Shown: piece after piece, positions 1-64,000 of the stretch
Layout of the letters: every line of letters starts with the position of its first letter
How positions within the stretch are numbered: position 1 is the first letter of the stretch
Source: Thermovibrio sp.
GTDB taxonomy: Bacteria; Aquificota; Aquificia; Desulfurobacteriales; Desulfurobacteriaceae
Reading direction: 5' to 3'
DNA length: 64,000 bases
Assembly: GCA_015490195.1 (NCBI GenBank)
Contig: WFYG01000005.1
Coordinates: forward strand, 1,478-65,477
The notes under the pieces: generated by a model
What the model was told of the DNA's origin: nothing
Database searches by the model: none
What the model saw: only the letters and a program-made list of their open reading frames with translations
Made by a program: the position numbers and the translations under genes

Positions 1-449
1 CTTATCTCTTCTTCCGAGAGCTTCCTCTTAACCTTTGCCGGGAATCCCATGATCAGAGAGTTAGGGGGAAACTCCTTTCCCGGAGGAACCAGCGTTCCGG
101 CAGCAACAATGGAGTTTTCGCCAATTACAGCTCCATCAAGTATTATCGCTCCTATTCCTATCAGGCAGTTGTCTTTAACTGTGCAGCCGTGGAGTTTAAC
201 TCCGTGGCCAACTGTAACGTAGTTCCCGATTACTGTGGGATGTGTTCTGTTTGTAACGTGTACTACTGTTCCGTCTTGGATTGAGGTACACTTGCCTACT
301 CTTATGTAGTTTACGTCTCCTCTCAGAATTGCTCCAAACCAGATAGAGCTGTCGTCTCCTATCTCAACGTCTCCTATAACTGTTGCGTTCTCTGCTATGA
401 ATACGTTTTTGCCTATTTTCGGTTTTGACTCTCCGTAGCTCCTTATCAA
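1..449 (-). CDS. Gamma-class carbonic anhydrase-like / hexapeptide-repeat (left-handed beta-helix) protein. The N-terminus is in the window and the C-terminus runs off the left edge.
   Basis: The reverse-strand translation reads LIRSYGESKPKIGKNVFIAENATVIGDVEIGDDSSIWFGAILRGDVNYIRVGKCTSIQDGTVVHVT...GHGVKLHGCTV, the YrdA/PaaY-type hexapeptide pattern. A TTG start lies at 449-447 with a GGAGG Shine-Dalgarno at 456-460 (complement). It is absent from the ORF track because it is truncated. Confidence 0.75.
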   Translation of the reverse strand, partial: MIRSYGESKPKIGKNVFIAENATVIGDVEIGDDSSIWFGAILRGDVNYIRVGKCTSIQDGTVVHVTNRTHPTVIGNYVTVGHGVKLHGCTVKDNCLIGIGAIILDGAVIGENSIVAAGTLVPPGKEFPPNSLIMGFPAKVKRKLSEEEI

Positions 450-525
450 CGCTTTCCTCCTTCTCTGTTTTCCTATTCATTCTAACACTCTGTTTGTTAG
501 AATTTGCTCCACACGGAGGAGAGCT

Positions 526-1182
526 ATGGCTTTACTTGCTCCATCTATTCTTTCTGCCAACTTTGCCTGTCTTAAGAGGGATATCAGGGAGGCTGAGGAG
601 GCCGGTGCAGACCTTCTCCACGTTGACGTTATGGACGGCCGTTTTGTTCCAAACATTACTATAGGTATTCCGGTTGTTGAATCTATAAGAAAGGTTACGG
701 AGCTCCCCTTAGACATCCACCTTATGATTGTTGAGCCGGAAAGGTACATTCCCGACTTTATAAGGGCAGGAGCTGACTGGATTTCCTTTCACTTTGAGGC
801 TGCCGTCCACCACCACAGGATTGTTGAGAGAATTAAGGAGCTTGGTGCAAAGGCTGGAGTGGTTATAAATCCTTCAACTCCCGTGTCGTTTTTAGAGGAG
901 ATCCTTCCGTTTTTGGACTTCGTTCTCGTTATGTCGGTCAATCCCGGCTTTGGAGGTCAAAAGTTTATCCCTGAGTCTTTAAAGAAGATTGAGAAGCTGA
1001 AGAGAATGAAAAAGGCGGTTAACAGGGAGCTCCTCATAGAGGTTGATGGCGGTATAAAGGTGGAAAACGTGGATTCAGTTTTAAAGGCCGGTGCCGACGT
1101 TATAGTTGCGGGCTCTGCCATTTTCAGGGGAAGTATCTCCGACAACGTTAAGGCGTTTAAAGAGGTTCTAAAAAACTATTAG
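526..1182 (+). CDS. rpe: Ribulose-phosphate 3-epimerase
   Basis: LAPSILSANFACL...HVDVMDGRFVPNITIG...MSVNPGFGGQKF are classic Rpe motifs, and the length (218 aa) fits. Confidence 0.9.
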   Translation: MALLAPSILSANFACLKRDIREAEEAGADLLHVDVMDGRFVPNITIGIPVVESIRKVTELPLDIHLMIVEPERYIPDFIRAGADWISFHFEAAVHHHRIVERIKELGAKAGVVINPSTPVSFLEEILPFLDFVLVMSVNPGFGGQKFIPESLKKIEKLKRMKKAVNRELLIEVDGGIKVENVDSVLKAGADVIVAGSAIFRGSISDNVKAFKEVLKNY

Positions 1183-1194
1183 CGGGGAGAGGCC

Positions 1195-2145
1195 ATGAAA
1201 CAGGTAAAGCTTATGACGGGAACTGCAAACCCCGAACTTGCAAAGAAGGTTGCTGCAAACTTAGGGGTTCCCTTAGCAGACGTTAAGGTAGGAAGATTCA
1301 GCGATGGAGAGATTCAGGTTGTTATAAACGAGAGCGTAAGGGACTGTGACGTTTTTATCGTTCAATCCTTGTGCAGGCCGGCAAACGACAACATAATGGA
1401 GCTCCTCATAATGGCCGACGCACTGAAGAGAGCCTCTGCCGGCAGGATTACTGCTGTAGTTCCTTACTACGCGTACGGCAGACAAGACAGGAAGGTTAAC
1501 CCCAGAGACCCCATCAGCGCAAAGGTTGTTGCAGATATAATAACGGCTACAGGGGTTAACCACGTTGTTGTTGTTGACCTTCACGCAAAGCAGGTTGAAG
1601 GATTCTTTGACATTCCGGTAGACCACCTTGAGGCTAGGCCTGTTCTAACAGATTACTTTTTAAGGCTTGGAATGGGAGGTGAAGATACTGTTGTTGTCTC
1701 TCCCGACATCGGTGGCGTTGCAAGGGCGAGGAACTTTGCAAAGGTTCTTGGTTCTCCAATAGCAATAATTGATAAGAGACGCCCGAGGCCAAACGTTTCT
1801 GAAGTTATGAACATTATAGGAGAGGTTGAGGGTAAAAGGGCGGTTATTATTGACGACATAATAGATACGGCTGGAACGATAGTTAACGCTGCAAAAGCTA
1901 TTAAAGAGGCTGGTGCTACTGAGGTTTACGCTGCTTGCACCCATCCGGTATTTTCGGGTCCTGCAGTAGAAAGGCTTTCTGGAGCTGTAAAGGAAGGATT
2001 CCTGAAAGAGGTTGTTGTTACGGATACAATTCCGCTCATTGAGGAGTTTGAAGGGGTTAAGGTTCTTTCTGTTTCCGGAATGCTTGCAGAAGCCATAAGG
2101 AGAATCCATTACGGTGAGTCTATCAGTCAGATGTTTAAGTTCTAA
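1195..2145 (+). CDS. prs: Ribose-phosphate pyrophosphokinase
   Basis: FSDGEIQV, PYYAYGRQDRK and the PRPP-binding loop VIIDDIIDTAGT are present; 316 aa. Confidence 0.92.
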   Translation: MKQVKLMTGTANPELAKKVAANLGVPLADVKVGRFSDGEIQVVINESVRDCDVFIVQSLCRPANDNIMELLIMADALKRASAGRITAVVPYYAYGRQDRKVNPRDPISAKVVADIITATGVNHVVVVDLHAKQVEGFFDIPVDHLEARPVLTDYFLRLGMGGEDTVVVSPDIGGVARARNFAKVLGSPIAIIDKRRPRPNVSEVMNIIGEVEGKRAVIIDDIIDTAGTIVNAAKAIKEAGATEVYAACTHPVFSGPAVERLSGAVKEGFLKEVVVTDTIPLIEEFEGVKVLSVSGMLAEAIRRIHYGESISQMFKF

Positions 2146-2686
2146 CTACGAATATGAGGGGGAGCTCTTTCCCCCCTTTCATCTCTATTACAATTTTGAG
2201 GAGTTTCCCTCCGGCTCCTTCAACCCAGTCTCCACCCGATAGATGGTAAACCTTAAATCCCGTAACTGCTGACGAGACAGGTGCATCTATGCCGGTGTTG
2301 GTGGTTGAGTTGAGGCGGAGCTCCGTCCTTATTAGCCAGCTCTCTTTTCCCTCTTCACTTTTATACGTCCAGTACCTTACTCTACAGATTCCCGGAAAGT
2401 AGTAGCAGTTTTCTGTGTAAAACTCTATCCAGCTTAACTTACCGTTCGGGTCTTTCCCATAGGTTATTCCGCCGTAGCCTCTGTTAATTGATTCAATATC
2501 CCTTTGTAGAAGGTAAAAGAGCGGTGTAACTGTTGACTGTATTCTGCTGTTTTCCAGTGCCGCTTTTCCGGTTCTCTCAACTGCCGAGAAGAAGGTGTAG
2601 GTTACTGTTAGAAGAAAGGCAGAAATAGCTACTGCAAGGAGGAGCTCTATAAGGGTAAAACCTTTACCGCGTCTCGTAGAGTTCAA
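2135..2686 (-). CDS. Pseudopilin with prepilin-type N-terminal cleavage/methylation domain (GspJ-like)
   Basis: The N-terminus [22 protein letters not shown] is the type IV pilin/pseudopilin signature. Confidence 0.7.
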   Translation of the reverse strand: MNSTRRGKGFTLIELLLAVAISAFLLTVTYTFFSAVERTGKAALENSRIQSTVTPLFYLLQRDIESINRGYGGITYGKDPNGKLSWIEFYTENCYYFPGICRVRYWTYKSEEGKESWLIRTELRLNSTTNTGIDAPVSSAVTGFKVYHLSGGDWVEGAGGKLLKIVIEMKGGKELPLIFVVRT

Positions 2687-2990
2687 CTAAAACTCCTCTA
2701 TTTGGCGTTCCTGCTTCAACTTTAACTACTCTGAAACCCATAAGTTCTTCAAAGTCCTGGTTTACCTTTACCGTGTAGCCCATTACATTAATAGGCTTAT
2801 CGTTGTAACTTTTCCTCCCATAGACAATAGAGTTTATTGCGTTGTTTGCAGCAACAGTTGAGAGAGTTGTTTTAAGGAGAAGGTCAGTAGAGTTTGCACT
2901 CCTTCCTGCCAGAACTATAAAGGTTCCAAATGCCATTCCTGCTATTGCCACTGCGACCAAGACTTCCAGCAGAGTAAAACCTTTTCTCAC
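2664..2990 (-). CDS. Pseudopilin with prepilin-type N-terminal cleavage/methylation domain (GspI-like)
   Basis: The N-terminus [18 protein letters not shown] fits the signature. The gene overlaps the downstream pseudopilin gene, suggesting one operon. Confidence 0.7.
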
Positions 2991-3040
2991 AAAGACCTCC
3001 TGCCGATATTTTATACTTTAAAACCGTGAAGGAGGTAAAG

Positions 3041-3775
3041 ATGGGAAAGAGAGTGAGACTTGGGGTTAACATAGACCACGTTGCAACTGTGAGAAACGCG
3101 AGGAGAACTTTTGAGCCGGATCCCGTTCACGCTGCAGTAATTGCAGACCTTGCCGGTGCCGACCAGATAACGCTCCACGTTAGAGAAGACAGGAGGCATG
3201 TTAACGAGAGGGACTTAAAGCTCATAAAAGAGCTTATCCATTCAAGAGTGAACCTTGAGATGGCAGCAACCGACGAGATGGTTGAGATAGCCCTCTCTGT
3301 AAAGCCCCACCAGGTTACGTTAGTTCCTGAAAGGAGAGAGGAGATAACAACAGAGGGCGGTCTTGACGTTCTCTCTCAGAAAGAGAAGATTAGGGAAGTT
3401 ATTGAGAAACTTAAGTCTGCTGGAATAACCGTTAACATCTTTATAGATCCGGAACCGGAGCAGATAAGGGCGGCAGCTGAGGTTGGGGCAGATGCTGTGG
3501 AGCTCCACACGGGCCGCTACGCTGAAGCCTTTGCAGAGAACAATAAAGAGGAAACAGAAAGGGAGCTCCGCCGTTTAAAAGAGGCTGCAAAGGTTGCAAA
3601 AGGAGCGGGCTTAAAGGTTTACGCCGGCCATGGGCTTACCTACAAAAACGTTAAACCTGTTGCTGAGATTCCCGAGATTGAAGAACTGAACATAGGCCAC
3701 TCAATAGTTGCAAATGCTATCCTCTTTGGCCTTAAAGAGGCAGTTGAGAAGATGAATGAGCTGATAAACGGTTAG
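3041..3775 (+). CDS. pdxJ: Pyridoxine 5'-phosphate synthase
   Basis: [17 protein letters not shown]...HVREDRRH...ELHTG are PdxJ motifs. The ATG at 3041 is preceded by GAAGGAGG, so it is preferred over the GTG at 3026 used by the ORF track. Confidence 0.9.
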
Positions 3776-3780
3776 ATTTG

Positions 3781-4149
3781 ATGCTTGTAGGTGTTGGGGT
3801 TGATATCGTTTCTGTAAGGCGGGTTGAGGAGCTCCTTAATCGTTTCGGAGAGCGTTTTCTGAAGAGGATTCTTCCTGAAGGGTACGACTACTGCCTTGAG
3901 AAAAGGAGAGGGGAGCTCCCCGGCTGTATCGCGGCCAGGTTTGCCCTGAAAGAGGCTACTGTTAAGGCTCTCTCTCAGGCGGGGTACAGGGTTAGCATTA
4001 AAGACGTTTCGGTTAGAGGTGGAGGGAGGGAACTCTCCCTCACGGTTAAAAGTCTCTCTCCCCGGTTAAAGCTTCTTTACTCAATTTCCCACGAAAGGGA
4101 GTTTGCAGCAGCCGTTGTAAACGTTATAGAGCTCCAATTCCCCCCATAA
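3781..4149 (+). CDS. acpS: Holo-[acyl-carrier-protein] synthase
   Basis: GVGVDIVSVRRV...FLKRIL...ARFALKEATVKAL...SISHEREFAAAVV matches AcpS. Confidence 0.85.
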   Translation: MLVGVGVDIVSVRRVEELLNRFGERFLKRILPEGYDYCLEKRRGELPGCIAARFALKEATVKALSQAGYRVSIKDVSVRGGGRELSLTVKSLSPRLKLLYSISHEREFAAAVVNVIELQFPP

Positions 4150-4546
4150 CTCTCATCAGCCATTGGGCAGTTACAGTGTCCATGGTTAAAATGTGTTCAG
4201 ATATCCAGGGTTTAAACACCTCTTCAAGGTAATTTTTAAGCTTCTCTCTGTTTCTCTCCCTCTCCCACTTCTCTTTAACGGAGCGGAGTTCCTCTCTTAC
4301 CCTGTTGTGCTCTCCGTGGTGGCACTCGTAGGCGAAGAAGTGAGACTTTCTCATTAAATCCTCTTCGTAGCTAAAGTGCTCTTCAACATCCCTGATAAAC
4401 TCATTGAACAGCCGATCAACTTCCTCTTCGCTCCCTTCAACCAGGGCTCTGTAGAACCTGTTAACTATTTCAAGCTCTCTTCTGTGAACAAGGTTCATTC
4501 CCTGGTACGGTACAAGGGGCAGTTCTTGCTCTTTTAAAAGCTCCAA
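4124..4546 (-). CDS. Hemerythrin-like metal-binding protein
   Basis: The bacteriohemerythrin spacing of His/Glu ligands is present: HRRELEIVN, EEHFSYEEDLM, CHHGEHNRV and WISEHILTMD. Confidence 0.72.
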   Translation of the reverse strand: MELLKEQELPLVPYQGMNLVHRRELEIVNRFYRALVEGSEEEVDRLFNEFIRDVEEHFSYEEDLMRKSHFFAYECHHGEHNRVREELRSVKEKWERERNREKLKNYLEEVFKPWISEHILTMDTVTAQWLMRVMGGIGAL

Positions 4547-4618
4547 TTTCCAGTCCTCCTCAATTTTCTTTTAATTTATTTCTATGAATAGAGGTGCTGA
4601 AATGAGATAAGTCAATGC

Positions 4619-4647
4619 TTGACACTTTACTTTCCCTTTCCTATATT
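4619..4647 (+). promoter_or_regulatory. Sigma-70-type promoter for the tRNA-Phe/tRNA-Leu pair
   Basis: TTGACA (4619-4624), a 17 nt spacer, then TATATT (4642-4647), ending 12 nt upstream of the tRNA-Phe 5' end. Confidence 0.55.
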
Positions 4648-4658
4648 TTCCTACGCGG

Positions 4659-4734
<76 letters not shown>

Positions 4735-4768
4735 TTTTTATTTTTCCCTCCAAAAGTAAAACCAAAAA

Positions 4769-4855
4769 GCCCGGGTGGCGGAATTGGCAGACGCACGGGA
4801 CTTAAAATCCCGGGGCCGCAAGGCCGTGCGGGTTCGATTCCCGCCCCGGGCACCA
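4769..4855 (+). tRNA. tRNA-Leu (anticodon TAA), long variable arm
   Basis: GCCCGGGTGGCGGAATTGGCAGACGC...CGGGA-CTTAAAA-TCCCG, a variable arm, GGTTCGATTCC, then CCGGGCACCA. Confidence 0.92.
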
Positions 4856-4996
4856 CGTCAAAGTGATTAAGAAAAACCTGTTATCTTTCTATTAAATCCC
4901 TTTTACTACAACAATAGCAATTTTCTATTTCTAAAATTGGAATGTAGAATATCAATCTGGTATAAATCCGTCATAATTTCTCGTCGGGAGGAGATT

Positions 4997-6193
4997 ATGA
5001 GGAAAGCCCTGTTTCTTCTCACTTCCCTGATGGTTGCTACATCTGCCTCTCAGGCTCAAACGGTTTCAAACGAAGAGATACTCCAGAAACTCCAACAGCT
5101 TGAGAAAAAGGTTCAGGAGCTTGAAAAAGAGAACAGGGAGCTAAAGAAACTCCTCTACAGAAGAACTGCCGTTGTTCCTTTAAGGAAGAGAACAGAAAAG
5201 GTTAAAGTTGGGGGAAGGGTTCTTTTCAGGTTTTCCCAAACGCAGGACATAGATGAGAACGGCGGAAAGTCCATATTTGGAGATTATGGAAACGGGTTTG
5301 AGGTTAAGAAGGCTAGGCTTCACGTAAAGGGAGAGCTTAACGATAATATCAGTTATGCCATTCAGATAAAGGCAGATAAGGGAAGCCAGGTTCAGCTCTG
5401 GGATGCTTACGTCAAATACTCTTTTGACTCCATTCCACTTTCGGTAAAGATGGGGCAGTTTAAGACTCCTGTCTCTATGTCTTACTTAAAGAGTGGAACA
5501 GAGCTCTGGCTTCCTGAAAGGCCTGTTGCCGTTAACGAGATTGCTCCTGTGTGGAGAGAGATTGGAGTTTCAGCTACCTATAAGCTCTTTAAGGGAGTTA
5601 AGTTAACTGCCGGCGTGTTTAATGGTGAGGGGTGGAGCTCCTCCGAAAACTACAACAGGGACAAGAAATACCTCTACACCCTGGCCTTAGATGCAACTCC
5701 TATCAACAATGAGGATTTAACCTGGCGCTTTAGATTAGGCGGAGAGTTTGGAACGGACGACTCTTCCAAGATGATTTATACAAAATACGGAGCTGCTTCT
5801 GTTAAAAGACACCTGATTGACGTTGAAACAGCACTCAAGTTTAAGCCCTACAACCTCTCCCTTGAGGCTGGATACCTCTACGACAACCCGACAGACGGAA
5901 AAGACAGCTCTGGAAAAGACGTATCACTTGGAAACGCCAAGGGCTACTACGCACAGGTCAACTACGGTCTCCCATTCTTTCCGAAAGTTCACCTTGTTGG
6001 CCGCTACTCCTGGTTGGATCCAAACGACGATATTAACGATAAGTACGACGTTAACTACACAACCATTGGCTTCTACTACCTCTTAAACGGCTGGCAGGCA
6101 GCAGTCAGATCTTCGTACACCTGGGCTAATGAAAGGCACGGTAAAGAGATTGACAACAACGTGTTTGTAACAGAGTTCCAGCTTCTCTTTTAA
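4997..6193 (+). CDS. Outer-membrane porin, probably phosphate-selective porin O/P family
   Basis: It has the signal peptide MRKALFLLTSLMVATSASQAQ, an N-terminal coiled coil, alternating beta-strand pattern and a C-terminal aromatic residue (..FQLLF). The ATG at 4997 with a GGAGGAG SD is preferred over 4937. Confidence 0.6.
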   Translation: MRKALFLLTSLMVATSASQAQTVSNEEILQKLQQLEKKVQELEKENRELKKLLYRRTAVVPLRKRTEKVKVGGRVLFRFSQTQDIDENGGKSIFGDYGNGFEVKKARLHVKGELNDNISYAIQIKADKGSQVQLWDAYVKYSFDSIPLSVKMGQFKTPVSMSYLKSGTELWLPERPVAVNEIAPVWREIGVSATYKLFKGVKLTAGVFNGEGWSSSENYNRDKKYLYTLALDATPINNEDLTWRFRLGGEFGTDDSSKMIYTKYGAASVKRHLIDVETALKFKPYNLSLEAGYLYDNPTDGKDSSGKDVSLGNAKGYYAQVNYGLPFFPKVHLVGRYSWLDPNDDINDKYDVNYTTIGFYYLLNGWQAAVRSSYTWANERHGKEIDNNVFVTEFQLLF

Positions 6194-6203
6194 TTTCAAC
6201 CTT

Positions 6204-6236
6204 CCGGCGGGTTTGTTGTCAGAAGTAGCCCGCCGG
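6204..6236. terminator. Bidirectional stem-loop between the convergent porin and mobB genes
   Basis: CCGGCGGG (6204-6211) pairs with CCCGCCGG (6229-6236), an 8 bp GC stem. There is no clear U-tract, so confidence is moderate. Confidence 0.4.
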
Positions 6237-6251
6237 AGCTCCCCTCCACAA

Positions 6252-6935
6252 TCAGGAGCTTCTTCCTCTCCCCTTAACTACTCTTACGTCTATTCTTTCA
6301 AGGGGATTTTCAATTCCTTTTAGAGGTTTCAGGAAACCGAGGAGAACCTCCTTGAGTATTCCTTTCAGGAAGAACTTCATCGGTATCCTTCTGCCGTTGA
6401 CAAAGAGCTCCACCTCGTCGGGGAACTCCTCCTCTCTCTTCTTAATAAGCTCCTCCTCAATGAAAGTGGCTATCTCGTCTACCTGTTCTGGGTGAAAAAC
6501 TTTTCTTTCTTTAACAATTACCGAAGAGTCTGTAACTACTGCTACAACGTTCGGGTCTTTTTCAAACAGTGGAGACTCTAACTCTTCTCTTATCACTTCA
6601 ATTTTGGGAATGGGAGCTTCTTTAAACCCTTCACATATAACTATGTCGTAGTCGTCAAAGAGGAGAAAAGAGAGAAGAGTTAGGTCTGTACTCTCCTTTT
6701 TTACTCTAAAAGTTAGGAAAAGTTCCTCAGGTGAAAAGAGACCAACTGCGTCTGCTCCAGCCTCTCTGTACCTGTAGCTGTCCTTTCCCGGTTTATCTGT
6801 GAAGATTTTCTTTTCCTTTGTTGATTTCAGAACGGCCACTCTGTAGCCTTTTTCCTTCAATTTCTTAACAACCTCTGTGGCAATGGTCGTCTTTCCGCTG
6901 TTGTGGTAGCCAATGAACGAAACTATAGGTACCAT
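6252..6935 (-). CDS. mobB: Molybdopterin-guanine dinucleotide biosynthesis adapter MobB, with a C-terminal extension
   Basis: IVSFIGYHNSGKTTIATEVVKKLKEKGYRVAVLK carries the P-loop in a MobB context, and moeA is adjacent. Confidence 0.8.
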   Translation of the reverse strand: MVPIVSFIGYHNSGKTTIATEVVKKLKEKGYRVAVLKSTKEKKIFTDKPGKDSYRYREAGADAVGLFSPEELFLTFRVKKESTDLTLLSFLLFDDYDIVICEGFKEAPIPKIEVIREELESPLFEKDPNVVAVVTDSSVIVKERKVFHPEQVDEIATFIEEELIKKREEEFPDEVELFVNGRRIPMKFFLKGILKEVLLGFLKPLKGIENPLERIDVRVVKGRGRSS

Positions 6936-6988
6936 GGCACCTCCTCTGGACTGATAGAATTTTAAACCACCTTCAACTAGGGGGGTAA

Positions 6989-8212
6989 ATGGAGTTCTAC
7001 GTTACCTTTGAGAGGGCTGTTGAGCTGATAACTTCACAGGAGTTAACCCTCCCGTTCCAGCAGGTTCCCCTCTTTGAAGCAGCTGGTAGAGTCCTAAGGG
7101 AAGCTATTGTTGCAGATAGAAATGACCCTCCCGTTCCCGTCTCTGCAATGGACGGCTACGGCGTGAGGTTTCCCGATGTTGAATCTGTTCCTTCAAGGCT
7201 GAATGTTAAGGGAGTCGTTCCTGCCGGAGTTGATAAACCAGTTGAGATAGAAAGAGGTGAGGCCGTTAAGATCTTTACCGGTTCCGTTGTTCCAGATTCT
7301 GTTGACCTTGTTGTTCCGGTGGAGTGGACGGAGGAGAGAGAGGGGTGCGTTGAAGTTAAGAAAAGCTTTCAGAAGGGAGCAAATATAAGGCCTCCCGGAG
7401 AGAACTACAGGAAAGGTCAGGTTCTTATCAGGGAGGGGACTGTTTTGGGAGCTCCCGAAATCGGCATAGCCGCCTCAGTTGGAAAACCCTACCTGAAGGT
7501 CTCTGTAAAGCCGAAGGTTGGAATAGTTGTTACAGGAAGCGAACTTTTAGAGCCCTGGGAAGGTTTTAAATCTCCCGTTCAGATAAGGAATGCCAACGGT
7601 TATATCCTCTACTCTTTAGTTAAAGAAGCTGGCGGGGAGCCCGTTTACTTCGGGATAGTCAGAGATAGCAGAAAAGAGATTTTAAAGGTTCTCTCTGAAG
7701 CCTTTGAAACCTGCGACGTTCTTATCACTTCCGGTGGAGTCTCCATGGGGGACTACGACTTTGTTAAAGATGTTGTTAAAGAGCTTGGAGTAGAAGTTCT
7801 CTTCTACAAGGTTCAGGTTAAACCGGGTAAACCTGTTCTATTTGGAAGGAAAGGAAATAGGTTCTTTTTCGGTCTTCCCGGATTTCCTGTTTCTGTTTTT
7901 ACAAGCTTTAACCTGTTCGTTTATCCGCTCCTTATGAAGATTCAGGGAGCAGCAGAGGTTTTCAAACCAAGAGTTAAGGGCGTTTTGGTTGAAGACTTTA
8001 AGAGGAGAAAGGCCGATAGAACTGAGTTTGTAAGGTGTGGCTTCTCCTACAGCCCTGAAGAAGGAAGGTTCCTGGTTTCTCCCTTAAGGCGACAGGGTTC
8101 AGGGGTTCTCTCTGCCCTTGTGGGGAAGAGAGCTCTCATGGTGGTTCCTAAGGGGGTAAAGACCTTAAGTAGAGGAGATTCAGTTGACCTTATCCTTGTC
8201 AAAGGGCTCTGA
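6989..8212 (+). CDS. moeA: Molybdopterin molybdenumtransferase
   Basis: PVSAMDGYGVR, the ITSGGVSMGDYD motif, KPGKP and 407 aa all fit MoeA. Confidence 0.88.
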   Translation: MEFYVTFERAVELITSQELTLPFQQVPLFEAAGRVLREAIVADRNDPPVPVSAMDGYGVRFPDVESVPSRLNVKGVVPAGVDKPVEIERGEAVKIFTGSVVPDSVDLVVPVEWTEEREGCVEVKKSFQKGANIRPPGENYRKGQVLIREGTVLGAPEIGIAASVGKPYLKVSVKPKVGIVVTGSELLEPWEGFKSPVQIRNANGYILYSLVKEAGGEPVYFGIVRDSRKEILKVLSEAFETCDVLITSGGVSMGDYDFVKDVVKELGVEVLFYKVQVKPGKPVLFGRKGNRFFFGLPGFPVSVFTSFNLFVYPLLMKIQGAAEVFKPRVKGVLVEDFKRRKADRTEFVRCGFSYSPEEGRFLVSPLRRQGSGVLSALVGKRALMVVPKGVKTLSRGDSVDLILVKGL

Positions 8213-8455
8213 CCTTTTCTCCCTCATTTCCTCAAGAACTTCCGGGTCAATCCTGAGTTTTTCCACCCTGTGAACTTCTATCTCCTTTCCTGTTACTTCT
8301 ATCAGCACTCTGCCGCTTCTGTCAAGCTCCACTTCCCTTTCCGCTACAACTTTCCCGTCTTTTTGCTCTTCATCTTCCGACAAGGAGAACACTATCTGCT
8401 CGGTGCCGTTCTCTTTCTCAATTACTTTAATTTTCAGAATCATTGAAACTCCCAA
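8180..8455 (-). CDS. Hypothetical small acidic protein
   Basis: This is an intact 91-aa ORF co-directional with downstream genes. I recognise no motif in it. Confidence 0.35.
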   Translation of the reverse strand: MGVSMILKIKVIEKENGTEQIVFSLSEDEEQKDGKVVAEREVELDRSGRVLIEVTGKEIEVHRVEKLRIDPEVLEEMREKRSEPFDKDKVN

Positions 8456-8461
8456 AAGTAT

Positions 8462-9553
8462 TTAAACTACAACAAACCTGACTGTAAAAATCTTTCTAAA
8501 GTCGTCTTTTACGTCAACGGCAATGCGCCTCTTTATCCCGATTTTCCTCAAGTTCATGTTAACGTCTGGAGAAACGGCGTTTGTTCCGGCGGTTCCGTGA
8601 AATCCGGTAAACTCTACCCTGCTTCCTTTAGGGAGTTTAAAGGTTTTGTTTGAACTGACGAGAACTTGTCTTCCGTTAATGTTCAAGTTTGCTAAGTAGT
8701 GTACCTTTGGCTTTAAGAACTGGTCTAAATGAGAGATTATGTAGTCAAAATCCGGCTCTATCTCAACGTTGTGGAGTTTGAAAAACTCCTTCATCAGTAG
8801 AAGGTGGGTTTTCACTTTCATCTCAAGGTCTGGCATTTGCTTTGACGTTTCAAGGCAGATTGCCGGAACATTGGCTTCTTTCAGGCAGAAGTAGGTGAGT
8901 GACTTTCTCTGTTCAGGATGTTTTGTGTTTGGTGAAAAGGTGTTTGTGTTGTAAACGGGAACTTTCCACTCCCTCTTTGTAAAGAAGCGGTTGACCCTTT
9001 CAGATACGGTTCTTGCCTCTTTTCCTAAATGGAAGTTTTTATACCTCTCTGCGTCAATTACTATACACTGTCCCCAGGCTTTTGGGTTTACAGAGTGGAA
9101 CCCGAAGCCATCGTGCAGGGTCAGCAGGAGCTCCGGCTTAACTTCTTTTACGTAGTTTTTAAGCCACTTTACCCTTGGGTAGTCAGGATCTCTGGGAGAG
9201 ATTGAGGCAAACTTTCTGTTCATATCTCCGTTGTAGCCTCTACGGTCTGCGAGAATTGAGACGAAGTTCATCCTTGGAGCGATGAAGAGTTCTCCCCTCT
9301 TAACCTTAACGTGCCTTAAGATGTCTGCTGCCTTGTAAGCTCCCGGCTCATTCCCGTGGATTCCGCCGACTACAAGAATCCTTCCCCCTTTTTTCTCTCC
9401 TTTTAGGTAGGTGTCTTCAAGGGGGAAAGGAGGCAGGTCTATTCTTACAGAAACTCTGCTCTGACTGGCAAAAGCGCTGATAGGTGATAGGGCTATCAGG
9501 GGAGCTCCCCAGAGTAGAGTTTTTATAAGTTTTCTTCTCCTAATATTTTCCAT
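8462..9553 (-). CDS. Secreted M14-like zinc carboxypeptidase, possibly a peptidoglycan-trimming Csd4/Pgp1-like enzyme
   Basis: It has a Tat-like signal (RRRKLIKTLLWGAPLIALSPISAFA) and GGIHGNEPGAY, a zinc-carboxypeptidase HxxE motif. An L,D-transpeptidase gene is adjacent. Confidence 0.55.
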   Translation of the reverse strand: MENIRRRKLIKTLLWGAPLIALSPISAFASQSRVSVRIDLPPFPLEDTYLKGEKKGGRILVVGGIHGNEPGAYKAADILRHVKVKRGELFIAPRMNFVSILADRRGYNGDMNRKFASISPRDPDYPRVKWLKNYVKEVKPELLLTLHDGFGFHSVNPKAWGQCIVIDAERYKNFHLGKEARTVSERVNRFFTKREWKVPVYNTNTFSPNTKHPEQRKSLTYFCLKEANVPAICLETSKQMPDLEMKVKTHLLLMKEFFKLHNVEIEPDFDYIISHLDQFLKPKVHYLANLNINGRQVLVSSNKTFKLPKGSRVEFTGFHGTAGTNAVSPDVNMNLRKIGIKRRIAVDVKDDFRKIFTVRFVVV

Positions 9554-10602
9554 TGTTTCCCCTCTTTTATTATATAAAGAATTTTATTTGTAATTGAGTT
9601 GTAATTATTTGACCTGTAAATGAGCCTCATCCTTACCACATATAGGTTTCCGAATTTGAGTATCCTTCCATCTTTGGCAGCTGTTAAGTCCTCTAATTTA
9701 ATTTTAATCCATTTCTTATACTTTGTTACTTCTTTTTTATAACTAACCCACTGGTTGTAGTTTCCCCTTTCCCACACGAAGCTGTTTGAGTAACAGTTAA
9801 GGTAGGGTTTTATGTTTACAGGGGTTTCCTCCCAGGCTCTCTTCCAGTGAAGAACGAAATCTATCAGGGATTTCTGTTCAGATAGAAACTCATTTTTTGA
9901 GGCGTAGCTGAGGTGGGAGACAATTATTACAGGTGTTCTTCGGGGAACTATCAGCCTTTTCAGCTCTTTTAAGTACTCGTTTTTCAGAACTATACAGCCG
10001 TTTGTACTGTGGGGAGGGCGGTTTGGATTGTCTGTTCCGTGTATCCAGATTCCGTGACCGTTCCTCTTCAGTATTTTTCTATCTAATAAGTTGGGATAGT
10101 TCAGCGGAAAGGCTCCTAAGCCGTAAATAGGTGGAAGATTTGTCTTCCAGTACATGGGAAAGTAGATGCCTTCAGGTGTTCTCTGATCCCCTTCTTCAAG
10201 TTTGTCTCCGGGGCGTTTTCCGGTTATACAGGGAAACTTCCTTACTATGTAGGGAACTCCCCTGTCCATCCTTACTACGTACAAGATTTCGTTTGTTTTA
10301 TCTACAACTATTGCGGGAAGGTTTTTGGGTAGCAGTATTACGTTTGAAACCAGCTTGCCGGAGTAGAGTTTCTTAAGGAGTTCTTTAACCTTTTTGTTCT
10401 CCCCTGCATAGGTGAGAAGAAGGAGCTGGAGTTTCAATTTCTCCTGCTGTGGTAGGGAGTTTATTGCCTGCTGGAGCTCCTCTGGGGTGTAGGATCCGAT
10501 GTTGGCTATTATCTCCTCCAGAGTTCTGGCAGGGGAGTTTGTGATTATGGTTAACAAAATCATCAGAACAAAGATGAGAACTCTCATCCTGTGAACCCCC
10601 AT
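9523..10602 (-). CDS. L,D-transpeptidase (YkuD domain) protein
   Basis: HGIWIHGTDNPNRPPHSTNGCIVL is the catalytic His...Cys motif, and an N-terminal signal sequence is present. Confidence 0.75.
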   Translation of the reverse strand: MGVHRMRVLIFVLMILLTIITNSPARTLEEIIANIGSYTPEELQQAINSLPQQEKLKLQLLLLTYAGENKKVKELLKKLYSGKLVSNVILLPKNLPAIVVDKTNEILYVVRMDRGVPYIVRKFPCITGKRPGDKLEEGDQRTPEGIYFPMYWKTNLPPIYGLGAFPLNYPNLLDRKILKRNGHGIWIHGTDNPNRPPHSTNGCIVLKNEYLKELKRLIVPRRTPVIIVSHLSYASKNEFLSEQKSLIDFVLHWKRAWEETPVNIKPYLNCYSNSFVWERGNYNQWVSYKKEVTKYKKWIKIKLEDLTAAKDGRILKFGNLYVVRMRLIYRSNNYNSITNKILYIIKEGKQWKILGEENL

Positions 10603-10654
10603 TCTAAAGTGGGGCTATTTTACCCAAAGAGGGGGAGGAGGAATTTAAGAATCG

Positions 10655-11182
10655 TTAGATGCCGGAGGAGAGCTCCTCTATCAGTTCCTCTAAATCCTCT
10701 CTTTTTACCTCTTTTCTCGTTGCGAAGTCTTCTACTCTCCCCGAAAGCCAGAAGAGGTATTGAGCTTCCTTAAAGTTCTTCTTTATACCTTTCCTCAAAA
10801 CCGGCCTGAAGTAGCCAATGGGTCTAGACCAGACTGTAACGTCGTTTGAGCCGCAAGAGTCACACTTAGTTTTCCTACCCACCGTCTTATGGCCGCAGCT
10901 GTGGCAGGTTGTGAGAAAAGGAGTTTTTGTAAGGTACTGTATGGGAAAGTTCTTTATAATGCTGAATATCAGTTTTTCCTGCTCTTCAGGAGTCATCTTC
11001 TCTGCTGTGAACAGATGCATAATGCTTCCCCCGGTTGCGTAAGACTGGAAATGAGAGTTAACGTCTATCTGTTTAAGGAGGTCTCTCTCCTGAAAGGGAG
11101 CCTGAAAGCCAGAAGTGAGAAAGACTCTACCCCTCTCAGGGTCTCCGTTTACAAATATTCTGGGTTTTACCTTAACTTTCAT
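10655..11182 (-). CDS. nrdD: Anaerobic (class III) ribonucleoside-triphosphate reductase, C-terminal piece carrying the Zn-ribbon and glycyl-radical site
   Basis: GGSIMHLF, CHSCGHKTVGRKTKCDSCGS (a 4-Cys ribbon) and SRPIGYFRPV (an RxxGY glycyl-radical motif) are all present. Confidence 0.8.
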   Translation of the reverse strand: MKVKVKPRIFVNGDPERGRVFLTSGFQAPFQERDLLKQIDVNSHFQSYATGGSIMHLFTAEKMTPEEQEKLIFSIIKNFPIQYLTKTPFLTTCHSCGHKTVGRKTKCDSCGSNDVTVWSRPIGYFRPVLRKGIKKNFKEAQYLFWLSGRVEDFATRKEVKREDLEELIEELSSGI

Positions 11183-12728
11183 CCTCTACCTCCACTAGCT
11201 CAAAGATTCTCTCTCCAAACTTCTCAACAGATTCCCTGATAAATAGGTTGAGCTGTTCGTCTTTTGATATGTTTATCTCTCTCTTGCCTTCAAGAATTTC
11301 GGCTAAAGCCTTTGCAAAAGAGAGATCTTTCTGTGCCATCTTACATGCAGCATTTTCACTTGGAGCGTACTCTAAAGAGTAGAGAACCCTGTCCCTTTCC
11401 ATAAAGTAGTGGAGCTTTTTATAAAGGTACTGGGCAATTGCGTGGGCGTAATCTTTCGCTTCGTCGTTAAAAAGTCCTCCTTTAAAGCCTGCGTTTACCA
11501 TCCCTTCGTGAACGCCTACAACTGAGAAGATGTTAAAGAGTGAACGGTCGTCCTTCTGATAGAAGGAGAGGTAAGGGAACAGATCGTTCCAGTGTTTCTT
11601 TAGCCACTCCCGTTTCCTCTGGAGAGCTCTCGCCCCCACGTCCATCGTGTAGTCAATCATCCTCTTTAACAGGTTAAAGTCATCTTTTGCCAGAAAGAGG
11701 AGCCTGTTCATGTTTATTGCGTAAACGCCTATTCCACCTACACCGCTTCCCGAGTGGAACGGGTTTGAACCTGTAACGGCCTCAACCTGAGAGATGTTGA
11801 AAAGCATTCTGCAACAGTTTGAATAGATCATTCCCTCGTCAAATGGTTTTATGTAGGGGTTTTTCTCCCTGTAGATGCTTGGCTTCTCAAAGGGCTCTTT
11901 TAGGTAGTTTTGAACGTAGAAACCCCCAAAATATTCACTCTCTTTAAGTAGCAGTTTCCAGGCAGGGTTGTTCCTGTCAAAGTCCTCCGTGATGTTTACA
12001 GTTATGAGGGGAAACGTAAAAGGATTTCCGTCTGCATCTCCCCTTCTCATTGCCTTTATGAAGGCTGTGTTTATTCTGTCAAAGTAGTGGGCAGGTATCT
12101 GACTGTATGTAAAGTCAAGGAGTTTCCCTGCGTAGACAACAGGTTCGTTCTTCAGCCTGCTGTTGGGCTTTCCAAAGTCTAAAGTGATGTTTGAGAAGGG
12201 AGAGTTCCCGCTTCTGAAGGGCAGGTTTATGTTGTAGAGGAACTCCTGCCACAGGTTTTCAAGGTCGTAGTCTGAGTAGCTCTTCTTTCCTTCTTTCTCT
12301 AAGTAGTAGAGGTAGCCTGCAGCAACTGTTGAGAGGTCGTTGAGAGAGGTTGCTCCACTTACTTCCTGAGCTATAAGGCAGATTAGGTTTGCACATTGCA
12401 TAAAGAGCGTTTCAAGCCTTTTGGGGGGAGCAGCTCTTCTTTCGTTCTTTGCGTTGCTTTGAAGGCCATGATAGGCAATGTCTTTAGCCGATAAGCCTAT
12501 GCAATAACTACTTAGGCGATATGTCTGATGGTGGTATGCCCAGCCCTCCTCGTGGTGGGTTCTTACAGGAAGGCCTCTGTAGATTACATCAAACAGGTAG
12601 TCTTTCATCACCTCGCCGACAACTACGTGCTCTAAAACGGGAATTCCCCTTACAAAGTTTGCGTTATTCCTTGAAACGTCGTCGTTGTCTATGAAGAGGT
12701 CTATCAGGCGGAAATACTTGTTATACAC
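11172..12728 (-). CDS. nrdD: Anaerobic (class III) ribonucleoside-triphosphate reductase, N-terminal barrel piece
   Basis: The SNCCRMLF finger-loop CCR motif is present and the context is nrdG-nrdD. The stop overlaps the downstream ATG by 11 nt. Confidence 0.78.
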   Translation of the reverse strand: MYNKYFRLIDLFIDNDDVSRNNANFVRGIPVLEHVVVGEVMKDYLFDVIYRGLPVRTHHEEGWAYHHQTYRLSSYCIGLSAKDIAYHGLQSNAKNERRAAPPKRLETLFMQCANLICLIAQEVSGATSLNDLSTVAAGYLYYLEKEGKKSYSDYDLENLWQEFLYNINLPFRSGNSPFSNITLDFGKPNSRLKNEPVVYAGKLLDFTYSQIPAHYFDRINTAFIKAMRRGDADGNPFTFPLITVNITEDFDRNNPAWKLLLKESEYFGGFYVQNYLKEPFEKPSIYREKNPYIKPFDEGMIYSNCCRMLFNISQVEAVTGSNPFHSGSGVGGIGVYAINMNRLLFLAKDDFNLLKRMIDYTMDVGARALQRKREWLKKHWNDLFPYLSFYQKDDRSLFNIFSVVGVHEGMVNAGFKGGLFNDEAKDYAHAIAQYLYKKLHYFMERDRVLYSLEYAPSENAACKMAQKDLSFAKALAEILEGKREINISKDEQLNLFIRESVEKFGERIFELVEVEDES

Positions 12729-13386
12729 TGCTCTCCTCCACAGGGTAGAAGGGGTTAAACTGGTGCGGAAGAGATTTTAGACCCTCTTTGATGGCCGCTT
12801 TGTCCTCTTCTGTAAGGAGGGGGTATTCAACGGTTCTTAGGAGTGTGTACGGAAGGGAGTATCTTTTTATCAGCTCTATTGTTAATTTCACTTTTTTAGA
12901 GTAGTTATAAACTGCTGAATTGTCTAAATCTTCCCGTGAAAAGAGAACTCTTTTAAAGCGTTTCAGCTGGTGAGGGGTATACTCATTTAGAAGGGGGATT
13001 TTTACATCTAAAGCCACTCCGTCTATTAACCGATTCTCTATCAGTTTTTCAAGTCTTTCAGGGTCTGTTCCGTTTGAGTCAAGCCTCACCGGAAATCCAT
13101 ATTCCTTTATAAACTTCAGTCCTTCTTCTATTTTCTCTTCTAAAGTTGGTTCTCCACCTGAAACAATTACCAGCTCAACGCCCAGGGCTTTGAACATTGA
13201 GAGTTTTTCAGAGAGCTCCCTCCAGCTCAGGTATTTCGGTTTTTCCTTAAAGTGGTGCCTGTTGTGGCACTGGTAGCAGTTGAGGTTGCACAGGTGAAAG
13301 TTTGTATAGAGAACTGCAGACATTACGCCGGGGTGGTCTCTGAAAGTTATTGGGGTGTCAACAGAGAGAAAGGGGGAGAGCTCCAC
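12721..13386 (-). CDS. nrdG: Anaerobic ribonucleotide reductase activating protein (radical SAM)
   Basis: CNLNCYQCHN is a CxxxCxxC cluster motif, VSGGEPT is present, and the gene sits immediately upstream of nrdD. Confidence 0.8.
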   Translation of the reverse strand: MELSPFLSVDTPITFRDHPGVMSAVLYTNFHLCNLNCYQCHNRHHFKEKPKYLSWRELSEKLSMFKALGVELVIVSGGEPTLEEKIEEGLKFIKEYGFPVRLDSNGTDPERLEKLIENRLIDGVALDVKIPLLNEYTPHQLKRFKRVLFSREDLDNSAVYNYSKKVKLTIELIKRYSLPYTLLRTVEYPLLTEEDKAAIKEGLKSLPHQFNPFYPVEESSV

Positions 13387-13460
13387 TCCCTACCTCCTTG
13401 AGATTTATATAAAACAATATAACACTTGAGGAGTGGGAGGGAGCTCTCGTTGAATGGTGT

Positions 13461-15626
13461 TTATCCGTCTTCTCTCCTCAGCTCCTCTGCCAGCTTAACT
13501 AAGTTTCTAAGGGCTGGAATAACCTCTTCCCAGCGCCTTGTTTTCAGTCCGCAGTCGGGGTTTACCCAGAAGTTCTCTTTGGGAATTACCCTGAGAGCTC
13601 TCTCTACAATCTCCTTCATCTCCTCAACTGTTGGAACGTAAGGGGAATGGATGTCCCACACTCCAAGGCCTATCTGTCTGTCAAAGTTGACCCTCTCAAA
13701 GGCCTCTATGATATCTCCCTTAGAGCGGGTAGCCTCAATGGAGATGACGTCAAAGTCCATCTCTAAGATGTAATCAATAATCTCCCCAAACTCAGAGTAG
13801 CACATGTGGGTATGAACCTGGGTTTCAGGTTTAACTGAAGAGTGGCAGAGGCGGAAAGATTTAACGGCCCAGTCAAAATAACCCTTCCAGTTTCTTCTCT
13901 TTATGGGAGCTCTTTCCCTGATTGCCGGCTCGTCTATCTGAACGATTCCAATTCCGGCTTTCTCGTAGTCTGAAATCTCATCTTTCAGGGCTAAGGCTAT
14001 CTGGTAGGCAACTTCTTCTGTTGGGATGTCTTCCCTTACATAGCTCCAGGCGATAATCGTTACGGGGCCTGTGAGCATTCCTTTAACAGGTTTTTCGGTT
14101 AAGCTCTGGGCAAAGGCTATCTCTTTAACTGTCATCTGGCCTTTTCTCTCAACGTCTCCGTAGATAATGGGAGGTCTGTAGCACCTTGTTCCGTAGGAGA
14201 TAACCCAGCCGTTTCCGGTTGTTGCAATTCCCTTCATCTTCTCGGCGAAGAACTCAACCATGTCCGTCCTTTCAAACTCTCCGTGGACAAAGACGTCCAG
14301 GCCCAAGTCTTCCTGTATCTGGATAGCTTTTGCTATCTCTCCTCTTATAAAGGTGTCGTAGTCTTCCTGGGAGAGCTTTCCTTTCCTGTAAAGGAGTCTT
14401 ATCCTTCTTACCTCTTCTGTTTGAGGGAACGAACCTATTGTTGTTGTTGGGAAGAGCGGGAGTTTAAACTTCTCCTTCTGAACCTTAACCCTCTCTCTGT
14501 ACTCAGGCTTTCTGACAAAGTCGTCGTCCTTTAGAGAGGACACTCTTTCTCTGACGTGGGGGAGCTCCCCAAAGGGAACGTTGATTCCCTTAACCCACTC
14601 CTCAGCTTCTTCCGTTCTGCCTGAAAGTATATCTCCGATGAGTTTTATCTCCTTCAGCTTCTCCTCGGCAAATGCAACTTTCTGAAGGAGTTCTTCAGGA
14701 AGCGTTGCCCCTGAAAGACTGACAGGTAGGTGGAAAAGTGGAGCTCCGTTTGTAATAACAACGTTCTCTCCCAGCTCTCTTATTAGTTCTGCCGTTTTAA
14801 AGAGGTCATTCCTCCATACGTTTCTTCCGTCAACAACTCCGGCAAAGAGGGTTTTGCCGTTTCTGTCTATCTCTTTAAGCTGTTTCAGATTCTCTCCCCT
14901 ATCGTGGACAAGGTCAACGCCGACTCCCGAAACGGGTAAGTTGAAGAGAACGTCCAGCCTGTCTACGCTGTCGTAGTAGGTAAACAGGTTTACAGGGCAG
15001 TTTGACTTCTCAAAGAGGGAGTAGGCTTCTTCAACGGCCTTCCACTCCTCCCCTGAGAGTTCCAAAACGAAGGCCGGGTCGTCTAAGTGAAGGGACTTAA
15101 ATCCTTTTGTGTTTGCGTACTCAACTGTAAGTTCTACCAACTCTTTTAGAGCTCCGGCAAAGTACTCAGGTTTTAAACCCTTGGAGAGTTTAAGGAAAGT
15201 AAGGGGACCGATAACGTGGACGTTTTCCTTTGCTCCTTCGTGTCTGTCCCAAACGGGTTTTGTCAGTTTGAACTGGGGTTTTTTACCCCCAAAGTCGGGA
15301 ACTAAGTAGTGGTAGTTTGTGTTGAACCACTTTGTCATCTCAAGGGCGTTCTTGCCGCGGCAGAGGTTGAAGTAGTCGTTTAAGCTCTCTGCCGTGTACA
15401 CTCCGAAGAGGAGCGCCGTGTCAACCATCGGGTCGTAGAGGGTCATCTCACCTTGAGGGTGAGAGTCTACAAACTTTCTGTAGGTTTCCTCTCTTTTCTC
15501 GTTGAGCTTTTTGATTCCTGAGAGGAGCTCCTCTTCACTGACTTTTCCGGCCCAGTAGCCTTCAATGAGCCGTTTAAACTCTCTCTGCTTCCCCAGTCTC
15601 GGGAAGCCGTAAGCGTAAGTCTTCAT
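13461..15626 (-). CDS. metE: Cobalamin-independent methionine synthase (5-methyltetrahydropteroyltriglutamate-homocysteine methyltransferase)
   Basis: At 721 aa it carries TTTIGSFPQT, HMCYSEF and PDCGLKTR, which are MetE hallmarks. Confidence 0.93.
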   Translation of the reverse strand: MKTYAYGFPRLGKQREFKRLIEGYWAGKVSEEELLSGIKKLNEKREETYRKFVDSHPQGEMTLYDPMVDTALLFGVYTAESLNDYFNLCRGKNALEMTKWFNTNYHYLVPDFGGKKPQFKLTKPVWDRHEGAKENVHVIGPLTFLKLSKGLKPEYFAGALKELVELTVEYANTKGFKSLHLDDPAFVLELSGEEWKAVEEAYSLFEKSNCPVNLFTYYDSVDRLDVLFNLPVSGVGVDLVHDRGENLKQLKEIDRNGKTLFAGVVDGRNVWRNDLFKTAELIRELGENVVITNGAPLFHLPVSLSGATLPEELLQKVAFAEEKLKEIKLIGDILSGRTEEAEEWVKGINVPFGELPHVRERVSSLKDDDFVRKPEYRERVKVQKEKFKLPLFPTTTIGSFPQTEEVRRIRLLYRKGKLSQEDYDTFIRGEIAKAIQIQEDLGLDVFVHGEFERTDMVEFFAEKMKGIATTGNGWVISYGTRCYRPPIIYGDVERKGQMTVKEIAFAQSLTEKPVKGMLTGPVTIIAWSYVREDIPTEEVAYQIALALKDEISDYEKAGIGIVQIDEPAIRERAPIKRRNWKGYFDWAVKSFRLCHSSVKPETQVHTHMCYSEFGEIIDYILEMDFDVISIEATRSKGDIIEAFERVNFDRQIGLGVWDIHSPYVPTVEEMKEIVERALRVIPKENFWVNPDCGLKTRRWEEVIPALRNLVKLAEELRREDG

Positions 15627-15925
15627 GCTGCTACCTCCTGTGGGTGTTTTGGTTTTAACACCCGCAGGAGCTCCAAGGCGGGAAAAGAAAAAGGAATACC
15701 CTCTCCTTTCCCGCGCCCCGAACCCCCGCAGGACGCGAAGGGGTGGGTCTTCCCACCCATCACGGGCCGGTCTCCCGGCTTGCAGGGTTTATCAGGTCAG
15801 TACCTTCCCAGAGCGGCGGCTTTTCACCTTTCCACTCCAGTGGCAAAGACCCAGTTCTTTCCCTGCTCACGGTTGCGAGGACAGCGCCGGACTTTCACCG
15901 GACTTCCCGTTCACCCGTGACGGAC
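15627..15925 (-). promoter_or_regulatory. Cobalamin (B12) riboswitch plus SD-sequestering expression platform in the metE leader
   Basis: The reverse strand reads TCACGGGTGAACGGGAAGTCCGGTGAAAGTCCGGCGCTGTCCTCGCAACCGTGAGC...GCCACTGG...AAGCCGGGAGACCGGCCCGTGA. P1 is TCACGGG/CCCGTGA, and AGCCGGGAGACCGGCC is the B12 box. A downstream hairpin (15635-15670) pairs with the AGGAGG SD. Confidence 0.85.
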
Positions 15926-15954
15926 AACAATTTATGCAGGGAAGGTTTGGAAGG

Positions 15955-16065
15955 CTACTTCTTTTTCTTCTGGAAAAGGGGGTCTAAGTTCTCGTAGAGT
16001 TCATCAAGGAGATACCAGAGAAACGCGAATCCTATAATCATTAGTATGATTAAGTTGAAGGACAT
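15955..16065 (-). CDS. Putative 36-aa single-TM peptide (MSFNLIILMIIGFAFLWYLLDELYENLDPLFQKKKK)
   Basis: It has an ATG with an upstream GGGGGA, one hydrophobic helix and a Lys tail. It resembles the mini-ORFs at 20166 and 33602 and is below the ORF-track size cutoff. Confidence 0.3.
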   Translation of the reverse strand: MSFNLIILMIIGFAFLWYLLDELYENLDPLFQKKKK

Positions 16066-16144
16066 ATTTCCCCCACTTTTATTCCCTTTTAGATACCCCG
16101 TTCCACTATTAAAATTATAGTCAAACCGTTAGGAGGTTGTTTAA

Positions 16145-16420
16145 TTGGAAATTAAGATAGGAAAGGGAAGGATCTATCTTGAACTACCAAACGGAGAAGA
16201 GGCTTTTATAACTTTTGGTGTGGATGAGGAGAAGAAGGTTGTAGTTGTAAGTACAACTTACGTTCCAGAGAGCCAGAGGGGTAAAGGAATTGCCGGTAAA
16301 CTTTCGGCAAAACTTGTTGAGTTTGCAGATGAAAATGGTTATAAGATCTATCCCCTGTGTTCCTATACTCAGAAATACCTTGAGAGGAAAAGGCCAGACC
16401 TTATAGCGGAGAATAGATAG
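16145..16420 (+). CDS. Small GNAT-like N-acetyltransferase (YjdJ-type)
   Basis: At 91 aa it contains QRGKGIAGKL...GYKIYPLCSYTQKYL, which is typical of the short GNAT_2 family. The start is TTG. Confidence 0.6.
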   Translation: MEIKIGKGRIYLELPNGEEAFITFGVDEEKKVVVVSTTYVPESQRGKGIAGKLSAKLVEFADENGYKIYPLCSYTQKYLERKRPDLIAENR

Positions 16421-17202
16421 TGGAAGTTGTAGTAACAACAGATAGAAACCCCACTCCTGAGATGGTAGATGAAGCTGAGCAGCTGGCAGAGAAGTTAGGA
16501 GCTCCCCTCGTTAAACGGCGCCACAACACGATAAACGCCATAAAAAAGCGATTCGGAAAGAACGTTTTAGTTGTTAACAGAGATCTGACACTGACCCTTC
16601 ACACATTGAAAGGTCAAAAGCTTTTTTTTCACCCCGGTCTTTTTAAAATAAGGCTCCTCAATTACCTTTCCGGCGGAAAAGAGGCGATGGTTGAGGCTAT
16701 GGACTTAAAGGAGGGAGAGACTGTTTTGGACTGCAATTTAGGGCTTGCTCAGGATGCCCTGATGGCTGCCTTTGTAAGTAAAAGAGAGGTTGTTGGAGTT
16801 GAAAAAGACCCGGTTATTTACGAGATAGTGAAAAGAGGGCTTGAAAAATACAAACCGAAAGGGAAGTTAAAGGTTGCTGAGTTTGCCTTTAAACTGATTA
16901 AGCCTGTTCTTGGAGACAACTACGAGTTTCTCAAATCCCAGCCTGATAAATCATACGATATCGTCTATTTCTCTCCCATGTTTATTAAACCCAAGTGGCA
17001 CTGCAGTGTAATGTCTCCTTTTAGAGAAGTTGCAGTTAAAGACTTCATTTCTCCCGAAACCCTTAAGGAAGCCGAGAGGGTTGTGAGGAAAAGGGTTGTT
17101 ATAAAGGTGAACAGAGGGGTTAAAGAGCTCTTCCCCTTTCTGAGGGATTACAGGGTTCAGGGGAGCTCCACAAACGTAGAATACCTTTACAAAGAGCTTT
17201 AG
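16420..17202 (+). CDS. Class I SAM-dependent methyltransferase, possibly RsmJ-like
   Basis: VLDCNLGLAQDALMAA...VVGVEKDP resembles SAM-binding motifs I/II. The family assignment is tentative. Confidence 0.5.
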   Translation: MEVVVTTDRNPTPEMVDEAEQLAEKLGAPLVKRRHNTINAIKKRFGKNVLVVNRDLTLTLHTLKGQKLFFHPGLFKIRLLNYLSGGKEAMVEAMDLKEGETVLDCNLGLAQDALMAAFVSKREVVGVEKDPVIYEIVKRGLEKYKPKGKLKVAEFAFKLIKPVLGDNYEFLKSQPDKSYDIVYFSPMFIKPKWHCSVMSPFREVAVKDFISPETLKEAERVVRKRVVIKVNRGVKELFPFLRDYRVQGSSTNVEYLYKEL

Positions 17203-17537
17203 GCTGAGTTCATGTTAATTCCCCTCTTTTCAAAGTAGTATACAGCGTATGGCTAAGCAGTCATTCTGACTATACGATAGTGAAGAATCACCAGTTATTA
17301 CCTTACTTTTCTCTTGAAATTTCCCTTGGGTTCTGTTCAGCGGAGTTGAAGTTCCCCCTTTAACCTGCCTAAATCATAGGCTAATTCTCTGTATTAGTGA
17401 GGTTGCTGACGAAGAGTTAATAAATTCATGAAACAATAATAATTGATGTGCTGTAAACTTTTCCTTGATGTAGAACTTGAGTGAAACCCCTCTGCAGTGA
17501 TTAAATAGACAGTTGTCAAACCGGGAAAGGAGGCGCA

Positions 17538-19832
17538 ATGAACAGAATAACAGTCGTTAAAAGGAAGGGGAACAGGGAGCCTCTCAACATTGAGAAGATA
17601 AGGAAAGTTATCAGCTGGGCGGCTGAAGGGCTGAACGTCAACACGCTGAAACTTGAGGCCAAGCTCAAGCTCCACTTCTTTGACGGTATAACAACTCGCC
17701 AGATTCATGAGGCCGTTATAAACACTGCCCTTCAGCTTACAACACCGGAAGAACCCGACTGGAGAATACTTGCTGGAAGGCTCTTTATCTTCAACCTCTA
17801 CAAAGAAGTTTCAATCAGAAGGGGAACCAGTAAGCTGGCCTACGTTGGAGGGGGAAAGGAGTATTTGAGAGTTGTTAAAGATTTGGTTGAGAAGGGGCTC
17901 TACACTGAGGAGCTCCTTAAGAACTACACAGAGGAAGAACTTATAGAGGCCGGAGATTACTTAAAACTTGAGTACGATTTCCTCTACGACTACGCCGGTG
18001 CAAACCTCCTTGCAAAAAGGTACCTCTGCATCTACGAGGATTTTCCCATAGAGCTCCCACAGGAGATGTTCATGACCATCTCCCTCATGCTTGCAATAAA
18101 CGAGCCTAAAGAGAGAAGGTTAGAGATTGCCAAACACTTCTACGACCTTATAGCAGGAAAAAAACTCTCCCTTGCAACTCCTATACTTATCAACCTCCGC
18201 CGCCCCAACGGAAACCTCTCCTCCTGCTTCATAACAGCAATGGACGACAACCTTGACTCCATTATGTATACGGCCAACCAGGTTGCCCAGATATCAAAGA
18301 GGGCTGGCGGAGTGGGAGTAAATCTCTCCCGGATAAGAGCACAGGGTTCCTGGATTAAAAAGGTGTTCGGTGCAAGCGGCGGAATCGTTCCCTGGACGAA
18401 AATCCTTAACGACGTTGCCGTTGCGGTGAATCAGGAAGGGAAAAGGGCAGGAGCTGTTACCGTTGCTTTAGACGTGTGGCACTTAGATATCTACGACTTC
18501 TTAGAGCTGAAAACGGAGAACGGAGACCTGAGGCGTAAAGCTTTTGATATTTTCCCTCAGGTTGTTGTTCCAGACCTCTTTATGGAGAGGGTGAAGTTTG
18601 ACCAAGAGTGGCTCCTTGTAGATCCTTACGAGGTTGAGAGGAAGTTCGGCTACAAACTCTACGAACTCTGGGGAGAGGAGTTTGAGAAAGCCTACATGCA
18701 CATAGAGGCAGAGAGCGATAAACTGAAGCTGAAAAAGAAGGTAAGGGCGAAGGAGCTCCTTAAAGAAATTCTCAAAACACAGGTTGCAACCGGTCTACCC
18801 TACATCTTCTTTAAAGACACTGCAAACAGGCTCAATCCCTTAAAGCACGACGGCTACATAGGAAACGGAAACCTCTGTATGGAGAGCTTCTCAAACTTCA
18901 GGCCTTCCAAAGGCTTTAAAACCTATATGAAAGATGGAAAGATAGTTAGCGAGATAGAGGAACCCGGCCTTGTTCACACCTGCAACCTTCTCTCTATTAA
19001 CCTTGCAAATATTGAAAACGATGAGGAACTTGAAGAGGCCGTTAGGGCTGCAGTGAGAATTCTTGACAACACGATAGAGCTCACGGCTCCGCCCATTTTA
19101 GAGAGCAAACTCCACAACGACAGGTATAGAACAATCGGAATAGGGACTTTAGGACTTGCAGATTACCTGGCAAAGAGAGAAATACCCTACGGCAAGCAGT
19201 CTTTAGGCGTGATAGATGAACTCTACGAAAAAATTGCCTACTACGGGATAGACGAGAGTATAAACCTTGCAAAGGAGAGGGGAGTTTTCCCTGCCTACGA
19301 GGGTTCAGACTGGAGCAGGGGAGTGATAATTGGAAAAGACGCAGAGTTCCTTTCTGAGAAGACCCATTTAAAGGCGAAATGGTTAGAGCTCCTTTCAAAG
19401 CTCAAAAAGTACGGAATCAGAAACGGCCAGCTCTTTGCGATAGCTCCCAACACAAGCTCAGGGCTCCTTCAGGGGGCAACTCCAGGAGTCCTGCCGCCTT
19501 TCTCAAGGTTCTACATAGATAAAAACCAGAAGCAGGCGGTTCCCATCTGTCCTCCTTACATAAAGGAGAGGTTCTGGTTCTACAGGGAAAGCAAGTTTAT
19601 GGACCAGAAAGAGGTTATTGACGTAATTTCAACAATCCAGAAGTGGGTTGACAGCGGGATATCAATGGAGCTCCTTTTTAACCTCAACCTCGGAATCAGG
19701 GCAAAGGACATCTACGAAACCGTTATGTACGCCTGGGAAAAGGGGATAAAGACCATCTACTACGTAAGGACAGTTCAGAAAGACAGTCAGGGAGCTCTCA
19801 AGAAAGAGGAGTGTATCGCCTGTGCAAACTAA
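17538..19832 (+). CDS. nrdA: Class I ribonucleoside-diphosphate reductase alpha subunit
   Basis: It has an N-terminal ATP-cone (VVKRKGNREPLNIEKI), the NLSSCF and GNLCMES active-site Cys motifs, and a C-terminal CIACAN Cys pair. Confidence 0.9.
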   Translation: MNRITVVKRKGNREPLNIEKIRKVISWAAEGLNVNTLKLEAKLKLHFFDGITTRQIHEAVINTALQLTTPEEPDWRILAGRLFIFNLYKEVSIRRGTSKLAYVGGGKEYLRVVKDLVEKGLYTEELLKNYTEEELIEAGDYLKLEYDFLYDYAGANLLAKRYLCIYEDFPIELPQEMFMTISLMLAINEPKERRLEIAKHFYDLIAGKKLSLATPILINLRRPNGNLSSCFITAMDDNLDSIMYTANQVAQISKRAGGVGVNLSRIRAQGSWIKKVFGASGGIVPWTKILNDVAVAVNQEGKRAGAVTVALDVWHLDIYDFLELKTENGDLRRKAFDIFPQVVVPDLFMERVKFDQEWLLVDPYEVERKFGYKLYELWGEEFEKAYMHIEAESDKLKLKKKVRAKELLKEILKTQVATGLPYIFFKDTANRLNPLKHDGYIGNGNLCMESFSNFRPSKGFKTYMKDGKIVSEIEEPGLVHTCNLLSINLANIENDEELEEAVRAAVRILDNTIELTAPPILESKLHNDRYRTIGIGTLGLADYLAKREIPYGKQSLGVIDELYEKIAYYGIDESINLAKERGVFPAYEGSDWSRGVIIGKDAEFLSEKTHLKAKWLELLSKLKKYGIRNGQLFAIAPNTSSGLLQGATPGVLPPFSRFYIDKNQKQAVPICPPYIKERFWFYRESKFMDQKEVIDVISTIQKWVDSGISMELLFNLNLGIRAKDIYETVMYAWEKGIKTIYYVRTVQKDSQGALKKEECIACAN

Positions 19833-20067
19833 CAGAGATAGAATCAGAGAAGAGATTAAGTTCTACGCAGAAATGCTTAAATTACTCTCTGTCTTTATTC
19901 TTGCTCTCTCTGGAGGTATTGTGGGCCTCTTTTTGAGGCTCACTTCTTCTGGATTTAATCCATCCATCGTGGTTTTTCTCTCTGTAGGAATTATCCTTGA
20001 GGTAGGATTTGTCATTCTCTTTGTTCTGACTTTTAATTTCGTTCGGAAACTTCTGAAGAATCTATAA
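19822..20067 (+). CDS. Small two-TM membrane protein, paralogous to 33388..33612
   Basis: A GTG start overlaps the nrdA stop by 11 nt. REEIKFYAEMLKLLSVFILALSGGIVGL aligns with [29 protein letters not shown] at the second locus. Confidence 0.5.
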   Translation: MQTNRDRIREEIKFYAEMLKLLSVFILALSGGIVGLFLRLTSSGFNPSIVVFLSVGIILEVGFVILFVLTFNFVRKLLKNL

Positions 20068-20165
20068 AATTTATTCTCTTGATTGGGGAATTTCTATTTT
20101 TATTTCTAAACTTCCTTAATCCTCCCGATTGATACAATACTTTTGCTACCTGATTGGGAGGATAG

Positions 20166-20285
20166 ATGGAAACCTTTATAGCTTTAGTAGTGGCACTCAT
20201 TCTGGCGGTTTCACTCTTTTACCTTTTCCTGTCTGTCTATAAGGGACTGCGCGAGGATCTAAAAGAAATAGAGAAGAAACATTAG
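20166..20285 (+). CDS. Putative 39-aa single-TM peptide (METFIALVVALILAVSLFYLFLSVYKGLREDLKEIEKKH)
   Basis: The ATG is preceded by GGGAGGATAG. It has one TM helix and a charged tail, and is below the ORF-track cutoff. Confidence 0.35.
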   Translation: METFIALVVALILAVSLFYLFLSVYKGLREDLKEIEKKH

Positions 20286-20297
20286 AGGGAGGACACG

Positions 20298-21356
20298 TTG
20301 GCCGACTTGAAAAAAGAGCTTATGAAACCGAGGCCGATTTTTAATCCCGAGGGGAACGACGACCCCGCAAAGAGAGGAATTCTTCACGGAGACACAACAA
20401 ACATATTTAACCTGAACGTTATTAAGTATGAATGGGCTCCAAAGCTCTACCGGGTTATGATGGCCAACTTCTGGATCCCTGAAACCGTTGACCTTACCCA
20501 GGACGTTCAAGACTATAAGGAGCTCACAGACGACGAAAGGCAGGCCTACGACGAGATACTTTCATTCCTTGTCTTCCTTGACTCCATTCAGACAACAAAC
20601 ATTCCAAATATAGCAGCCTACGTAAAGGCTCCTGAGATAACCATTGACCTGTCAATCCACGCCTATCAGGAAGCCATCCACTCACAGAGCTACGGCTACA
20701 CAATTGAGTCTGTTGTTCCAGCAGAGAAGAGGGAAGAGGTCTACTACTGGTGGAAGAAAGACCCGATTCTCTTTGAGAGGAACAAGTACATTGCAGACAT
20801 CTACCAGAAGTTCCTTGAAGAGCCCACGATGGAAAACTACGGAGAGGTTCTCATTGGGAACTACCTTTTAGAGGGTCTCTACTTCTACAACGGTTTTATG
20901 TTCTTCTACAACCTTGCCTCAAGGAACCTGATGCAGGGAACAGCAGACATAATCAGGTACATAAACAGGGACGAGCTTACCCACGTTATTCTCTTTGAGC
21001 ACTTTATGAAGGATTTAACGGACGAAGGGTTCAAAAAGTACCTAACTAAGGACAAGATCTACGAGATGTTCAGAATCGCAGTTGACCAGGAGCAGAGGTT
21101 CAGCAAGAAGGTTATAGGGAATAAGATCCTTGGAATGAATGAGAAGTCAATTGAGGACTATACCTACTATATAGCAAATAAAAGGCTTAAGTCTTTAGGT
21201 TTAGAGCCCATATTCCCCGATAGGCCGAACCCATATGAGCACCTTGAGAGGATTGCAGATACTGGCGGAGAGGGGAACGTTAAGGCAAACTTCTTTGAGG
21301 CAACCGTTACGAGTTATAACCAGGCAAGTGCTGTTGAAGGGTGGGACGAGATTTAG
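20298..21356 (+). CDS. nrdB: Class I ribonucleoside-diphosphate reductase beta subunit
   Basis: The di-iron ligand motifs are present (EAIHSQSYGY, the FLVFLDSIQ region, DELTHV). The start is TTG after a GAGGGAGG SD. Confidence 0.9.
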   Translation: MADLKKELMKPRPIFNPEGNDDPAKRGILHGDTTNIFNLNVIKYEWAPKLYRVMMANFWIPETVDLTQDVQDYKELTDDERQAYDEILSFLVFLDSIQTTNIPNIAAYVKAPEITIDLSIHAYQEAIHSQSYGYTIESVVPAEKREEVYYWWKKDPILFERNKYIADIYQKFLEEPTMENYGEVLIGNYLLEGLYFYNGFMFFYNLASRNLMQGTADIIRYINRDELTHVILFEHFMKDLTDEGFKKYLTKDKIYEMFRIAVDQEQRFSKKVIGNKILGMNEKSIEDYTYYIANKRLKSLGLEPIFPDRPNPYEHLERIADTGGEGNVKANFFEATVTSYNQASAVEGWDEI

Positions 21357-22441
21357 TCTGTGGAGAGCTCCTCTGGAGAGGGGAGCTCCACCTTCACCTC
21401 TCTTTTTTTCTCTCTCTTTCTCTTCTGTTTGTTCATGTACATTCTTCTGTCTGCTATGTCTATCGCCTCTTTCGCATCAACTGTATCTTCAGGGATTTCT
21501 GCCACTCCAAAACTTAAGGAAAGATTGTAGTCTCTAAGTTCTTCCTCCACCTGAACTCTTAGTTTTTCAAGTCTTCTCTTGAGGTTTTCACAGTCCGTAT
21601 TAAGAGATATTACTAAAAACTCGTCTCCCCCCAATCGTGCCACAACGTCTTCTTTTCTGAAGAATGCGTGGAGAATTGTTGAAACTTTTCTGAGGACATT
21701 GTCTCCAGTTGAGTGGCCGTAGGTGTCGTTTACCACTTTGAAGTTGTCAAGGTCAATGTATGTAACGCATAATTTTTTGTTGGATCTATTTTCCGGCTCT
21801 CTCTTTATCTCTTCAGTCTGTTGCTCCAGGAACGAAAGGGCAAACGCTCTGTTAAACAGTCCTGTTAGTGGGTCTTTTACCGATAAGTTGTATATTTCGT
21901 AGGTGACATCGTTGGCAGATTTAGAGAGGAAGTAGCTTAGTATAACTATTATCAGGTAGCCAAAGAACAGTTCAAACAGAGAAACCTCACTCTGTAAAAG
22001 TTGGAGTCTGGTAATGTGGGGGATAGGTAGACTCTCTTTCAGTAGTAGTACCGTTGATATTACAGCAATTATGGGAATATTCCATATTATTACTGCTCTA
22101 TAGTCTATCACGAAGGCGGCTATCAGAGGGTATGAGAAGAGTATGAGCAGCGTTTTGGCGTTTATTCCGTTTATTATTAAAAAGAGAATTGCAAGGGCTC
22201 CAGTTATCAGGAGAAAAACTTTTATGTGTACACTCTTTTTTGAAAAGAAAAACAGGACTAAGTTAACCAAAATTAGCAGAGTTGCAGTTGTTTCAATGTA
22301 AATTATTTTAGTGTTAATTCTGTGAAGTATCAGATGCATGGCAATATCTGAAACGAAGAAGGAGGAGAAGAGCAGAGAAAATACGGTGAAGGCCTTAGTT
22401 TTAAACTTTAAATTACTATCCCTTATGAGTTCTCTTTTCAC
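21353..22441 (-). CDS. Membrane-bound diguanylate cyclase (GGDEF domain)
   Basis: About 6 predicted N-terminal TM helices are followed by DPLTGLFNR...IDLDNFKVVNDTYGH...RLGGDEFLV. Confidence 0.85.
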   Translation of the reverse strand: MKRELIRDSNLKFKTKAFTVFSLLFSSFFVSDIAMHLILHRINTKIIYIETTATLLILVNLVLFFFSKKSVHIKVFLLITGALAILFLIINGINAKTLLILFSYPLIAAFVIDYRAVIIWNIPIIAVISTVLLLKESLPIPHITRLQLLQSEVSLFELFFGYLIIVILSYFLSKSANDVTYEIYNLSVKDPLTGLFNRAFALSFLEQQTEEIKREPENRSNKKLCVTYIDLDNFKVVNDTYGHSTGDNVLRKVSTILHAFFRKEDVVARLGGDEFLVISLNTDCENLKRRLEKLRVQVEEELRDYNLSLSFGVAEIPEDTVDAKEAIDIADRRMYMNKQKRKREKKREVKVELPSPEELSTD

Positions 22442-22461
22442 GGTGAGTTCCTCTGCAGACT

Positions 22462-23388
22462 TTACAGCTTTTCTACTTTAACCTGGGATAGTAGCTTCTC
22501 AACTCTTTCTGGTTGACAGAGTTTCGTTCCTTCCTCCATAACCGTTGCTGTTCCACACGCTACACCGAACCTGACAGCCTCAACTTCATTTTTTCCAGAG
22601 TAGATGGCGTAGGCAAATCCTCCAACGAGAGAATCCCCCGCTCCTACAGTATTTTTAACGGTAACTTTTGGAGGTACTATTCTGTACGTTCCTTCGCTGC
22701 AGACACATATGGCTCCGTACTCTCCAAGGGATACTATTACGACTTCCACTCCAGAGTCTTTAACTTTTCTGGCAGCTTCTACCACTTCGTTTAATCCAAA
22801 CAGAGGATGTCCAACGAGTCTTTCCAGCTCGTACTTGTTCGGTTTTATGGCGTACGGTTTTTTCTCTACTGCTTTCTGCAGGAGCTCCCCGTCGGCATCA
22901 ACAATTGTTCGGGTTTTCGTCCCGTTAAAGTTCTCTACTATTTCGCCGTAAAAAGTTTCCCTCAGCCCCGGAGGGACGCTGCCTCCAAGGATAAGCACAG
23001 ACGGCTCATAACTCTTACAGACGGCTTTTTTCAGTTTTTCAAGCTCTTCTTCTGATAGAGGAGCTCCCTTTGCGGCAATTAAGATGTGTTTCCCCTTTGC
23101 CTTCTGTTCAAGGATTGTGTTTACTCTTGTTTCTCCAGAAATTTCCACTATTATCTGGGAAACTCCTTCCCTCTCAAGGAGTTCTTTTACGCACCTTCCT
23201 GTACATCCCCCCAGGGGAAGGGCGAGATAAGAGTCTTCACAGAACCTTGCTATTACCCTTGCTGCGTTTACTCCTTTTCCCCCTGCTGAAAGAAAGGGAT
23301 TTTCCACTCTGTTTGTGTCGTCTTCCTTCAGAGCTCCGGTGTAGTAATAGACGTCAAGGGATGGGTTCGGACAGAAAGAGAGAATCAT
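22462..23388 (-). CDS. PfkB-family sugar kinase (1-phosphofructokinase / tagatose-6-phosphate kinase type)
   Basis: AGGKGVNAARV and the C-terminal NTVGAGDSLVGGF are the PfkB signature motifs. Confidence 0.8.
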   Translation of the reverse strand: MILSFCPNPSLDVYYYTGALKEDDTNRVENPFLSAGGKGVNAARVIARFCEDSYLALPLGGCTGRCVKELLEREGVSQIIVEISGETRVNTILEQKAKGKHILIAAKGAPLSEEELEKLKKAVCKSYEPSVLILGGSVPPGLRETFYGEIVENFNGTKTRTIVDADGELLQKAVEKKPYAIKPNKYELERLVGHPLFGLNEVVEAARKVKDSGVEVVIVSLGEYGAICVCSEGTYRIVPPKVTVKNTVGAGDSLVGGFAYAIYSGKNEVEAVRFGVACGTATVMEEGTKLCQPERVEKLLSQVKVEKL

Positions 23389-23406
23389 CTTATTCTCCTA
23401 AATCAG

Positions 23407-23724
23407 TTACTTTTTAAATAGAGCCTTAACTTTCGGCCATAGAACCTCCCATTCTGCATATGCTGCTTCAATTACTCCCATAACAGGGTCTTCTTCAGAC
23501 CAGTTTTCAGGCGAGTAAGACTCAATCAGTTCCTGAAGGAACTCTTTAAGAGCTTCCTTAAAGGCTCTTTCAGAGTGTCTCTCTCTGACTTCTGATATCG
23601 TTTTAGAGAGGGCCTCCTCCCTGCTGAGGCCCTCGTTTATGTACCTGTTATAAGTCTCTCTTAGATCTCTCTTTGCCTTTTCCAACTCTACATCTCTCTC
23701 TTGACCTTTTCTATAGTATAGCAC
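23407..23724 (-). CDS. Hypothetical helical protein
   Basis: This 105-aa ORF has a start that overlaps the infB 3' end by 37 nt. I recognise no motif. Confidence 0.35.
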
Positions 23725-26357
23725 TCTATAATATCGCCGACCTTGATGTCATTAAAGTTCTCAAGTCCGACTCCACATTCGTAACCGGCTTGAACCTCTT
23801 TAACGTCGTCTTTAAACCTCTTGAGTGAGGCGATTTTGCCGTCGTAGATTACGACCCCGTCCCTTACCAGTCTTACGTTTGCGTTTCTTCTTATCACTCC
23901 GTCCCTTACGTAACACCCTGCAACAGTTCCAACCTTTGGAACTTTAAAGGTTGCACGGACTTCAGCTGAACCGAGGTAGACCTCTTTCTCCTCAGGCTCT
24001 AAAAGGCCTTCCATGGCCTTCTTTATCTCGTCAACGATGTCGTAGATGACCCTGTATGTCCTTACGTCAACTTTTTCTCTCTCTGCCGCCTTGCGGGCTG
24101 CCGAATCTGGGCGAACGTTAAAGCCGATAACAATTGCGTTTGAAGCAGCTGCAAGCATTACGTCGTTCTCTGTTATGGGGCCAACGCCTGCGTGGATTAC
24201 GTTTACTTTAACCTCGTCTGTGGAGAGTTCTTCTAAAGATTTCCTTATTGCCTCTATGGAACCTTGAGCGTCTGCCTTGAGAACAACGTTGAGCTCTTTA
24301 ACTTCACCTGCCTGCATCTGGCTGAAGAGTTCCTCAAGGCTGACTCTCTTTTCTTTTTCAAGGGCAGACTGCCTTGCAAGCTCCTGCCTCTTTGCTGCTA
24401 TTTCCCTTGCCTTCTCTAAAGATTCAACAACGTAGAACTTGTCTCCGGCAAGAGGAACGTCTTCAAGGCCCAAGATTTCTACAGGCGTTGCAGGGCCTGC
24501 TTCTTTAACAGGCCTTCCCTTATCGTCAAACATGGCCCTTATCTTTCCTGCATAAAGTCCGGCAACTATTGCATCTCCAACTTTTAGTGTTCCGTTCTGG
24601 ACTAAAAGCGTTGCAACAGGGCCTCTCTTCTTGTCCAGCTTGGCCTCTAATACGACTCCTCTTGCAAGCTTGTTGGGGTTGGCTTTAAGCTCCATTATGT
24701 CTGCCTGGAGGGCTATCATCTCAAGGAGCTCGTCAACTCCCTCTCCCGTTTTAGCAGATACCGGAACCATTACTGTATCGCCACCCCAGTCTTCGGGGAT
24801 GAGGCCGTGCTGTGTCAGTTCCTGCTTAACCCTTTCAGGGTTGGCTCCCGGTTTGTCTATTTTGTTTATTGCAACGATTATAGGAACTCCTGCAGCCTTT
24901 GCGTGGTTAATGGCTTCAACTGTTTGTGGCATAACGCCGTCGTCTGCTGCAACAACAAGAACTGCTATGTCTGTTACCTGAGCTCCCCTTGCCCTCATTG
25001 CCGTAAAGGCTTCGTGGCCGGGTGTATCAAGGAATACCAGTTTTTTCTTCCCTTCGCTGGTTTCGGCTTCAACTACTGAAGCTCCGATGTGCTGCGTAAT
25101 TCCTCCGGCCTCTCTCTCTGCAACTTTTGTGTTCCTTATGTAGTCAAGGAGTGTTGTTTTACCGTGGTCTACATGTCCCATAACTGTGATAACCGGAGGC
25201 CTTGGTAGGAGGTCTTCTTCTCTGTCCGGAGTTTCCTCAAGCTCCGCCTCAAGTGCTGCCTCTTCTTCTTCAGCTCCTTCAAGCTTAACCACTTTGCCGT
25301 ATTTTTCAGCAACCTTCTGTGCCGTTTCAAAGTCTATCGGCTGGTTGATTGCGACGAACTTTCCAAGGGTTATTAAGTCCTGAAGGAGCTGGTTGGGTTC
25401 AATTCCAAGCTTCTCTGCAAACTCACGGACGGAGATAACTTCTGGAATGACAACGGTTTTAGCTCTCTCCTCTTCTTCAATAAGTCTCTGGAGCTGCTCC
25501 TCTTCAGAGAGCTCCTCAAAGGGCACCTCTTCAACAACTTGTTCTTTCTTTTTCTTTTTCTTCTTTTTCTTCTTGGCCCTGTTCTTCTCCTCAATTCTCC
25601 TCATGAGCTCTTCAAACTTTTTCTGATCCTCAAGCTCTTTCTGTTCCCTCTTCTTCTGGGCAAGTATCTCCTCTTGAGTCCTCGGCTTCTCTTTTTCCTT
25701 TTCACGGGCCTCTTTTGTTGATGCTACTAACTTCTCAAGCTGCTCCCTTGTAACCTTTTCATCAACAGGTTTTCCGACAGGTTTCCTTTGAGGTCTTTCG
25801 TGGCGTTTCCTTTCTTTCTGCTGGCGGGGAGCTCTCTCTCTCCTCTCCCTGGGCTGGCGCCTCTCTCCTTCTTCTCTCCTTGGCCTTCTACGGCGTCTCC
25901 TCTTTGCAAGCTCTTCTGGAGAGAGAATTCTTACCTCAGAACTTTTCTTAGGTCTCTCTTCTCTCTTCTCTTCTACTGGCTTCTCTACTTTTTCTTCTGG
26001 TTTTTTCTCCTCTTTAGCTTCAACGGTTTCCTTCTTCTCAACTGTATCTTTTGGAACCTTTATCTCTTCCTTCTGTTCCTCTTTTGGTTGAGTCTCAACA
26101 GCCTCAACCGGGAGCTCCTCTTTGACAGCCTTTCCCTCAACGGGAGGAGCTTGTACTTCTGGTGTAATTTCTTTTTTCTCCTCTTTCTTAACGGTAACAG
26201 GCTCAATAAACTCCCTTATGAGTTTTACCTGTCTCTCGTCAAGGCTTGACTGAGCGCTCTTAACGTTTATGTCAAGCTCGGTTTTCAGTTTCTCTATGAG
26301 CTCTTTTGAGGACATTCCGAGCTCCTTTGCAAGCTGGTGAACCCTTACCTTTGCCAA
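23688..26357 (-). CDS. infB: Translation initiation factor IF-2
   Basis: [14 protein letters not shown] is followed by a long K/E/R-rich linker, the GTPase motifs [12 protein letters not shown] / DTPGH / NKID, and a C-terminal EC..I domain. Confidence 0.95.
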
Positions 26358-26420
26358 AACGAAACCTCCTGAAACGGTTAAGCCTTAATATAGACGGCTG
26401 GCAAATTATAGCAACAAGGT

Positions 26421-26771
26421 TTAAAAAGCGTTTTCTACGTGTTCCTCTACCCGGCCGTCAACCACTGAAATTGCGTCAAACCTGACCGATGAGTAGTTAA
26501 CTGTGATTTCAGATAAAAATTGAAGTGCCGTCTTTTTTATTCTCTCTATCTTTAATGGAGTGATTGACTCAAGTGGAGAACTCAGTGAATTTGCCTTTCT
26601 GTGTTTAACCTCAACAAACACAAGTGTCTCTGTGGAAGGGTCGTAGGCGATTATGTCAACCTCTCCGAAGGAGCTCCTGTAGTTTCTCCTTATAATAGAG
26701 TAGCCTCTCCTCAACAGATAACGGGAAGCTATTTCTTCCCCTTCCTTCCCTTTCTCTTGAGACCTTCCCAA
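26421..26771 (-). CDS. yraN: YraN-family (UPF0102) endonuclease-like protein
   Basis: [30 protein letters not shown]....LVFVEVKHR is the PD-(D/E)xK pattern of the YraN family. Confidence 0.75.
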   Translation of the reverse strand: MGRSQEKGKEGEEIASRYLLRRGYSIIRRNYRSSFGEVDIIAYDPSTETLVFVEVKHRKANSLSSPLESITPLKIERIKKTALQFLSEITVNYSSVRFDAISVVDGRVEEHVENAF

Positions 26772-27360
26772 AACTCCTCCTGTGTATCGGTGTTATTCCG
26801 AGCTCTTTTATCGCCTTTACGTGTGCCTTTGTAGGGTATCCCTTGTGCCTTTCAAAACTGTAGCCGGGAAAAATTCTCGCAAGCTCCTCCATTATGTAGT
26901 CCCTCGTTACCTTTGCAACAACGCTTGCACATGCGCAGGAGAAACTTCTCTCGTCTCCCTTTGGAATTGCCAAAATTCTACCTGCAAACTCCGGAATTTT
27001 CAGGTAGTCCGTTATGAAAAAATCAGGTTCAACTGAGAGTTCCTCTACTGCCCTCTTTGCCGCCAGAATGGTTGCTCTGTAGATGTTTATCTCGTCTATT
27101 TCTGTTGAATCTGCAAATCCTACGCCAACGGAAATTGCGCTTTCAAAGATTCTGTAGAAAAGCTCTCTCCTCTCCCTCTCTTTTAACTTTTTAGAATCTT
27201 TAAATAAAAAAGGATTGACGTTCTGCGGGAAGACAACGGCTGCTGCCACAACCGGCCCTGCTAAGGGACCTCTTCCCGCCTCGTCAATCCCTGCAACGAG
27301 TTTGTATCCTTTTTTCCAGAGGCTTTTCTCTATTGAGAGGATTACTTTTTGGTCATCCAC
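26656..27360 (-). CDS. rnhB: Ribonuclease HII
   Basis: [20 protein letters not shown] and HRRSF are RNase HII motifs. The ORF continues about 40 aa beyond the usual end and overlaps yraN. Confidence 0.88.
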
Positions 27361-27713
27361 TCCTTCTTCTCTTTAATGCGGGCAGCTTTACCTCTTCTCT
27401 CTCTTAGGTAGTAGAGCCTTGCCCTTCTTACGATACCTCTCTTGAGAACTTCTATCTTCTCAACAACCGGAGCGTAAAGAGGGAATGTTCTCTCTATTCC
27501 TACTCCGTAGGATACCTTCCTGACAGTAAATGTAGCGTCTGTTCCAGAGCCTCTCTTCCTTATCACAACTCCTTCAAAGGCCTGGATCCTCTCCTTGTCA
27601 CCCTCTTTAATCTTTACGTGAACCCTTACTGTGTCCCCAACCCTGAAATCGGGTATCTCTTTTTGAGTATATTTCTCCTGAACTGCTCTCATGAGTTCGT
27701 CAAGCCCAGCCAT
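27342..27713 (-). CDS. rplS: 50S ribosomal protein L19
   Basis: [32 protein letters not shown]...[10 protein letters not shown] matches L19. Confidence 0.93.
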
Positions 27714-27790
27714 AGTGAAACCTCCGCCTAATGCCGATTTGTGCGGCGTGATTTTATAGGAAGTTTTTAAAAAGTCAAGGAATAAAAAAA

Positions 27791-27867
27791 TGGTGCGCCC
27801 GGCAGGATTCGAACCTGCGACCTCGAGATTAGGAATCTCGCGCTCTATCCTACTGAGCTACGGGCGC
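27791..27867 (-). tRNA. tRNA-Arg (anticodon CCT)
   Basis: The reverse strand reads GCGCCCGTAGCTCAGTAGGATAGAGC..CGAGA-TTCCTAA-TCTCG..GGTTCGAATCC..GGGCGCACCA. Confidence 0.9.
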
Positions 27868-27951
27868 ACGGCAGTAGGTAAAATAGGCCGTGCAATTAGA
27901 AGTGTCAACGCTGTTTTTGATAATTTACCAAATTTGAGCTGGAGGCTTTGG

Positions 27952-29121
27952 ATGTTAAGGTTTTTTACGGCTGGTGAGAGCCACGGCAAGGGAATTTTTG
28001 CCTACCTTGAGGGAATTCCTGCAAACTTCTCTCTTGACTTTGACTTTATAAACGGAGAGCTCTCAAGACGACAGAAGGGTTACGGCCGGGGCGGTAGGAT
28101 GAAAATTGAGAGAGACAGGGTTGAATTCCTCTCTGGAGTGAGGCTCGGTAAGACCCTTGGAAGCCCAATCCTAATGGCTATCTGGAACAAAGACTATAAA
28201 AACTGGGAAGAGATAATGAAACCGGAGCCGGGGGAGCTCCCTCCAGAAAAACGGGTTACAAGACCCCGCCCTGGCCATGCAGACCTTCCTGGAGTTCTGA
28301 AGTTCGGCTTTAACGATATAAGGAACGTTCTTGAAAGGTCTTCAGCCAGGGAAACGGCTGGCAGGGTTGCGGCGGGAGCTCTCTGTAAAAACGTTTTACG
28401 GGAGCTCGGCGTAGAGATTGGAAGTTACGTTGTTTCAATTGGTTCTGTAAAAGTTGAAGAAGAGGAGATTAAAGAGCTCCCCTTAACCGAAAAGTTTAAA
28501 AGAGCTGAGGAATCGGAGGTTCGGATTCCCGTTCCCGAAAAGGACTACCTCTTTAAAGAAGAGATAGACAAAGCGAGGAAAAAGGGAGAGAGTTTAGGGG
28601 GAACCTTTGTCGTTTTTGCGACAGGTATGCCCCCGGGAATTGGAGCACACACCCAATGGAATAAAAGGTTGGACGGCAGAATAGCCCAGGCCATAATGTC
28701 TATTCAGGCAGTTAAGGGAGTAGAAATTGGGCTCGGTTTTAAGGGGGCGGAGCTCTCCGGGTCAAAAGTCCACGATGAGATCTTCTACTCTAAGGAAAAA
28801 GGGTTTTACAGAGAGACAAACAGGGCTGGAGGCCTTGAAGGAGGAATGACAAACGGGGAACCCATAATCGTAAGGGCTGCAATGAAGCCGATTCCTACTC
28901 TCTACAACCCGTTAAGGAGTGTTGATATAGAGACGAAAGAGCCCTTTGAGGCATCAATTGAGAGATCTGACGTTTGTGCAGTTCCGGCAGCATCTGTTGT
29001 TGCAGAGTCTATGCTCGCAATAACTCTCCTCTCTGTGGTTTTAGAGGAGTTTCCGACTTCAGACTTTAGCAGACTGAAGAGATGGTGGGAAGACTACAGA
29101 AGAGAAGTTATGAACCGTTAG
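27952..29121 (+). CDS. aroC: Chorismate synthase
   Basis: [14 protein letters not shown]...RPGHAD...GGMTNG match AroC. The ATG at 27952 follows GGAGG. The ORF-track start at 27790 is rejected because it reads through the antisense of tRNA-Arg. Confidence 0.92.
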
Positions 29122-29954
29122 AGCCTTTCTTTCATAACTATCATCGGGTCTGCCCTCTGCTCCTCAACGTAGAAGCCAAAGTGGAGGTGGGGGCCCGTTG
29201 ACCTTCCTGTTGATCCAACTTTTCCGACAACCTGCCCCGCCTTTACGAACTGTCCTTCCTTAACGGTTATTTTTGACAGGTGGGCATACAGCGTGTGAAT
29301 TCCGAGGCCGTGGTCAATGATTACCGTATTTCCTGTAAAGTAGAGGTTCCTTGCAAGAACAACTTTCCCTGAAAGGGCAGCGTGAACAGGCGTTCCCCTT
29401 TTAGCCCTGAAGTCTGTTCCCCAGTGGATTGAACGCCTTTTACCGTTGATTATCCTCCTTGCTCCGAAAGGAGTAGAGATAGAGAGATTCTTCAAGGGAG
29501 GATAAAGCTTCTCTTCTTTGAACTTTTTAGGAGTGACCTGGTGGAAAATTCTTCTCAGCAGCCTGCTTTCTTTTATGACCCTTTTCAGAAGTTTTCCCTT
29601 TAAAGGCCTTGTCTTTACCCATATTTTTGAAATTCTATAATGTTTGGGCTTTACCTTTTCCAGTTTAAAAAACGTTCTCCTTCCGTTCTCGTAGAGGGAT
29701 AGCGAGAAAACCCCTTGCTGAACTCTGTATGGAATAACAAAGAAAATCTCTTTCGCTCTTTTTGCACTTTTAAAGGTGTAACGCTTTCCTTTATATCCTA
29801 AAACAACTTTTAATTCCTTTACGGGCTGATCCACCTTAAACTTCCCAATGCTTCCGGGATAGGTGAACGGCAGGTAGAGTTTGAGGTTTTCTCCTGATGC
29901 TACGGAGGAAAGAAATACCGCTGTTAGAAACAGAGTAGTGAGGAACGCTTTCAT
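29118..29954 (-). CDS. M23-family (LytM-like) metallopeptidase, secreted
   Basis: It has a signal peptide and the M23 zinc motifs HWGTDFRA..GTPV and GSTGRSTGPHLHF. Confidence 0.85.
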   Translation of the reverse strand: MKAFLTTLFLTAVFLSSVASGENLKLYLPFTYPGSIGKFKVDQPVKELKVVLGYKGKRYTFKSAKRAKEIFFVIPYRVQQGVFSLSLYENGRRTFFKLEKVKPKHYRISKIWVKTRPLKGKLLKRVIKESRLLRRIFHQVTPKKFKEEKLYPPLKNLSISTPFGARRIINGKRRSIHWGTDFRAKRGTPVHAALSGKVVLARNLYFTGNTVIIDHGLGIHTLYAHLSKITVKEGQFVKAGQVVGKVGSTGRSTGPHLHFGFYVEEQRADPMIVMKERL

Positions 29955-30007
29955 AGTTTAGATTTTACCAGTTTAAACGGCAGGTTTCTTCTTAATCTTA
30001 AGTTAAA

Positions 30008-30103
30008 GTGGCGGAGGGGGCGGGATTCGAACCCGCGGTACCCCTTGTGGGGGTACACACGATTTCCAATCGTGCCCCTTCAGCCAGGCTCGGGCACCCC
30101 TCC
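30008..30103 (-). tRNA. tRNA-Ser (anticodon GGA), long variable arm. The anticodon stem appears to carry one extra nucleotide.
   Basis: The reverse strand reads GGAGGGGTGCCCGAGCCTGGCTGAAGGGG-CACGA-TTGGAAA-TCCGTG-TGTACCCCCACAAGGGGTACC-GCGGGTTCGAATCCCGC-CCCCTCCGCCA. The total is 96 nt. Confidence 0.82.
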
Positions 30104-30137
30104 GTGCAGAAAGCAAATATAGTCTATTTAAATAAGG

Positions 30138-30166
30138 TTGACAAGCCAAATCTCCTTTAGTAAATT
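30138..30166 (+). promoter_or_regulatory. Sigma-70-type promoter for the rplM-rpsI(-argC) operon
   Basis: TTGACA (30138-30143), a 17 nt spacer, then TAAATT (30161-30166), about 60 nt upstream of the rplM ATG. Confidence 0.5.
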
Positions 30167-30225
30167 TCCGCTGCCCGCTACATTTTCGGCGTTAAAACAA
30201 AACGCCATTTGTCTGGAGGAAACAG

Positions 30226-30654
30226 ATGAAAACCTTTATGCAGAGGAAGGAGGACGTTCAGAGGGAATGGTACCTGGTTGATGCTACAGGAAAGACCCTT
30301 GGCCGTTTAGCCTCTGAAATTGCAAAGATTTTGATGGGTAAGCACAAGCCCACCTACACTCCCCATGTTGACGGCGGGGACTTTGTAGTTGTTGTTAACG
30401 CAGAGAAGATTCACGCAACAGGTAAGAAGTTCAACCAAAAAATCTACTACAAACACACAGGCTACCCTGGAGGCCTTAAGCAGGCTACTTTAAGGGAGAT
30501 GCTTGAGAAGAAGCCCGAGGAAGTTATCAGGCTTGCAGTTAGGGGAATGCTTCCAAAGAACAAGCTCAGGGACAGGAGGATGAAGAGGCTTAAGGTTTAC
30601 GCAGGGCCTGAACATCCCCACAAAGCACAGAACCCCAAACCCCTTGAGCTTTAA
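30226..30654 (+). CDS. rplM: 50S ribosomal protein L13
   Basis: [39 protein letters not shown] is the L13 consensus. Confidence 0.95.
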
Positions 30655-30665
30655 CGGAGGAGATA

Positions 30666-31076
30666 ATGGCTGAAGTTAGATACTACGGAACGGGAAAGAG
30701 GAAAACTGCAATAGCAAGGGTCTGGCTGATACCAAATGGTGAAGGGAAAATCTTAGTAAGGGTTTCAAAGAAGAAAGAGATTCCTGCTGAGGAGTACTTT
30801 GGAAGGCTTGCACTTCTGAAAATAATGCAACAGCCCTTTGACGTTACAGGGACGAACGGAAGGTTTGACGTTTTCTGCACTCTTAAAGGTGGCGGAAAGT
30901 CTGCTCAGGCAGATGCTGTAAAGTACGGTATTGCAAAGGCTCTTCTTGCCTTTAACCCTGAGCTCAGGCCAACACTCAAGAAGGCCGGATTCCTGACCCG
31001 TGATGCCCGTATCAAGGAGAGGAAGAAGTACGGACAGAGGGGAGCCCGTGCAAGGTACCAGTGGTCAAAGCGTTAA
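30666..31076 (+). CDS. rpsI: 30S ribosomal protein S9
   Basis: [12 protein letters not shown]...G.G.I and the C-terminal LTRDAR.KERKKYG...AR...Q.SKR match S9. Confidence 0.95.
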
Positions 31077-32094
31077 GGTTGCCGTTGTTGGCGCTTCTGG
31101 ATATACAGGGGCGGAGCTCCTCCGCCTCCTATCACTCCATCCTTATGTGGAAGTCATCTCCGTAACATCCCGCCAGTTCTCGGGAAAACCGCTGACGGAA
31201 GTCTTTCCCCACTTCATCAGAGCTCCCTTTGAGAACCTCACCTTTGAAAAATACTCTGCTGAAAGGGTATCCCAGGCAGACGTTGTTTTCCTCTGTCTTC
31301 CACACAGAGCCTCTTTTCCTATTGTAAAGGAGCTCTTCTACGCAAAAGAAGACCTGAAGATTATTGATTTCAGTGCAGATTTCAGGTTCTCAAATCCTGA
31401 AACCTACGAGAGGGTTTACGGAGTTGAACATACCGCTAAAGAGCTTTTTAAGGAGTCTGCATACGGTCTTCCGGAGATAAACAGGGAAGAGATAAAGAAA
31501 AAGAGGATAATCGCAAACCCCGGCTGCTACCCCACAAGCGCAATCCTTGCTCTCTACCCTGCAGTTAAGAAAGGTTTAATAGGCAGCTCCTGCCCTGTTA
31601 TCGTTGACAGTAAGTCCGGCGTTACGGGAGCGGGAAGGAAACCAAACCTTTCACTCCTCTTCTGCGAGGTTAACGAGGGTTTTAAGGCCTATTCTGTTGA
31701 AGGACACAGGCACTCTTACGAAATTGCTGAGAAGCTAAACCTTCCTGCTGTCAGGTTTACTCCCCATCTGGTTCCTATGAACAGGGGAATCATGACAACC
31801 GTTTACTTTAAGACTGAGGCAAGTAAAGAGGAACTTCTCTTCGTTTACGAAGAGTTCTACAGAAACGAATTCTTCGTAAGGCTCAGGAAAGAGCCACCTA
31901 ACACAAAAGACGTTGCCGGAACGAACTTCTGCGATATCTACGTGACAAAAGAAGAGTCAACCGGCCTCGCAGTTGTCATCTCCGTGATAGACAACATCGG
32001 AAAGGGTGCTTCGTCTCAGGCCGTCCAGAATATGAATATCCTCTGTAGTTTTCCTGAGGAAACAGGTCTGAAAATCTTCAGTCAGTGGATCTAA
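31048..32094 (+). CDS. argC: N-acetyl-gamma-glutamyl-phosphate reductase
   Basis: [20 protein letters not shown] and NPGCYPT (the active-site Cys) match ArgC. I chose the GTG at 31048 (after GAGGGGAG), which overlaps the rpsI end by 29 nt. The ATG at 31000 would add a non-conserved extension. The start is uncertain. Confidence 0.85.
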
Positions 32095-32171
32095 CTTTCT
32101 TTTCAGTTGTTCCTTTAAACAAATCAAAATATAATCTACCCTTAACTTAATCAAATCCCGGAGGAAGTTTT

Positions 32172-33404
32172 ATGGCATTGGTTGTTCAGAAGTTTGGCGG
32201 AACCTCCATGGGAAGTATAGACAGAATTGTTAATAAGGTAGCCCGGAAAGTCATAAAGGAGAAAGAAAAGGGTAACGACGTTGTTGTTGTAGTTTCAGCA
32301 ATGGCAGGAGAGACAGACAGGCTCATAAACCTTGTTAAATCAATAACCGATGAGCCTAACGAGAGGGACATGGACTTTGTTGTATCAACGGGAGAGCAAG
32401 TGTCTGCAGGTCTCCTCTCAATTGCTCTCAACCACATGGGCTATCCTGCAGTTGCACTTTCCGGCTGGCAGGCGGGAATTAAGACAGATAAAGCCTTTAC
32501 AAAGGCGAGGATTCTGGAAATAGATACAGACAGGATTATGAAGCAGCTGAAAGACGGAAAAATCGTTGTAATTACAGGATTTCAGGGAATTACAGAGGAA
32601 GGAGACATAACAACCCTTGGAAGGGGAGGTTCTGACACTTCTGCCGTTGCAATAGCTGCAGCCCTTAAGGCCGATAGGTGCGACATCTACACAGACGTTG
32701 ACGGAGTTTACACTGCAGATCCAAGGATTGTTCCGGAGGCAAGGAGAATTCCAGTTCTCTCTTACGAGGAGATGCTGGAACTTGCCTCTTTAGGTGCAAA
32801 GGTTCTTCAGATAAGGTCTGTTGAGTTCGCGATGAAGTATAGAGTTCCACTGAGGGTGAGGAGTACGTTTACAGAGGATGAGGGAACGCTTATTAAGGAG
32901 GAAGATGAGACGATGGAAAGGGTTGTTGTAAGGGGTATTGCCCACAACAAGAACGAGGCGAGAATCACAGTTGAGAGGGTTCCCGATAAGCCGGGAATTG
33001 CCGCAAGGCTCTTTGACGCCCTTGCAGAGGCCAACATTCCCGTTGACATGATTGTTCAGAATGTTTCCGTTGACGGCTACACGGATATTTCATTTACAGT
33101 TGAGAAAAACGACGCTCCAAAGGCTGAGAAGATAACGAAAGAAGTTGCGAAAGCAATTGGAGCAAGGGGCGTTATAAGGGACGATAAGATTGCGAAGGTT
33201 TCTATTGTCGGCCTTGGGATGAGGAGCCACGCCGGTGTTGCCGGAAAAGTCTTTGAAACCCTTGCCAAGTACGGGATCAACATTCTGATGATCTCAACCT
33301 CTGAGATAAAGATTTCCTGCATAATTGATGAGAAGTTTACAGAGCTTGCCGTCCGTGTTCTCCACGAGGCTTTCGGGCTTGATAAGGATGAAAGAGAGCG
33401 TTAA
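32172..33404 (+). CDS. lysC: Aspartate kinase
   Basis: [21 protein letters not shown] and [11 protein letters not shown] are present, followed by tandem C-terminal ACT domains. Confidence 0.92.
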
Positions 33405-33612
33405 AGAAAAGATTGGAATCTATAAGGAAGTCTTTAAGAGCCTTTTTGTTTTGATGACCCTTATTGGAGGAGCTTCTGTCGCTTCTCTTTCCCGTGGACG
33501 TGCTGATCTATGGGCAATAATAGGGGCTGTTTCTACTGTATGGCTCGGAGTAATTTTAATTATGCTATGGCGCTACATGATTAACCTTACTGAGGAACTT
33601 GATGATGAGTGA
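33388..33612 (+). CDS. Small two-TM membrane protein, paralogous to 19822..20067
   Basis: I chose the ATG at 33388 ([31 protein letters not shown]...), which overlaps the lysC end by 17 nt. The ORF-track start at 33325 lies deep inside lysC. Confidence 0.5.
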
Positions 33613-33709
33613 GGAAACTGTTTCCCTAGTTTTAGTACTTCTTGTTGTTTTTACGTTTTTCCTTGTTACTGGTTTTATAGCGTTTTACCGGGGAAAGGAA
33701 GCAAAGTAG
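33602..33709 (+). CDS. Putative 35-aa single-TM peptide ([35 protein letters not shown])
   Basis: It overlaps the stop of the preceding small gene and has one TM helix. It is below the ORF-track cutoff. Confidence 0.3.
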
Positions 33710-33716
33710 AGGAGTA

Positions 33717-35318
33717 ATGGTTATGGTTTACATATACGATACAACTCTTAGGGATGGAGCACAAACCAGGGGAGTCTCTTTCTCTTTGGAGGATAAGCTC
33801 AGGATAACTCAGGCTTTAGACGACCTTGGAATTCACTACATAGAGGGGGGCTGGCCCGGTTCAAACCCGAAAGACCTTGCCTACTTTGAGGCCGTTAAGG
33901 GGCTTGATTTAAAGAACGCAAAGATTGTTGCTTTCAGCTCAACAAAAAGGAAAGGTTTAAAGATAGAGGAAGATGCCAACATTCAGCAGCTTATAAAAAC
34001 AGAAGTTCCTGCAGTTACGGTTTTTGGAAAATCGTGGGACCTCCACGCAACTCAGGGGCTTGGAATCTCACTTGAGGAGAACTTAGAGCTCATTTACGAC
34101 ACAATTTCGTATCTAAAGCGCTACTTTAACGAAGTTTTCTTTGACGCAGAGCACTTCTTTGACGGCTATAAGTCCAACCCGGAGTATGCTTTAAAGACTC
34201 TATTGGTTGCTGAGGAGGCCGGGGCAGACTGTTTAGTTCTATGTGATACAAACGGTGGAACCCTCTGGTATGAGACTGAGGAGATAATAGATGAAGTTGT
34301 TAAGAAGGTGAAAGCTCCCTTTGGCATCCACGCCCACAACGACTCAGACATGGCCGTTATTAACTCTCTTATTGCCGTAAGGAAAGGGGCTGTTCAGGTT
34401 CAGGGGACTATAAACGGTTTGGGCGAAAGGACGGGAAACGCAAACCTCTGTTCAATCATCCCCAACTTAGTTCTAAAGATGAAGGTTGAGTCAATACCTG
34501 AGGAGAATCTGAAGAAGCTCTACTCTGTTTCAAGGTTGGTTTCGGAGCTCTCCAACCGCCCCCACCCTGTTAACCTGCCCTACGTTGGAGAGAACGCCTT
34601 TGCCCACAAGGCCGGCGTTCACGTTTCTGCCGTTGAGAAGAACCCGAAGCTCTACGAGCACATTGAGCCGGAAAAGGTCGGTAATAAGCGGAAGATTATG
34701 GTTTCGGAGCTCTCTGGAAAGAGCAACATCATCAGCAAGGCAAGAGAGCTTGGAATAGAGCTCTCCAAAGACTCTCCCGCCGTTAGAAAAATCCTTGAAA
34801 AGATTAAAGAGCTTGAAGCTCAGGGCTACCACTTTGAAGGGGCAGAAGGTTCCTTTGAACTCCTTTTGAAGGAAACTTTAGGACTTACGAAAAAATACTT
34901 TGAGCTAAAAGGTTTCAGGGTTCTAACTGAGAAAAGGTCTGAAAACGAGGAAGCCTACGCAGAGGCCACGATAAAGGTTGAAATTCCAGAAGAGATTGCA
35001 AAAGAGAGAGGGATAGAGGACAGGTTTGAACATACAGCCGCAGAAGGTAGAGGCCCCGTGGAGGCTCTTGATAAAGCCCTCAGAAAAGCCCTTGAGAAGT
35101 TCTACCCGTCGATAAAAGAGGTAAAGCTTACAGACTACAAAGTCCGAATCCTCAACGAGGCTGCCGGAACTGCTGCGTCTCCGAGGGTTCTCATTGAGTC
35201 AACAGACGGTAAGAGAAAGTGGGGAACAGTTGGAGTTTCTCCAAACGTTATAGAGGCTTCCTGGTTGGCTCTTGCCGATGCCATAAAGTACAAGCTTATG
35301 AAAGATGATGAATCATGA
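33717..35318 (+). CDS. cimA: (R)-citramalate synthase (LeuA-family, CimA type)
   Basis: [21 protein letters not shown]...[18 protein letters not shown] and HAHND are present, with a C-terminal regulatory domain; 533 aa. Confidence 0.85.
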
Positions 35319-36095
35319 GTTCTTTTTTAACTTGTTTTCGTATAATTTTTGAGCAATGTTGTAGCCTTTTGATGTAATTTTTATTATGGCTCCTCTTTCT
35401 CTTTTAAGTTTAACTATTAGGTCAGCTTTTTCCAGTTTGTGAATAGCTGAACGGATGGAGGTTTCTTTACCTTTTATTCCTGATACTAGATTCTTAAGCT
35501 CAATACCTTCAGGATATAACTCAGAGAGGACTAATAGGATTTTTTCTTTTAACGTAAAATCACCGGAAAACACAAATTTGCCACAGTATTCTTCTACTAA
35601 GTTGGGTTTAAATTTTGTAACTTTTATTTGATTAAATAATTCGTCCATCTCTGTTGGCTTCGTTAAATCTTTCAATATTAGAAGTTCCCTTAATAACCAG
35701 GAACATCCTTCAAAAGCAAGGTGTGCGTCATGTTCTCTAGGAAATCCTTTTTTAAAATGACCTCCTCCTCTTTTGTTTCTCAGAACGTAAATGCATTCAA
35801 CAACCGTTGGCATTATGGTTCTTAATGTGTCTTCTAATTGATTTTTTGGCAGGCTTTTTAGTCTATCTAACTCTCTTTTAACATGAATTTCCTCATTAAG
35901 AGGAGTATAAGGGATGCCTGCTAATTCCTGTAAGATTCTTGTAAAAATTTCACAAAATTTTCCACTTTTTTCGAGGCATCTTTCGTAATCTTTCTTTAAA
36001 AAAGAAACTTGAAGTTGGAAAAAGCAATTGCTTATGCTTTCTGCTAAAGAATCGTCACTTAAAATCTTGAGAAGTAGAGTTCTAAGTTTATCCAC
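35313..36095 (-). CDS. HEPN-like (Abi_C-type) domain protein with a C-terminal winged-helix domain
   Basis: [10 protein letters not shown] is an Rx6H motif of the kind seen in Abi_C/HEPN families. The C-terminal [16 protein letters not shown]...ITSKGYNIA resembles a wHTH. The GTG start overlaps the upstream stop (TAGTG). The local sequence is AT-rich. Confidence 0.5.
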
Positions 36096-36582
36096 TATTT
36101 CTTCTTGGGAAACAGGTTTTCAACAGTATATATACCATGCTCAGTAATTCGGTATTTCTTTGTTGGAGTCCTCTCAAACCATCTTTTTTTTCTTGCACAG
36201 TCTATTATTGTCTGGCCAATATTTTTAGGGGGTTTAACCTTTGTTTCAACCCAGCGTTTTTTAAGGTCATCCGCCGTAAACTCTTCCTGTCCTTCATACT
36301 TATACAGATAGTAAGCAATGATTAAAGCTGCATCCTGTGCGCTTTTAGGTTTCTTCTGTTGGGAGAATTCGGCAAGAGTAATCTTCTTATGAGCTGAAAT
36401 ATCATGATTTTCAGGGAGGTTACTGTCTTTTTGATTTAGAGGTACAATGTTTTGACCGGCTATTTGTAGTAGATCTTCCTTTAATAGCTTGATAGTAGAT
36501 TGTTTTCTATAAAATCCCTATCTCCTTCCATCTCTATTGCAATTCCATTTAATTCAATTTTTACTTTGCACATTTTTTCCAT
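36095..36582 (-). pseudogene. Frameshifted gene for a roughly 160-aa protein with a wHTH-like C-terminus, upstream partner of the HEPN-wHTH gene
   Basis: The ATG at 36582 (GGAGG SD) opens MEKMCKVKIELNGIAIEMEGDRDFIENNLLSSY*. The -1 (equivalently +2) reading frame then runs QSTIKLLKEDLLQIAGQ...TADDLKKRWVETKV...RITEHGIYTVENLFPKKK* with no start codon of its own. Confidence 0.5.
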
Positions 36583-36707
36583 CTCTGTACCTCCTTTTTG
36601 GAGTTGAGATGTTTATTGTTAAAATAAATTTTGAAAATTTTACCTTTTCCTTCTATTGTTTTCTTTAACGATTTTTAAAGGTTAAAACTGATGTTTAGGA
36701 GGGATAT

Positions 36708-37256
36708 ATGAATAGTAATGTAAAGATTTTAGGGGGATTGGGTTCTCTTTTTCTCGTTTTGAGCTTTATCCCTTACCTTGGAGCCGTTTTAGGTATTGCA
36801 GGACTAATTCTCCTGATTGTGGCGGTTAAGCAGTTTGCAGATGGTGAGGGCAGAGGGGAAATCTTTTCCGTTTTCCTTAAAGGAATTCTTGTCAGCATCA
36901 TCGGTGGCATTGTTGGTGCGGTTATCATGTTTGCAGGATTTGCTTCTGCTGCGACGGGGGATTCTGGAGCTTTAGGCTGGTTCATTGGTGGAATTGGAGG
37001 ACTGATAGTTTACGCTTCCTCTGTTTACGGAAACTACTATATAAAGCAGGCCTTTGAGGAGATAGCTCTTTTAACGGGAAACACCCTCTTTGCCTGGGCT
37101 GGAAAGCTCCTTTTCTGGGGAGCAATTCTGATGATTATTCTAATTGGAAGCCTTGTTGTGTGGGTTGGCTGGATACTTTCTGCCGTGGCGTTCTTTACCA
37201 CAGAGGAGAAGAAAAACGGAAGTGTTGTAGAGAGCTCCGGCCAGAGTGTTGAGTAA
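36708..37256 (+). CDS. Multi-pass membrane protein, DUF996-like
   Basis: ILGGLGSLFLVLSFIPYLGAVLGIAGLILLIVAVKQFAD resembles the DUF996 N-terminal signature, and four hydrophobic segments are present. Confidence 0.5.
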   Translation: MNSNVKILGGLGSLFLVLSFIPYLGAVLGIAGLILLIVAVKQFADGEGRGEIFSVFLKGILVSIIGGIVGAVIMFAGFASAATGDSGALGWFIGGIGGLIVYASSVYGNYYIKQAFEEIALLTGNTLFAWAGKLLFWGAILMIILIGSLVVWVGWILSAVAFFTTEEKKNGSVVESSGQSVE

Positions 37257-37358
37257 GGGAGCTCCGCAACCTCAAGAGAGACTACCAGTTCTACCTGAGG
37301 GAACTTGAGAGGCTTATGGAGTCTCTAAAAGGAAGAATCTGCCAGGTTCAGGAAAGGT

Positions 37359-39920
37359 TCAGCCTTTAAGGTTGTAGGTTTTGAGGAGCTCCTTCAGCCT
37401 TGCAAGGAGCATTAGGGCTTCAAGGGGAGTGGTTGTAGAGATTTCAACCCTTTCAATTTCGTCTAAAATCCGTTTAACTTCTGAGGGAAGTTCTCCCTTT
37501 TCCTTCACCCTGTAGGTCTCTTTTCTCTCTGCGACAGAGAAGAGGGGGAGCTCCTCTCTTTTCTCTTCTCTCCTGCCCTCTTCCCTCTCTAAACTCTCAA
37601 GGATTTCCCTTGCCCTCTCAACGACCTCTTTAGGAAGTCCTGCAAGCTCTGCAACGTGGATTCCGTAAGACTTCTCAGAAGCCCCCGGGAGGAGCCTGTG
37701 GGTGAAGAGGATTTTCCCGTCAACCTCTTTAACTTCAACGTGGTAGTTCTTTACTCCTTCAACCTCTCCCTCAAGCTCTGTCAGTTCGTGGTAGTGGGTT
37801 GCAAAGAGGGTTTTCGCTCCAATCTTCTCTGCCAAAAACTCAACGACAGCCCTTGCTATGCTCATTCCGTCGTATGTGCTGGTTCCTCTGCCTATCTCAT
37901 CAAGTATTACAAGGCTCTTTTCTGTAGCGTTCTTAAGAATGTTTGCCGTTTCAACCATCTCCATCATGAAAGTTGATAGGCCTCGGCTTAGGTTGTCTGC
38001 AGCTCCAACCCGTGTAAATATCCGGTCTACAACTCCAACTTTTGCAGACTCAGCGGGAACAAAGGAGCCCATCTGAGCCATCAGCGTTATTAGTGCCGTC
38101 TGCCTTAAGAAAACAGACTTCCCGCCCATGTTTGGGCCGGTTATTATGAGAACCCTCTCATTTCTGTTTAAACTGGTGTCGTTTGGAATGAACTCGTCCT
38201 CTAAGAACTTTTCTAAAACGGGGTGTCTTCCCCCCTTTATCTCAACTGAGTAAGAGTCTGTAATTTCAGGCTTTGTGTAGCCCCTCTCCTGTGCAACTTT
38301 CGCAAGTGAGAGGAGAACGTCAACGGTTGCAACAATCTCGGCAGACCTAGCAATCCTTCCAGCGTTTTCGGTTATGAACCGGCGGAGCTCCGTAAACAGC
38401 TGGTACTCTATCTTCTCAATCCTCTCCTGAGCAGAGAGGATCTTCTCCTCAAACTCTTTAAGCTCAGGCGTTATGAACCTTTCGGCGTTTACGAGGGTCT
38501 GCTTCCTTATGTAATCTTTGGGAACTAAGTGTAGATTGGGCTTTGAGACCTCTATGTAGTAGCCGAAAACGTTGTTGAAACCAACCTTTAAACTCTGAAT
38601 TCCCGTCCTTTTCCTCTCCCTCTCCTCTATCTCCTTTATTATCCTTTCTCCGTTCTCCTTTATCTCCCTTAAGCTGTCAAGTTCCTCGTTTACTCCTCTC
38701 CTTATGAGGCCTCCCTCACGGGATGTAAAGGGCGGGTTGTCTACAAGAATCCTGTCTATCTCGCAGAAAACGTCGTAGAGGTCGTCAAACCGGGAAGAGA
38801 GCTCTGTAAGGAGCGGAGAGTGGAACTCAGAGAGGAGTTTCTTTATCTCCGGGAAGACCTTGAGAGAGTTCCTGAGGGCTGAAACGTCTTTCGGGTTTGC
38901 TATTCCAGAAGAAATTTTGGTTAAAAGCCTTTCAACGTCGTAAACTTTACTGAGCTTCTCCCTCAGTTCGTCTGCTAAAAAGAAGCTGTCTACAAACTCC
39001 TCAACGGCAGAGAGCCTTTCCTCTATCTCTTTTCTGTTTTTTAAGGGGTGGAGTATCCAGAACTTTAAGAGGCGCCTTCCCATTCCTGTTTTCGTTCTGT
39101 TTAAGACGTTAAAGAGTGTAGCAGAGGAGAGCTTGTCATAGAGGGGTTCAACGAGCTCTAAGTTCCTCTGTGTGTGGGGGTCTAAGTAGATAAACCGCTC
39201 TCCTGTGTATCTCCTTGGCTCCTTTAGTTTCGGGACGAACTCAATCTGTGTCTCTTTGACGAATGAGAGGAGAGCTCCCAGAACCTTTTCCTCTTCCTTG
39301 GACGTCGCCTCAGGAGTTTTCTCCTCTTTGAAGAAAGTCTCGTCCTTCTCCTGAATGAAGCTCTCAGGGAAGACTTCCGTTATAACGTTTTTAGGGAATT
39401 TCGGCGGAACAATTATCTCTTTGGGCTTGAACTTTGCGATGAGAGACTGGAGTTCCTCCCTGCTCAAACTGGTGAAGTAGAGGTCTCCGCTTGAGAGCTC
39501 CGCCCAGGCAACGGCAAACCTCTCCTTTTTGGGATAAATGGCCATTAAAAACCGGTCTTCCGTCTCGTCCTCAAAGTAGGTTCCAGGGGTAATTACCCTT
39601 ACAACGCCCCTCTTTACAACCTTCTTTCCCGGCTTTGGCTCTTCCAACTGCTCGCATATTGCAACCTTGTAGCCCTTCCTTACCAGCTTTGCTATGTAAC
39701 CTTCAGCGGCATGATGGGGAACGCCGCACATTGGAGCTTTCTCTCCGCCCTTTCCAAAGGAGCGTTTGGTAAGGGCTATCTCAAGCTCCCTTGCGGCGAC
39801 TTCTGCGTCTTCAAAGAACATCTCGTAGAAGTCGCCCATACGGAACATAAGGATTGCGTCTTTATACTTCTCTTTCAGCTCTAAATACTGCTTAAGAGCC
39901 GGAGTTATCTTCTTTGACAA
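37359..39920 (-). CDS. mutS: DNA mismatch repair protein MutS
   Basis: TPALKQYLELK, FYEMFFEDA, the Walker A motif GPNMGGKS, DEIGRGTSTYDG and 853 aa all fit MutS. The start is TTG. Confidence 0.95.
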   Translation of the reverse strand: MSKKITPALKQYLELKEKYKDAILMFRMGDFYEMFFEDAEVAARELEIALTKRSFGKGGEKAPMCGVPHHAAEGYIAKLVRKGYKVAICEQLEEPKPGKKVVKRGVVRVITPGTYFEDETEDRFLMAIYPKKERFAVAWAELSSGDLYFTSLSREELQSLIAKFKPKEIIVPPKFPKNVITEVFPESFIQEKDETFFKEEKTPEATSKEEEKVLGALLSFVKETQIEFVPKLKEPRRYTGERFIYLDPHTQRNLELVEPLYDKLSSATLFNVLNRTKTGMGRRLLKFWILHPLKNRKEIEERLSAVEEFVDSFFLADELREKLSKVYDVERLLTKISSGIANPKDVSALRNSLKVFPEIKKLLSEFHSPLLTELSSRFDDLYDVFCEIDRILVDNPPFTSREGGLIRRGVNEELDSLREIKENGERIIKEIEERERKRTGIQSLKVGFNNVFGYYIEVSKPNLHLVPKDYIRKQTLVNAERFITPELKEFEEKILSAQERIEKIEYQLFTELRRFITENAGRIARSAEIVATVDVLLSLAKVAQERGYTKPEITDSYSVEIKGGRHPVLEKFLEDEFIPNDTSLNRNERVLIITGPNMGGKSVFLRQTALITLMAQMGSFVPAESAKVGVVDRIFTRVGAADNLSRGLSTFMMEMVETANILKNATEKSLVILDEIGRGTSTYDGMSIARAVVEFLAEKIGAKTLFATHYHELTELEGEVEGVKNYHVEVKEVDGKILFTHRLLPGASEKSYGIHVAELAGLPKEVVERAREILESLEREEGRREEKREELPLFSVAERKETYRVKEKGELPSEVKRILDEIERVEISTTTPLEALMLLARLKELLKTYNLKG

Positions 39921-40062
39921 AAATCTCCTCCTCTACTCTGTACTCCTCGTTCAGCCACTTTGAAAGGTCTGCCAGTTTGCACTTTTCAGAGCAGAAAGGC
40001 CTGTAAGGGTTGTTCTTCCAGTTTGTCTCTTTTCCGCAGTTTGGACACTTTACTTTCTTCAA
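39892..40062 (-). CDS. yacG: DNA gyrase inhibitor YacG-like zinc-ribbon protein (56 aa)
   Basis: MKKVKCPNCGKETNWKNNPYRPFCSEKCKLADLSKWLNEEY matches the YacG CPxCG...RPFCS.RC..IDL..W pattern. The TTG start follows GAGGA. It overlaps the mutS start by 29 nt and is absent from the ORF track. Confidence 0.7.
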   Translation of the reverse strand: MKKVKCPNCGKETNWKNNPYRPFCSEKCKLADLSKWLNEEYRVEEEIFVKEDNSGS

Positions 40063-40129
40063 GCCGTCCTCAGAATAGGGTTTCCCGTCTTAAATTAGAC
40101 GGAGAACTCTTTAAATCAAGGTTTGGGGT

Positions 40130-41074
40130 ATGGAAGCTGTAGTTGATAAAGAGCACGCTGGGAAACGGTTAGACCAGTTCCTCTCTGAGGTTGCAGATAT
40201 ATCAAGGTCTCAGGCCAAAGAGCTTATAGAAGAGGGATTGGTTCTTGTTGACGGGAAGGAGTCGAAAAAACCCTCTCAGAAAGTAAAAGAGGGGCAGAGG
40301 GTTGAGTTTGAGATTCCGGAGCCTGAGCCTTTGGAGCTCCAGCCTGAAAACATTCCCTTAGACGTTGTTTACGAAGACAGAGACGTAATCGTTATCAACA
40401 AGCCTGCAGGCCTTGTAGTCCACCCTGCTCCCGGCCACTACTCAGGAACCCTCGTCAACGCCCTTCTCTACCACTGTAAAGACCTTGAGGGGATAAACGG
40501 AACCTTAAGGCCGGGAATAGTTCACAGGTTAGATAAAGACACTGCAGGCCTCTTGGTTGTTGCTAAGAACGACCTTGCTCAGAGGTCTTTAGTTGAGCAG
40601 TTTAAAAAGAGAAGCGTTGGAAGGCTCTACAGAGCTCTCCTCCTTGGAATTCCAGAGAAGGAGAAGGACAGGATAGTTCTGCCCATTGGAAGGGACAGGT
40701 TTGACAGGAAGAAGTTTTCGCCAAACACGACTTCTCCCAAAGAGGCGATAACGAACTACTGGATTACTGAGAAGTTCCCTCAGTTCAACGTTTCTGAAGT
40801 TGAGTGTAAATTAGAAACCGGAAGAACCCACCAGATAAGGGTCCACATGTCCTCTTTAGGTCACCCTCTCTTAGGAGATAGGACTTACGGCTACAAGCCA
40901 TCAAGAATTAAAGATGAAAAACTTAGGAAACTTGTAGACGAGATGGGAATGCACGCCCTCTGCGCCTACTACCTCTCCTTTGACCATCCGAGAACGGGTA
41001 AAAGGATGGAGTTCAGGGTGGAGCTCCCTCCCGGCTACCGTAAAGTTCTCTCTTATCTGAGGGGTGAGGAGTAG
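40130..41074 (+). CDS. rluD: RluA-family 23S rRNA pseudouridine synthase (RluD-like)
   Basis: An N-terminal S4 domain (RLDQFLS), NKPAGLVVHP and the catalytic HRLDKDTAGLL motif are present. Confidence 0.85.
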   Translation: MEAVVDKEHAGKRLDQFLSEVADISRSQAKELIEEGLVLVDGKESKKPSQKVKEGQRVEFEIPEPEPLELQPENIPLDVVYEDRDVIVINKPAGLVVHPAPGHYSGTLVNALLYHCKDLEGINGTLRPGIVHRLDKDTAGLLVVAKNDLAQRSLVEQFKKRSVGRLYRALLLGIPEKEKDRIVLPIGRDRFDRKKFSPNTTSPKEAITNYWITEKFPQFNVSEVECKLETGRTHQIRVHMSSLGHPLLGDRTYGYKPSRIKDEKLRKLVDEMGMHALCAYYLSFDHPRTGKRMEFRVELPPGYRKVLSYLRGEE

Positions 41075-41115
41075 CATTTGGTAAGGTTTACTGAAAACTT
41101 TAGCTGGAGGAAGGG

Positions 41116-41568
41116 GTGGATTTCTTGATGGAGCTCCTTGCAACGGGTCTCTTCACAGGCAAACTTCCCAAGATGCCTGGAACCTGGGGTTCAATATTTG
41201 CAGCCATCTGCTGCTACTTTTTCTGGCCTGAAAACATCTACGTTCAGCTTTTGGTTATTGTAATTACCTTTTTGATAAGCGTTGTTTCTGCCGATTACGT
41301 CTCTAAAAGGCTTGGAGACAAAGACCCTGATGAAGTTGTAATAGATGAAATTTTAGGAATAGAGATAACCTTCTTTGGCCTTCACGCTGCCCACAACGTT
41401 AAGCTGGCATTTTTAGGTCTAATTCTATTCAGGGTTATTGATATAATGAAACCTCCGCCTATTAAGTGGTTTGAGAAGTTTCCCGGCGGTTTAGGAATAA
41501 CTGTGGACGACGCCGTTGCTGGGGTTATCTCAAACGTTCTTTTAAGGCTTCTTGGAGGTTTTCTGTAA
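41116..41568 (+). CDS. pgpA: Phosphatidylglycerophosphatase A
   Basis: LPKMPGTWGS, DPDEVVIDE and KPPP match PgpA. The true start may be the ATG at 41128. Confidence 0.8.
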   Translation: MDFLMELLATGLFTGKLPKMPGTWGSIFAAICCYFFWPENIYVQLLVIVITFLISVVSADYVSKRLGDKDPDEVVIDEILGIEITFFGLHAAHNVKLAFLGLILFRVIDIMKPPPIKWFEKFPGGLGITVDDAVAGVISNVLLRLLGGFL

Positions 41569-42986
41569 TGTTTAAAAAGATTTTGATTGCAAACAGAGGA
41601 GAGGTTGCGACAAGGGTTATCAGGGCCTGTAAGGAACTGGGAATAAAAACCGTTGCAATCTACTCAGAGGCGGACGTCAACTCCCTTCACGTGAAAAAGG
41701 CCGACGAGGCTTACCTCATCCACGGAGACCCTATAAAGGCCTATCTCAACTACTACAAAATCGTTGACATAGCCAAAAGAGCCGGAGCAGAGGCCATCCA
41801 TCCCGGTTACGGCTTTCTCTCTGAAAGGGCAGACTTTGCAGAGTATGCAAGGAAGAAAGGGATTGAGTTTATAGGCCCTTCAGTTGAACACCTTAGGATC
41901 TTTGGAAGCAAGATTGAGTCCAAGAAACTCATGAAGGAGCTTGGCGTTCCCGTTGCGGAAGGGAGCGAAAAGCCCATTGCCGATGTTGAGGAGGCTAAAG
42001 AGATTGCTGAGAAAATCGGTTACCCAGTAATGATTAAAGCAGCCCACGGAGGAGGTGGTAGAGGTTTAAGGGTTGCGAGGAACGAGAAAGAGCTCGTCTC
42101 CCAGTTCCAGCTTGCCGTTAAAGAGGCCGAAGCGGCTTTCGGTAAGGGAGAGGTCTTCATAGAGAAATTCATAGAGAACCCTCGCCACATAGAGATACAG
42201 ATAGTTGCAGATAAACACGGAAACGTGGTTCACCTTGGGGAGAGGGACTGCTCTCTCCAGAGGAGACACCAGAAGGTCTTAGAGATAGCTCCGTCTCCCG
42301 TTCTCACGAGGCGCCAGAGAGAGAAGCTCGGAAGAATCTGTGTTGAGGCGGCCAGAGCCATCGGCTACTACGGTGTTGGAACCTGGGAATTCCTGATGGA
42401 TAAATACGGGAACTTCTACTTTATGGAAGTTAACCCAAGGCTTCAGGTTGAACACACAATAACCGAAGAGATTACAGGTATAGACATCGTTCAGGAGCAG
42501 ATAAGAATAGCTGCCGGAATGGGTCTTTCGTTCTCTCAGAAAAACGTTCATATAAACGGCTTTGCCTTCCAGTTCAGGATAAACGCCGAAGACCCGACGA
42601 AAGACTTTGTTCCCGTTCCGGGGACTATTACAGCTTACTACTCTCCCGGTGGAATAGGGGTAAGGATAGACGGCGTTGTCTATAAAGGTTACACCATTCC
42701 ACCCTACTACGACTCAATGGTTGCAAAGCTCATCGTCTGGGGAAGGAACTGGGACGAGACTATTAGGCGTTCAAGGAGAGCTTTAGGAGAGTTCGTAATA
42801 AGGGGCGTTCCTACTACGATTCCATTCTTCAAGAAGATCCTCAACGACCCTGAGTTTGTAAAGGGGCAGTTTGATACCTCGTTCATAGACAGAAAGATTA
42901 AAGAGTTCACGTTTATTCAGGAAACAGACCCGGAAGTTCTGGCACTTGCAATATCTGCCGCAATTGCTGCCCACCACGGGCTTTAA
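41568..42986 (+). CDS. Biotin carboxylase subunit of a two-subunit carboxylase (pyruvate carboxylase subunit A or 2-oxoglutarate carboxylase small subunit)
   Basis: KILIANRGEVA.RVIRAC, the ATP-grasp loop GGGGRG, and EVNPRLQVEH are present; 472 aa. Confidence 0.85.
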   Translation: MFKKILIANRGEVATRVIRACKELGIKTVAIYSEADVNSLHVKKADEAYLIHGDPIKAYLNYYKIVDIAKRAGAEAIHPGYGFLSERADFAEYARKKGIEFIGPSVEHLRIFGSKIESKKLMKELGVPVAEGSEKPIADVEEAKEIAEKIGYPVMIKAAHGGGGRGLRVARNEKELVSQFQLAVKEAEAAFGKGEVFIEKFIENPRHIEIQIVADKHGNVVHLGERDCSLQRRHQKVLEIAPSPVLTRRQREKLGRICVEAARAIGYYGVGTWEFLMDKYGNFYFMEVNPRLQVEHTITEEITGIDIVQEQIRIAAGMGLSFSQKNVHINGFAFQFRINAEDPTKDFVPVPGTITAYYSPGGIGVRIDGVVYKGYTIPPYYDSMVAKLIVWGRNWDETIRRSRRALGEFVIRGVPTTIPFFKKILNDPEFVKGQFDTSFIDRKIKEFTFIQETDPEVLALAISAAIAAHHGL

Positions 42987-43007
42987 AGACGTTTTAGGAG
43001 GAGTTCA

Positions 43008-44864
43008 ATGGGAAGGAAGATTCAGTTTACAGACGTAACCCTTCGGGATGCCCACCAGTCCCTCTTTGCAACCCGTATGAAGACAAGGGACATGGTTGAG
43101 ATAGCTCCCGTTATAGATAAGGCCGGTTTCTGGTCTGTTGAAATGTGGGGCGGGGCAACTTTTGACGTCTGCCTCAGGTTCTTAAGGGAAGACCCGTGGG
43201 AGAGGCTGAAAACCTTAAGGAAGCTCATGCCAAATTCTCGCCTTCAGATGCTTCTGAGGGGTCAGAACTTAGTTGGTTACAGGCATTACCCCGACGATGT
43301 TGTTAGGGCTTTTGTAAGAAAAGCTGCCGAGAACGGAATAGACGTTTTCAGAATATTTGACGCTTTAAACGACCTGAGAAACGTTGAGGTTGCCGTTGAG
43401 ACTGCAAAAGAGATGGGGAAGATCGTTGAGGGAGCTCTCTCCTACACCATCAGCCCCGTCCACACAGAAGACCTCTACATAGAGCTCGCCCTTGAGTTTA
43501 AAGAGATGGGAGCAGACATAATCACAATTAAGGACATGGCAGGTCTCCTCTCCCCTGAAAAGGCCTACTCTCTGGTTAAAGCCCTTAAAGAGGAAGTTGG
43601 CCTTCCCGTCCACGTTCATACTCACTGTACGAGCGGTATGGCTGAGATGGCACAGTTGAAGGCGGCAGAGGCTGGAGCCGACATCTTTGACGTTGCAATT
43701 TCTCCTATGGCGTCAGACACTTCCCACCCTGCCGTTGAAACGATGGCCTACGCCCTTGGAGAGTTTGGATTTGAGATAAACCTTGATAAATCTGCCCTCA
43801 AGAAGATGGCTCACCACTTTAAAGAGGTTCGTAAAAAATACAAAAAGTACGACATAGACTTTAAGGGAATAGATGCCGCAGTTCTTGAGCACCAGATACC
43901 CGGCGGAATGATATCTAACCTTGTAAACCAGCTGAAAGAACAGGGAGCTCTTGACAGGTTAGAGGAAGTTCTTGAAGAAGTGCCACGGGTTCGTGAAGAC
44001 CTTGGATACCCGCCACTTGTCACTCCTACAAGCCAGATTGTTGGAACTCAGGCCGTTCTAAACGTTCTGGCCGGCGAGCGCTATAAGATGATTACTCAAG
44101 AGACTAAAAACTACGTTAAAGGACTTTACGGAAGGCCACCTGCTCCAATAAAAGAGGAGATTATTAAGAAGGTTTTAGGAGATGAGGAGCCCATTACCTG
44201 CAGGCCTGCAGACCTTCTCCAGCCGGAACTTGATAAGTGTAGAGAAGAGATTAAAGATCTTGCAAGGAGCGAGGAGGACGTTCTCTCCTACTGCCTCTTC
44301 CCCAAGGTTGCTAAAGAGTTCTTTGAGTGGAGAGAGAAGGTTGAGAAAGGGGAGATTCCTGCCATTTCAGAGGAGGATCTCCACGATATGGAAGAGGAAG
44401 AGAGGCAGTGCCCTCAGCCCCTTGCTCCAACAGAGTTCATTATTAACGTTCACGGCGAGAGCTACCACGTTAAGATAGCAGGCGTTGGCCATAAAAAAGA
44501 GGGTAAGAAACCCTACTTCGTTAAGATTGACGGAAGGCTTGAAGAGGTTATGGTTGAGCCCCTTGTTGAGATAGTTCCAACAAGGGAAGAGGTTGAAATT
44601 GCAGGGGAGCTCACCAGCGCTTCAAAAAGACCCAGGGCAACAAAAGAGGGAGACGTTACCTCCCCTATGCCTGCAAAAGTTGTTGAGATTAAGGTTAAAG
44701 AGGGAGACAGGGTTAACGAGGGAGACGTTGTTGCAATCGTTGAGGCTATGAAAATGCAGAACGAGGTTCACGCTCCTATCAGCGGTGTTGTTAAGGCCAT
44801 TTACGTGCAGCCGGGGGACAACGTTAATCCAGACGAAGCACTTATGACAATTGAGCCGGAGTAG
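43008..44864 (+). CDS. Carboxyltransferase plus biotinyl-carrier subunit (pyruvate carboxylase subunit B / oxaloacetate decarboxylase alpha-like; could be the 2-oxoglutarate carboxylase large subunit)
   Basis: FTDVTLRDAHQSL and HTHCTSG are present, and the C-terminal lipoyl/biotinyl domain carries the EAMKMQNEV biotinylation motif. Confidence 0.85.
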   Translation: MGRKIQFTDVTLRDAHQSLFATRMKTRDMVEIAPVIDKAGFWSVEMWGGATFDVCLRFLREDPWERLKTLRKLMPNSRLQMLLRGQNLVGYRHYPDDVVRAFVRKAAENGIDVFRIFDALNDLRNVEVAVETAKEMGKIVEGALSYTISPVHTEDLYIELALEFKEMGADIITIKDMAGLLSPEKAYSLVKALKEEVGLPVHVHTHCTSGMAEMAQLKAAEAGADIFDVAISPMASDTSHPAVETMAYALGEFGFEINLDKSALKKMAHHFKEVRKKYKKYDIDFKGIDAAVLEHQIPGGMISNLVNQLKEQGALDRLEEVLEEVPRVREDLGYPPLVTPTSQIVGTQAVLNVLAGERYKMITQETKNYVKGLYGRPPAPIKEEIIKKVLGDEEPITCRPADLLQPELDKCREEIKDLARSEEDVLSYCLFPKVAKEFFEWREKVEKGEIPAISEEDLHDMEEEERQCPQPLAPTEFIINVHGESYHVKIAGVGHKKEGKKPYFVKIDGRLEEVMVEPLVEIVPTREEVEIAGELTSASKRPRATKEGDVTSPMPAKVVEIKVKEGDRVNEGDVVAIVEAMKMQNEVHAPISGVVKAIYVQPGDNVNPDEALMTIEPE

Positions 44865-44873
44865 GAGGACTTT

Positions 44874-44993
44874 ATGAGGAAATTCCTACTTGGGTTTATT
44901 TTTCTAGCTGTTTTCGGGGGAACCCTCTCCTCCTGCTGCTGTTGTCACCCGTTTTGCCACCACAGGGAGTGTGCCTGTCCTTGCCGTCAATAG
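44874..44993 (+). CDS. Putative 39-aa Cys/His-rich mini-lipoprotein (MRKFLLGFIFLAVFGGTLSSCCCCHPFCHHRECACPCRQ)
   Basis: A strong AGGAGG SD lies 5 nt upstream of the ATG, directly after the carboxylase stop. It has a signal peptide with a lipobox-like LSSC. The predicted mature 19-mer contains 8 Cys and 3 His. Confidence 0.5.
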   Translation: MRKFLLGFIFLAVFGGTLSSCCCCHPFCHHRECACPCRQ

Positions 44994-45020
44994 TTTGCAG
45001 GTATATATTTCCTTTTGCGT

Positions 45021-45097
45021 CGGGGCGTGGCGTAGCCTGGTAGCGCGCTGGCATGGGGGGCCAGAGGTCGCCCGTTCAAGTCGGGTCGCCCCGACCA
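45021..45097 (+). tRNA. tRNA-Pro (anticodon GGG)
   Basis: CGGGGCGTGGCGTAGCCTGGTAGCGCG-CTGGC-ATGGGGG-GCCAG...GGTCGCCCGTTCAAGTCGGGT-CGCCCCGACCA. Confidence 0.9.
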
Positions 45098-45125
45098 TTT
45101 ACTAAACAAAAATAACGGGTTAATT

Positions 45126-45434
45126 GTGAAAAGAGGGTTTCTAATATTTCTTTTTCTTTTACTGCTTCCATTAAAAGTTTTTTCCTCTCAAAGCGGCTGG
45201 ATTGAGAAAAATGGATACTACAAACCTTACGTAAAAGCTAAAACAGGAAATTGCCTGGTTCTTTTTATTACCGAAAGAGGGAAAGTCTATAGAGGAAAAT
45301 GTAGAAAAAGGCGTTTGATTGTTACTCCTGGCAAAATATTTCCCTCAAAAAACGAAAAAATAACGTTTATTGTTCTGAAACTTGATGGAGTTTCCTATCC
45401 TGAGATTGTTGAGACTGGAGAGATTGGTAGATAA
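45126..45434 (+). CDS. Hypothetical secreted protein
   Basis: A signal peptide (FLIFLFLLLLPLKVFSS) is present, but I recognise no motif. Confidence 0.4.
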   Translation: MKRGFLIFLFLLLLPLKVFSSQSGWIEKNGYYKPYVKAKTGNCLVLFITERGKVYRGKCRKRRLIVTPGKIFPSKNEKITFIVLKLDGVSYPEIVETGEIGR

Positions 45435-46939
45435 TGGTTTCTACTGTTTTAAGTTTTGCGACTTTAGGTATTGATGCTATTCCTGTAAAAGTAGAAGTTG
45501 ATGCTTCAAGGGGCTTGCCTGCAACTGTAATAGTAGGCCTTCCAGATTCTGCAGTTAAGGAGAGTAAAGAGAGGGTAAGGGCTGCAATAACAAACTCTGG
45601 CTATCCGTTCCCTGTTAAAAGAATTGTTGTAAACCTTGCTCCGGCAGATGTTAGAAAGGAGGGAACCCTTTACGATCTACCGATTGCTCTGGGAATACTT
45701 GGGAGCTCCGGCCTTCTAAACCTTGAAAGGCTTAGAAACTTCTTGATTGCCGGAGAACTGGGGCTTGAGGGGGAGCTCCACCCCGTTAAAGGAGTTCTCT
45801 CAGCTGCCATTCTGACAAAAGAACTTGGTTTAGAAGGCTTGATTGTTCCTCCTCAGAACGTTGAAGAGGCCACGCTCATTGACGGTGTTCCCGTTTACCC
45901 TGTAAGGAACCTTGTTGAAGCTGTTTCGTTTATAAACGGAGATGTTGAGATTGAGCCTGCTAAAAGAAATAGTTTTGAATACTCCTTTAGCTATCCGGTT
46001 GACTTCTCAGAAGTTGTTGGCCAGTTTCAGGCAAGGCGTGCACTTGAAATAGCTGCAGCAGGTAGGCACAACGTTTTTATGGTAGGCCCTCCCGGTTCAG
46101 GAAAAACGATGCTTGCAAGGCGTCTTCCAACAATCCTTCCTCCGATGACGGAAGAGGAGATAATAGAGACCAGCCGGATCTACTCCGTTGCCGGTTTAAC
46201 CGACGAGGTTCCCGTTCTGCAGCGCCCTTACAGAGCTCCCCACACCTCTGCTTCAGACGTTTCAATAATAGGAGGTGGAAACTCGCTCCGCCCCGGAGAG
46301 GTGAGCCTTGCCCACAACGGAGTCCTCTTTATGGACGAGTTTCCCGAGTTCAAGCGAAGCGTTTTAGAAGCCCTTAGGCAGCCCTTAGAGGATAGAGTTG
46401 TAACGATCTCAAGAGCTTCTGGCTCTGTTACATACCCGGCAGACTTCCTTTTAGTTGCTGCTGCAAATCCGTGCCCCTGTGGGTACTACGGCTTTGAAGA
46501 TGAGAAGAACTACTGCAAGTGTTCCCCTTCTCAGGTGAAAAAGTACAAGAGCAGGATTTCAGGTCCAATCCTTGACAGGATAGACCTCTACGTTCCGGTT
46601 CCTGCCGTGAAACCTGATGAGTTTAAAGGGAATAAGAAGGGAGAGAGCTCCAAAGAAATAAGGGAGCGGGTTGTTAAAGCTTGGGAAATTCAGCAGAAAC
46701 GTTTTTCCCAGCTCCCTATAAGTTTTAACAGCCAGATGGGAAGGAAAGAGATAAGGGAACTGGCTGAAGTTTCAGCTGAGGCTGAGGAACTCCTCATCTC
46801 TGCGTCAAAAACCCTGGGCCTTTCTGCCCGGAGTTTTGATAGGGTTCTAAAAGTTTCAAGAACAATTGCCGACCTTGAAGGGAGTATTTCCGTTGAGCCC
46901 CTCCACGTTGCCGAAGCCCTGAGCTTTAGAGAAGGGTAG
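45434..46939 (+). CDS. YifB/ComM-family Mg-chelatase-like AAA+ ATPase
   Basis: The N-terminal Lon-like domain (TLGIDAIPVKVEVD), GPPGSGKTMLA, GVLFMDEFPEF and 501 aa fit this family. Confidence 0.88.
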   Translation: MVSTVLSFATLGIDAIPVKVEVDASRGLPATVIVGLPDSAVKESKERVRAAITNSGYPFPVKRIVVNLAPADVRKEGTLYDLPIALGILGSSGLLNLERLRNFLIAGELGLEGELHPVKGVLSAAILTKELGLEGLIVPPQNVEEATLIDGVPVYPVRNLVEAVSFINGDVEIEPAKRNSFEYSFSYPVDFSEVVGQFQARRALEIAAAGRHNVFMVGPPGSGKTMLARRLPTILPPMTEEEIIETSRIYSVAGLTDEVPVLQRPYRAPHTSASDVSIIGGGNSLRPGEVSLAHNGVLFMDEFPEFKRSVLEALRQPLEDRVVTISRASGSVTYPADFLLVAAANPCPCGYYGFEDEKNYCKCSPSQVKKYKSRISGPILDRIDLYVPVPAVKPDEFKGNKKGESSKEIRERVVKAWEIQQKRFSQLPISFNSQMGRKEIRELAEVSAEAEELLISASKTLGLSARSFDRVLKVSRTIADLEGSISVEPLHVAEALSFREG

Positions 46940-46997
46940 AAAGGAGTGTTTGAATATAAACGGAAATTGGGCTATATTTCACTTATAGGTTAAATGG

Positions 46998-47369
46998 ATG
47001 TTTCAAGAGTTCTGTTCTGGTAACAACGTTGTTTGTGTTACGGATGAACTTGAGGGACAGATTAGAGAGCTTGATAAAAGGGATAGGAAGCGGGTTTTAC
47101 AGTATCTCTACAGGCTGGCAGACCGGTTTCCAAATAAGCCTGAGCAGTGGCGGAAGTTAAAGGGAAGCGGATGTGAAGATGTTTTTGAGCTTAAGCCAAA
47201 GCCTTACAGAGTGGCCTGTCTGGTTTATCGGAAACGTTACATACTGGCATACTATCTGTGGAGGGTCCAGTCAAACAGAAGTAAGAGAAAATCTGATGAG
47301 ATAGGTAAAGCCTGTAGAATAGCTCAGGAGCTCAGAGATGGCTTTAAAAGATTTGTTGAACGAGTATAG
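46998..47369 (+). CDS. RelE/ParE-superfamily toxin (Gp49/HigB-like)
   Basis: It is small, and FELKPKPYRVACLVYRKRYILAYYLWR resembles the Gp49/HigB core. It is followed by an overlapping XRE-HTH gene in toxin-first order. Confidence 0.55.
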   Translation: MFQEFCSGNNVVCVTDELEGQIRELDKRDRKRVLQYLYRLADRFPNKPEQWRKLKGSGCEDVFELKPKPYRVACLVYRKRYILAYYLWRVQSNRSKRKSDEIGKACRIAQELRDGFKRFVERV

Positions 47370-47655
47370 GTTTGATGAAGAGTTTATATACGAGGGACTT
47401 CTTTTAGATATTTCCTCTCAATTGAAGAAGTTAATGGAGGAGAAAGGTATAACGAAAAAAGAGCTTGCAGAGAGAATGGGAGTATCCCCCTCTTACATTA
47501 CAAAAATTTTCGGTGGAAACAATATTTCTTTAAAAACAATTGCTAAAGTTCTATCTGCTCTTGAGGTTGATGCTACTCTTGAAATTAAAAAGAAGTCAGA
47601 AAATTCCACTGAAACTTCTGTGAATGATAAGAAGATTTTAGTTTTCATTGATTAA
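47338..47655 (+). CDS. XRE-family HTH antitoxin (HigA-like)
   Basis: ITKKELAERMGVSPSYITKIFGGNNISLKTIAKVLSAL is a canonical HTH_3 motif. Confidence 0.7.
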   Translation: MALKDLLNEYRFDEEFIYEGLLLDISSQLKKLMEEKGITKKELAERMGVSPSYITKIFGGNNISLKTIAKVLSALEVDATLEIKKKSENSTETSVNDKKILVFID

Positions 47656-47667
47656 TTTAGGTAAATA

Positions 47668-48162
47668 ATGAAAAAAGCGCTTTTCTTAGACAGAGATAAT
47701 ACTCTTATTTACGACCCCGGGTATATACACGAGCCGGAAAAGGTAAGGCTCTTGGAGGGGGTTCCTGAAGGATTGAAGCTCTTAAAAGATGCCGGGTTTC
47801 TTTTGGTTGTTGTCTCTAACCAGTCTGGTATTGGCAGAGGGTATTTTGAGGAAAAGGATTTCTGGGCTGTTAATGAAAAACTGCAGGAGCTCCTCAAACC
47901 TTACGGCGTTCAAATAGATGCCTTTTACTTCTGTCCCCACAGGCCGGATGAAAACTGCAGCTGTAGAAAGCCAAAAATTGGAATGGTTGAGAGAGCCGCT
48001 GAAGAATTGGGAATAGACATTTCTGAGAGCGTTGTAATTGGGGATAAAGATTCTGACGTTGAGCTTGCTTTTAACTGCGGCTGTAAGGCCGGCGTTAAGG
48101 TGGGAGCTCCCCCCTTTAAAAATTTCCTGAAGGCCGCAGAGTTCGTTCTCAGCCTATATTAA
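47668..48162 (+). CDS. gmhB: D-glycero-beta-D-manno-heptose-1,7-bisphosphate 7-phosphatase (HAD-IIIA)
   Basis: FLDRDNTLI, VVSNQSGIGRGYF, the zinc site FYFCPHRPDENCSCRKP, and GDKDSD are present. Confidence 0.85.
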   Translation: MKKALFLDRDNTLIYDPGYIHEPEKVRLLEGVPEGLKLLKDAGFLLVVVSNQSGIGRGYFEEKDFWAVNEKLQELLKPYGVQIDAFYFCPHRPDENCSCRKPKIGMVERAAEELGIDISESVVIGDKDSDVELAFNCGCKAGVKVGAPPFKNFLKAAEFVLSLY

Positions 48163-48188
48163 CTCCCAAACTTTTGGGAGGTTTCCAC

Positions 48189-49355
48189 TTGAAGCTCTAC
48201 TCCCGCATAAAGACAAAGCCTGAAGACTTCATTGTTGAGGAAATTCCAAACCTGAAGCCGGGAGAAGAAGGGAAGTTCCACTTTGTTGAGCTTGAGAAGA
48301 GAGACGTTTCAACCTTAGAGGCTTTAAGGGTTATCTCAAGGTTTCTGAAAATTCCTTTAAAAGAGATAGGTTTTGCCGGGCTTAAAGACCGGTATGCCAT
48401 TACAACTCAGTATTTAACTGTTCCAGCCTCTTACGAAATTTCAGACACCTGCTTCAGGTTCACCGGAAAGTGGCAACAGGTTGACTCCTTAGATTGGAAC
48501 AGGGAATCGGGCTTCTGCATAAGGGTTCTTGAGAAGGTTAACAGGCCTCTGACTCTGGGAGACTTGAAGGCCAACAGGTTTACGATAACTGTCCAGAACT
48601 TTGAGAAGAACCTGAGGGAGCGGTTTTACAGGAACTATGAAATAGTTAAGCGCTACGGCTTTCCAAACTACTTCGGAGAGCAGAGGTTCGGAAGTGTTAA
48701 GAGCAGGGATGACTTCGTTCTCAGGTATCTTTTAAGGGGAGACTACGAGGGAGCTCTCCGGAGCTACTTCTTCGGCAAATCAACAATAGATTTCTGGGGA
48801 GACTGGAGGAAACTCTATAAAACCCTTTCTCCTACTCTGGAGGAGTATGAAAAGGACTTAATCAGAGGTTTAATGAGGGGGCTAACTCCTGAAAAGGCTT
48901 TTAGAATTCTTCCCAAAAACGTTCGCCTCATGTTCAACTTTGCCTACCAGAGCTTCCTCTGGAACGAGGTTTTGAGGGAATACATAGAGGAAAAGTATCC
49001 CTTCGTTCGGGTTCCCTTCATAAACAACTGGAAGCTGAGCTACTACTTAGAAGTTTACGATATAAACCACCTGAGAAAGCTTGAGATTCCCTATACAGGT
49101 CGGGAATTTCCGCCGGAAGATAAAGTTCTAAAGAGAGCTTTCAGAAAGGTTTTCAAAGAATACGGTGTGAAAGAGGAGTGGTTTAACAGGGAAGTTGGAG
49201 GAATGGTCGTTATGACAGATGGCCTCAGGAAGGCTGTTGTTTTCCCTGAAGGCTTTAAGATTTTAGAAAAAACGAGGAGCCGGATAAAGCTTCAGTTCTC
49301 GCTTCCCTCCGGCTCCTACGCTACAGTTCTTCTTCGGTTTCTCCTTAAAGGGTAG
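48189..49355 (+). CDS. truD: tRNA pseudouridine(13) synthase TruD
   Basis: PEDFIVEEIP, GLKDRYAITTQ and YFGEQRFG match TruD. The TTG at 48189 follows GGGAGG. The ORF-track start at 48174 is 5 codons upstream. Confidence 0.85.
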   Translation: MKLYSRIKTKPEDFIVEEIPNLKPGEEGKFHFVELEKRDVSTLEALRVISRFLKIPLKEIGFAGLKDRYAITTQYLTVPASYEISDTCFRFTGKWQQVDSLDWNRESGFCIRVLEKVNRPLTLGDLKANRFTITVQNFEKNLRERFYRNYEIVKRYGFPNYFGEQRFGSVKSRDDFVLRYLLRGDYEGALRSYFFGKSTIDFWGDWRKLYKTLSPTLEEYEKDLIRGLMRGLTPEKAFRILPKNVRLMFNFAYQSFLWNEVLREYIEEKYPFVRVPFINNWKLSYYLEVYDINHLRKLEIPYTGREFPPEDKVLKRAFRKVFKEYGVKEEWFNREVGGMVVMTDGLRKAVVFPEGFKILEKTRSRIKLQFSLPSGSYATVLLRFLLKG

Positions 49356-49995
49356 CAAGTATTGACTCTGCGTTGTCCTCTGCCAAGAGGCAGCTCTCTA
49401 CAAGGTCTTCCTTTGGAAGGTTTGAAAGGAGTTCCGGCACCTCTACTGGTTCTCCTGATGTCAGTTTATCGCAGAGGGGGAGGAGCTCCCTCGCCGCAAC
49501 CTTTAACTTTCCCAGCATACTTGAGTCGTTAAGAATTCCATTTATTACGTACTCTGAAACTCCTGCCTTCTCAAGGACTTCCTTTATTGCATCGCCAATT
49601 TTCCTGTGGACGCTGTCTAAAATTCCAATCATGAAAGCCTCATCGTCGTGCTCCGGCATTAATCTCTTTGCCAGTTCCCTCATAAGGTAGGCGAACTTGA
49701 GAACCTGTTTTATCTCTTCTTTACTTGCGTTTTTTAGGAAAGAGGAGGTTAAAAGGATAAAGACGTAGTCTTTCAGGTTTCTGTATCCAAGGTAGGCTAT
49801 GGCCTGAACTATAGATTTAATCTCCTTTCTGAGCCCAAAGTAGGGTGAGTTTATGAACTTCAAGAGTTTTGCAGAGAGGTTGGGATCCATACTCACTATC
49901 TGGGCTATTGTGTTAAGCTCTTCCCCCTCCAAAAGAGCGTTGATAAGTTTCAGCATTACCTCTCTTTTCAGTTCCAGCCTTTCTATTTCTGACAT
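49345..49995 (-). CDS. HDOD-domain signalling protein
   Basis: IVSMDPNLSAKLLKFINSPYFGLRKEIKSIVQAIAYLGYRNLK is the HDOD core. It is a paralogue of the adjacent gene. Confidence 0.7.
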   Translation of the reverse strand: MSEIERLELKREVMLKLINALLEGEELNTIAQIVSMDPNLSAKLLKFINSPYFGLRKEIKSIVQAIAYLGYRNLKDYVFILLTSSFLKNASKEEIKQVLKFAYLMRELAKRLMPEHDDEAFMIGILDSVHRKIGDAIKEVLEKAGVSEYVINGILNDSSMLGKLKVAARELLPLCDKLTSGEPVEVPELLSNLPKEDLVESCLLAEDNAESILATL

Positions 49996-50007
49996 CTTTC
50001 CTCCCTT

Positions 50008-50652
50008 TTAGATAATTTCTGCTATCTTCTGTGCCTCTTCCTGAGATTCAAGGCAGCTTCCTACAACGATTTCTCTTTTTAATCTGTCGTCTGGGAGTTT
50101 AAAATTTTTATCTCCGTTTATTATTCTGTCACACCAGGGAAGGAGTTTTTCTGTAAGGACTTTTACCTTTCCCAGAGGAGAAGAATCCCTCCTTAAACCT
50201 TCTAGTACAGCTCTTGAAACGCAAACTCTTTCCAGTTCTTTTATCAGTTCTTCTCTTTTTTCATCGTAAACCTGACTCAGTATTCCGACGAGGAAGGCGT
50301 CGTCTTCCAGGTTAAGTTTCTTGAAAACTCTTTTTGCGATGGCTTTATTCAGGTAGGCCAGTTTTAGAGTTCTGAGGAGCTCCTCTTTACTTTTATCCTT
50401 TAGGGTCGCAGAGAGTAAAAGGGCGAAAGCTATCTCCTTAAGTTTTCTGTAGCCTATGTAGGCCACTGCGTCCTCTACCGAGTGTATTTCCCTTCTGAGG
50501 TTGCAGTAAGCAGAGTTTACAAACGTTAGTAATTTGGCGGTAAGGTGGGGATCTGCCGAGATAATTCTGGTTACTGTATCAAGGTTTTCCTCTTTCATCA
50601 GAGCTTCAATCAGCTTTAGCAAAACAGTTCTGCTTATCTTTTCCTCTTGCAT
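50008..50652 (-). CDS. HDOD-domain signalling protein (tandem paralogue)
   Basis: IISADPHLTAKLLTFVNSAYCNLRREIHSVEDAVAYIGYRKLK is collinear with 49345..49995. Confidence 0.7.
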   Translation of the reverse strand: MQEEKISRTVLLKLIEALMKEENLDTVTRIISADPHLTAKLLTFVNSAYCNLRREIHSVEDAVAYIGYRKLKEIAFALLLSATLKDKSKEELLRTLKLAYLNKAIAKRVFKKLNLEDDAFLVGILSQVYDEKREELIKELERVCVSRAVLEGLRRDSSPLGKVKVLTEKLLPWCDRIINGDKNFKLPDDRLKREIVVGSCLESQEEAQKIAEII

Positions 50653-50654
50653 CT

Positions 50655-51989
50655 CTAAACCCTGAAGGCAGCGTAGTAGAAGCCGTCTGTGTTATCCCTG
50701 TGGGGAAAGAGACGAAGCTCCCCGCCTCTTGCCCTCTCCTTTAAAGGTTCAGGTATCTTCTCAAACTCTGCTGTTTTAAATCCCATCTTTTTAGCAAACT
50801 TCCTATTTTCCTCTCCCTCTTCTTTCTCTAAAGAGCAAACGCTGTAGACAATAACGCCTCCCGGCTTCAGCAGATCTTTTGCAGATAGAAGCAGCTCCCT
50901 TTGTATCCTCTGATTGTGCCTTATCAGCTCCATGCTCTTGTTCCACTTTCCTTCAGGATGTCTCCTTATAACTCCCGTTGCGCTACAGGGGGCGTCTATC
51001 AGGATTCTATCAAAGCTCCTGTGGAACTTTTCTCTGAAGGAATCGTCTCTTCGTATGTCTGTAATTATCGGTTCAACGTTTTCTATTCCCAGCCTTCTGC
51101 AGTTTAATTTGAGGAGCTCCATCCTTTCTCTGCTTACGTCAACTGCAACAACTCTTGCTCTGTCTTTTGTTAGCGAGGCTATTGCTGTTGTCTTACCCCC
51201 AGGGGCTGCTCCAACGTCTAATATCAACTCTCCCGGTTTTGGGTTTAAGAGGTATGCGGCCATGTAAGAGGCAGGATCCTGAACGTAGAAAAGACCCTCT
51301 TTGAAGCCGGGGAGCTCCTCAACAACCACCCTTCCCTTAACCCTTACCATGTGGGGAATAAACGGATGGGGTTCTACCTCTATTCCGTTTTCCTGAAAGA
51401 GTTTAAGGAGCTCTTCTGCTGTTGTTTTTAAGAGGTTTACCCGAACAAAAAGTGGCGCAACCTTGTTGAGGGAATCTAAAAGGGGAAGGAGCTCATCTCC
51501 GTAAAACCTGTGCCACCGCTTAACCATCCAGGTTTCAAAGGAGTAAAGTGTAGAAATCCTTTTATAAAAATCCTTTATCCTCCCAACCTTTTTCTTACAG
51601 TCAAAACCTATCAGCCTTCTGGAAACCGCATTTACGAACCCTGCCGGCTTTCTCCCTGCAAGCCTCTTAACGGCCTCAACGGTTTCATTTATAGCTGCGT
51701 ATTCGGGAACTCCCGTAAACATCAACTGATAAGCAACAAGCCTAAGGGCGTTCCTTACTGCACAGAGCTGTCTTTTTAGCTTTTTCCCTGTAGCTTTTTC
51801 TATACAGAAGTCAAGGAGTTTGAGGTAGCGAACGGTTCCAGAAACAAGTTCCCTTATAAATGCCCTATCAACAGGCTTGAACTCTTTTATCAGAGGTTCT
51901 AAGTGTTCCCTCAGCTTCTTATCATTCTCAAAGGCACAGAGAGCCTTAATAGCAATCTGTCTCGTCTTCCAGCCAGTCAACTTCGTCAA
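50655..51989 (-). CDS. rsmB: 16S rRNA (cytosine-C5)-methyltransferase RsmB/Sun
   Basis: A NusB-like N-terminus, DVGAAPGGKT, DAPCSATGVIRRHPE and the catalytic-Cys motif YSVCS are present. Confidence 0.88.
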   Translation of the reverse strand: MTKLTGWKTRQIAIKALCAFENDKKLREHLEPLIKEFKPVDRAFIRELVSGTVRYLKLLDFCIEKATGKKLKRQLCAVRNALRLVAYQLMFTGVPEYAAINETVEAVKRLAGRKPAGFVNAVSRRLIGFDCKKKVGRIKDFYKRISTLYSFETWMVKRWHRFYGDELLPLLDSLNKVAPLFVRVNLLKTTAEELLKLFQENGIEVEPHPFIPHMVRVKGRVVVEELPGFKEGLFYVQDPASYMAAYLLNPKPGELILDVGAAPGGKTTAIASLTKDRARVVAVDVSRERMELLKLNCRRLGIENVEPIITDIRRDDSFREKFHRSFDRILIDAPCSATGVIRRHPEGKWNKSMELIRHNQRIQRELLLSAKDLLKPGGVIVYSVCSLEKEEGEENRKFAKKMGFKTAEFEKIPEPLKERARGGELRLFPHRDNTDGFYYAAFRV

Positions 51990-52464
51990 AAACCTCCTCT
52001 CCCTTTAGTGCTCTTTCAATGAGCTCTGCAACCTCTTCAGGGGTTCTGTTTGTTGTGTCTATGTGGGCAATTTTCCAGTTTGAATTGCTCTCAAAAACTT
52101 CCGTTGCAATAACTGCCAGCCTTTCAGCCTCTGCGTTTTCTTTCAGCTTTTCCTCTGAGTATCCTCGGGGTTTCAGCCTTTTAACAATCACTTCAGGCCT
52201 TGCCCTCAAAACAACTATCAGGTCTGCCGGAATGTAATGGGCAACCAGCCCCTCTGCTATGAAGTTCTCCTTACCTTTGAAAAACTCCCGCAGTTTATCT
52301 ACATCTACAACGTAGGCATCTCTCTTTTCGTCAAACTCTGTGTAGAGCCCTTTTTCCTTTATTAGCTCACTGAGATTGTAGAGGGGAATTCCCAACCTCT
52401 TTGAGAGTATTTCCCCCACTGTGCTCTTTCCCGTTCCGGGAGTTCCAGTTATCGCTATTTTCAA
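51946..52464 (-). CDS. Archaeal/eukaryotic-type AK6/Fap7-like nucleotide kinase
   Basis: MKIAITGTPGTGKSTVGEILSKRLGIP...VVLRARPEVIVKRLKPRGYSEEKLKENAEAE is collinear with the archaeal Fap7/AK6 pattern. An acidic C-terminal tail follows. Confidence 0.62.
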   Translation of the reverse strand: MKIAITGTPGTGKSTVGEILSKRLGIPLYNLSELIKEKGLYTEFDEKRDAYVVDVDKLREFFKGKENFIAEGLVAHYIPADLIVVLRARPEVIVKRLKPRGYSEEKLKENAEAERLAVIATEVFESNSNWKIAHIDTTNRTPEEVAELIERALKGEEVFDEVDWLEDETDCY

Positions 52465-52521
52465 CTCACTTCTCCAAAAGGTTTGGGATAAAATTAGACC
52501 AAATTTTTCCAGGAGGCTCCT

Positions 52522-55500
52522 TTGCCAAAGAGGGAAGACCTTAAGAAGATTCTGATAATCGGCTCAGGTCCAATCCGAATAGGTCAGGCCGCAGAGTTTG
52601 ACTACTCAGGAACCCAAGCCTGCAAGGCTTTAAAAGAAGAGGGTTATCAGGTAGTTCTTGTAAACTCAAATCCAGCAACCATAATGACAGACCCCGATAT
52701 TGCAGACAGAACCTACATAGAGCCACTAACTGTTGAAGCCCTTGAAAAGATTATTGAGAAGGAAAGGCCGGACGCCCTCCTTCCCACTGTTGGAGGTCAG
52801 ACGGCCCTTAATCTGGCTGTGGAGCTCCACGAGGCCGGCATCTTAGACAGGTTCGGCGTTGAGCTGATAGGAGCAAAGATAGAGGCGATAAAGAAGGCGG
52901 AAGACAGGGAGCTCTTCAAAGAGGCGATGCTGAAAATCGGTTTAGAAGTTCCCCGGAGCGGCCTTGCCCACTCCTTAGAGGAGGCTATGGACGTTCTTGA
53001 CTACGTTGGCCTTCCTGCAATCATAAGGCCGGCCTTTACTTTAGGCGGAGAGGGAGGCGGCGTAGCCTACAACAGGGAGGAGTTTAAAGAGATAGTAAAG
53101 AGGGGATTAGACGCCTCTCCAATAAACGAGGTTCTCATTGAGGAGAGCGTTTTAGGGTGGAAGGAGTTTGAGCTTGAGGTGATGAGAGACCTCAACGACA
53201 ATGTTGTAATCATCTGTTCAATAGAGAACTTTGACCCTATGGGAGTTCACACCGGAGACTCAATAACTGTTGCTCCGGCTCAAACCCTTACAGATAAGGA
53301 GTACCAGCTCTTAAGGGACGCCGCCATTGCCATCATAAGGGAAATCGGTGTTGAAACGGGAGGTTCAAACGTCCAGTTTGCCGTCAACCCCGAAAACGGA
53401 CGGATAATTGTCATAGAGATGAACCCAAGGGTCTCCCGTTCATCTGCCCTTGCCTCTAAAGCAACAGGTTTCCCCATTGCAAAAATCGCAGCCAAGCTGG
53501 CCGTTGGCTACACGTTAGACGAGCTTCCAAACGACATTACGAAGAAAACACCAGCCTCATTTGAGCCTGCGATAGACTACTGTGTCGTCAAGTTCCCCCG
53601 CTGGGCTTTTGAGAAATTCCCCGAAGCCGACCCGACCCTTACAACCCGAATGAAGTCTGTCGGCGAGGTAATGGCAATAGGAAGAACCTTTAAAGAGGCC
53701 TTAAACAAGGCAATTCGCTCTTTAGAGATTGGCCGCTACGGCCTGACCCTGAAAGGAGCCTCCGAGCTCTCAGACGACGAGCTTGAGTCAAGAATTGCCG
53801 TTCCAAACGCCGATAGAGTCTGGTATATAGCCGAGGCCTTCAGGCGAAACTGGGATTTAGACAAACTCTATGACCTATCAAAAATAGATAAGTGGTTCCT
53901 GAACAACATAAAACAGCTTGTTGAAGTTGAGGAAGAGCTTAAAAAACACACGATTGAGACTGTTCCGGAAGATTTAATCAGGTGGGCTAAAAAGTGGGGC
54001 TTCTCAGACAGGGAAATTGCAAACCTTTTAGGAACAAAAGAAGATAAGGTCAGAGAGAAGAGAAAACAGATTTCTCCCGTTCTCTACAAAACGGTTGATA
54101 CGTGTGCCGGAGAGTTTGAGGCCTACACCCCTTACTACTACTCAACTTACGACGGAAGGGAGTGTGAGGCGAACCCCAGTAAGAAGGAAAAAGTCATTGT
54201 TTTCGGTTCCGGCCCTAACAGAATCGGTCAGGGAATTGAGTTTGACTACTGCTGCGTTCACTCTGTTTGGGCTTTAAGGGAGCTCGGCTATGAAGCCCAC
54301 ATGGTTAACTGCAACCCCGAAACCGTTTCAACAGACTACGACACGTCAGACAAGCTCTTCTTTGAGCCGTTAACTTTTGAAGATGCCCTTAACATCGTTG
54401 AGAAAGAGAAGCCTTTAGGCGTTGTCGTCCAGTTTGGAGGTCAAACTCCTCTTAAACTCTCCGTTCCCCTTGAAAAAGCGGGAGTTAAGATATTGGGAAC
54501 CTCATCTGAAAGTATTGACATAGCCGAAGACAGGGAAAGGTTCAGGGAGCTCCTTCAAAAACTCAACCTGAAACAGCCACCATCCGGAATTGCCCGCTCT
54601 TTAGAAGAGGCCGAGAAAATTGCCGAGGAGATTGGCTTTCCCGTTCTCATGAGGCCTTCATACGTTTTAGGCGGAAGGGCTATGAGGATTGTCTACTCAA
54701 TGGAGGAGCTCCGCCAGTACATGGCAGAGGCCGTTGAAGTTTCAGAGGAAAAGCCCGTCCTCATAGACAAGTTCCTTGAAGACGCCGTTGAGTTTGACGT
54801 AGATGCCGTTGCCGATGGAGAAGATGTAATAATCGGCGGTGTTATGGAACACATAGAGGAAGCGGGAATTCACTCGGGAGACAGCGCCTGCGTTCTTCCA
54901 ACCTTCTCAGTTCCCAAAGAGATAGTTGAGGAGATTAAAGAGATAACCAGGAAAATCGCCCTTGAGCTGAACGTAAAAGGCCTCATAAACATCCAGTTTG
55001 CCGTTAAAGATGGCGAAATCTACATCATTGAGGTTAACCCCAGGGCTTCAAGAACAGTTCCCTTCGTCAGCAAAGCGACAGGAATTCCACTTGCAAAAAT
55101 AGCAACAAAAGTTGCAATGGGTAAAAAACTCAGAGAGCTTGGCGTTAAAGAGGTAGAGCCAGAATACTACTCCGTTAAGGAGGCGGTATTTCCCTTTGAC
55201 CGGTTCCCGGAAGTTGACCCGGTTTTAGGCCCGGAGATGAAGTCAACCGGCGAGGTTATGGGAATAGATAAAGATTTGGGAATAGCCTTCTACAAGGCAC
55301 AATTGGCAGCCGGCTCAAGGCTTCCTTTAGACCCTTCCTGCGGTAAGGTTTTCATAAGCGTTAAAGACAAAGACAAGCCCAAAATTTTTGGAATTGCCAA
55401 GAAGCTTGCCGATATGGGCTTTAAAATAGTCTCTACTGAGGGAACGTATAAGTTCTTAAAGGAGAAAGGAGTTCCCGTTGAGCTTGTTTACAAAATTCAG

Positions 55501-55743
55501 GAGGGGAGAAGGCCAAACATCGGAGACCTTATCAAGAATGGAGAAATATGCCTCATTATCAACACTCCAACAGGAACAAAATCAAAGAAAGACGCCTACA
55601 GCATAAGGCGTTTGGCCGTTAACTACAAGATACCCTACTACACAACGGTCCGCGGGGCTCAGGCTGCCGTTATGGCAATAGAGTCCATGAGGAGAGCTAA
55701 TTTAGACGTTAAACCACTTCAGGAATACTACGGAGGGAAATAA
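52522..55743 (+). CDS. carB: Carbamoyl-phosphate synthase large subunit (full length, unsplit)
   Basis: At 1073 aa it has duplicated ATP-grasp halves ([19 protein letters not shown] / [18 protein letters not shown]) and a C-terminal MGS-like domain. Confidence 0.96.
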
Positions 55744-56318
55744 TGGCTGAAGAGAAAAAGGAGGGACAGAATCAGGAGCAACCCCAGGTAATAGTTGGAA
55801 GTATGCCATACAGGGTTTCAATGGCAGAAGTAGATGCCTACGGCGTTATGTATTACTCAAGGTTCTTTGAGCTCTTTGAAAGAGGAAGAACAGAGCTCTT
55901 CAGGGCCTTAGGAATTGAATACAGACAGATACTCCAGCAGAAACAAATCCTCATGCCCGTTGTAGAGGCCGCCTGCAGGTACGTCGCTCCTGTTGTTTAC
56001 GACGACCTCATAACCCTTGAAACTGCAATAACGAACATAGGAACCAGGGGAATCAGGTTTGACTACAGAGTTTTAAGAGACGACGTTGTTCTGGCAGTTG
56101 GATTTACCCAGCACATCTTCATAGATCCTCAGGGAAGACCTGTTTCATTTGGAAAAGAGGTTGTGGAGCTCCTCAAGTCAAAAGGCATCATAAAAGACGT
56201 TCAGCTTGTTGAAGAGCCGGCAGGGGAGCAGCAGCCCTCTCAGGAAGGAATAACGGACAAGCTGAAAAAACTCATAACTGAAAGAGTTGAGAAAAATGAC
56301 GGCGGAACAACCAATTAG
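55743..56318 (+). CDS. 4HBT/YbgC-type acyl-CoA thioesterase with a C-terminal extension
   Basis: VDAYGVMYYSRFFELFERGRTELFRALG is a hotdog-fold YbgC-like motif. Confidence 0.72.
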   Translation: MAEEKKEGQNQEQPQVIVGSMPYRVSMAEVDAYGVMYYSRFFELFERGRTELFRALGIEYRQILQQKQILMPVVEAACRYVAPVVYDDLITLETAITNIGTRGIRFDYRVLRDDVVLAVGFTQHIFIDPQGRPVSFGKEVVELLKSKGIIKDVQLVEEPAGEQQPSQEGITDKLKKLITERVEKNDGGTTN

Positions 56319-56364
56319 CAGGTAAATTTTAAATTGGAGGGGGAGCTCCCCCTTTCCCGTTCTT

Positions 56365-57327
56365 GTGAACAGCTTTTTGGGGAAAAGGTTGAAAGGGTTC
56401 CTGTTTATAACAACACCAGGAACTTCAATTTCCAGAAAAGGGAATGTTCTGATAATTGATATAAAAGAGGAGAGAAAAAGAATTCCAATCGGGATTATCA
56501 AGCATGTTTTTCTATTCGGAAACGTAAACATAACTATTCCTGCGATTAGACTTCTGTCGTCCCGCGGGAAATTTATTTTTCTCCTCAACAGGTACGGCCG
56601 GCTTGTTAGTATAGTTTGCCCTGAATTCTTTGGAAGCGACAACAACCTGAGAGTGGAACAGTATAAGGCCTTTACAGATGGAGAGACAAAAACCAGAATT
56701 ACAAAAGAGCTCTTGAAAAGGAAACTTGAAGTTCTGGAAGTAGTAGTTAACAATTTATACGCATCCCGTGGTTTAAGGGCAGAGAATTTTGAAGATTGGA
56801 AAGACAAAATACTGATATCTCTAAATTCTGCAGATAGTAATCAGAGCCTTTTGGGTATTGATGGAAATATAAGTAAATTTCTTTACGATAAGCTTTCCAA
56901 ATTTAACGAAAGTCCTTTTTCCTTTGAAAAGAGAGATTACTATCCACCTCCTGATCCTGTTAATGCCCTGCTTAGCCTGAGTTTTTCCATTTTCTATTCT
57001 CTAATGCATCCCGTAGTTTTGGCCTTTGGGTTTGATCCCTATTTGGGATTTTTCCACGTAAAGAGAGGAAAACACGCTGCCCTTTGTTCCGACGTTATGG
57101 AAATTGTAAGGCCAAGGCTTGCTGAATTTGTCTTTAACACTCTTAACGATGGTTTCTTTTCTGAAGAAGACTTTTCTACCGATAAATCCGGCTTTTACCT
57201 GAAAAACAAAGCACTTAAAACCTTTTTAAAACTCTATACAGACGTAGTCATTCACGGCAAAGAGAATCTGTTTATTGATTCTGTTTTAGACTTCCTCAGC
57301 TGGCTTAAAAAGGAAGTTAAAAGATGA
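56365..57327 (+). CDS. cas1: CRISPR-associated endonuclease Cas1 (module 1)
   Basis: YYPPPDPVNALLSLSFSIFYSL...GFDPYLGFFHVKRGKHAALCSDVMEIVRP is the canonical Cas1 C-terminal catalytic domain. The start is uncertain (the GTG at 56365 or a TTG roughly 20-25 nt downstream). Confidence 0.9.
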   Translation: MNSFLGKRLKGFLFITTPGTSISRKGNVLIIDIKEERKRIPIGIIKHVFLFGNVNITIPAIRLLSSRGKFIFLLNRYGRLVSIVCPEFFGSDNNLRVEQYKAFTDGETKTRITKELLKRKLEVLEVVVNNLYASRGLRAENFEDWKDKILISLNSADSNQSLLGIDGNISKFLYDKLSKFNESPFSFEKRDYYPPPDPVNALLSLSFSIFYSLMHPVVLAFGFDPYLGFFHVKRGKHAALCSDVMEIVRPRLAEFVFNTLNDGFFSEEDFSTDKSGFYLKNKALKTFLKLYTDVVIHGKENLFIDSVLDFLSWLKKEVKR

Positions 57328-57602
57328 GGTATTTGGTAACTTACGATATCTGCGACGATAACAGACGAGAAAAAGTGATAAAACTTCTAAACGATTGTGG
57401 TAAAAGAGTTCAGTTCAGCTGTTTTGAAATAGATATTTCCTCTCAGGAGCTGGAATCTCTGCTTTCCCGACTAAGTAAGATCATAGATAAAGACGAAGAC
57501 AAAATTTACATTTTTCCTTTATCAAAGTTTGCTGTTCCATTTGTGAGAAAGTTAGGAAAGAGAGATACTGAAGGTAATAGTAGTTTGAGTTTGATATTAT
57601 GA
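57324..57602 (+). CDS. cas2: CRISPR-associated endoribonuclease Cas2 (module 1, first copy)
   Basis: MRYLVTYDICDDNRREKVIKLLNDCGKRVQFSCFEIDIS....KIYIFPLS matches Cas2. An ATGA overlap with the cas1 stop links the two genes. Confidence 0.85.
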   Translation: MRYLVTYDICDDNRREKVIKLLNDCGKRVQFSCFEIDISSQELESLLSRLSKIIDKDEDKIYIFPLSKFAVPFVRKLGKRDTEGNSSLSLIL

Positions 57603-57917
57603 GTTTACCAAAGCGAATTAACAGATTTGTTGTTATTTACGATATTTGTGTTCTTGATGATTCCTACGAGGAGCGTAGAAGTTCTGCTAAGAGAAGAGCA
57701 AAAGTTATGAGAGTTTTATATGACTATGGAATAAGAACACAATATAGTGTCTTTGAGATTGAACTAAGAGGCAAGCAGTATTCTGATAACCAGGATAAAG
57801 CAAATAATAAGAGAAACTTCGGATAAGGTTTACATATATCCCCTTGATAGCAGAAGCGTTAAGAAAACTGTAAGATTAGGAAAAACTGCAGAAATAATTT
57901 TAGATTTCTTCCTTTGA
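57599..57917 (+). pseudogene. cas2: Second Cas2-like gene of module 1, interrupted by a frameshift near 57767-57775
   Basis: Frame 1 reads RFVVIYDICVLDD...RVLYDYGIRTQYSVFEIELRG and then runs out of frame to a stop at 57826. The +1 frame continues ASSILITRIKQIIRETSDKVYIYPLDSRSVKKTVRLGK..* (stop at 57915-57917), collinear with the second Cas2 domain of 61583..62218. Confidence 0.6.
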
Positions 57918-58140
57918 GGAAATTGTGTATAATATATGCGAATGCACTTGGTCTTTGAAAGTTGAATAGGAGTTGTAGCAAGGGCTTTTATGGTATTCTA
58001 AAACACCAATATTTAAACTTGTGATTCTCAAGGCTTTAGAAACTGTATTGAGGAAAACCTTGTAACGCAGGGTATTTTAGTTTTATATATAAATCTCAAG
58101 TTTTGAGAGACTTGTATTTCAATGAATTTATTTTTTCGCT

Positions 58141-58334
58141 GTTGAAATGCCCTAAAAAGTGGAAGGGATTGCGACCATAAGGGCTTTAGCTCTTTTCAGC
58201 TCCGCCTCCAATTTCTCTATCGTTGAAATGCCCTAAAAAGTGGAAGGGATTGCGACGCAACTTCTCCTAAGTTTCTTGCCGCTCCTGTGTTAAAGTCAAG
58301 TTGAAATGCCCTAAAAAGTGGAAGGGATTGTGGC
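58141..58334 (+). CRISPR. CRISPR mini-array 1: three 35-nt repeats and two spacers (46 and 43 nt)
   Basis: GTTGAAATGCCCTAAAAAGTGGAAGGGATTGCGAC occurs at 58141-58175 and 58222-58256. The terminal repeat at 58300-58334 is degenerate at its 3' end (..GATTGTGGC). An AT-rich leader lies upstream. Confidence 0.85.
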
Positions 58335-58525
58335 AAATAGAGTTTTACTTTTGCTCTGTTAAGAGTTTTTTGATATAGGTTTAGATTTTATTGGATTTCC
58401 TTTTCCAGTTTTGGCAGGTGTTTTAATTTGTTTCCCGGCTAATACTTCCGTATTCATATATGGGGAAATTGTTGAAAGCAGTAATCTTCCACCGGGATAT
58501 GTTTAGATGTTTCTGATTTGATTCT

Positions 58526-58873
58526 TTAAAATTGTTCTATACTTTTCTTTAACTTATGTATTTCTTTTTCCAGATTGTCCAGCTCTTTTTCCAATATGAC
58601 CCAGATTATGTTAACATCAATATCAAAATACTTATGAGCTGTTATGTCTCTAAATCCGGCAATTTTTCACCAGGGGATAGAGGGATATTCTTCTTTTATC
58701 CATTCGGGGATATGTTTAACAGCTTCTCCTATGTTCTGAAGTGCATATATAACTGCATATTGGGTTTTTGTGTCTTCAAGAAAATCTTTATAGCTATATC
58801 CTTTGATAAATTCCCAGATTAAGGAGATTTTGTATAGAATATCGTCTATGTAGTGAGTTCATTCTCTATGCAT
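58526..58873 (-). pseudogene. DUF86/HEPN toxin gene with two in-frame TGA codons
   Basis: MHRE*THYIDDILYKISLIWEFIKGYSYKDFLEDTKTQYAVIYALQNIGEAVKHIPEWIKEEYPSIPW*KIAGFRDITAHKYFDIDVNIIWVILEKELDNLEKEIHKLKKSIEQF is the DUF86 pattern with the RDITAH Rx4H motif. The TGA codons are at 58861-58859 and 58669-58667. The ATG overlaps the MNT stop (ATGCATAG). Confidence 0.65.
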
Positions 58874-59177
58874 AAATTACCTCTTTCAGTATTAATATTC
58901 CTACTTTCCCTTTAAGGGTTTTTTTGGATACAAGGTCAACTTTCCTGCCAAAAATGTCTTCAAGGAATACTTTGAGGCCAAGAAAATCAAGGTTTTCAAG
59001 ATTGTTTATGTCGTAATCAATTAGTATGTCTATGTCGCTATCTGGTCTCTGTTCGTTCCTTACAACAGAGCCGAAGATTCCTATTTCTTTTATCCCAAAC
59101 TCTCTTTGAAGATAAGGTTTAAGTTCTCTGAGTTTCTGGAGGACTTCCTCTTTGCTTATTTTTGTTAACTGTGCCAT
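58866..59177 (-). CDS. Minimal nucleotidyltransferase (MNT-type antitoxin partner of HEPN)
   Basis: GIFGSVVRNEQRPDSDIDILIDY is the GS..(n)DxD nucleotidyltransferase motif; 103 aa. Confidence 0.8.
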   Translation of the reverse strand: MAQLTKISKEEVLQKLRELKPYLQREFGIKEIGIFGSVVRNEQRPDSDIDILIDYDINNLENLDFLGLKVFLEDIFGRKVDLVSKKTLKGKVGILILKEVIYA

Positions 59178-59265
59178 TTTTCTTTGCTCCCATTCAGTGT
59201 TGAGAGTTATCTTGCTTAATTAATCTATGGAGCTCCCTGGAATACAATCAAGTTTGTAAGGGCTT

Positions 59266-60270
59266 CTATCTGAACGGAATTCTGGCAGGTTTTCTGGAGG
59301 AGAGTGCTTTTTGGAGCTCCTCCGGAAAGAGCCTGTATGTTTTTATTACGTTTATCACTTCCCGTGCGCCCCGCTGTAGAACTCCTTTCTCTTTAAAGTA
59401 GAGGTAGAGTGTTTCCAACTGGTCTTCTGTGAGCTTGAAACCGGATTCGTAGAGAGCTCTCTCCATTATCACTAAAAACTCCTCTCTTGTAAGGGGAAAG
59501 AATGGAACAACTGTCTGAACCCTGCCCAGGAATTCTGGCGGAAACTTTCCCTCAAGGAGCCTCTTTGTCTCTAAAAGAGCTTCAACCGGAGAGAGTTTAG
59601 AGAGTTCTCTAACCTCTTCCCTTAATGCATTTGAGGTTAGAACTATTACTGAGTTGTACATCGGCAGGAGCTCCCCCGTTGTTGCAAACTGAATGACTCC
59701 CTCGTCCATAACCGAAAGGAAGGCCGTTCTAAAGTCCGGATGTGCCTTTTCAAATTCGTCTAAAAGGAGCAGGAGATTTCCTCTGCTCTCTGCAACTTTT
59801 TGAATTAGAGGGGGAACGGAGTCTGAACCGATGTAGCCCCGGGGAGCTCCAAAGTAGCTTGAAACCTCATACCTATCCTGAATCCTCTCGCAGTTGATTC
59901 TGAAGAACTGATAGCCGGCAGTTGAGAGCGTTCTTCCGAGAACTTTTACAGATTCCGTTTTCCCCGTTCCAGTTTCTCCTACAAAGAGCATAACTAACGG
60001 CTTAGTTTTAAAAGGCCTTGCTAAAAACTCCCCAACCGTTCTGCTTATAATTCTTTTTGCGGTCTCCTGACCAACTATGTAGTAGTTTAAATCGCTATAA
60101 ATTACCCGTGTGTTCTTTTCTGCAAGTTTAACAGCCCTTTTCTCCATCTTTTTCCGTTTTCTCCTCTCCAAAAACCTTGATAGGAATCCAAACTTTGGTG
60201 GAAAAGCTATGAAGAGAAGAATAAGTAAAAGAGCACTGTAAAGAACAATGTCTTCCAAGCTCAACTTCAC
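59266..60270 (-). CDS. Membrane-anchored single-module AAA+ ATPase of the Clp/Hsp100 D2 type
   Basis: An N-terminal TM helix (IVLYSALLLILLFIAFPP) is followed by VGQETAKRII, Walker A FVGETGTGKTE, Walker B LLLLDEFEKAHP, VLTSN, and a D2-small-domain-like FLGRVQTVVPFFPLTREEF. Confidence 0.72.
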   Translation of the reverse strand: MKLSLEDIVLYSALLLILLFIAFPPKFGFLSRFLERRKRKKMEKRAVKLAEKNTRVIYSDLNYYIVGQETAKRIISRTVGEFLARPFKTKPLVMLFVGETGTGKTESVKVLGRTLSTAGYQFFRINCERIQDRYEVSSYFGAPRGYIGSDSVPPLIQKVAESRGNLLLLLDEFEKAHPDFRTAFLSVMDEGVIQFATTGELLPMYNSVIVLTSNALREEVRELSKLSPVEALLETKRLLEGKFPPEFLGRVQTVVPFFPLTREEFLVIMERALYESGFKLTEDQLETLYLYFKEKGVLQRGAREVINVIKTYRLFPEELQKALSSRKPARIPFR

Positions 60271-60482
60271 CTCCAGTGAACGGCTCCTACTGCTGTTATT
60301 GAAGAAGGGAGCTCCCTCTCTCCGTGAAGAGCCGAGGCCGTTGGCCCTGAGCCGGAGAGAGGTTTTCCGTGGACTGATGCCACGGCTTTTGTTTTTGTTC
60401 TTCTGTGAAGGCTTTCGGCCTCTTTTCCCTTAAAGGTTAAGAGAGCTCTGTGGATAGCGGCAGCTTTAAAGAGGTTCATCAC
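60267..60482 (-). CDS. Hypothetical 71-aa protein, translationally coupled to the AAA+ ATPase
   Basis: It overlaps the ATPase start through GTGA. It is itself preceded by a 25-aa mini-ORF (60479-60556, strong GGAGGGAG SD). It contains no recognisable motif. Confidence 0.3.
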   Translation of the reverse strand: MMNLFKAAAIHRALLTFKGKEAESLHRRTKTKAVASVHGKPLSGSGPTASALHGERELPSSITAVGAVHWR

Positions 60483-60644
60483 TCTCCTCCTTTTTGTTTA
60501 GTAGTCTTTCCTTCCACCGGCTCCGAAGAGCAGCAGAAAGAGAATCAGCCACTTCATCTTCTCCCTCCTTTTTGCTTTCTCACTACTTAAAAACGGGAAA
60601 AGGCTGGTTTTTCTGACAGGTTTTTCTAAAGGTCTGAAATCTCT

Positions 60645-61586
60645 GTGTTTTTCCGTTTTATAGAATTGACAAAAAGAGTTGGGGAAAAGGGGTTGAGAAG
60701 ACCGATATACGTTGCAACTTACGGAGCTGAAGTAGGCAAATCTGGAAATTCCTTAACTGTTAAAACAGAAGAGGGGATAAAGAGAATTCCTTTAGGGGTT
60801 ATAGAGTATTTAGTTCTCTTTCCGGGAGTTGAGATTACAGTTCCTGCACTCAGGTTCCTCTCAAGCCATAAAAGGCCGGTTTTCCTCGTTAATCAGTTTG
60901 GAAAAGTCTCATCTGTTGTTCTGCCCGAGGTTGTAGGGAGCTCCACCGCCACTTTAAGAGCAAAACAGTATGAAAAGTTTGCAGATGCCGAATTTTCGGT
61001 GAATATGATAAGGGAGCTCCTTAACCTCAAACTCTCAAAACTTGAAGAAATAACGGGTTCTTCTTACCCTGAAATCAGAAAAAAGATAAAGTCTGCCAAA
61101 AAACCTGAAGTTCTTTTAGGAATAGACGGCAGATTAGGGAAAATCCTCTACGACTTCATTTCAAGGAAAAACAGAAGCCCTTTCCCGTTTAAAGGGAGAG
61201 AATACTACCCGCCGCCAGATCCGATAAACGCCGTTTTAAGCCTTACATTTACAGTTTTCTACTCACTTTTGACGGCGGCAGTCATTTCCACCGGGTTAGA
61301 CCCTTATTTAGGCTTTTTCCACATCCGTCGGGGAGTCCACGCCGCCCTCTCGTCAGACATCATAGAGCCCATAAGACCACAAATAGCCGACTTCGTTATA
61401 GAACTATTTAACAGCGGATTTTTTGAAGAAAAAGACTTCCTGCAAACCACAAAAGGCGTAAAAGTTGAAAGTTCTAAACTTAAATCTTTACTGAGATTAA
61501 TTGTTAACTTTGAAATAGACAGAAAAATATCTGAAACTTCTCTGGAATTCTTGCAGTTCCTAAAAGATTCTCTGAGGAAGCCGTGA
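60645..61586 (+). CDS. cas1: CRISPR-associated endonuclease Cas1 (module 2)
   Basis: YYPPPDPINAVLSLTFTVFYSL...GLDPYLGFFHIRRGVHAALSSDIIEPIRP is collinear with the module 1 Cas1. The start is uncertain (the GTG at 60645 or the TTG at 60695). Confidence 0.9.
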   Translation: MFFRFIELTKRVGEKGLRRPIYVATYGAEVGKSGNSLTVKTEEGIKRIPLGVIEYLVLFPGVEITVPALRFLSSHKRPVFLVNQFGKVSSVVLPEVVGSSTATLRAKQYEKFADAEFSVNMIRELLNLKLSKLEEITGSSYPEIRKKIKSAKKPEVLLGIDGRLGKILYDFISRKNRSPFPFKGREYYPPPDPINAVLSLTFTVFYSLLTAAVISTGLDPYLGFFHIRRGVHAALSSDIIEPIRPQIADFVIELFNSGFFEEKDFLQTTKGVKVESSKLKSLLRLIVNFEIDRKISETSLEFLQFLKDSLRKP

Positions 61587-62218
61587 ACTTTGTTATTACT
61601 TACGACATAGAAGACGACAGAAGAAGACTTGAAGTTGCTGAATATTTACTAAGATACGGAGAGCGTGTCCAATACAGCTGTTTTGAGGTTTCCATTTTTC
61701 CTGAAACTCTTGTTGAACTTGTGTCATTTAACCTGAGAAGATTGGCTGTTGGAGAGTTTGACAGGGTTTTTCTTTATCCAATCAGTAAATTTTCAGGAAA
61801 ATATATTATCCGATTTTCCCTTGGTATTAGGGATGCCGAAAAAAGTTTTAAGGAGCTATTAGAACTCTTCTTTAACCAAAAATCCAGACTTCTCCGGTTT
61901 AAATACCTGAGCTTAATAGAAGATGATTTGGATTTGCAGATAAAAATCGGCAGATTCAAGAAATACCTGATTATTTACGATTTGGAAGATGGCTATGTAA
62001 GGAACCGATTTTCTAAGTTTTTATCTCAGTTCGGCTTCAGAGCTCAGTTAAGTGTTTTTGAAATAGAGGCTGTTCCATCGGCTTTAACCAGAATAATTCT
62101 TGAAGCCAGAAAGGTTTCCCGCTACGGAAAAGTTTATATTTACCCTTTAGACGAAAGGAGTTATAAGAGAATAATTCGGATTGGTAAACCTTATTCGCCT
62201 ATTGACGGAATCATCTGA
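61583..62218 (+). CDS. cas2: Tandem Cas2-Cas2 fusion protein (two Cas2 domains in one 211-aa polypeptide)
   Basis: Domain 1 (aa 1-85) reads FVITYDIEDDRRRLEVAEYLLRYGERVQYSCFEVSIF...RVFLYPIS. Domain 2 (aa 126-211) reads KKYLIIYDLEDGYVRNRFSKFLSQFGFRAQLSVFEIEAV...GKVYIYPLDE. An ATGA-type overlap links it to cas1. Confidence 0.8.
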   Translation: MNFVITYDIEDDRRRLEVAEYLLRYGERVQYSCFEVSIFPETLVELVSFNLRRLAVGEFDRVFLYPISKFSGKYIIRFSLGIRDAEKSFKELLELFFNQKSRLLRFKYLSLIEDDLDLQIKIGRFKKYLIIYDLEDGYVRNRFSKFLSQFGFRAQLSVFEIEAVPSALTRIILEARKVSRYGKVYIYPLDERSYKRIIRIGKPYSPIDGII

Positions 62219-62379
62219 TTTTTGGTAAACTATTCTTGGTAGAGTTCCTTGAAAACTGAATAGGGAATCCCTTTAAAAGGGCAAATCTGCCGAGAATGTA
62301 AAAGCCCTTGAAACACAAGGGTATTACTTTTCGGTTAAAAATGAATACCAGTTATTTCAAAGGTTTACGATAGGTGACT

Positions 62380-62488
62380 GTTGAAATGCCCTGAAAAAGT
62401 GAAGGGATTGCGACTATGATTCTTTTAGATACTCTGTTATTTCATTTACTTTTGTTGAAATGCCCTGAAAAAGTGAAGGGATTGCAGT
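62380..62488 (+). CRISPR. CRISPR mini-array 2: two 35-nt repeats and one 39-nt spacer
   Basis: GTTGAAATGCCCTGAAAAAGTGAAGGGATTGCGAC lies at 62380-62414. The second repeat at 62454-62488 is degenerate at its 3' end (..GATTGCAGT). The repeat is a close variant of the array 1 repeat. Confidence 0.7.
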
Positions 62489-62663
62489 TAGAATCAGAAA
62501 TCATCAGTTTCGAAGCTTAAGAGGAATATTTGAGCTTACAAGAGAAGAAAGACATCTGAGTAAGAGATTTCCAGACGAGAGAGAGATGATTACGACCCTG
62601 TAAAAGTTCCAAAAGGGAAGGTAGAGAAATATATTCAACTTATAGAACGGCTAATAAAAGAAG

Positions 62664-62933
62664 TTGAAAGATATGCTGAAAGAAATTACAAAGATTGACC
62701 TACTGAAAGAGGTTCAGGAATGTATTAACAAGGATAAAGAACTAAAGGGTCATATAAAGCTTGATCTGATAGATTTAGATACAGGAGCAGATTTTAACTT
62801 CTTGATACTTTCAGATAAACCGTTCAGTTGGAATATCTGGGATAAGGTTCAAGAAGTTGTTTATAACTGCTTGGAGCAATACGATCCTTATATTACTTTA
62901 CACTTTGAATGGGAATATATATCTGAAAAATAA
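62664..62933 (+). CDS. Hypothetical 89-aa protein
   Basis: The ORF is intact (TTG at 62664 or ATG at 62673) but I recognise no motif. The upstream 62490-62660 holds only start-less ORF fragments. Confidence 0.3.
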   Translation: MKDMLKEITKIDLLKEVQECINKDKELKGHIKLDLIDLDTGADFNFLILSDKPFSWNIWDKVQEVVYNCLEQYDPYITLHFEWEYISEK

Positions 62934-62986
62934 GTTTTATCTGAATTAAAAAAACAAGAAAAATTGGGATTTTAGTAGAAAATGCC

Positions 62987-64000
62987 TTATATGTTGGGAA
63001 TTTCTCCGGCGTTGAAAACGGGTCTGTAATCTTTTAGCTCTTTAAAGTAGCTCCAGACCTCTATGTCCCAGTAGTTTCCAACGGCCATTCCAAGAGCAAA
63101 AGCTATCGGGTTTGGAACGCTCATTATCAGGTGGAATTTTCTGTATCCTCTGTCGTAAACTCTGTTCATTGCCTCGTAGAGCTCCGCAACAATCTCAGTC
63201 CAGTTTTCGCTTAAAGGAACTCCTCCCTTTAGCTCCGGTGCGTGTATGTAGAAGAAATCTCCGTTGAACTTTTCTGCCAGCTCTTCTCCCTTTCTCCTTG
63301 TTTCGTGTGAGGCAACCTGAAGAGCAACAACTGCCGTGTCCGTCTCTTTTCCCGCTTCAGAAACAATTTCAATGTAGAGGAGCTCCCGCCTCCTCCTCTT
63401 TATCTGCCTGCTGTCTTCTGTAAGGTCTATAACTCTGTGGTATTTCCCGTTTTCAAAGTGGTAGAGTGCAACCGGCAGTTTTCCTGTTCCTATAACTATT
63501 CCAGCGCCAAAAGAGAATGTTATGGGAGTTTTGAGGGCTATGTGCAGTGAAATTGGAAAAGGAATTTTCTCTTTAATTTCTAAAACTCGTTTCTGGAATT
63601 TTTCAAACAAGGGAAGCCAGTTTTCTGAGGGAAGAATTGGCGGAAGCTGAAAGATGAGGAGCTCCTTATCAGCGTATCCCTCAACCGGTTCAAAGTTTAC
63701 AGTTCTGCAGAGGAGCTCAAAGGGTTGCTTTAAACTCTCTTTCTCTCCGGTTCCTATGAACAGAGGAATTTCCGTTTTTTCACCTTTAAGGAAATCTCCC
63801 AACTTCCTGATGTTTCCTTTTCCTATCAGCGTTTTTCCCTGTTTTCTGGCTATCTCTTCTTTTTCTTTCATGTGGTCTGCAGAGAAGTTTTCCCCGTAGA
63901 GCTTTCCTGAAAGTAAAAGGTTTTCGGGGAGCTCCCCGTAGAGAAGTGCATAGGCCAGCGGAGCCTGAAAGGAGTCTCCGCTGAACTCTCTGTCAAAGAA
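62987..64000 (-). CDS. Lon-protease/SAVED fusion protein (CalpL-like); the N-terminus lies beyond the window
   Basis: The frame stays open from 63871 to the window edge and reads FSGDSFQAPLAYALLYGELPENLLLSGKLYGE....MKEKEEIARKQGKTLI, a Lon S16-like Ser...Lys pattern. The C-terminal 290 aa hold two CARF-like half-repeats ending ..KTPITFSFGAGIVIGTG..VALYHF and ..SVPNPIAFALGMAVGNYWDIEVWSYF, as expected for SAVED. Confidence 0.62.
   Translation of the reverse strand, partial: FFDREFSGDSFQAPLAYALLYGELPENLLLSGKLYGENFSADHMKEKEEIARKQGKTLIGKGNIRKLGDFLKGEKTEIPLFIGTGEKESLKQPFELLCRTVNFEPVEGYADKELLIFQLPPILPSENWLPLFEKFQKRVLEIKEKIPFPISLHIALKTPITFSFGAGIVIGTGKLPVALYHFENGKYHRVIDLTEDSRQIKRRRRELLYIEIVSEAGKETDTAVVALQVASHETRRKGEELAEKFNGDFFYIHAPELKGGVPLSENWTEIVAELYEAMNRVYDRGYRKFHLIMSVPNPIAFALGMAVGNYWDIEVWSYFKELKDYRPVFNAGEIPNI

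Follow-up and report, generated by a model that had tools for sequence, protein, structure and literature searches.

What do two sets of spacer-capture genes do in a stretch of DNA that holds no interference gene? The question is raised by 64,000 nt of a Thermovibrio sp. contig (called the window below), where a first-pass annotation had recognized two collinear modules at 56365-58334 and 60645-62488, each composed of cas1, cas2a, cas2b, a leader and a mini-array. Gene, leader and repeat calls confirmed both modules and their gene order (Table 1), but not that the genes are separate and intact throughout, as cas2b of module 1 is frameshifted and cas2a and cas2b of module 2 are fused. In our view the region is quite probably the spacer-capture (adaptation) end of a type III-A (Csm) locus of the Desulfurobacteriaceae (Aquificota), with two paralogous modules of which module 2 is functional and module 1 is being lost.

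Table 1. Features of the adaptation region and its flank (window coordinates).
Feature	Position	Strand	Evidence or description
cas1, module 1	56365..57327	+	Pfam PF01867 Cas_Cas1 E=1e-60; TIGR00287 E=3e-55
cas2a, module 1	57324..57602	+	92 aa; PF09827 CRISPR_Cas2 E=2e-21
cas2b, module 1, frameshift near 57775	57599..57917	+	CRISPR_Cas2 E=4e-10
Leader 1	57918..58140	+	223 nt, AT-rich; alignment with L006, L013, L015, L004, L001
CRISPR array 1	58141..58334	+	three 35-nt repeats (GTTGAAATGCCCTAAAAAGTGGAAGGGATTGCGAC), two spacers
HepT-like HEPN toxin remnant	58526..58858	-	in-frame TGA 58667-58669, no start codon
MntA-like nucleotidyltransferase (HEPN/MNT antitoxin)	58866..59177	-	PF01909 E=2e-15; NF047752 E=2e-11
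ClpB-D2-like AAA+ ATPase, N-terminal membrane helix	59266..60270	-	PF07724 E=6e-22
cas1, module 2	60645..61586	+	PF01867 E=9e-51
cas2a-cas2b single-chain fusion, module 2	61583..62218	+	211 aa, one ORF; two PF09827 stretches
Leader 2	62219..62379	+	161 nt; kept in leaders of relatives' module-2-type arrays (alignment)
CRISPR array 2	62380..62488	+	two repeats (GTTGAAATGCCCTGAAAAAGTGAAGGGATTGCGAC), one 39-nt spacer
HEPN gene remnant	62570-62665	+	tblastn with L006 HEPN protein (125 aa)
Conserved 89-aa ORF	62664-62933	+	tblastn with L006 87-aa ORF
calpL-like gene, type III CRISPR-associated Lon-SAVED protease, cA4 sensor	62987..64000	-	PADLOC SAVED_LON_TM E=4e-58, CRISPR-Lon E=5e-53

The absence of interference genes from the window was reproduced: tblastn of the window with Cas10, Csm2-5, Cas6, Card1 and Csx3 of relatives gave no match, and a PADLOC scan of the window ORFs of unknown function revealed no effector gene. 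At the window end, however, lies an incomplete type III ancillary gene. The calpL frame is open to base 64000, its 5' end being cut there, and contains the Lon-like GDSFQAPLAYALL motif; its full-length orthologue matches CalpL (7qda) with E=3.5e-26. Two strains, L016 and L017, are 97.4% and 94.2% identical to window positions 62380/62454-64000 (the last 1.5-1.6 kb), and in both the gene order goes on with calpL, three small genes and cas10-csm2-csm3-csm4-csm5-cas6. Gene truncations in L016 are only apparent and correspond to two scaffold gaps of 100 N each. The cas10 operon of the relatives begins ~2.1-2.3 kb past the position matching the window end. Furthermore, in the syntenic relative L006 the whole region, including module 2 and the Csm operon, is found on a single contig, in the order carB-thioesterase-leader1/array1-AAA-cas1-cas2ab-array2-calpL-cas10...csm5. 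We infer from these relatives that the effector operon of this exact genome lies about 2 kb past the window end; an exact 50-mer from that end had no metagenome match.

The first-pass annotation had called the modules effector-less and had named an adjacent effector operon as the finding that would speak against stand-alone units; such an operon is what L016, L017 and L006 point to. That the modules are stand-alone units which feed distant effectors, or none, we consider decidedly unlikely, given the calpL gene cut by the window end, the Csm operon ~2.3 kb further on in strains that share 94-97% identity with the last 1.5 kb, and the single contig of L006. In its favour, 64 kb are devoid of effector genes, and the operon is known from contigs of relatives and not from the window's own continuation. 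Moreover, the module-2-type arrangement exists on its own in D. pacificum (L008) and Thermovibrio (L010), and L008 and L010-L012 carry cas1-cas2ab and an array amid housekeeping genes, the surrounding 10 kb being free of effectors. Stand-alone units are therefore conceivable, yet they are not what this lineage shows. Type III-A loci are the native setting of the Cas1 lineage: in D. pacificum L013 the order is cas10-csm2-5-cas6-card1-csx3-cas1-cas2-cas2-array, as it is in L024 and L025, and in L019 and L026 the order is cas1-cas2-cas2-cas10-csm.

The two Cas1 proteins are homologous yet strongly diverged, as had been noted before, with 42% identity over 315 residues, and the repeats are the only part of the modules with DNA similarity. 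A single D. pacificum contig (FXUB01000001.1) carries both paralogue types, separated by 240 kb. The two adaptation modules are old paralogues. An assembly duplication or chimeric join as the origin of the second module was considered because the contig probably comes from a metagenome assembly and because assemblies are often broken or wrongly joined at CRISPR repeats; it was rejected on the divergence of the modules and the D. pacificum contig, and since the same order was found independently in L006, this origin is virtually out of the question.

The repeats of both modules have 35 nt and differ in the centre only, exactly as quoted in the first-pass annotation, and the repeat pattern occurs five times in the window, with none expected from shuffles. 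Repeats start at 58141, 58222 and 58300 in array 1, with spacers of 46 and 43 nt, and at 62380 and 62454 in array 2. Each array ends in a degenerate repeat, with ATTGTGGC and ATTGCAGT, one per array, in place of ATTGCGAC, and this establishes the orientation of the arrays. Since the common repeat ends in both arrays with the 3' 8-nt tag ATTGCGAC, transcripts of both should be usable by Cas6 and Csm, and crRNAs may be shared between the arrays. Spacers of 39-46 bp in the window compare with mostly 32-55 bp in the arrays of relatives.

In module 1, the cas1 ORF encodes 320 aa, and because the relatives have 312 aa, translation probably begins with the TTG at 56389. With D. pacificum Cas1 P0023 the protein shares 71% identity. 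The stop codon of cas2a overlaps the start of cas2b (ATGA). Three-frame translation of cas2b reveals a stop in frame 0 at 57826, after 75 aa, whereas intact orthologues have 107 aa; the conserved C-terminal third (...DKVYIYPLD...RLGK...) is encoded in frame +1 as far as 57917. Correspondingly, tblastn with the L013 Cas2b gave two pieces in different frames and the HMM search two partial domains. The frameshift site is outside any long homopolymer, and an assembly error could be its source. In the sister lineage L006 the whole cas1-cas2a-cas2b block of module 1 is deleted, leaving ~65 nt of the cas1 5' end, while leader 1 and array 1 are kept. Module 1 looks to be decaying, and the frameshift in the window together with the deletion in L006 argues that it is redundant and being lost.

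Module 2 presents another picture. Its cas1 ORF has 313 aa, with the start likely at 60693, giving 297 aa. Both genes are under strong purifying selection, dN/dS in comparison with L006 (dS ~0.8) being 0.098 for cas1 and 0.079 for the fusion. As module 2 is intact and selected in this way, we regard it as functional. The fusion consists of two Cas2 ferredoxin-like domains and a linker of ~35 residues that forms two helices; AlphaFold2 delivered a confident two-domain model (pLDDT 82.7, pTM 0.81), for which Foldseek listed Cas2 structures as top matches, each domain with a TM of ~0.7. Both halves have an invariant Tyr-Asp where strand 1 ends.

Against this background we weighed whether the whole locus is a decaying relic, with neither module acquiring spacers and the mini-arrays as leftovers. 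The arrays hold just two and one spacers, cas2b of module 1 is frameshifted, and no protospacers were found, the window spacers having no match in IMG/VR or in the relatives' loci examined. Besides, the two HEPN toxin genes of the locus are pseudogenes or remnants: the RX4H motif (RDITAH) of the HepT-like one is positioned past the in-frame stop, and the other was recognized by a protein of L006 with a Pfam HEPN match of E=6e-4. Nevertheless, such a relic is unlikely in view of the intact, selected genes of module 2. A comparison of strains for spacer turnover, as suggested earlier, showed that the array 2 spacers differ entirely among the window, L006 and the 94%-identical L017, which has four, and this indicates recent turnover. 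Both leaders are conserved with those of arrays carrying 11-13 spacers; for leader 1, blocks such as TGAATAGG and TTGATTnnCAAGG are common to the leaders of relatives' populated arrays. The AAA+ ATPase gene (PADLOC matches PDC-M37B, E=1e-27, and DolB, E=3e-25) is kept between both arrays in L006.

Both modules fall in one Cas1 lineage, centred on the Desulfurobacteriaceae, that differs at the first catalytic position: Asp is found in 32/32 members and Glu in 87/87 outgroup sequences. The triad D-H-D/E is present in 32/32 members, including the Cas1 of both modules, and in PDB alignments the Asp of module 2 Cas1 falls at the position of the catalytic Glu in Cas1 proteins of known structure. Of the modules examined, 14 have a Cas1 with 34% or more identity to that of module 1, and in all 14 Cas1 is accompanied by two Cas2 genes or a fusion, whereas the more distant Cas1 loci with readable context (~65) have a single Cas2 in all but L040, which has two. 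Cas2a and Cas2b share 31-39% identity; cas2a of module 1 clusters with Cas2a paralogues and with the N-terminal halves of fusions, and the C-terminal halves group with Cas2b. Cas2a and Cas2b are therefore old paralogues. Their constant presence in the lineage implies that a Cas2a/Cas2b heterodimer may form. Single-chain fusions are very rare, with only three clusters among 1.84 billion representative proteins, and no description of a Cas2-Cas2 fusion was found in the literature searched.

The Asp-for-Glu exchange across the clade, together with the unusual two Cas2 proteins per module, could also be taken to mark an altered activity outside CRISPR immunity, e.g. casposase-like or toxin-like; the first-pass annotation had considered a non-canonical use of Cas1/Cas2. 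This is very improbable: behind every examined module come a leader and a CRISPR array whose spacers are unique, the module sits in a complete type III-A operon in several genomes, and terminal inverted repeats and a casposon-type polymerase are absent beside the modules. Asp can replace Glu conservatively in metal binding, and neither the His nor the Asp/Glu position varies. The Asp-variant Cas1 is presumably active.

For the adaptation end of a type III-A locus, which we prefer, the following mechanism is proposed. One Cas2a/Cas2b heterodimer would bridge two Cas1 dimers, replacing the usual Cas2 homodimer, and in module 2 it would be made as one polypeptide, Cas2a-linker-Cas2b. The Cas1-Cas2 complex would insert prespacers at the leader-proximal repeat of its own array. 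Transcripts of both arrays would then be cut by the Cas6 of the locus and loaded into the Csm complex, putatively encoded beyond the window end beside the CalpL cA4-signalling branch.

Other natural Cas2 fusions are Cas2-Cas3 (type I-F), Cas2-DEDDh and Cas1-Cas2. As in these, Cas2 is covalently joined here to a partner of the adaptation complex; unlike in these, the partner is a second, diverged Cas2. With the canonical integrase (Cas1 dimer)2-(Cas2)2, known from E. coli (4p6i/5ds4), type I-C (8d3l) and Synechocystis (7cr8), the modules share the Cas1 fold, the His and Asp/Glu catalytic residues, the Cas2 ferredoxin-like fold (TM ~0.7) and a leader and array after the module, but the predicted Cas2 bridge is a heterodimer or single-chain pseudo-dimer instead of a homodimer, and the first Glu is Asp.

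The closest precedent is the type III-D RT-Cas1–Cas2A–Cas2B system of Vibrio vulnificus YJ016 (PMC6821258). RT-CRISPR clades 6 and 13 typically have two Cas2 genes, and both Cas2 proteins can be required for acquisition (PMC6821258). As in V. vulnificus, a single cas1-family gene precedes two distinct cas2 genes within a type III locus, and arrays, one of them tiny, flank the module. In contrast, Cas1 is plain here (~300-320 aa, without a reverse-transcriptase domain) and has Asp for the first catalytic Glu, the predicted effector belongs to type III-A (Csm), Cas2a and Cas2b are far less similar than the ~70% identity in V. vulnificus, and they are fused in one sub-lineage.

With regard to the effector, the locus probably belongs with the type III-A loci of the CalpL/CalpT/CalpS branch, known from Sulfurihydrogenibium CalpL (PDB 7qda; PMC11417357): the Lon-SAVED protease gene adjoins cas10-csm2-5-cas6 in near-identical strains, and the repeat ends with the 8-nt tag ATTGCGAC. 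It deviates in the three small genes beside calpL (262, 200 and 140 aa), for which neither Pfam nor the solved CalpT and CalpS sequences gave a match, and in having two adaptation modules and two arrays per locus. What is unusual in this otherwise ordinary type III-A locus are the two different Cas2 proteins per module, which form one chain in module 2.

The first-pass annotation had described two collinear modules, each with cas1, Cas2 units, a leader and a mini-array, and this arrangement was reproduced by ORF listing and repeat finding (see table). The Cas1 proteins of modules 1 and 2 reached 205.7 and 173.2 bits against PF01867 (curated cut-off 22.3), and 187.7 and 162.1 bits against TIGR00287 (cut-off 71.7). 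As claimed, they are homologous and strongly diverged, with 42% identity. Four Cas2 domains (PF09827 / TIGR01573) are distributed across both modules. The reading of separate cas2a and cas2b genes in each module holds for module 1, where the conserved C-terminal third of cas2b is shifted into another frame, but it had to be given up for module 2, in which both units form one protein. A second, independent cas2b frameshift is present at the module-1-type locus L025 (Ga0256836_1000018, 5241-5542), within the T run of the LSVFEV motif and approximately 10 codons upstream of the frameshift site in the window; it could represent recurrent cas2b loss or a sequencing error. The G+C content of window positions 56001-64000 is 38-40% compared to 42-50% across the preceding 56 kb, with a drop from approximately 45-48% at 56 kb, which would fit an island that has another origin or is under other constraints.

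Features of the two adaptation modules, and cas10 start positions in the related contigs L016, L017 and L006
Feature	Position	Strand	Remarks
cas1, module 1	56365-57327	+	Pfam, NCBIfam and PADLOC far over thresholds
cas2a, module 1	57324-57602	+	92 aa; Cas2
cas2b, module 1	start 57599	+	Cas2; frame 0 stops at 57826, C-terminal third in frame +1 to 57917
array 1	35-nt repeats at 58141, 58222, 58300	+	AT-rich leader upstream
cas1, module 2	60645-61586	+	Pfam, NCBIfam and PADLOC far over thresholds
cas2a-cas2b fusion, module 2	61583-62218	+	single ORF, 211 aa
array 2	repeats at 62380, 62454	+	161-nt leader upstream
cas10 start, L016	3828		window-end equivalent at 1548
cas10 start, L017	4146		window-end equivalent at 1867
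cas10 start, L006	9241		window-end equivalent at 7143

Within the window itself, the reported lack of interference genes was borne out. A tblastn search with Cas10, Csm2-5, Cas6, Card1 and Csx3 of relatives gave no match, PADLOC assigned none of the window ORFs of unknown function to a Cas family, and the remaining ORFs read as housekeeping genes. The window does contain a type III ancillary gene of cyclic oligoadenylate signalling, encoding a CalpL-like Lon-SAVED protein (62987-64000, minus strand). The ORF at 62987-63871 on this strand aligns to the C-terminal 280 residues of the CRISPR-Lon/SAVED-Lon models (E=4e-58), and since the frame stays open up to base 64000, through the Lon-like GDSFQAPLAYALL motif, a calpL-type gene is truncated at the window end. 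The full-length orthologue matches the CalpL structure 7qda; CalpL is a protease which is activated by cA4 and specific to type III CRISPR systems (PMC11417357).

The likely continuation beyond the window end was read from relatives. The contig L006 (also L002; JALWGN010000073.1), syntenic with the window at 78-88% DNA identity, carries in a single run carB, a thioesterase gene, leader 1, array 1, the AAA ATPase gene, cas1, the cas2 fusion and array 2, followed by a HEPN gene, a small ORF, calpL, two small genes and cas10, csm2, csm3, csm4 and csm5, with a Cas10 of 1001 aa comprising HD, Csm1_B and palm domains. The two contigs closest to the window end, L016 (97.4% identical to 62454-64000) and L017 (94.2% identical to 62380-64000), continue with calpL, three small genes and cas10-csm2-csm3-csm4-csm5-cas6. 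In all three contigs cas10 starts approximately 2.1-2.3 kb past the equivalent of the window end. An apparent decay of the effector genes in L016 (truncated cas10, loss of csm3) was rejected, because both sites are 100-N scaffold gaps. The small genes between calpL and cas10 (L016 1904-3764, L017 2223-4083, L006 7508-8938; 262/274, 200/197 and 140 aa) lie at the place expected for CalpT and CalpS; searches against Pfam and PDB sequences yielded neither a family nor a solved structure, and gave no support for the 262-aa and 200-aa genes being CalpT or CalpS. For an exact 50-mer from the window end, no match was found in the JGI metagenomes, and exact-sequence look-ups of the SAVED ORF, the Cas2 fusion and P0001 gave no record that extends the window. 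A query with the relative's Cas10 yielded no copy from the 70,972-nt contig of the window, which probably stops close to the window end or has an incomplete gene there.

The proposal of effector-less, stand-alone modules, which was to fall with the finding of an adjacent effector operon, is thus not supported: in the nearest available strains such an operon adjoins. The alternative of a non-canonical use of Cas1/Cas2 is not supported either. From this synteny we infer a Csm operon in the genome of the window as well, and the region most likely belongs to a type III-A locus that carries a pair of paralogous adaptation modules. For annotation, the lesson is that the flank should be checked before a run of cas1, cas2 and mini-array at the edge of a window or contig is called effector-less.

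A further possibility raised at the outset was that the second module is an assembly duplication. However, both module types also occur in other genomes in separate contexts, so the duplication is ancient and real. Homologues of the module 1 Cas1 (56-81% identical) are spread across Desulfurobacterium, Balnearium and related MAGs. In Desulfurobacterium pacificum, the module-1 type stands at the end of a complete locus with the order cas10-csm2-csm3-csm4-csm5-cas6-card1-x-csx3-cas1-cas2(90 aa)-cas2(107 aa)-array with 11 spacers, and the loci L024 and L025 share this gene order, while a third branch (P0038; L019, L026) is arranged as cas1-cas2-cas2-cas10-csm2 and onward. The module-2-type is made up of a cas1 of approximately 300 aa and a fused cas2 of approximately 205 aa. 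In D. pacificum it lies on the same contig 240 kb from the module-1-type locus, with a 13-spacer array and no effector nearby, and in Thermovibrio it adjoins csx3. An SNF2-family helicase of approximately 675 aa was observed beside the module-2-type cas1-cas2ab-array in D. pacificum (L008 11911-13950) and in Thermovibrio (L010 8407-10422, L012 5207-7222). The D. pacificum and Thermovibrio helicases are 59% identical but differ in orientation, which is opposite, and in the genes that flank them. The helicase may be conserved as a neighbour of the adaptation module; the window contains no homologue.

In L006 the genes of module 1 are deleted, leaving approximately 65 nt of the cas1 5' end joined to leader 1, and this deletion, together with the cas2b frameshift in the window, indicates that this lineage is losing module 1 as redundant. 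Purifying selection on module 2 is strong: a comparison of the window with L006 gave dN/dS values of 0.098 (cas1) and 0.079 (fusion), at a dS of approximately 0.8.

Array 1 has three repeats (GTTGAAATGCCCTAAAAAGTGGAAGGGATTGCGAC) and array 2 has two (GTTGAAATGCCCTGAAAAAGTGAAGGGATTGCGAC), all of 35 nt, with spacers of 39-46 nt and a degenerate last repeat in each array. The window has five occurrences of the repeat pattern, and 100 shuffles gave none. From the degenerate last repeat and the upstream leader it follows that the arrays are transcribed on the plus strand, so that the repeat has the 8-nt ATTGCGAC at its 3' end. A scan of 56-64 kb for promoters and terminators gave no promoter matches above the shuffled background. 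Both leaders are homologous to those of relatives' arrays holding 11-13 spacers. Among 185,579 species genomes the repeat was found only in Desulfurobacteriaceae/Thermovibrio MAGs and in one MAG labelled 'uncultured bacterium', and an Rfam search matched it to no CRISPR-DR family. A link between repeat variant and module type was considered and rejected, for D. pacificum pairs variants and types in reverse.

A comparison of strains for spacer turnover, suggested as a check in the first-pass annotation, shows differences in array 2. Its spacers are entirely different in the window (1), L017 (4) and L006 and the near-identical L007 (3-4), whereas the degenerate terminal repeat and its flank are common to all of them; ongoing acquisition and loss would produce this pattern. 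In L006, array 2 (5135-5449) contains one spacer-repeat unit twice in tandem (TTTTCCTCAAAGTGCTTCCTAACTATCATCGCTAA), which is present once in L007, and in both contigs the first base of the repeat is C, not G. The three spacer cores had no exact match in IMG/VR, and a comparison of the spacers with the window and with relatives' loci gave nothing beyond chance 12-mers.

One unusual feature of these modules is the pair of Cas2 proteins. Every examined module whose Cas1 is at least 34% identical to that of module 1 (both window modules and the loci L006, L008, L010, L013, L015, L019, L021 and L024-L029) has two Cas2 genes or the fusion. Among 80 metagenome relatives of Cas1, all those that are more distant and whose context could be read carry a single Cas2, except for L040 with two. 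Cas2a and Cas2b are 31-39% identical, and a neighbour-joining tree places the N-terminal halves of the fusion next to split Cas2a and its C-terminal halves next to split Cas2b. Hence, the a/b duplication is older than the divergence of the module types, and a single fusion event joined a to b in that order. Retention of both paralogues and their fusion are a classic signature of an obligate heteromer, which the Cas2a/Cas2b pair would accordingly be predicted to form. The fusion itself is very rare: when 1.84 billion representative proteins were searched exhaustively with HMMER, only three full-length clusters emerged, and a word-indexed search found 14 proteins, all of which, where a source is named, belong to the Desulfurobacteriaceae family. 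The protein P0259 (888 aa), with seven 'Cas2-like' stretches, was rejected as a multi-Cas2 candidate and is a low-complexity repeat protein. A confident AlphaFold2 model of the fusion (pLDDT 82.7, pTM 0.81) consists of two beta-alpha-beta-beta-alpha-beta domains linked by two helices, each domain superposing on Cas2 crystal structures with a TM of approximately 0.7, and neither half shows any variation in the Tyr-Asp motif that ends strand 1.

A second peculiarity lies in the active site of Cas1, where all 32 clade members, including both window proteins, have Asp (LLGIDG) in place of the first catalytic Glu, compared to Glu in all 87 outgroup sequences. Alignments to solved Cas1 proteins confirm the position of this Asp. 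The His and the Asp...Glu motif do not vary. The exchange is conservative, and activity of the variant is predicted.

Gene content, paralogy, synteny, selection, leader homology and the spacer differences between strains were established here, and a mechanism is proposed beyond them. Most likely, two Cas1 dimers would be bridged by one Cas2a/Cas2b unit, presumably a heterodimer and in module 2 a single chain. This complex, with an active Asp-variant Cas1, would insert prespacers where leader and repeat of the neighbouring array meet. The crRNAs of both arrays would then carry a common 8-nt tag and may all serve the downstream Cas6/Csm machinery, and recognition of target RNA would lead through Cas10 signalling to CalpL. 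Type III systems have no PAM, yet their crRNAs must be complementary to transcripts, and spacers have to be oriented accordingly. A speculative and rather unlikely reading would be that the Cas2a/Cas2b pair makes the integrase intrinsically asymmetric, so that the prespacer ends become distinguishable without PAM or Cas4 and a PAM-less type III system sets spacer orientation or length; the Glu-to-Asp exchange in Cas1 may be co-adapted. A conserved Cas2 heterodimer, above all a natural single-chain Cas2a-Cas2b, would offer a clean, compact model for an asymmetric integrase: its halves could be mutated independently, its thermophile origin favours structural work, and the lineage also supplies a natural Asp variant of the Cas1 active site.

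Several further genes of the window deserve mention. At 58526-59177 (minus strand), an MntA-like nucleotidyltransferase is intact and its HepT-like HEPN partner has no start codon and an in-frame TGA (58667-58669) before the RX4H motif; the toxin half of this HEPN/MntA toxin-antitoxin pair looks dead. Between the two arrays, at 59266-60270 (minus strand), lies a gene for a ClpB-D2-like AAA+ ATPase with an N-terminal membrane helix, which is kept at this place in L006 (2005-3021). In PADLOC it scored best against PDC-M37B and DolB, a Dodola component, and no partner gene is evident. Just past array 2 of L006, an intact HEPN gene (125 aa) overlaps a conserved ORF of 87 aa (5483-6098); in the window (62570-62933) a 32-residue HEPN remnant and an intact 89-aa ORF are found, which may be a second degraded toxin-antitoxin-like pair. 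At 46998-47655, a Gp49/RelE-like protein (123 aa) overlaps an HTH_3 Xre-type regulator (105 aa), which looks like a HigB/HigA-type toxin-antitoxin pair. A 260-aa ORF at 35313-36095 (minus strand) belongs to no Pfam family; over its last 70 residues it has a weak similarity to the HTH portion of the PADLOC CasR and CARF_TM models (E ~2e-4), which is probably no more than a winged helix. At 15748-15933 (minus strand), directly upstream of a 721-aa metE-like gene (13461-15626), lies a cobalamin riboswitch (Rfam RF00174, 94.8 bits).

In the open-access literature searched, we found no account of a Cas2-Cas2 fusion nor of two Cas2 genes with a plain Cas1. In casposons and Cas1-solo elements, Cas1 goes with a family B polymerase and terminal inverted repeats and lacks Cas2 and an array; in the window, Cas2 and an array follow both cas1 genes, with no polymerase gene in the vicinity. 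We found only one description of an adaptation module with two Cas2 proteins in this literature, the type III-D RT-Cas1-Cas2A-Cas2B of V. vulnificus, in which neither Cas2 is dispensable and for which a heterodimer has been proposed; two cas2 genes are described as typical of RT-CRISPR clades 6 and 13 (PMC6821258). The modules of the window resemble it in having two different cas2 genes directly after cas1. However, their Cas1 proteins (313-320 aa) comprise only the Cas_Cas1 domain without a reverse transcriptase, the Cas2 paralogues are far more diverged than in V. vulnificus and include a fused form, and Cas1 is the Asp variant.

Follow-up and report, generated by a model that had tools for sequence, protein, structure and literature searches.

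The Cas1-Cas2 integrases that have been studied structurally are, to our knowledge, all built around a central Cas2 homodimer with two-fold symmetry. How a symmetric integrase achieves ordered and oriented integration is still debated, above all for type III systems, which are without PAM and Cas4. The locus described here raises the question of what the core of an integrase looks like when a single gene next to cas1 encodes two Cas2 domains in one polypeptide. We examined this gene in the window, by which we mean the whole stretch of 64,000 nucleotides of Thermovibrio sp. DNA that was analysed, and in its relatives, asking whether the gene is real, what its two halves correspond to and how its product might assemble with Cas1.

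A conserved gene for two Cas2 domains downstream of cas1

The cas2a-cas2b fusion gene is found in the list of open reading frames at 61583..62218 on the forward strand, encoding 211 amino acids and a stop. Its GTG start overlaps the stop of the preceding cas1 as GTGA, with a Shine-Dalgarno-like GAGGAAG a few bases 5′ of it. This cas1 (60645..61586, forward strand) encodes a plain 313-aa Cas1 (Pfam Cas_Cas1 173 bits, TIGR00287 162 bits) that carries neither an RT nor a Cas4 domain and is 86% identical to the Cas1 of the relative L007. The first-pass annotation had proposed two complete Cas2 modules in one 211-aa frame, and profile searches agree: Pfam PF09827 (Cas2) and NCBIfam TIGR01573 each match two separate stretches of the protein, which as a whole scores 89.4 and 77.7 bits respectively. 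Each half passes by itself the PF09827 gathering cut-off of 23.8 bits, with 50.8 bits for residues 1-101 (E 2e-13) and 45.6 bits for residues 102-211 (E 8e-12). Apart from Cas2, found twice, the Pfam scan of the ORF revealed no domain (no Cas3 helicase-nuclease, DEDDh or Cas1), and the identity between the two halves is only 33%.

The N-terminal, Cas2a-type domain (residues 1-80; 61583..61822, forward strand) carries the motifs YDIEDD, RVQYSCFE and FLYPIS, and the C-terminal, Cas2b-type domain (residues 125-211; 61955..62215, forward strand) the motifs YDLEDG, RAQLSVFE, VYIYPLD..S and IRIGKPY. The motif pairs on which the first-pass annotation relied are all present (VITYDIEDD/LIIYDLEDG, QYSCFEV/QLSVFEI, VFLYPI/VYIYPL), with the correction that the N-terminal motif of the second module has DG in place of the final DD. 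Beta1 ends in an aspartate in each domain (D8 and D133), and 12 fused proteins all retain both. Between the domains lies a linker of about 44 residues, close to the 40 first estimated (about residues 81-124; 61823..61954, forward strand), which is predicted to form two helices and ends at the invariant Arg124.

The same fusion is found directly 3′ of cas1 in about 20 independent loci. Their sources include vent metagenomes, Thermovibrio sp. and a cultured isolate, Desulfurobacterium pacificum, which has a 14-repeat array of the repeat family found in the window. Every fused gene examined sits after cas1, mostly overlapping it, and the cas1-fusion-array layout is common to all related loci. Among 13 fused homologues (204-215 aa, 39-89% identity) both motif sets are invariant. 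Compared with L007, a relative at 89% identity, dN/dS is 0.08 for the fusion gene (N half 0.08, linker 0.13, C half 0.05), and between L003 and L009 it is 0.07-0.08. Because the fusion follows cas1 in so many independent loci and dN/dS is 0.05-0.13, it is not an assembly accident, and we regard as confirmed that the gene is real and conserved and that both Cas2 subunits lie in one protein. It is nonetheless rare: 1.84 billion representative proteins contain three clusters of it at 50% identity. A tblastn search of the PLSDB plasmids returned single-Cas2 matches covering at most 45% of the query, and neither fusions nor adjacent pairs. One 121-aa protein (P0016) consists of the linker and the C half as a stand-alone protein; its genomic context, sought to decide between fusion and fission, was not found in the metagenome scan.

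The gene is followed by a CRISPR leader (62219..62379, forward strand), in which an alignment of the window, L007, L001 and L011 reveals the conserved motif TCCTTGAAAACTGAATAGG at 62246-62264; the native leader-repeat includes the conserved motif TCYTTGAAAGTTGAATAGG. A mini CRISPR array comes next (62380..62488, forward strand), in which a single spacer of about 38 nt separates two 35-nt repeats (GTTGAAATGCCCTGAAAAAGTGAAGGGATTGCGAC), the second degenerate at its 3′ end. Its repeat family, D1, also occurs in D. pacificum and D. atlanticum, where the arrays have 14-45 repeats. The arrays of the window are tiny, with one spacer here and two in the upstream array described below, and recent activity is therefore not evident at this site. 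An Rfam scan of 55-64 kb gave no meaningful match.

The last gene of the window, on the reverse strand (62987..64000) and with a frame that runs past the window end, encodes a CalpL-like Lon-SAVED protease with a SAVED domain; its 462-aa orthologue in L007 matches CalpL (7qda) with an E of 3.3e-27. As a cyclic-oligoadenylate effector of type III systems, this protease identifies its surroundings as a type III locus. The window ends inside the protease gene and contains no Cas10/Csm1, Csm2 or RAMP (Csm3-5) genes; in L007 such genes are located about 4 kb downstream of the fusion. The tandem Cas2 domains do not define a new CRISPR subtype, the module being part of ordinary type III-A (Csm) loci in the relatives.

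Split relatives and the identity of the two halves

About 4 kb upstream of the fusion the window contains a second adaptation module, of a split type, for which two separate Cas2 genes had been claimed at 57324-57917. Its cas1 (56365..57327, forward strand; 320 aa) encodes a protein with a Cas_Cas1 domain only (Pfam 205.7 bits) that shares 41.6% identity with the downstream Cas1 and 71% with that of L011. The stand-alone cas2a (57324..57602, forward strand; 92 aa, Pfam Cas2 76.6 bits) is intact and overlaps both cas1 and cas2b by 4 nt. The claim holds for this gene and fails for the integrity of the next, cas2b (57599..57917, forward strand), which three-frame translation shows to be frameshifted near 57775-57785: a 75-aa ORF runs to 57826, the C-terminal KVYIYPLDSRS...LDFFL is read in the +1 frame to 57917, and both pieces match Cas2b. 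An intact orthologue (L011, 5986-6321) is 67% identical to the repaired window cas2b, which is probably either a pseudogene or the product of a sequencing error. The leader motif recurs at 57952-57970, ahead of a mini CRISPR array (58141..58335, forward strand) of three repeats and two spacers (46 and 43 nt).

Elsewhere, orthologues of cas2a are located 5′ of cas2b in L010-L013 and L015-L020, and the order cas1-cas2a-cas2b holds in all complete split loci examined, those from a genome scan with a Cas2b alignment (A3) included. Together with the occurrence of the fusion in about 20 loci, this upholds the earlier view that a two-Cas2 architecture is conserved here and is no local accident. Overlaps of 4 nt between gene pairs were seen in the loci whose gene calls were read (the window, L018, L019 and L020) and imply coupled, equimolar expression. 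Type III-A (Csm) genes are adjacent to the split modules of L018 and L019. Type III-A loci of Desulfurobacteriaceae and Desulfurellaceae usually have this split cas1-cas2a-cas2b arrangement as their adaptation module. Databases annotate its Cas2a and Cas2b genes as 'Cas2' only, and a literature search on Cas2 of the genera with split modules found no relevant paper.

Split modules (D. atlanticum, Balnearium lithotrophicum, Desulfurella and the upstream module of the window) share with the fused one a repeat family (GTTGAAATGCCC...GGGATTGCGAC), a leader motif and matching Cas2a/Cas2b motif sets, and lie in the same type III-A and accessory-gene context. They differ in having two genes with a 4-nt overlap instead of one, and in Desulfurobacteriaceae their Cas2b is longer by 10-12 aa after beta1 (DDSxEERRxSxKRR), an insertion missing from the fused C half. 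Their Cas1 also belongs to a different branch, at 35-48% identity to the fused-type Cas1. Cas1 genes beside fused and split Cas2 in the relatives encode 296-327 aa.

Comparison of the fused halves with these separate proteins suggests, with moderate support from sequence, that the N half corresponds to split Cas2a and the C half to split Cas2b. For the N domain the HMM of split Cas2a comes out ahead by 21-34 bits, as it does for ordinary Cas2, and the N half matches the upstream Cas2a of the window with 62 bits. The C half scores nearly alike on the two split HMMs, which do not assign it decisively: the difference (A minus B) is -1 to +9 bits, where generic Cas2 shows about +20. In BLAST the C half scores Cas2b ORFs above Cas2a ORFs in six of seven split loci, with 65-69 bits against Desulfurellales Cas2b and 41-44 bits against Cas2a. 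It also clusters with stand-alone Cas2b in a neighbour-joining tree (88 columns, 100 bootstraps), where the N halves form a clade of their own whose position relative to split Cas2a is not settled; support for the fused-half clades is weak (38-47%), and the 'outgroups' included members of the Cas2a and Cas2b families, which makes tests of monophyly on this tree uninformative. In alignments A1 and A2 the end of the linker matches the N-terminal extension of stand-alone Cas2b (KRI-R-F/Y), including the invariant Arg. Of the two paralogues, Cas2a stays near ordinary Cas2, and the more derived Cas2b is distinguished by an N-terminal extension of its own and a YIYPLD..S..IRIG tail.

Candidate assemblies of the fused protein

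AlphaFold2 predicts two beta-alpha-beta-beta-alpha-beta(-beta) domains with two helices between them, at a pTM of 0.75 for the window protein and 0.83 for the D. pacificum orthologue. In the window protein the N domain reaches a pLDDT of 84-90 and three of the five models are poor (pLDDT 59-63); the linker helices (85-98 and 102-122) have low pLDDT in this protein and 72-90 in the orthologue. Foldseek matches each domain to solved Cas2 structures (4qr0, 1zpw, 5h1o, 2ivy) with a probability of 1.00 and a target-normalised TM of 0.68-0.75. Among solved structures the N half is best matched by 1zpw (TT1823) and the C half by 7kft_B / 3exc; a further match is 9p1d, Cas1-Cas2/3. Searches of the PDB by structure and by sequence yielded Cas2 matches only, and no solved chain spans both domains. 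The pTM values and the confidently predicted D. pacificum linker suggest one compact body and not two independent domains, pTM being an indirect indicator of packing like that of a Cas2 homodimer.

We consider it rather probable that the ORF functions in adaptation and that a helical linker unites in it two Cas2 paralogues of ancient divergence. With the same degree of belief we infer that its product acts as a single-chain Cas2a/Cas2b heterodimer at the integrase core, with the stoichiometry and the effect of asymmetry on integration that this would entail. The fusion would derive from a neighbouring cas2a-cas2b pair with coupled translation, of the kind found with an RT-less cas1 in the type III-A loci of the two families. 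In these systems a Cas2a/Cas2b heterodimer would form the centre of the Cas1(4)-Cas2(2) integrase. The fusion would supply both of its protomers in one chain at a fixed 1:1 stoichiometry, and the resulting complex, Cas1(4):(Cas2a-Cas2b)(1), would have an intrinsically asymmetric core. A covalent pseudo-heterodimer is the most economical reading and agrees with both pTM values. The purifying selection on both halves is consistent with both being required for acquisition.

An unlikely alternative is that one domain type, for example Cas2a, homodimerises between two chains and the other, Cas2b, is a peripheral accessory. The complex would then be Cas1(4):(fusion)(2), without intrinsic asymmetry, and Cas2b might bind DNA or RNA, take part in trimming or dock Cas1 or a host factor, comparable to the partners in Cas2-DEDDh and Cas2/3. 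In all natural Cas2 fusions known to us (I-E Cas2-DEDDh, I-F Cas2/3) a peripheral domain has been added and Cas2 still homodimerises, a precedent that favours this arrangement, as do the generic Cas2-like character of Cas2a and the more derived one of Cas2b. The need of V. vulnificus for both its Cas2A and its Cas2B fits it equally well. Against it, however, neither domain has lost any part of the Cas2 topology, beta5 included, or the beta1 Asp, and the high pTM suggests, at the level of a model, contact between the domains within a chain. The 1:1 coupling of the split genes suits a heterodimer, although it would suit an accessory domain too.

It is very improbable that the fusion is decaying or neutral, one half being a functionless relic and the other acting as an ordinary Cas2. 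The frameshifted upstream cas2b shows that second Cas2 genes can decay in this genome, and the arrays of the window are very short. However, selection is strongly purifying on both halves and on the linker, dozens of residues per half are invariant even among fused proteins at 39-47% identity, and the fusion is kept in all three 50%-identity clusters and in an isolate with a 14-repeat array; these conservation data largely refute it. Finally, we give next to no credence to a missed stop, frameshift or chimeric assembly that joined two adjacent cas2 genes: a single-base error could fuse a pair such as the overlapping cas2a and cas2b 4 kb upstream, but the fused linker, itself conserved, is about 23 aa longer than a Cas2a tail plus a Cas2b extension, and the same uninterrupted ORF is present in independent NCBI, ENA, JGI and Logan assemblies, the isolate genome included.

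If the single-chain heterodimer is correct, its consequences for integration can be considered. The first-pass annotation had suggested that an asymmetric core might fix the orientation or the length of spacers. Length is not fixed: spacers beside fused modules vary over 35-44 nt, with no difference from those beside split modules (32-47 nt; Mann-Whitney p = 0.11). An effect on spacer orientation is speculation. A more specific proposal, which we put forward as doubtful, is that the integrase is intrinsically polar, with one Cas1 dimer on the Cas2a face and the other on the Cas2b face, and that PAM-less, Cas4-less type III-A systems of thermophiles may use this polarity to tell leader-side from spacer-side attack, possibly biasing spacer orientation. 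If true, a polar integrase would be a protein-encoded answer to the orientation problem, which is solved elsewhere by PAM processing.

Comparison with known two-Cas2 and fused systems

The canonical Cas2 homodimer of the Cas1(4)-Cas2(2) integrase, represented by the E. coli I-E (4p6i/5ds4), I-C (8d3l) and RT-Cas1-Cas2 (7kft) structures, is matched by the window module in Cas2 fold, motifs and cas1-cas2-leader-array order. Canonical cores, however, comprise two identical chains of 80-105 aa, whereas the fusion covalently links two paralogues that have diverged to 33% identity. Natural Cas2 fusions include Cas2/3 in type I-F, Cas2-DEDDh in type I-E and Cas1-Cas2 (e.g. in Thermoproteus). They likewise join Cas2 covalently to another adaptation or interference module, but their partner is a helicase-nuclease, an exonuclease or Cas1, and in the window it is a second Cas2. 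We know of no two-Cas2 system, that of V. vulnificus included, for which heterodimerisation has been demonstrated biochemically.

The two-Cas2 idea has a published precedent. The RT-Cas1 type III-D module of V. vulnificus YJ016 has two different Cas2, Cas2A and Cas2B, beside cas1, a pair that is typical of RT-CRISPR clades 6 and 13 (PMC6821258). Both proteins keep the beta1 Asp, each is essential for acquisition of spacers, and the two have been proposed to form a heterodimer at the core of the integrase (PMC6821258, Gonzalez-Delgado et al. 2019). Our search of the literature on tandem, fused, duplicated or heterodimeric Cas2 found this work only, and no account of one Cas2 covalently fused to another or of a Cas2 pair with an RT-less Cas1.

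The genetics of V. vulnificus revealed a need for two different Cas2 and did not address their mode of assembly. A covalent Cas2a-Cas2b from a thermophile should be stable, easy to express and of fixed stoichiometry; being one chain, and occurring in the isolate D. pacificum beside an array that looks active, it offers a convenient reagent for testing a heterodimer. Compared by published description, the two systems are alike in encoding two distinct Cas2 units with cas1 in a type III setting. They differ in that V. vulnificus has separate Cas2A and Cas2B genes and a Cas1 fused to a reverse transcriptase, whereas the window has one polypeptide and a plain 313-aa Cas1, and in effector context, which is III-D in V. 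vulnificus and III-A (Csm) in the fused and split relatives described here. In the fusion, an arrangement of two Cas2 that is known as separate genes takes a rare, natural single-chain form, and the two-Cas2 design reaches beyond RT-Cas1 systems to the standard type III-A adaptation module of two thermophilic families.

Two Cas2 domains in one protein

The 211-aa open reading frame at 61583-62218 (+) is present as claimed in the first-pass annotation, immediately preceded by the 313-aa cas1 of the downstream module (60645-61586, +). The ORF starts with a GTG that shares bases with the cas1 stop codon, TGA, the junction reading GTGA, and a Shine-Dalgarno-like element, GAGGAAG, lies directly 5′ of the start. 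Both Pfam PF09827 and NCBIfam TIGR01573 recognize two separate Cas2 stretches in the product. Scored alone against Pfam Cas2 (gathering score 23.8 bits), residues 1-101 reach 50.8 bits (E 2e-13) and residues 102-211 reach 45.6 bits (E 8e-12); both halves, and not one only, are thus Cas2. The two halves show only 33 % identity, and each keeps the full Cas2 topology and the beta1 Asp. In the predicted AlphaFold2 model, two helices connect a pair of beta-alpha-beta-beta-alpha-beta-beta5 domains (residues 2-79 and 127-200). Foldseek matches these domains to solved Cas2 proteins (e.g. 4qr0, 1zpw, 5h1o and 2ivy), and structure and sequence searches of solved structures found no chain covering both. 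The accompanying Cas1 is without an RT or Cas4 domain according to Pfam and NCBIfam.

A search of 5.8 billion proteins recovered 13 further proteins, 12 of them full-length fused homologues (204-211 aa, 39-89 % identity) and one partial (P0004, 153 aa), from sources that include the cultured isolate Desulfurobacterium pacificum and Thermovibrio sp. The Cas2-Cas2 fusion is rare and phylogenetically narrow, since only three full-length fused clusters (P0001, P0011 and P0015) emerged when 1.84 billion cluster representatives were searched exhaustively by HMM, the remaining top matches all being single-domain proteins of 74-158 aa. The same representative library includes a 121-aa protein (P0016) with the second linker helix and the Cas2b domain and without the Cas2a half, which may represent an intermediate stage in evolution or a gene call cut short.

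In every related locus examined (L001-L009, L021-L024, L026-L029) cas1 lies directly 5′ of the fused gene; L025 begins within the fused gene, so cas1 is not visible there. D. pacificum carries, after its fused gene, an array of 14 repeats that belong to the 35-nt family also present in the window. Both sets of Cas2 motifs are invariant across the fused family, and dN/dS against the 89 %-identical relative L007 (Nei-Gojobori) is 0.08 for the N domain, 0.13 for the linker and 0.05 for the C domain. Given the invariant motifs, the low dN/dS and the recurrence after cas1 across loci, it is very unlikely that the fusion arose through faulty assembly or that one of its halves is decaying.

Split cas2a-cas2b pairs and the origin of the fused gene

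Eight loci, in Desulfurobacteriaceae and Desulfurellales MAGs, were identified when a Cas2b alignment was run against a single genome of each species; the gene order is cas1-cas2a-cas2b in every complete locus. A protein search returned 71 Cas2b-type proteins, including those of D. atlanticum (two loci), Balnearium lithotrophicum and Desulfurella. The two cas2 genes of these split-module genomes overlap by 4 nt, which implies that their expression is coupled.

Each half of the fusion is closer to its corresponding split gene than to the other half. The C half has in common with stand-alone Cas2b an N-terminal extension with an invariant Arg and a YIYPLD..S..IRIG tail, and clusters with it in a neighbor-joining tree, with low bootstrap values. 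Compared by HMM, the N half resembles Cas2a and generic Cas2, and the two HMMs give the C half similar scores. Because of the low bootstraps and these near-equal scores, the assignment of the N half to Cas2a and the C half to Cas2b is moderately supported by sequence and not conclusive; we read the gene as a fused cas2a-cas2b pair. Divergence among the Cas1 proteins follows the arrangement: those of fused type share 39-86 % identity with the downstream Cas1 of the window, and those of split type are closer to its upstream Cas1, a pattern consistent with a single fusion event.

The split module of the window lies ~4 kb 5′ of the fusion module and comprises cas1 (56365-57327), cas2a (57324-57602) and cas2b (57599-57917, +). 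The arrangement of two separate cas2 genes noticed in the first pass is confirmed; the second gene is not intact. A frameshift near 57775-57785, at a site that is not a homopolymer run, leaves cas2b called as a 75-aa ORF with its C-terminal KVYIYPLDSRS...LDFFL in the +1 frame, and L011 has an intact orthologue that shares 67 % identity with the window sequence once repaired. L007 is without the entire upstream module (cas1-cas2a-cas2b-array and the MNT/HEPN genes) between thioesterase and AAA ATPase. Together with the frameshift, this absence means that the module is either a recent insertion, now decaying, or was lost from L007.

Arrays, neighboring genes and type III-A context

Fused-type and split-type modules have in common a leader motif, TC(T/C)TTGAAA(G/A)(T/C)TGAATAGG, found at 57952-57970 and 62246-62264 (+) and also in L001, L007 and L011. 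It lies just past the cas2 stop, about 115-190 nt 5′ of the first repeat, and a second conserved block, AAAGCCTTTGTAACACAAGGGTATT, lies nearer the array; both may be integrase or host-factor anchoring sites. The window arrays are minimal, the three-repeat upstream array (58141-58335) holding two spacers and the downstream array (62380-62488) one, each with a degenerate terminal repeat, and related genomes carry 14-45 repeats of this family. There is no support for spacer length being fixed by the fusion: spacers by fused modules measure 35-44 nt (n=23) and by split modules 32-47 nt (n=54), with no supported difference (Mann-Whitney p = 0.11). Identical spacers are repeated at or near the leader end in L007 (two copies, 5134-5273) and D. 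atlanticum (L018, three copies, 10801-11019), which could reflect repeated acquisition of one prespacer, recombination or an assembly effect.

Downstream, a CalpL-like Lon-SAVED protease gene with a SAVED domain (62987-64000, -) runs off the window end; its 462-aa L007 orthologue matches the Lon-SAVED protease CalpL (7qda, E 3e-27). The order in L007 is thioesterase, AAA ATPase, cas1, fused cas2, array, CalpL-like gene and Cas10/Csm1(HD)-Csm2-RAMPs, and the split modules of D. atlanticum and Desulfurella directly adjoin Csm genes, Cas6, Csx3, Card1 and SAVED genes. Because Cas10/Csm genes accompany both kinds of module, the fusion module belongs to type III-A systems and defines no new subtype. 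In L007 (6127-8938, -) the CalpL-like gene is followed by two genes (274 and 197 aa) with no Pfam match, which by size and position we take to be candidates only for CalpT anti-sigma and CalpS sigma.

The interval from the array to the CalpL-like gene contains an 89-aa ORF (62664-62933, +) with no Pfam match; L007 has at 5483-6098 a 125-aa ORF with a weak HEPN-domain match (20.4 bits, under cut-off) and an 87-aa ORF. A 103-aa MNT-type nucleotidyltransferase (Pfam NTP_transf_2) and, after it on the same strand, a DUF86/HepT-like HEPN remnant (...KIAGFRDITAHKYF...) broken by an in-frame stop occupy 58530-58860 and 58866-59177 (-), and, situated between the adaptation modules, resemble a HEPN-MNT toxin-antitoxin pair that has decayed. 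Divergent and 5′ of the downstream cas1 are an AAA_2/Torsin-like (ClpB-type) ATPase of 334 aa with an N-terminal hydrophobic helix (59266-60270, -) and a 71-aa ORF (60267-60482, -), a pair that L007 also has by cas1 (338 and 70 aa).

A proposed Cas2a/Cas2b heterodimer and known two-Cas2 systems

In the most economical reading, the Cas2 dimer at the center of the integrase would be a heterodimer of Cas2a and Cas2b, which the fusion would deliver as a single chain. This reading is favored because the split genes strictly co-occur and are coupled, both halves keep the Cas2 topology and beta1 Asp, the linker is under selection, and AlphaFold2 pTM values (0.75 for the window protein, 0.83 for the D. 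pacificum orthologue, whose linker is modeled confidently at pLDDT 72-90) indicate one compact body; we infer canonical Cas2 dimer geometry within it. The chief alternative is a symmetric Cas1(4):(fusion)(2) complex, with one domain type forming the homodimer and the other placed at the periphery, an arrangement that would resemble Cas2-DEDDh or Cas2/3. The first-pass interpretation thus finds support only in part: the two conserved Cas2 domains stand, and the fixing of spacer length is unsupported.

The fusion is a rare natural single-chain form of a two-Cas2 adaptation core, and it shows such a core to be the norm for type III-A loci in two families of thermophiles. Neither a tandem Cas2 protein nor the Desulfurobacteriaceae/Desulfurellaceae Cas2 pair is described in the literature searched. 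The idea that Cas2 can form a heterodimer is already in print, and the fusion makes it readily amenable to direct testing, along with the question whether asymmetry of the core has a bearing on integration polarity. In the type III-D system of V. vulnificus YJ016 the adaptation operon consists of RT-Cas1, Cas2A and Cas2B, deletion of either Cas2 abolishes spacer acquisition, and a Cas2A/Cas2B heterodimer has been proposed; the same study describes paired cas2 genes as characteristic of RT-CRISPR clade 6 and as a frequent feature of clade 13 (PMC6821258). Compared by published description, the systems are alike in pairing two different Cas2 proteins with cas1, whereas here the Cas2 units are covalently fused, Cas1 is RT-less and the effector context is III-A.
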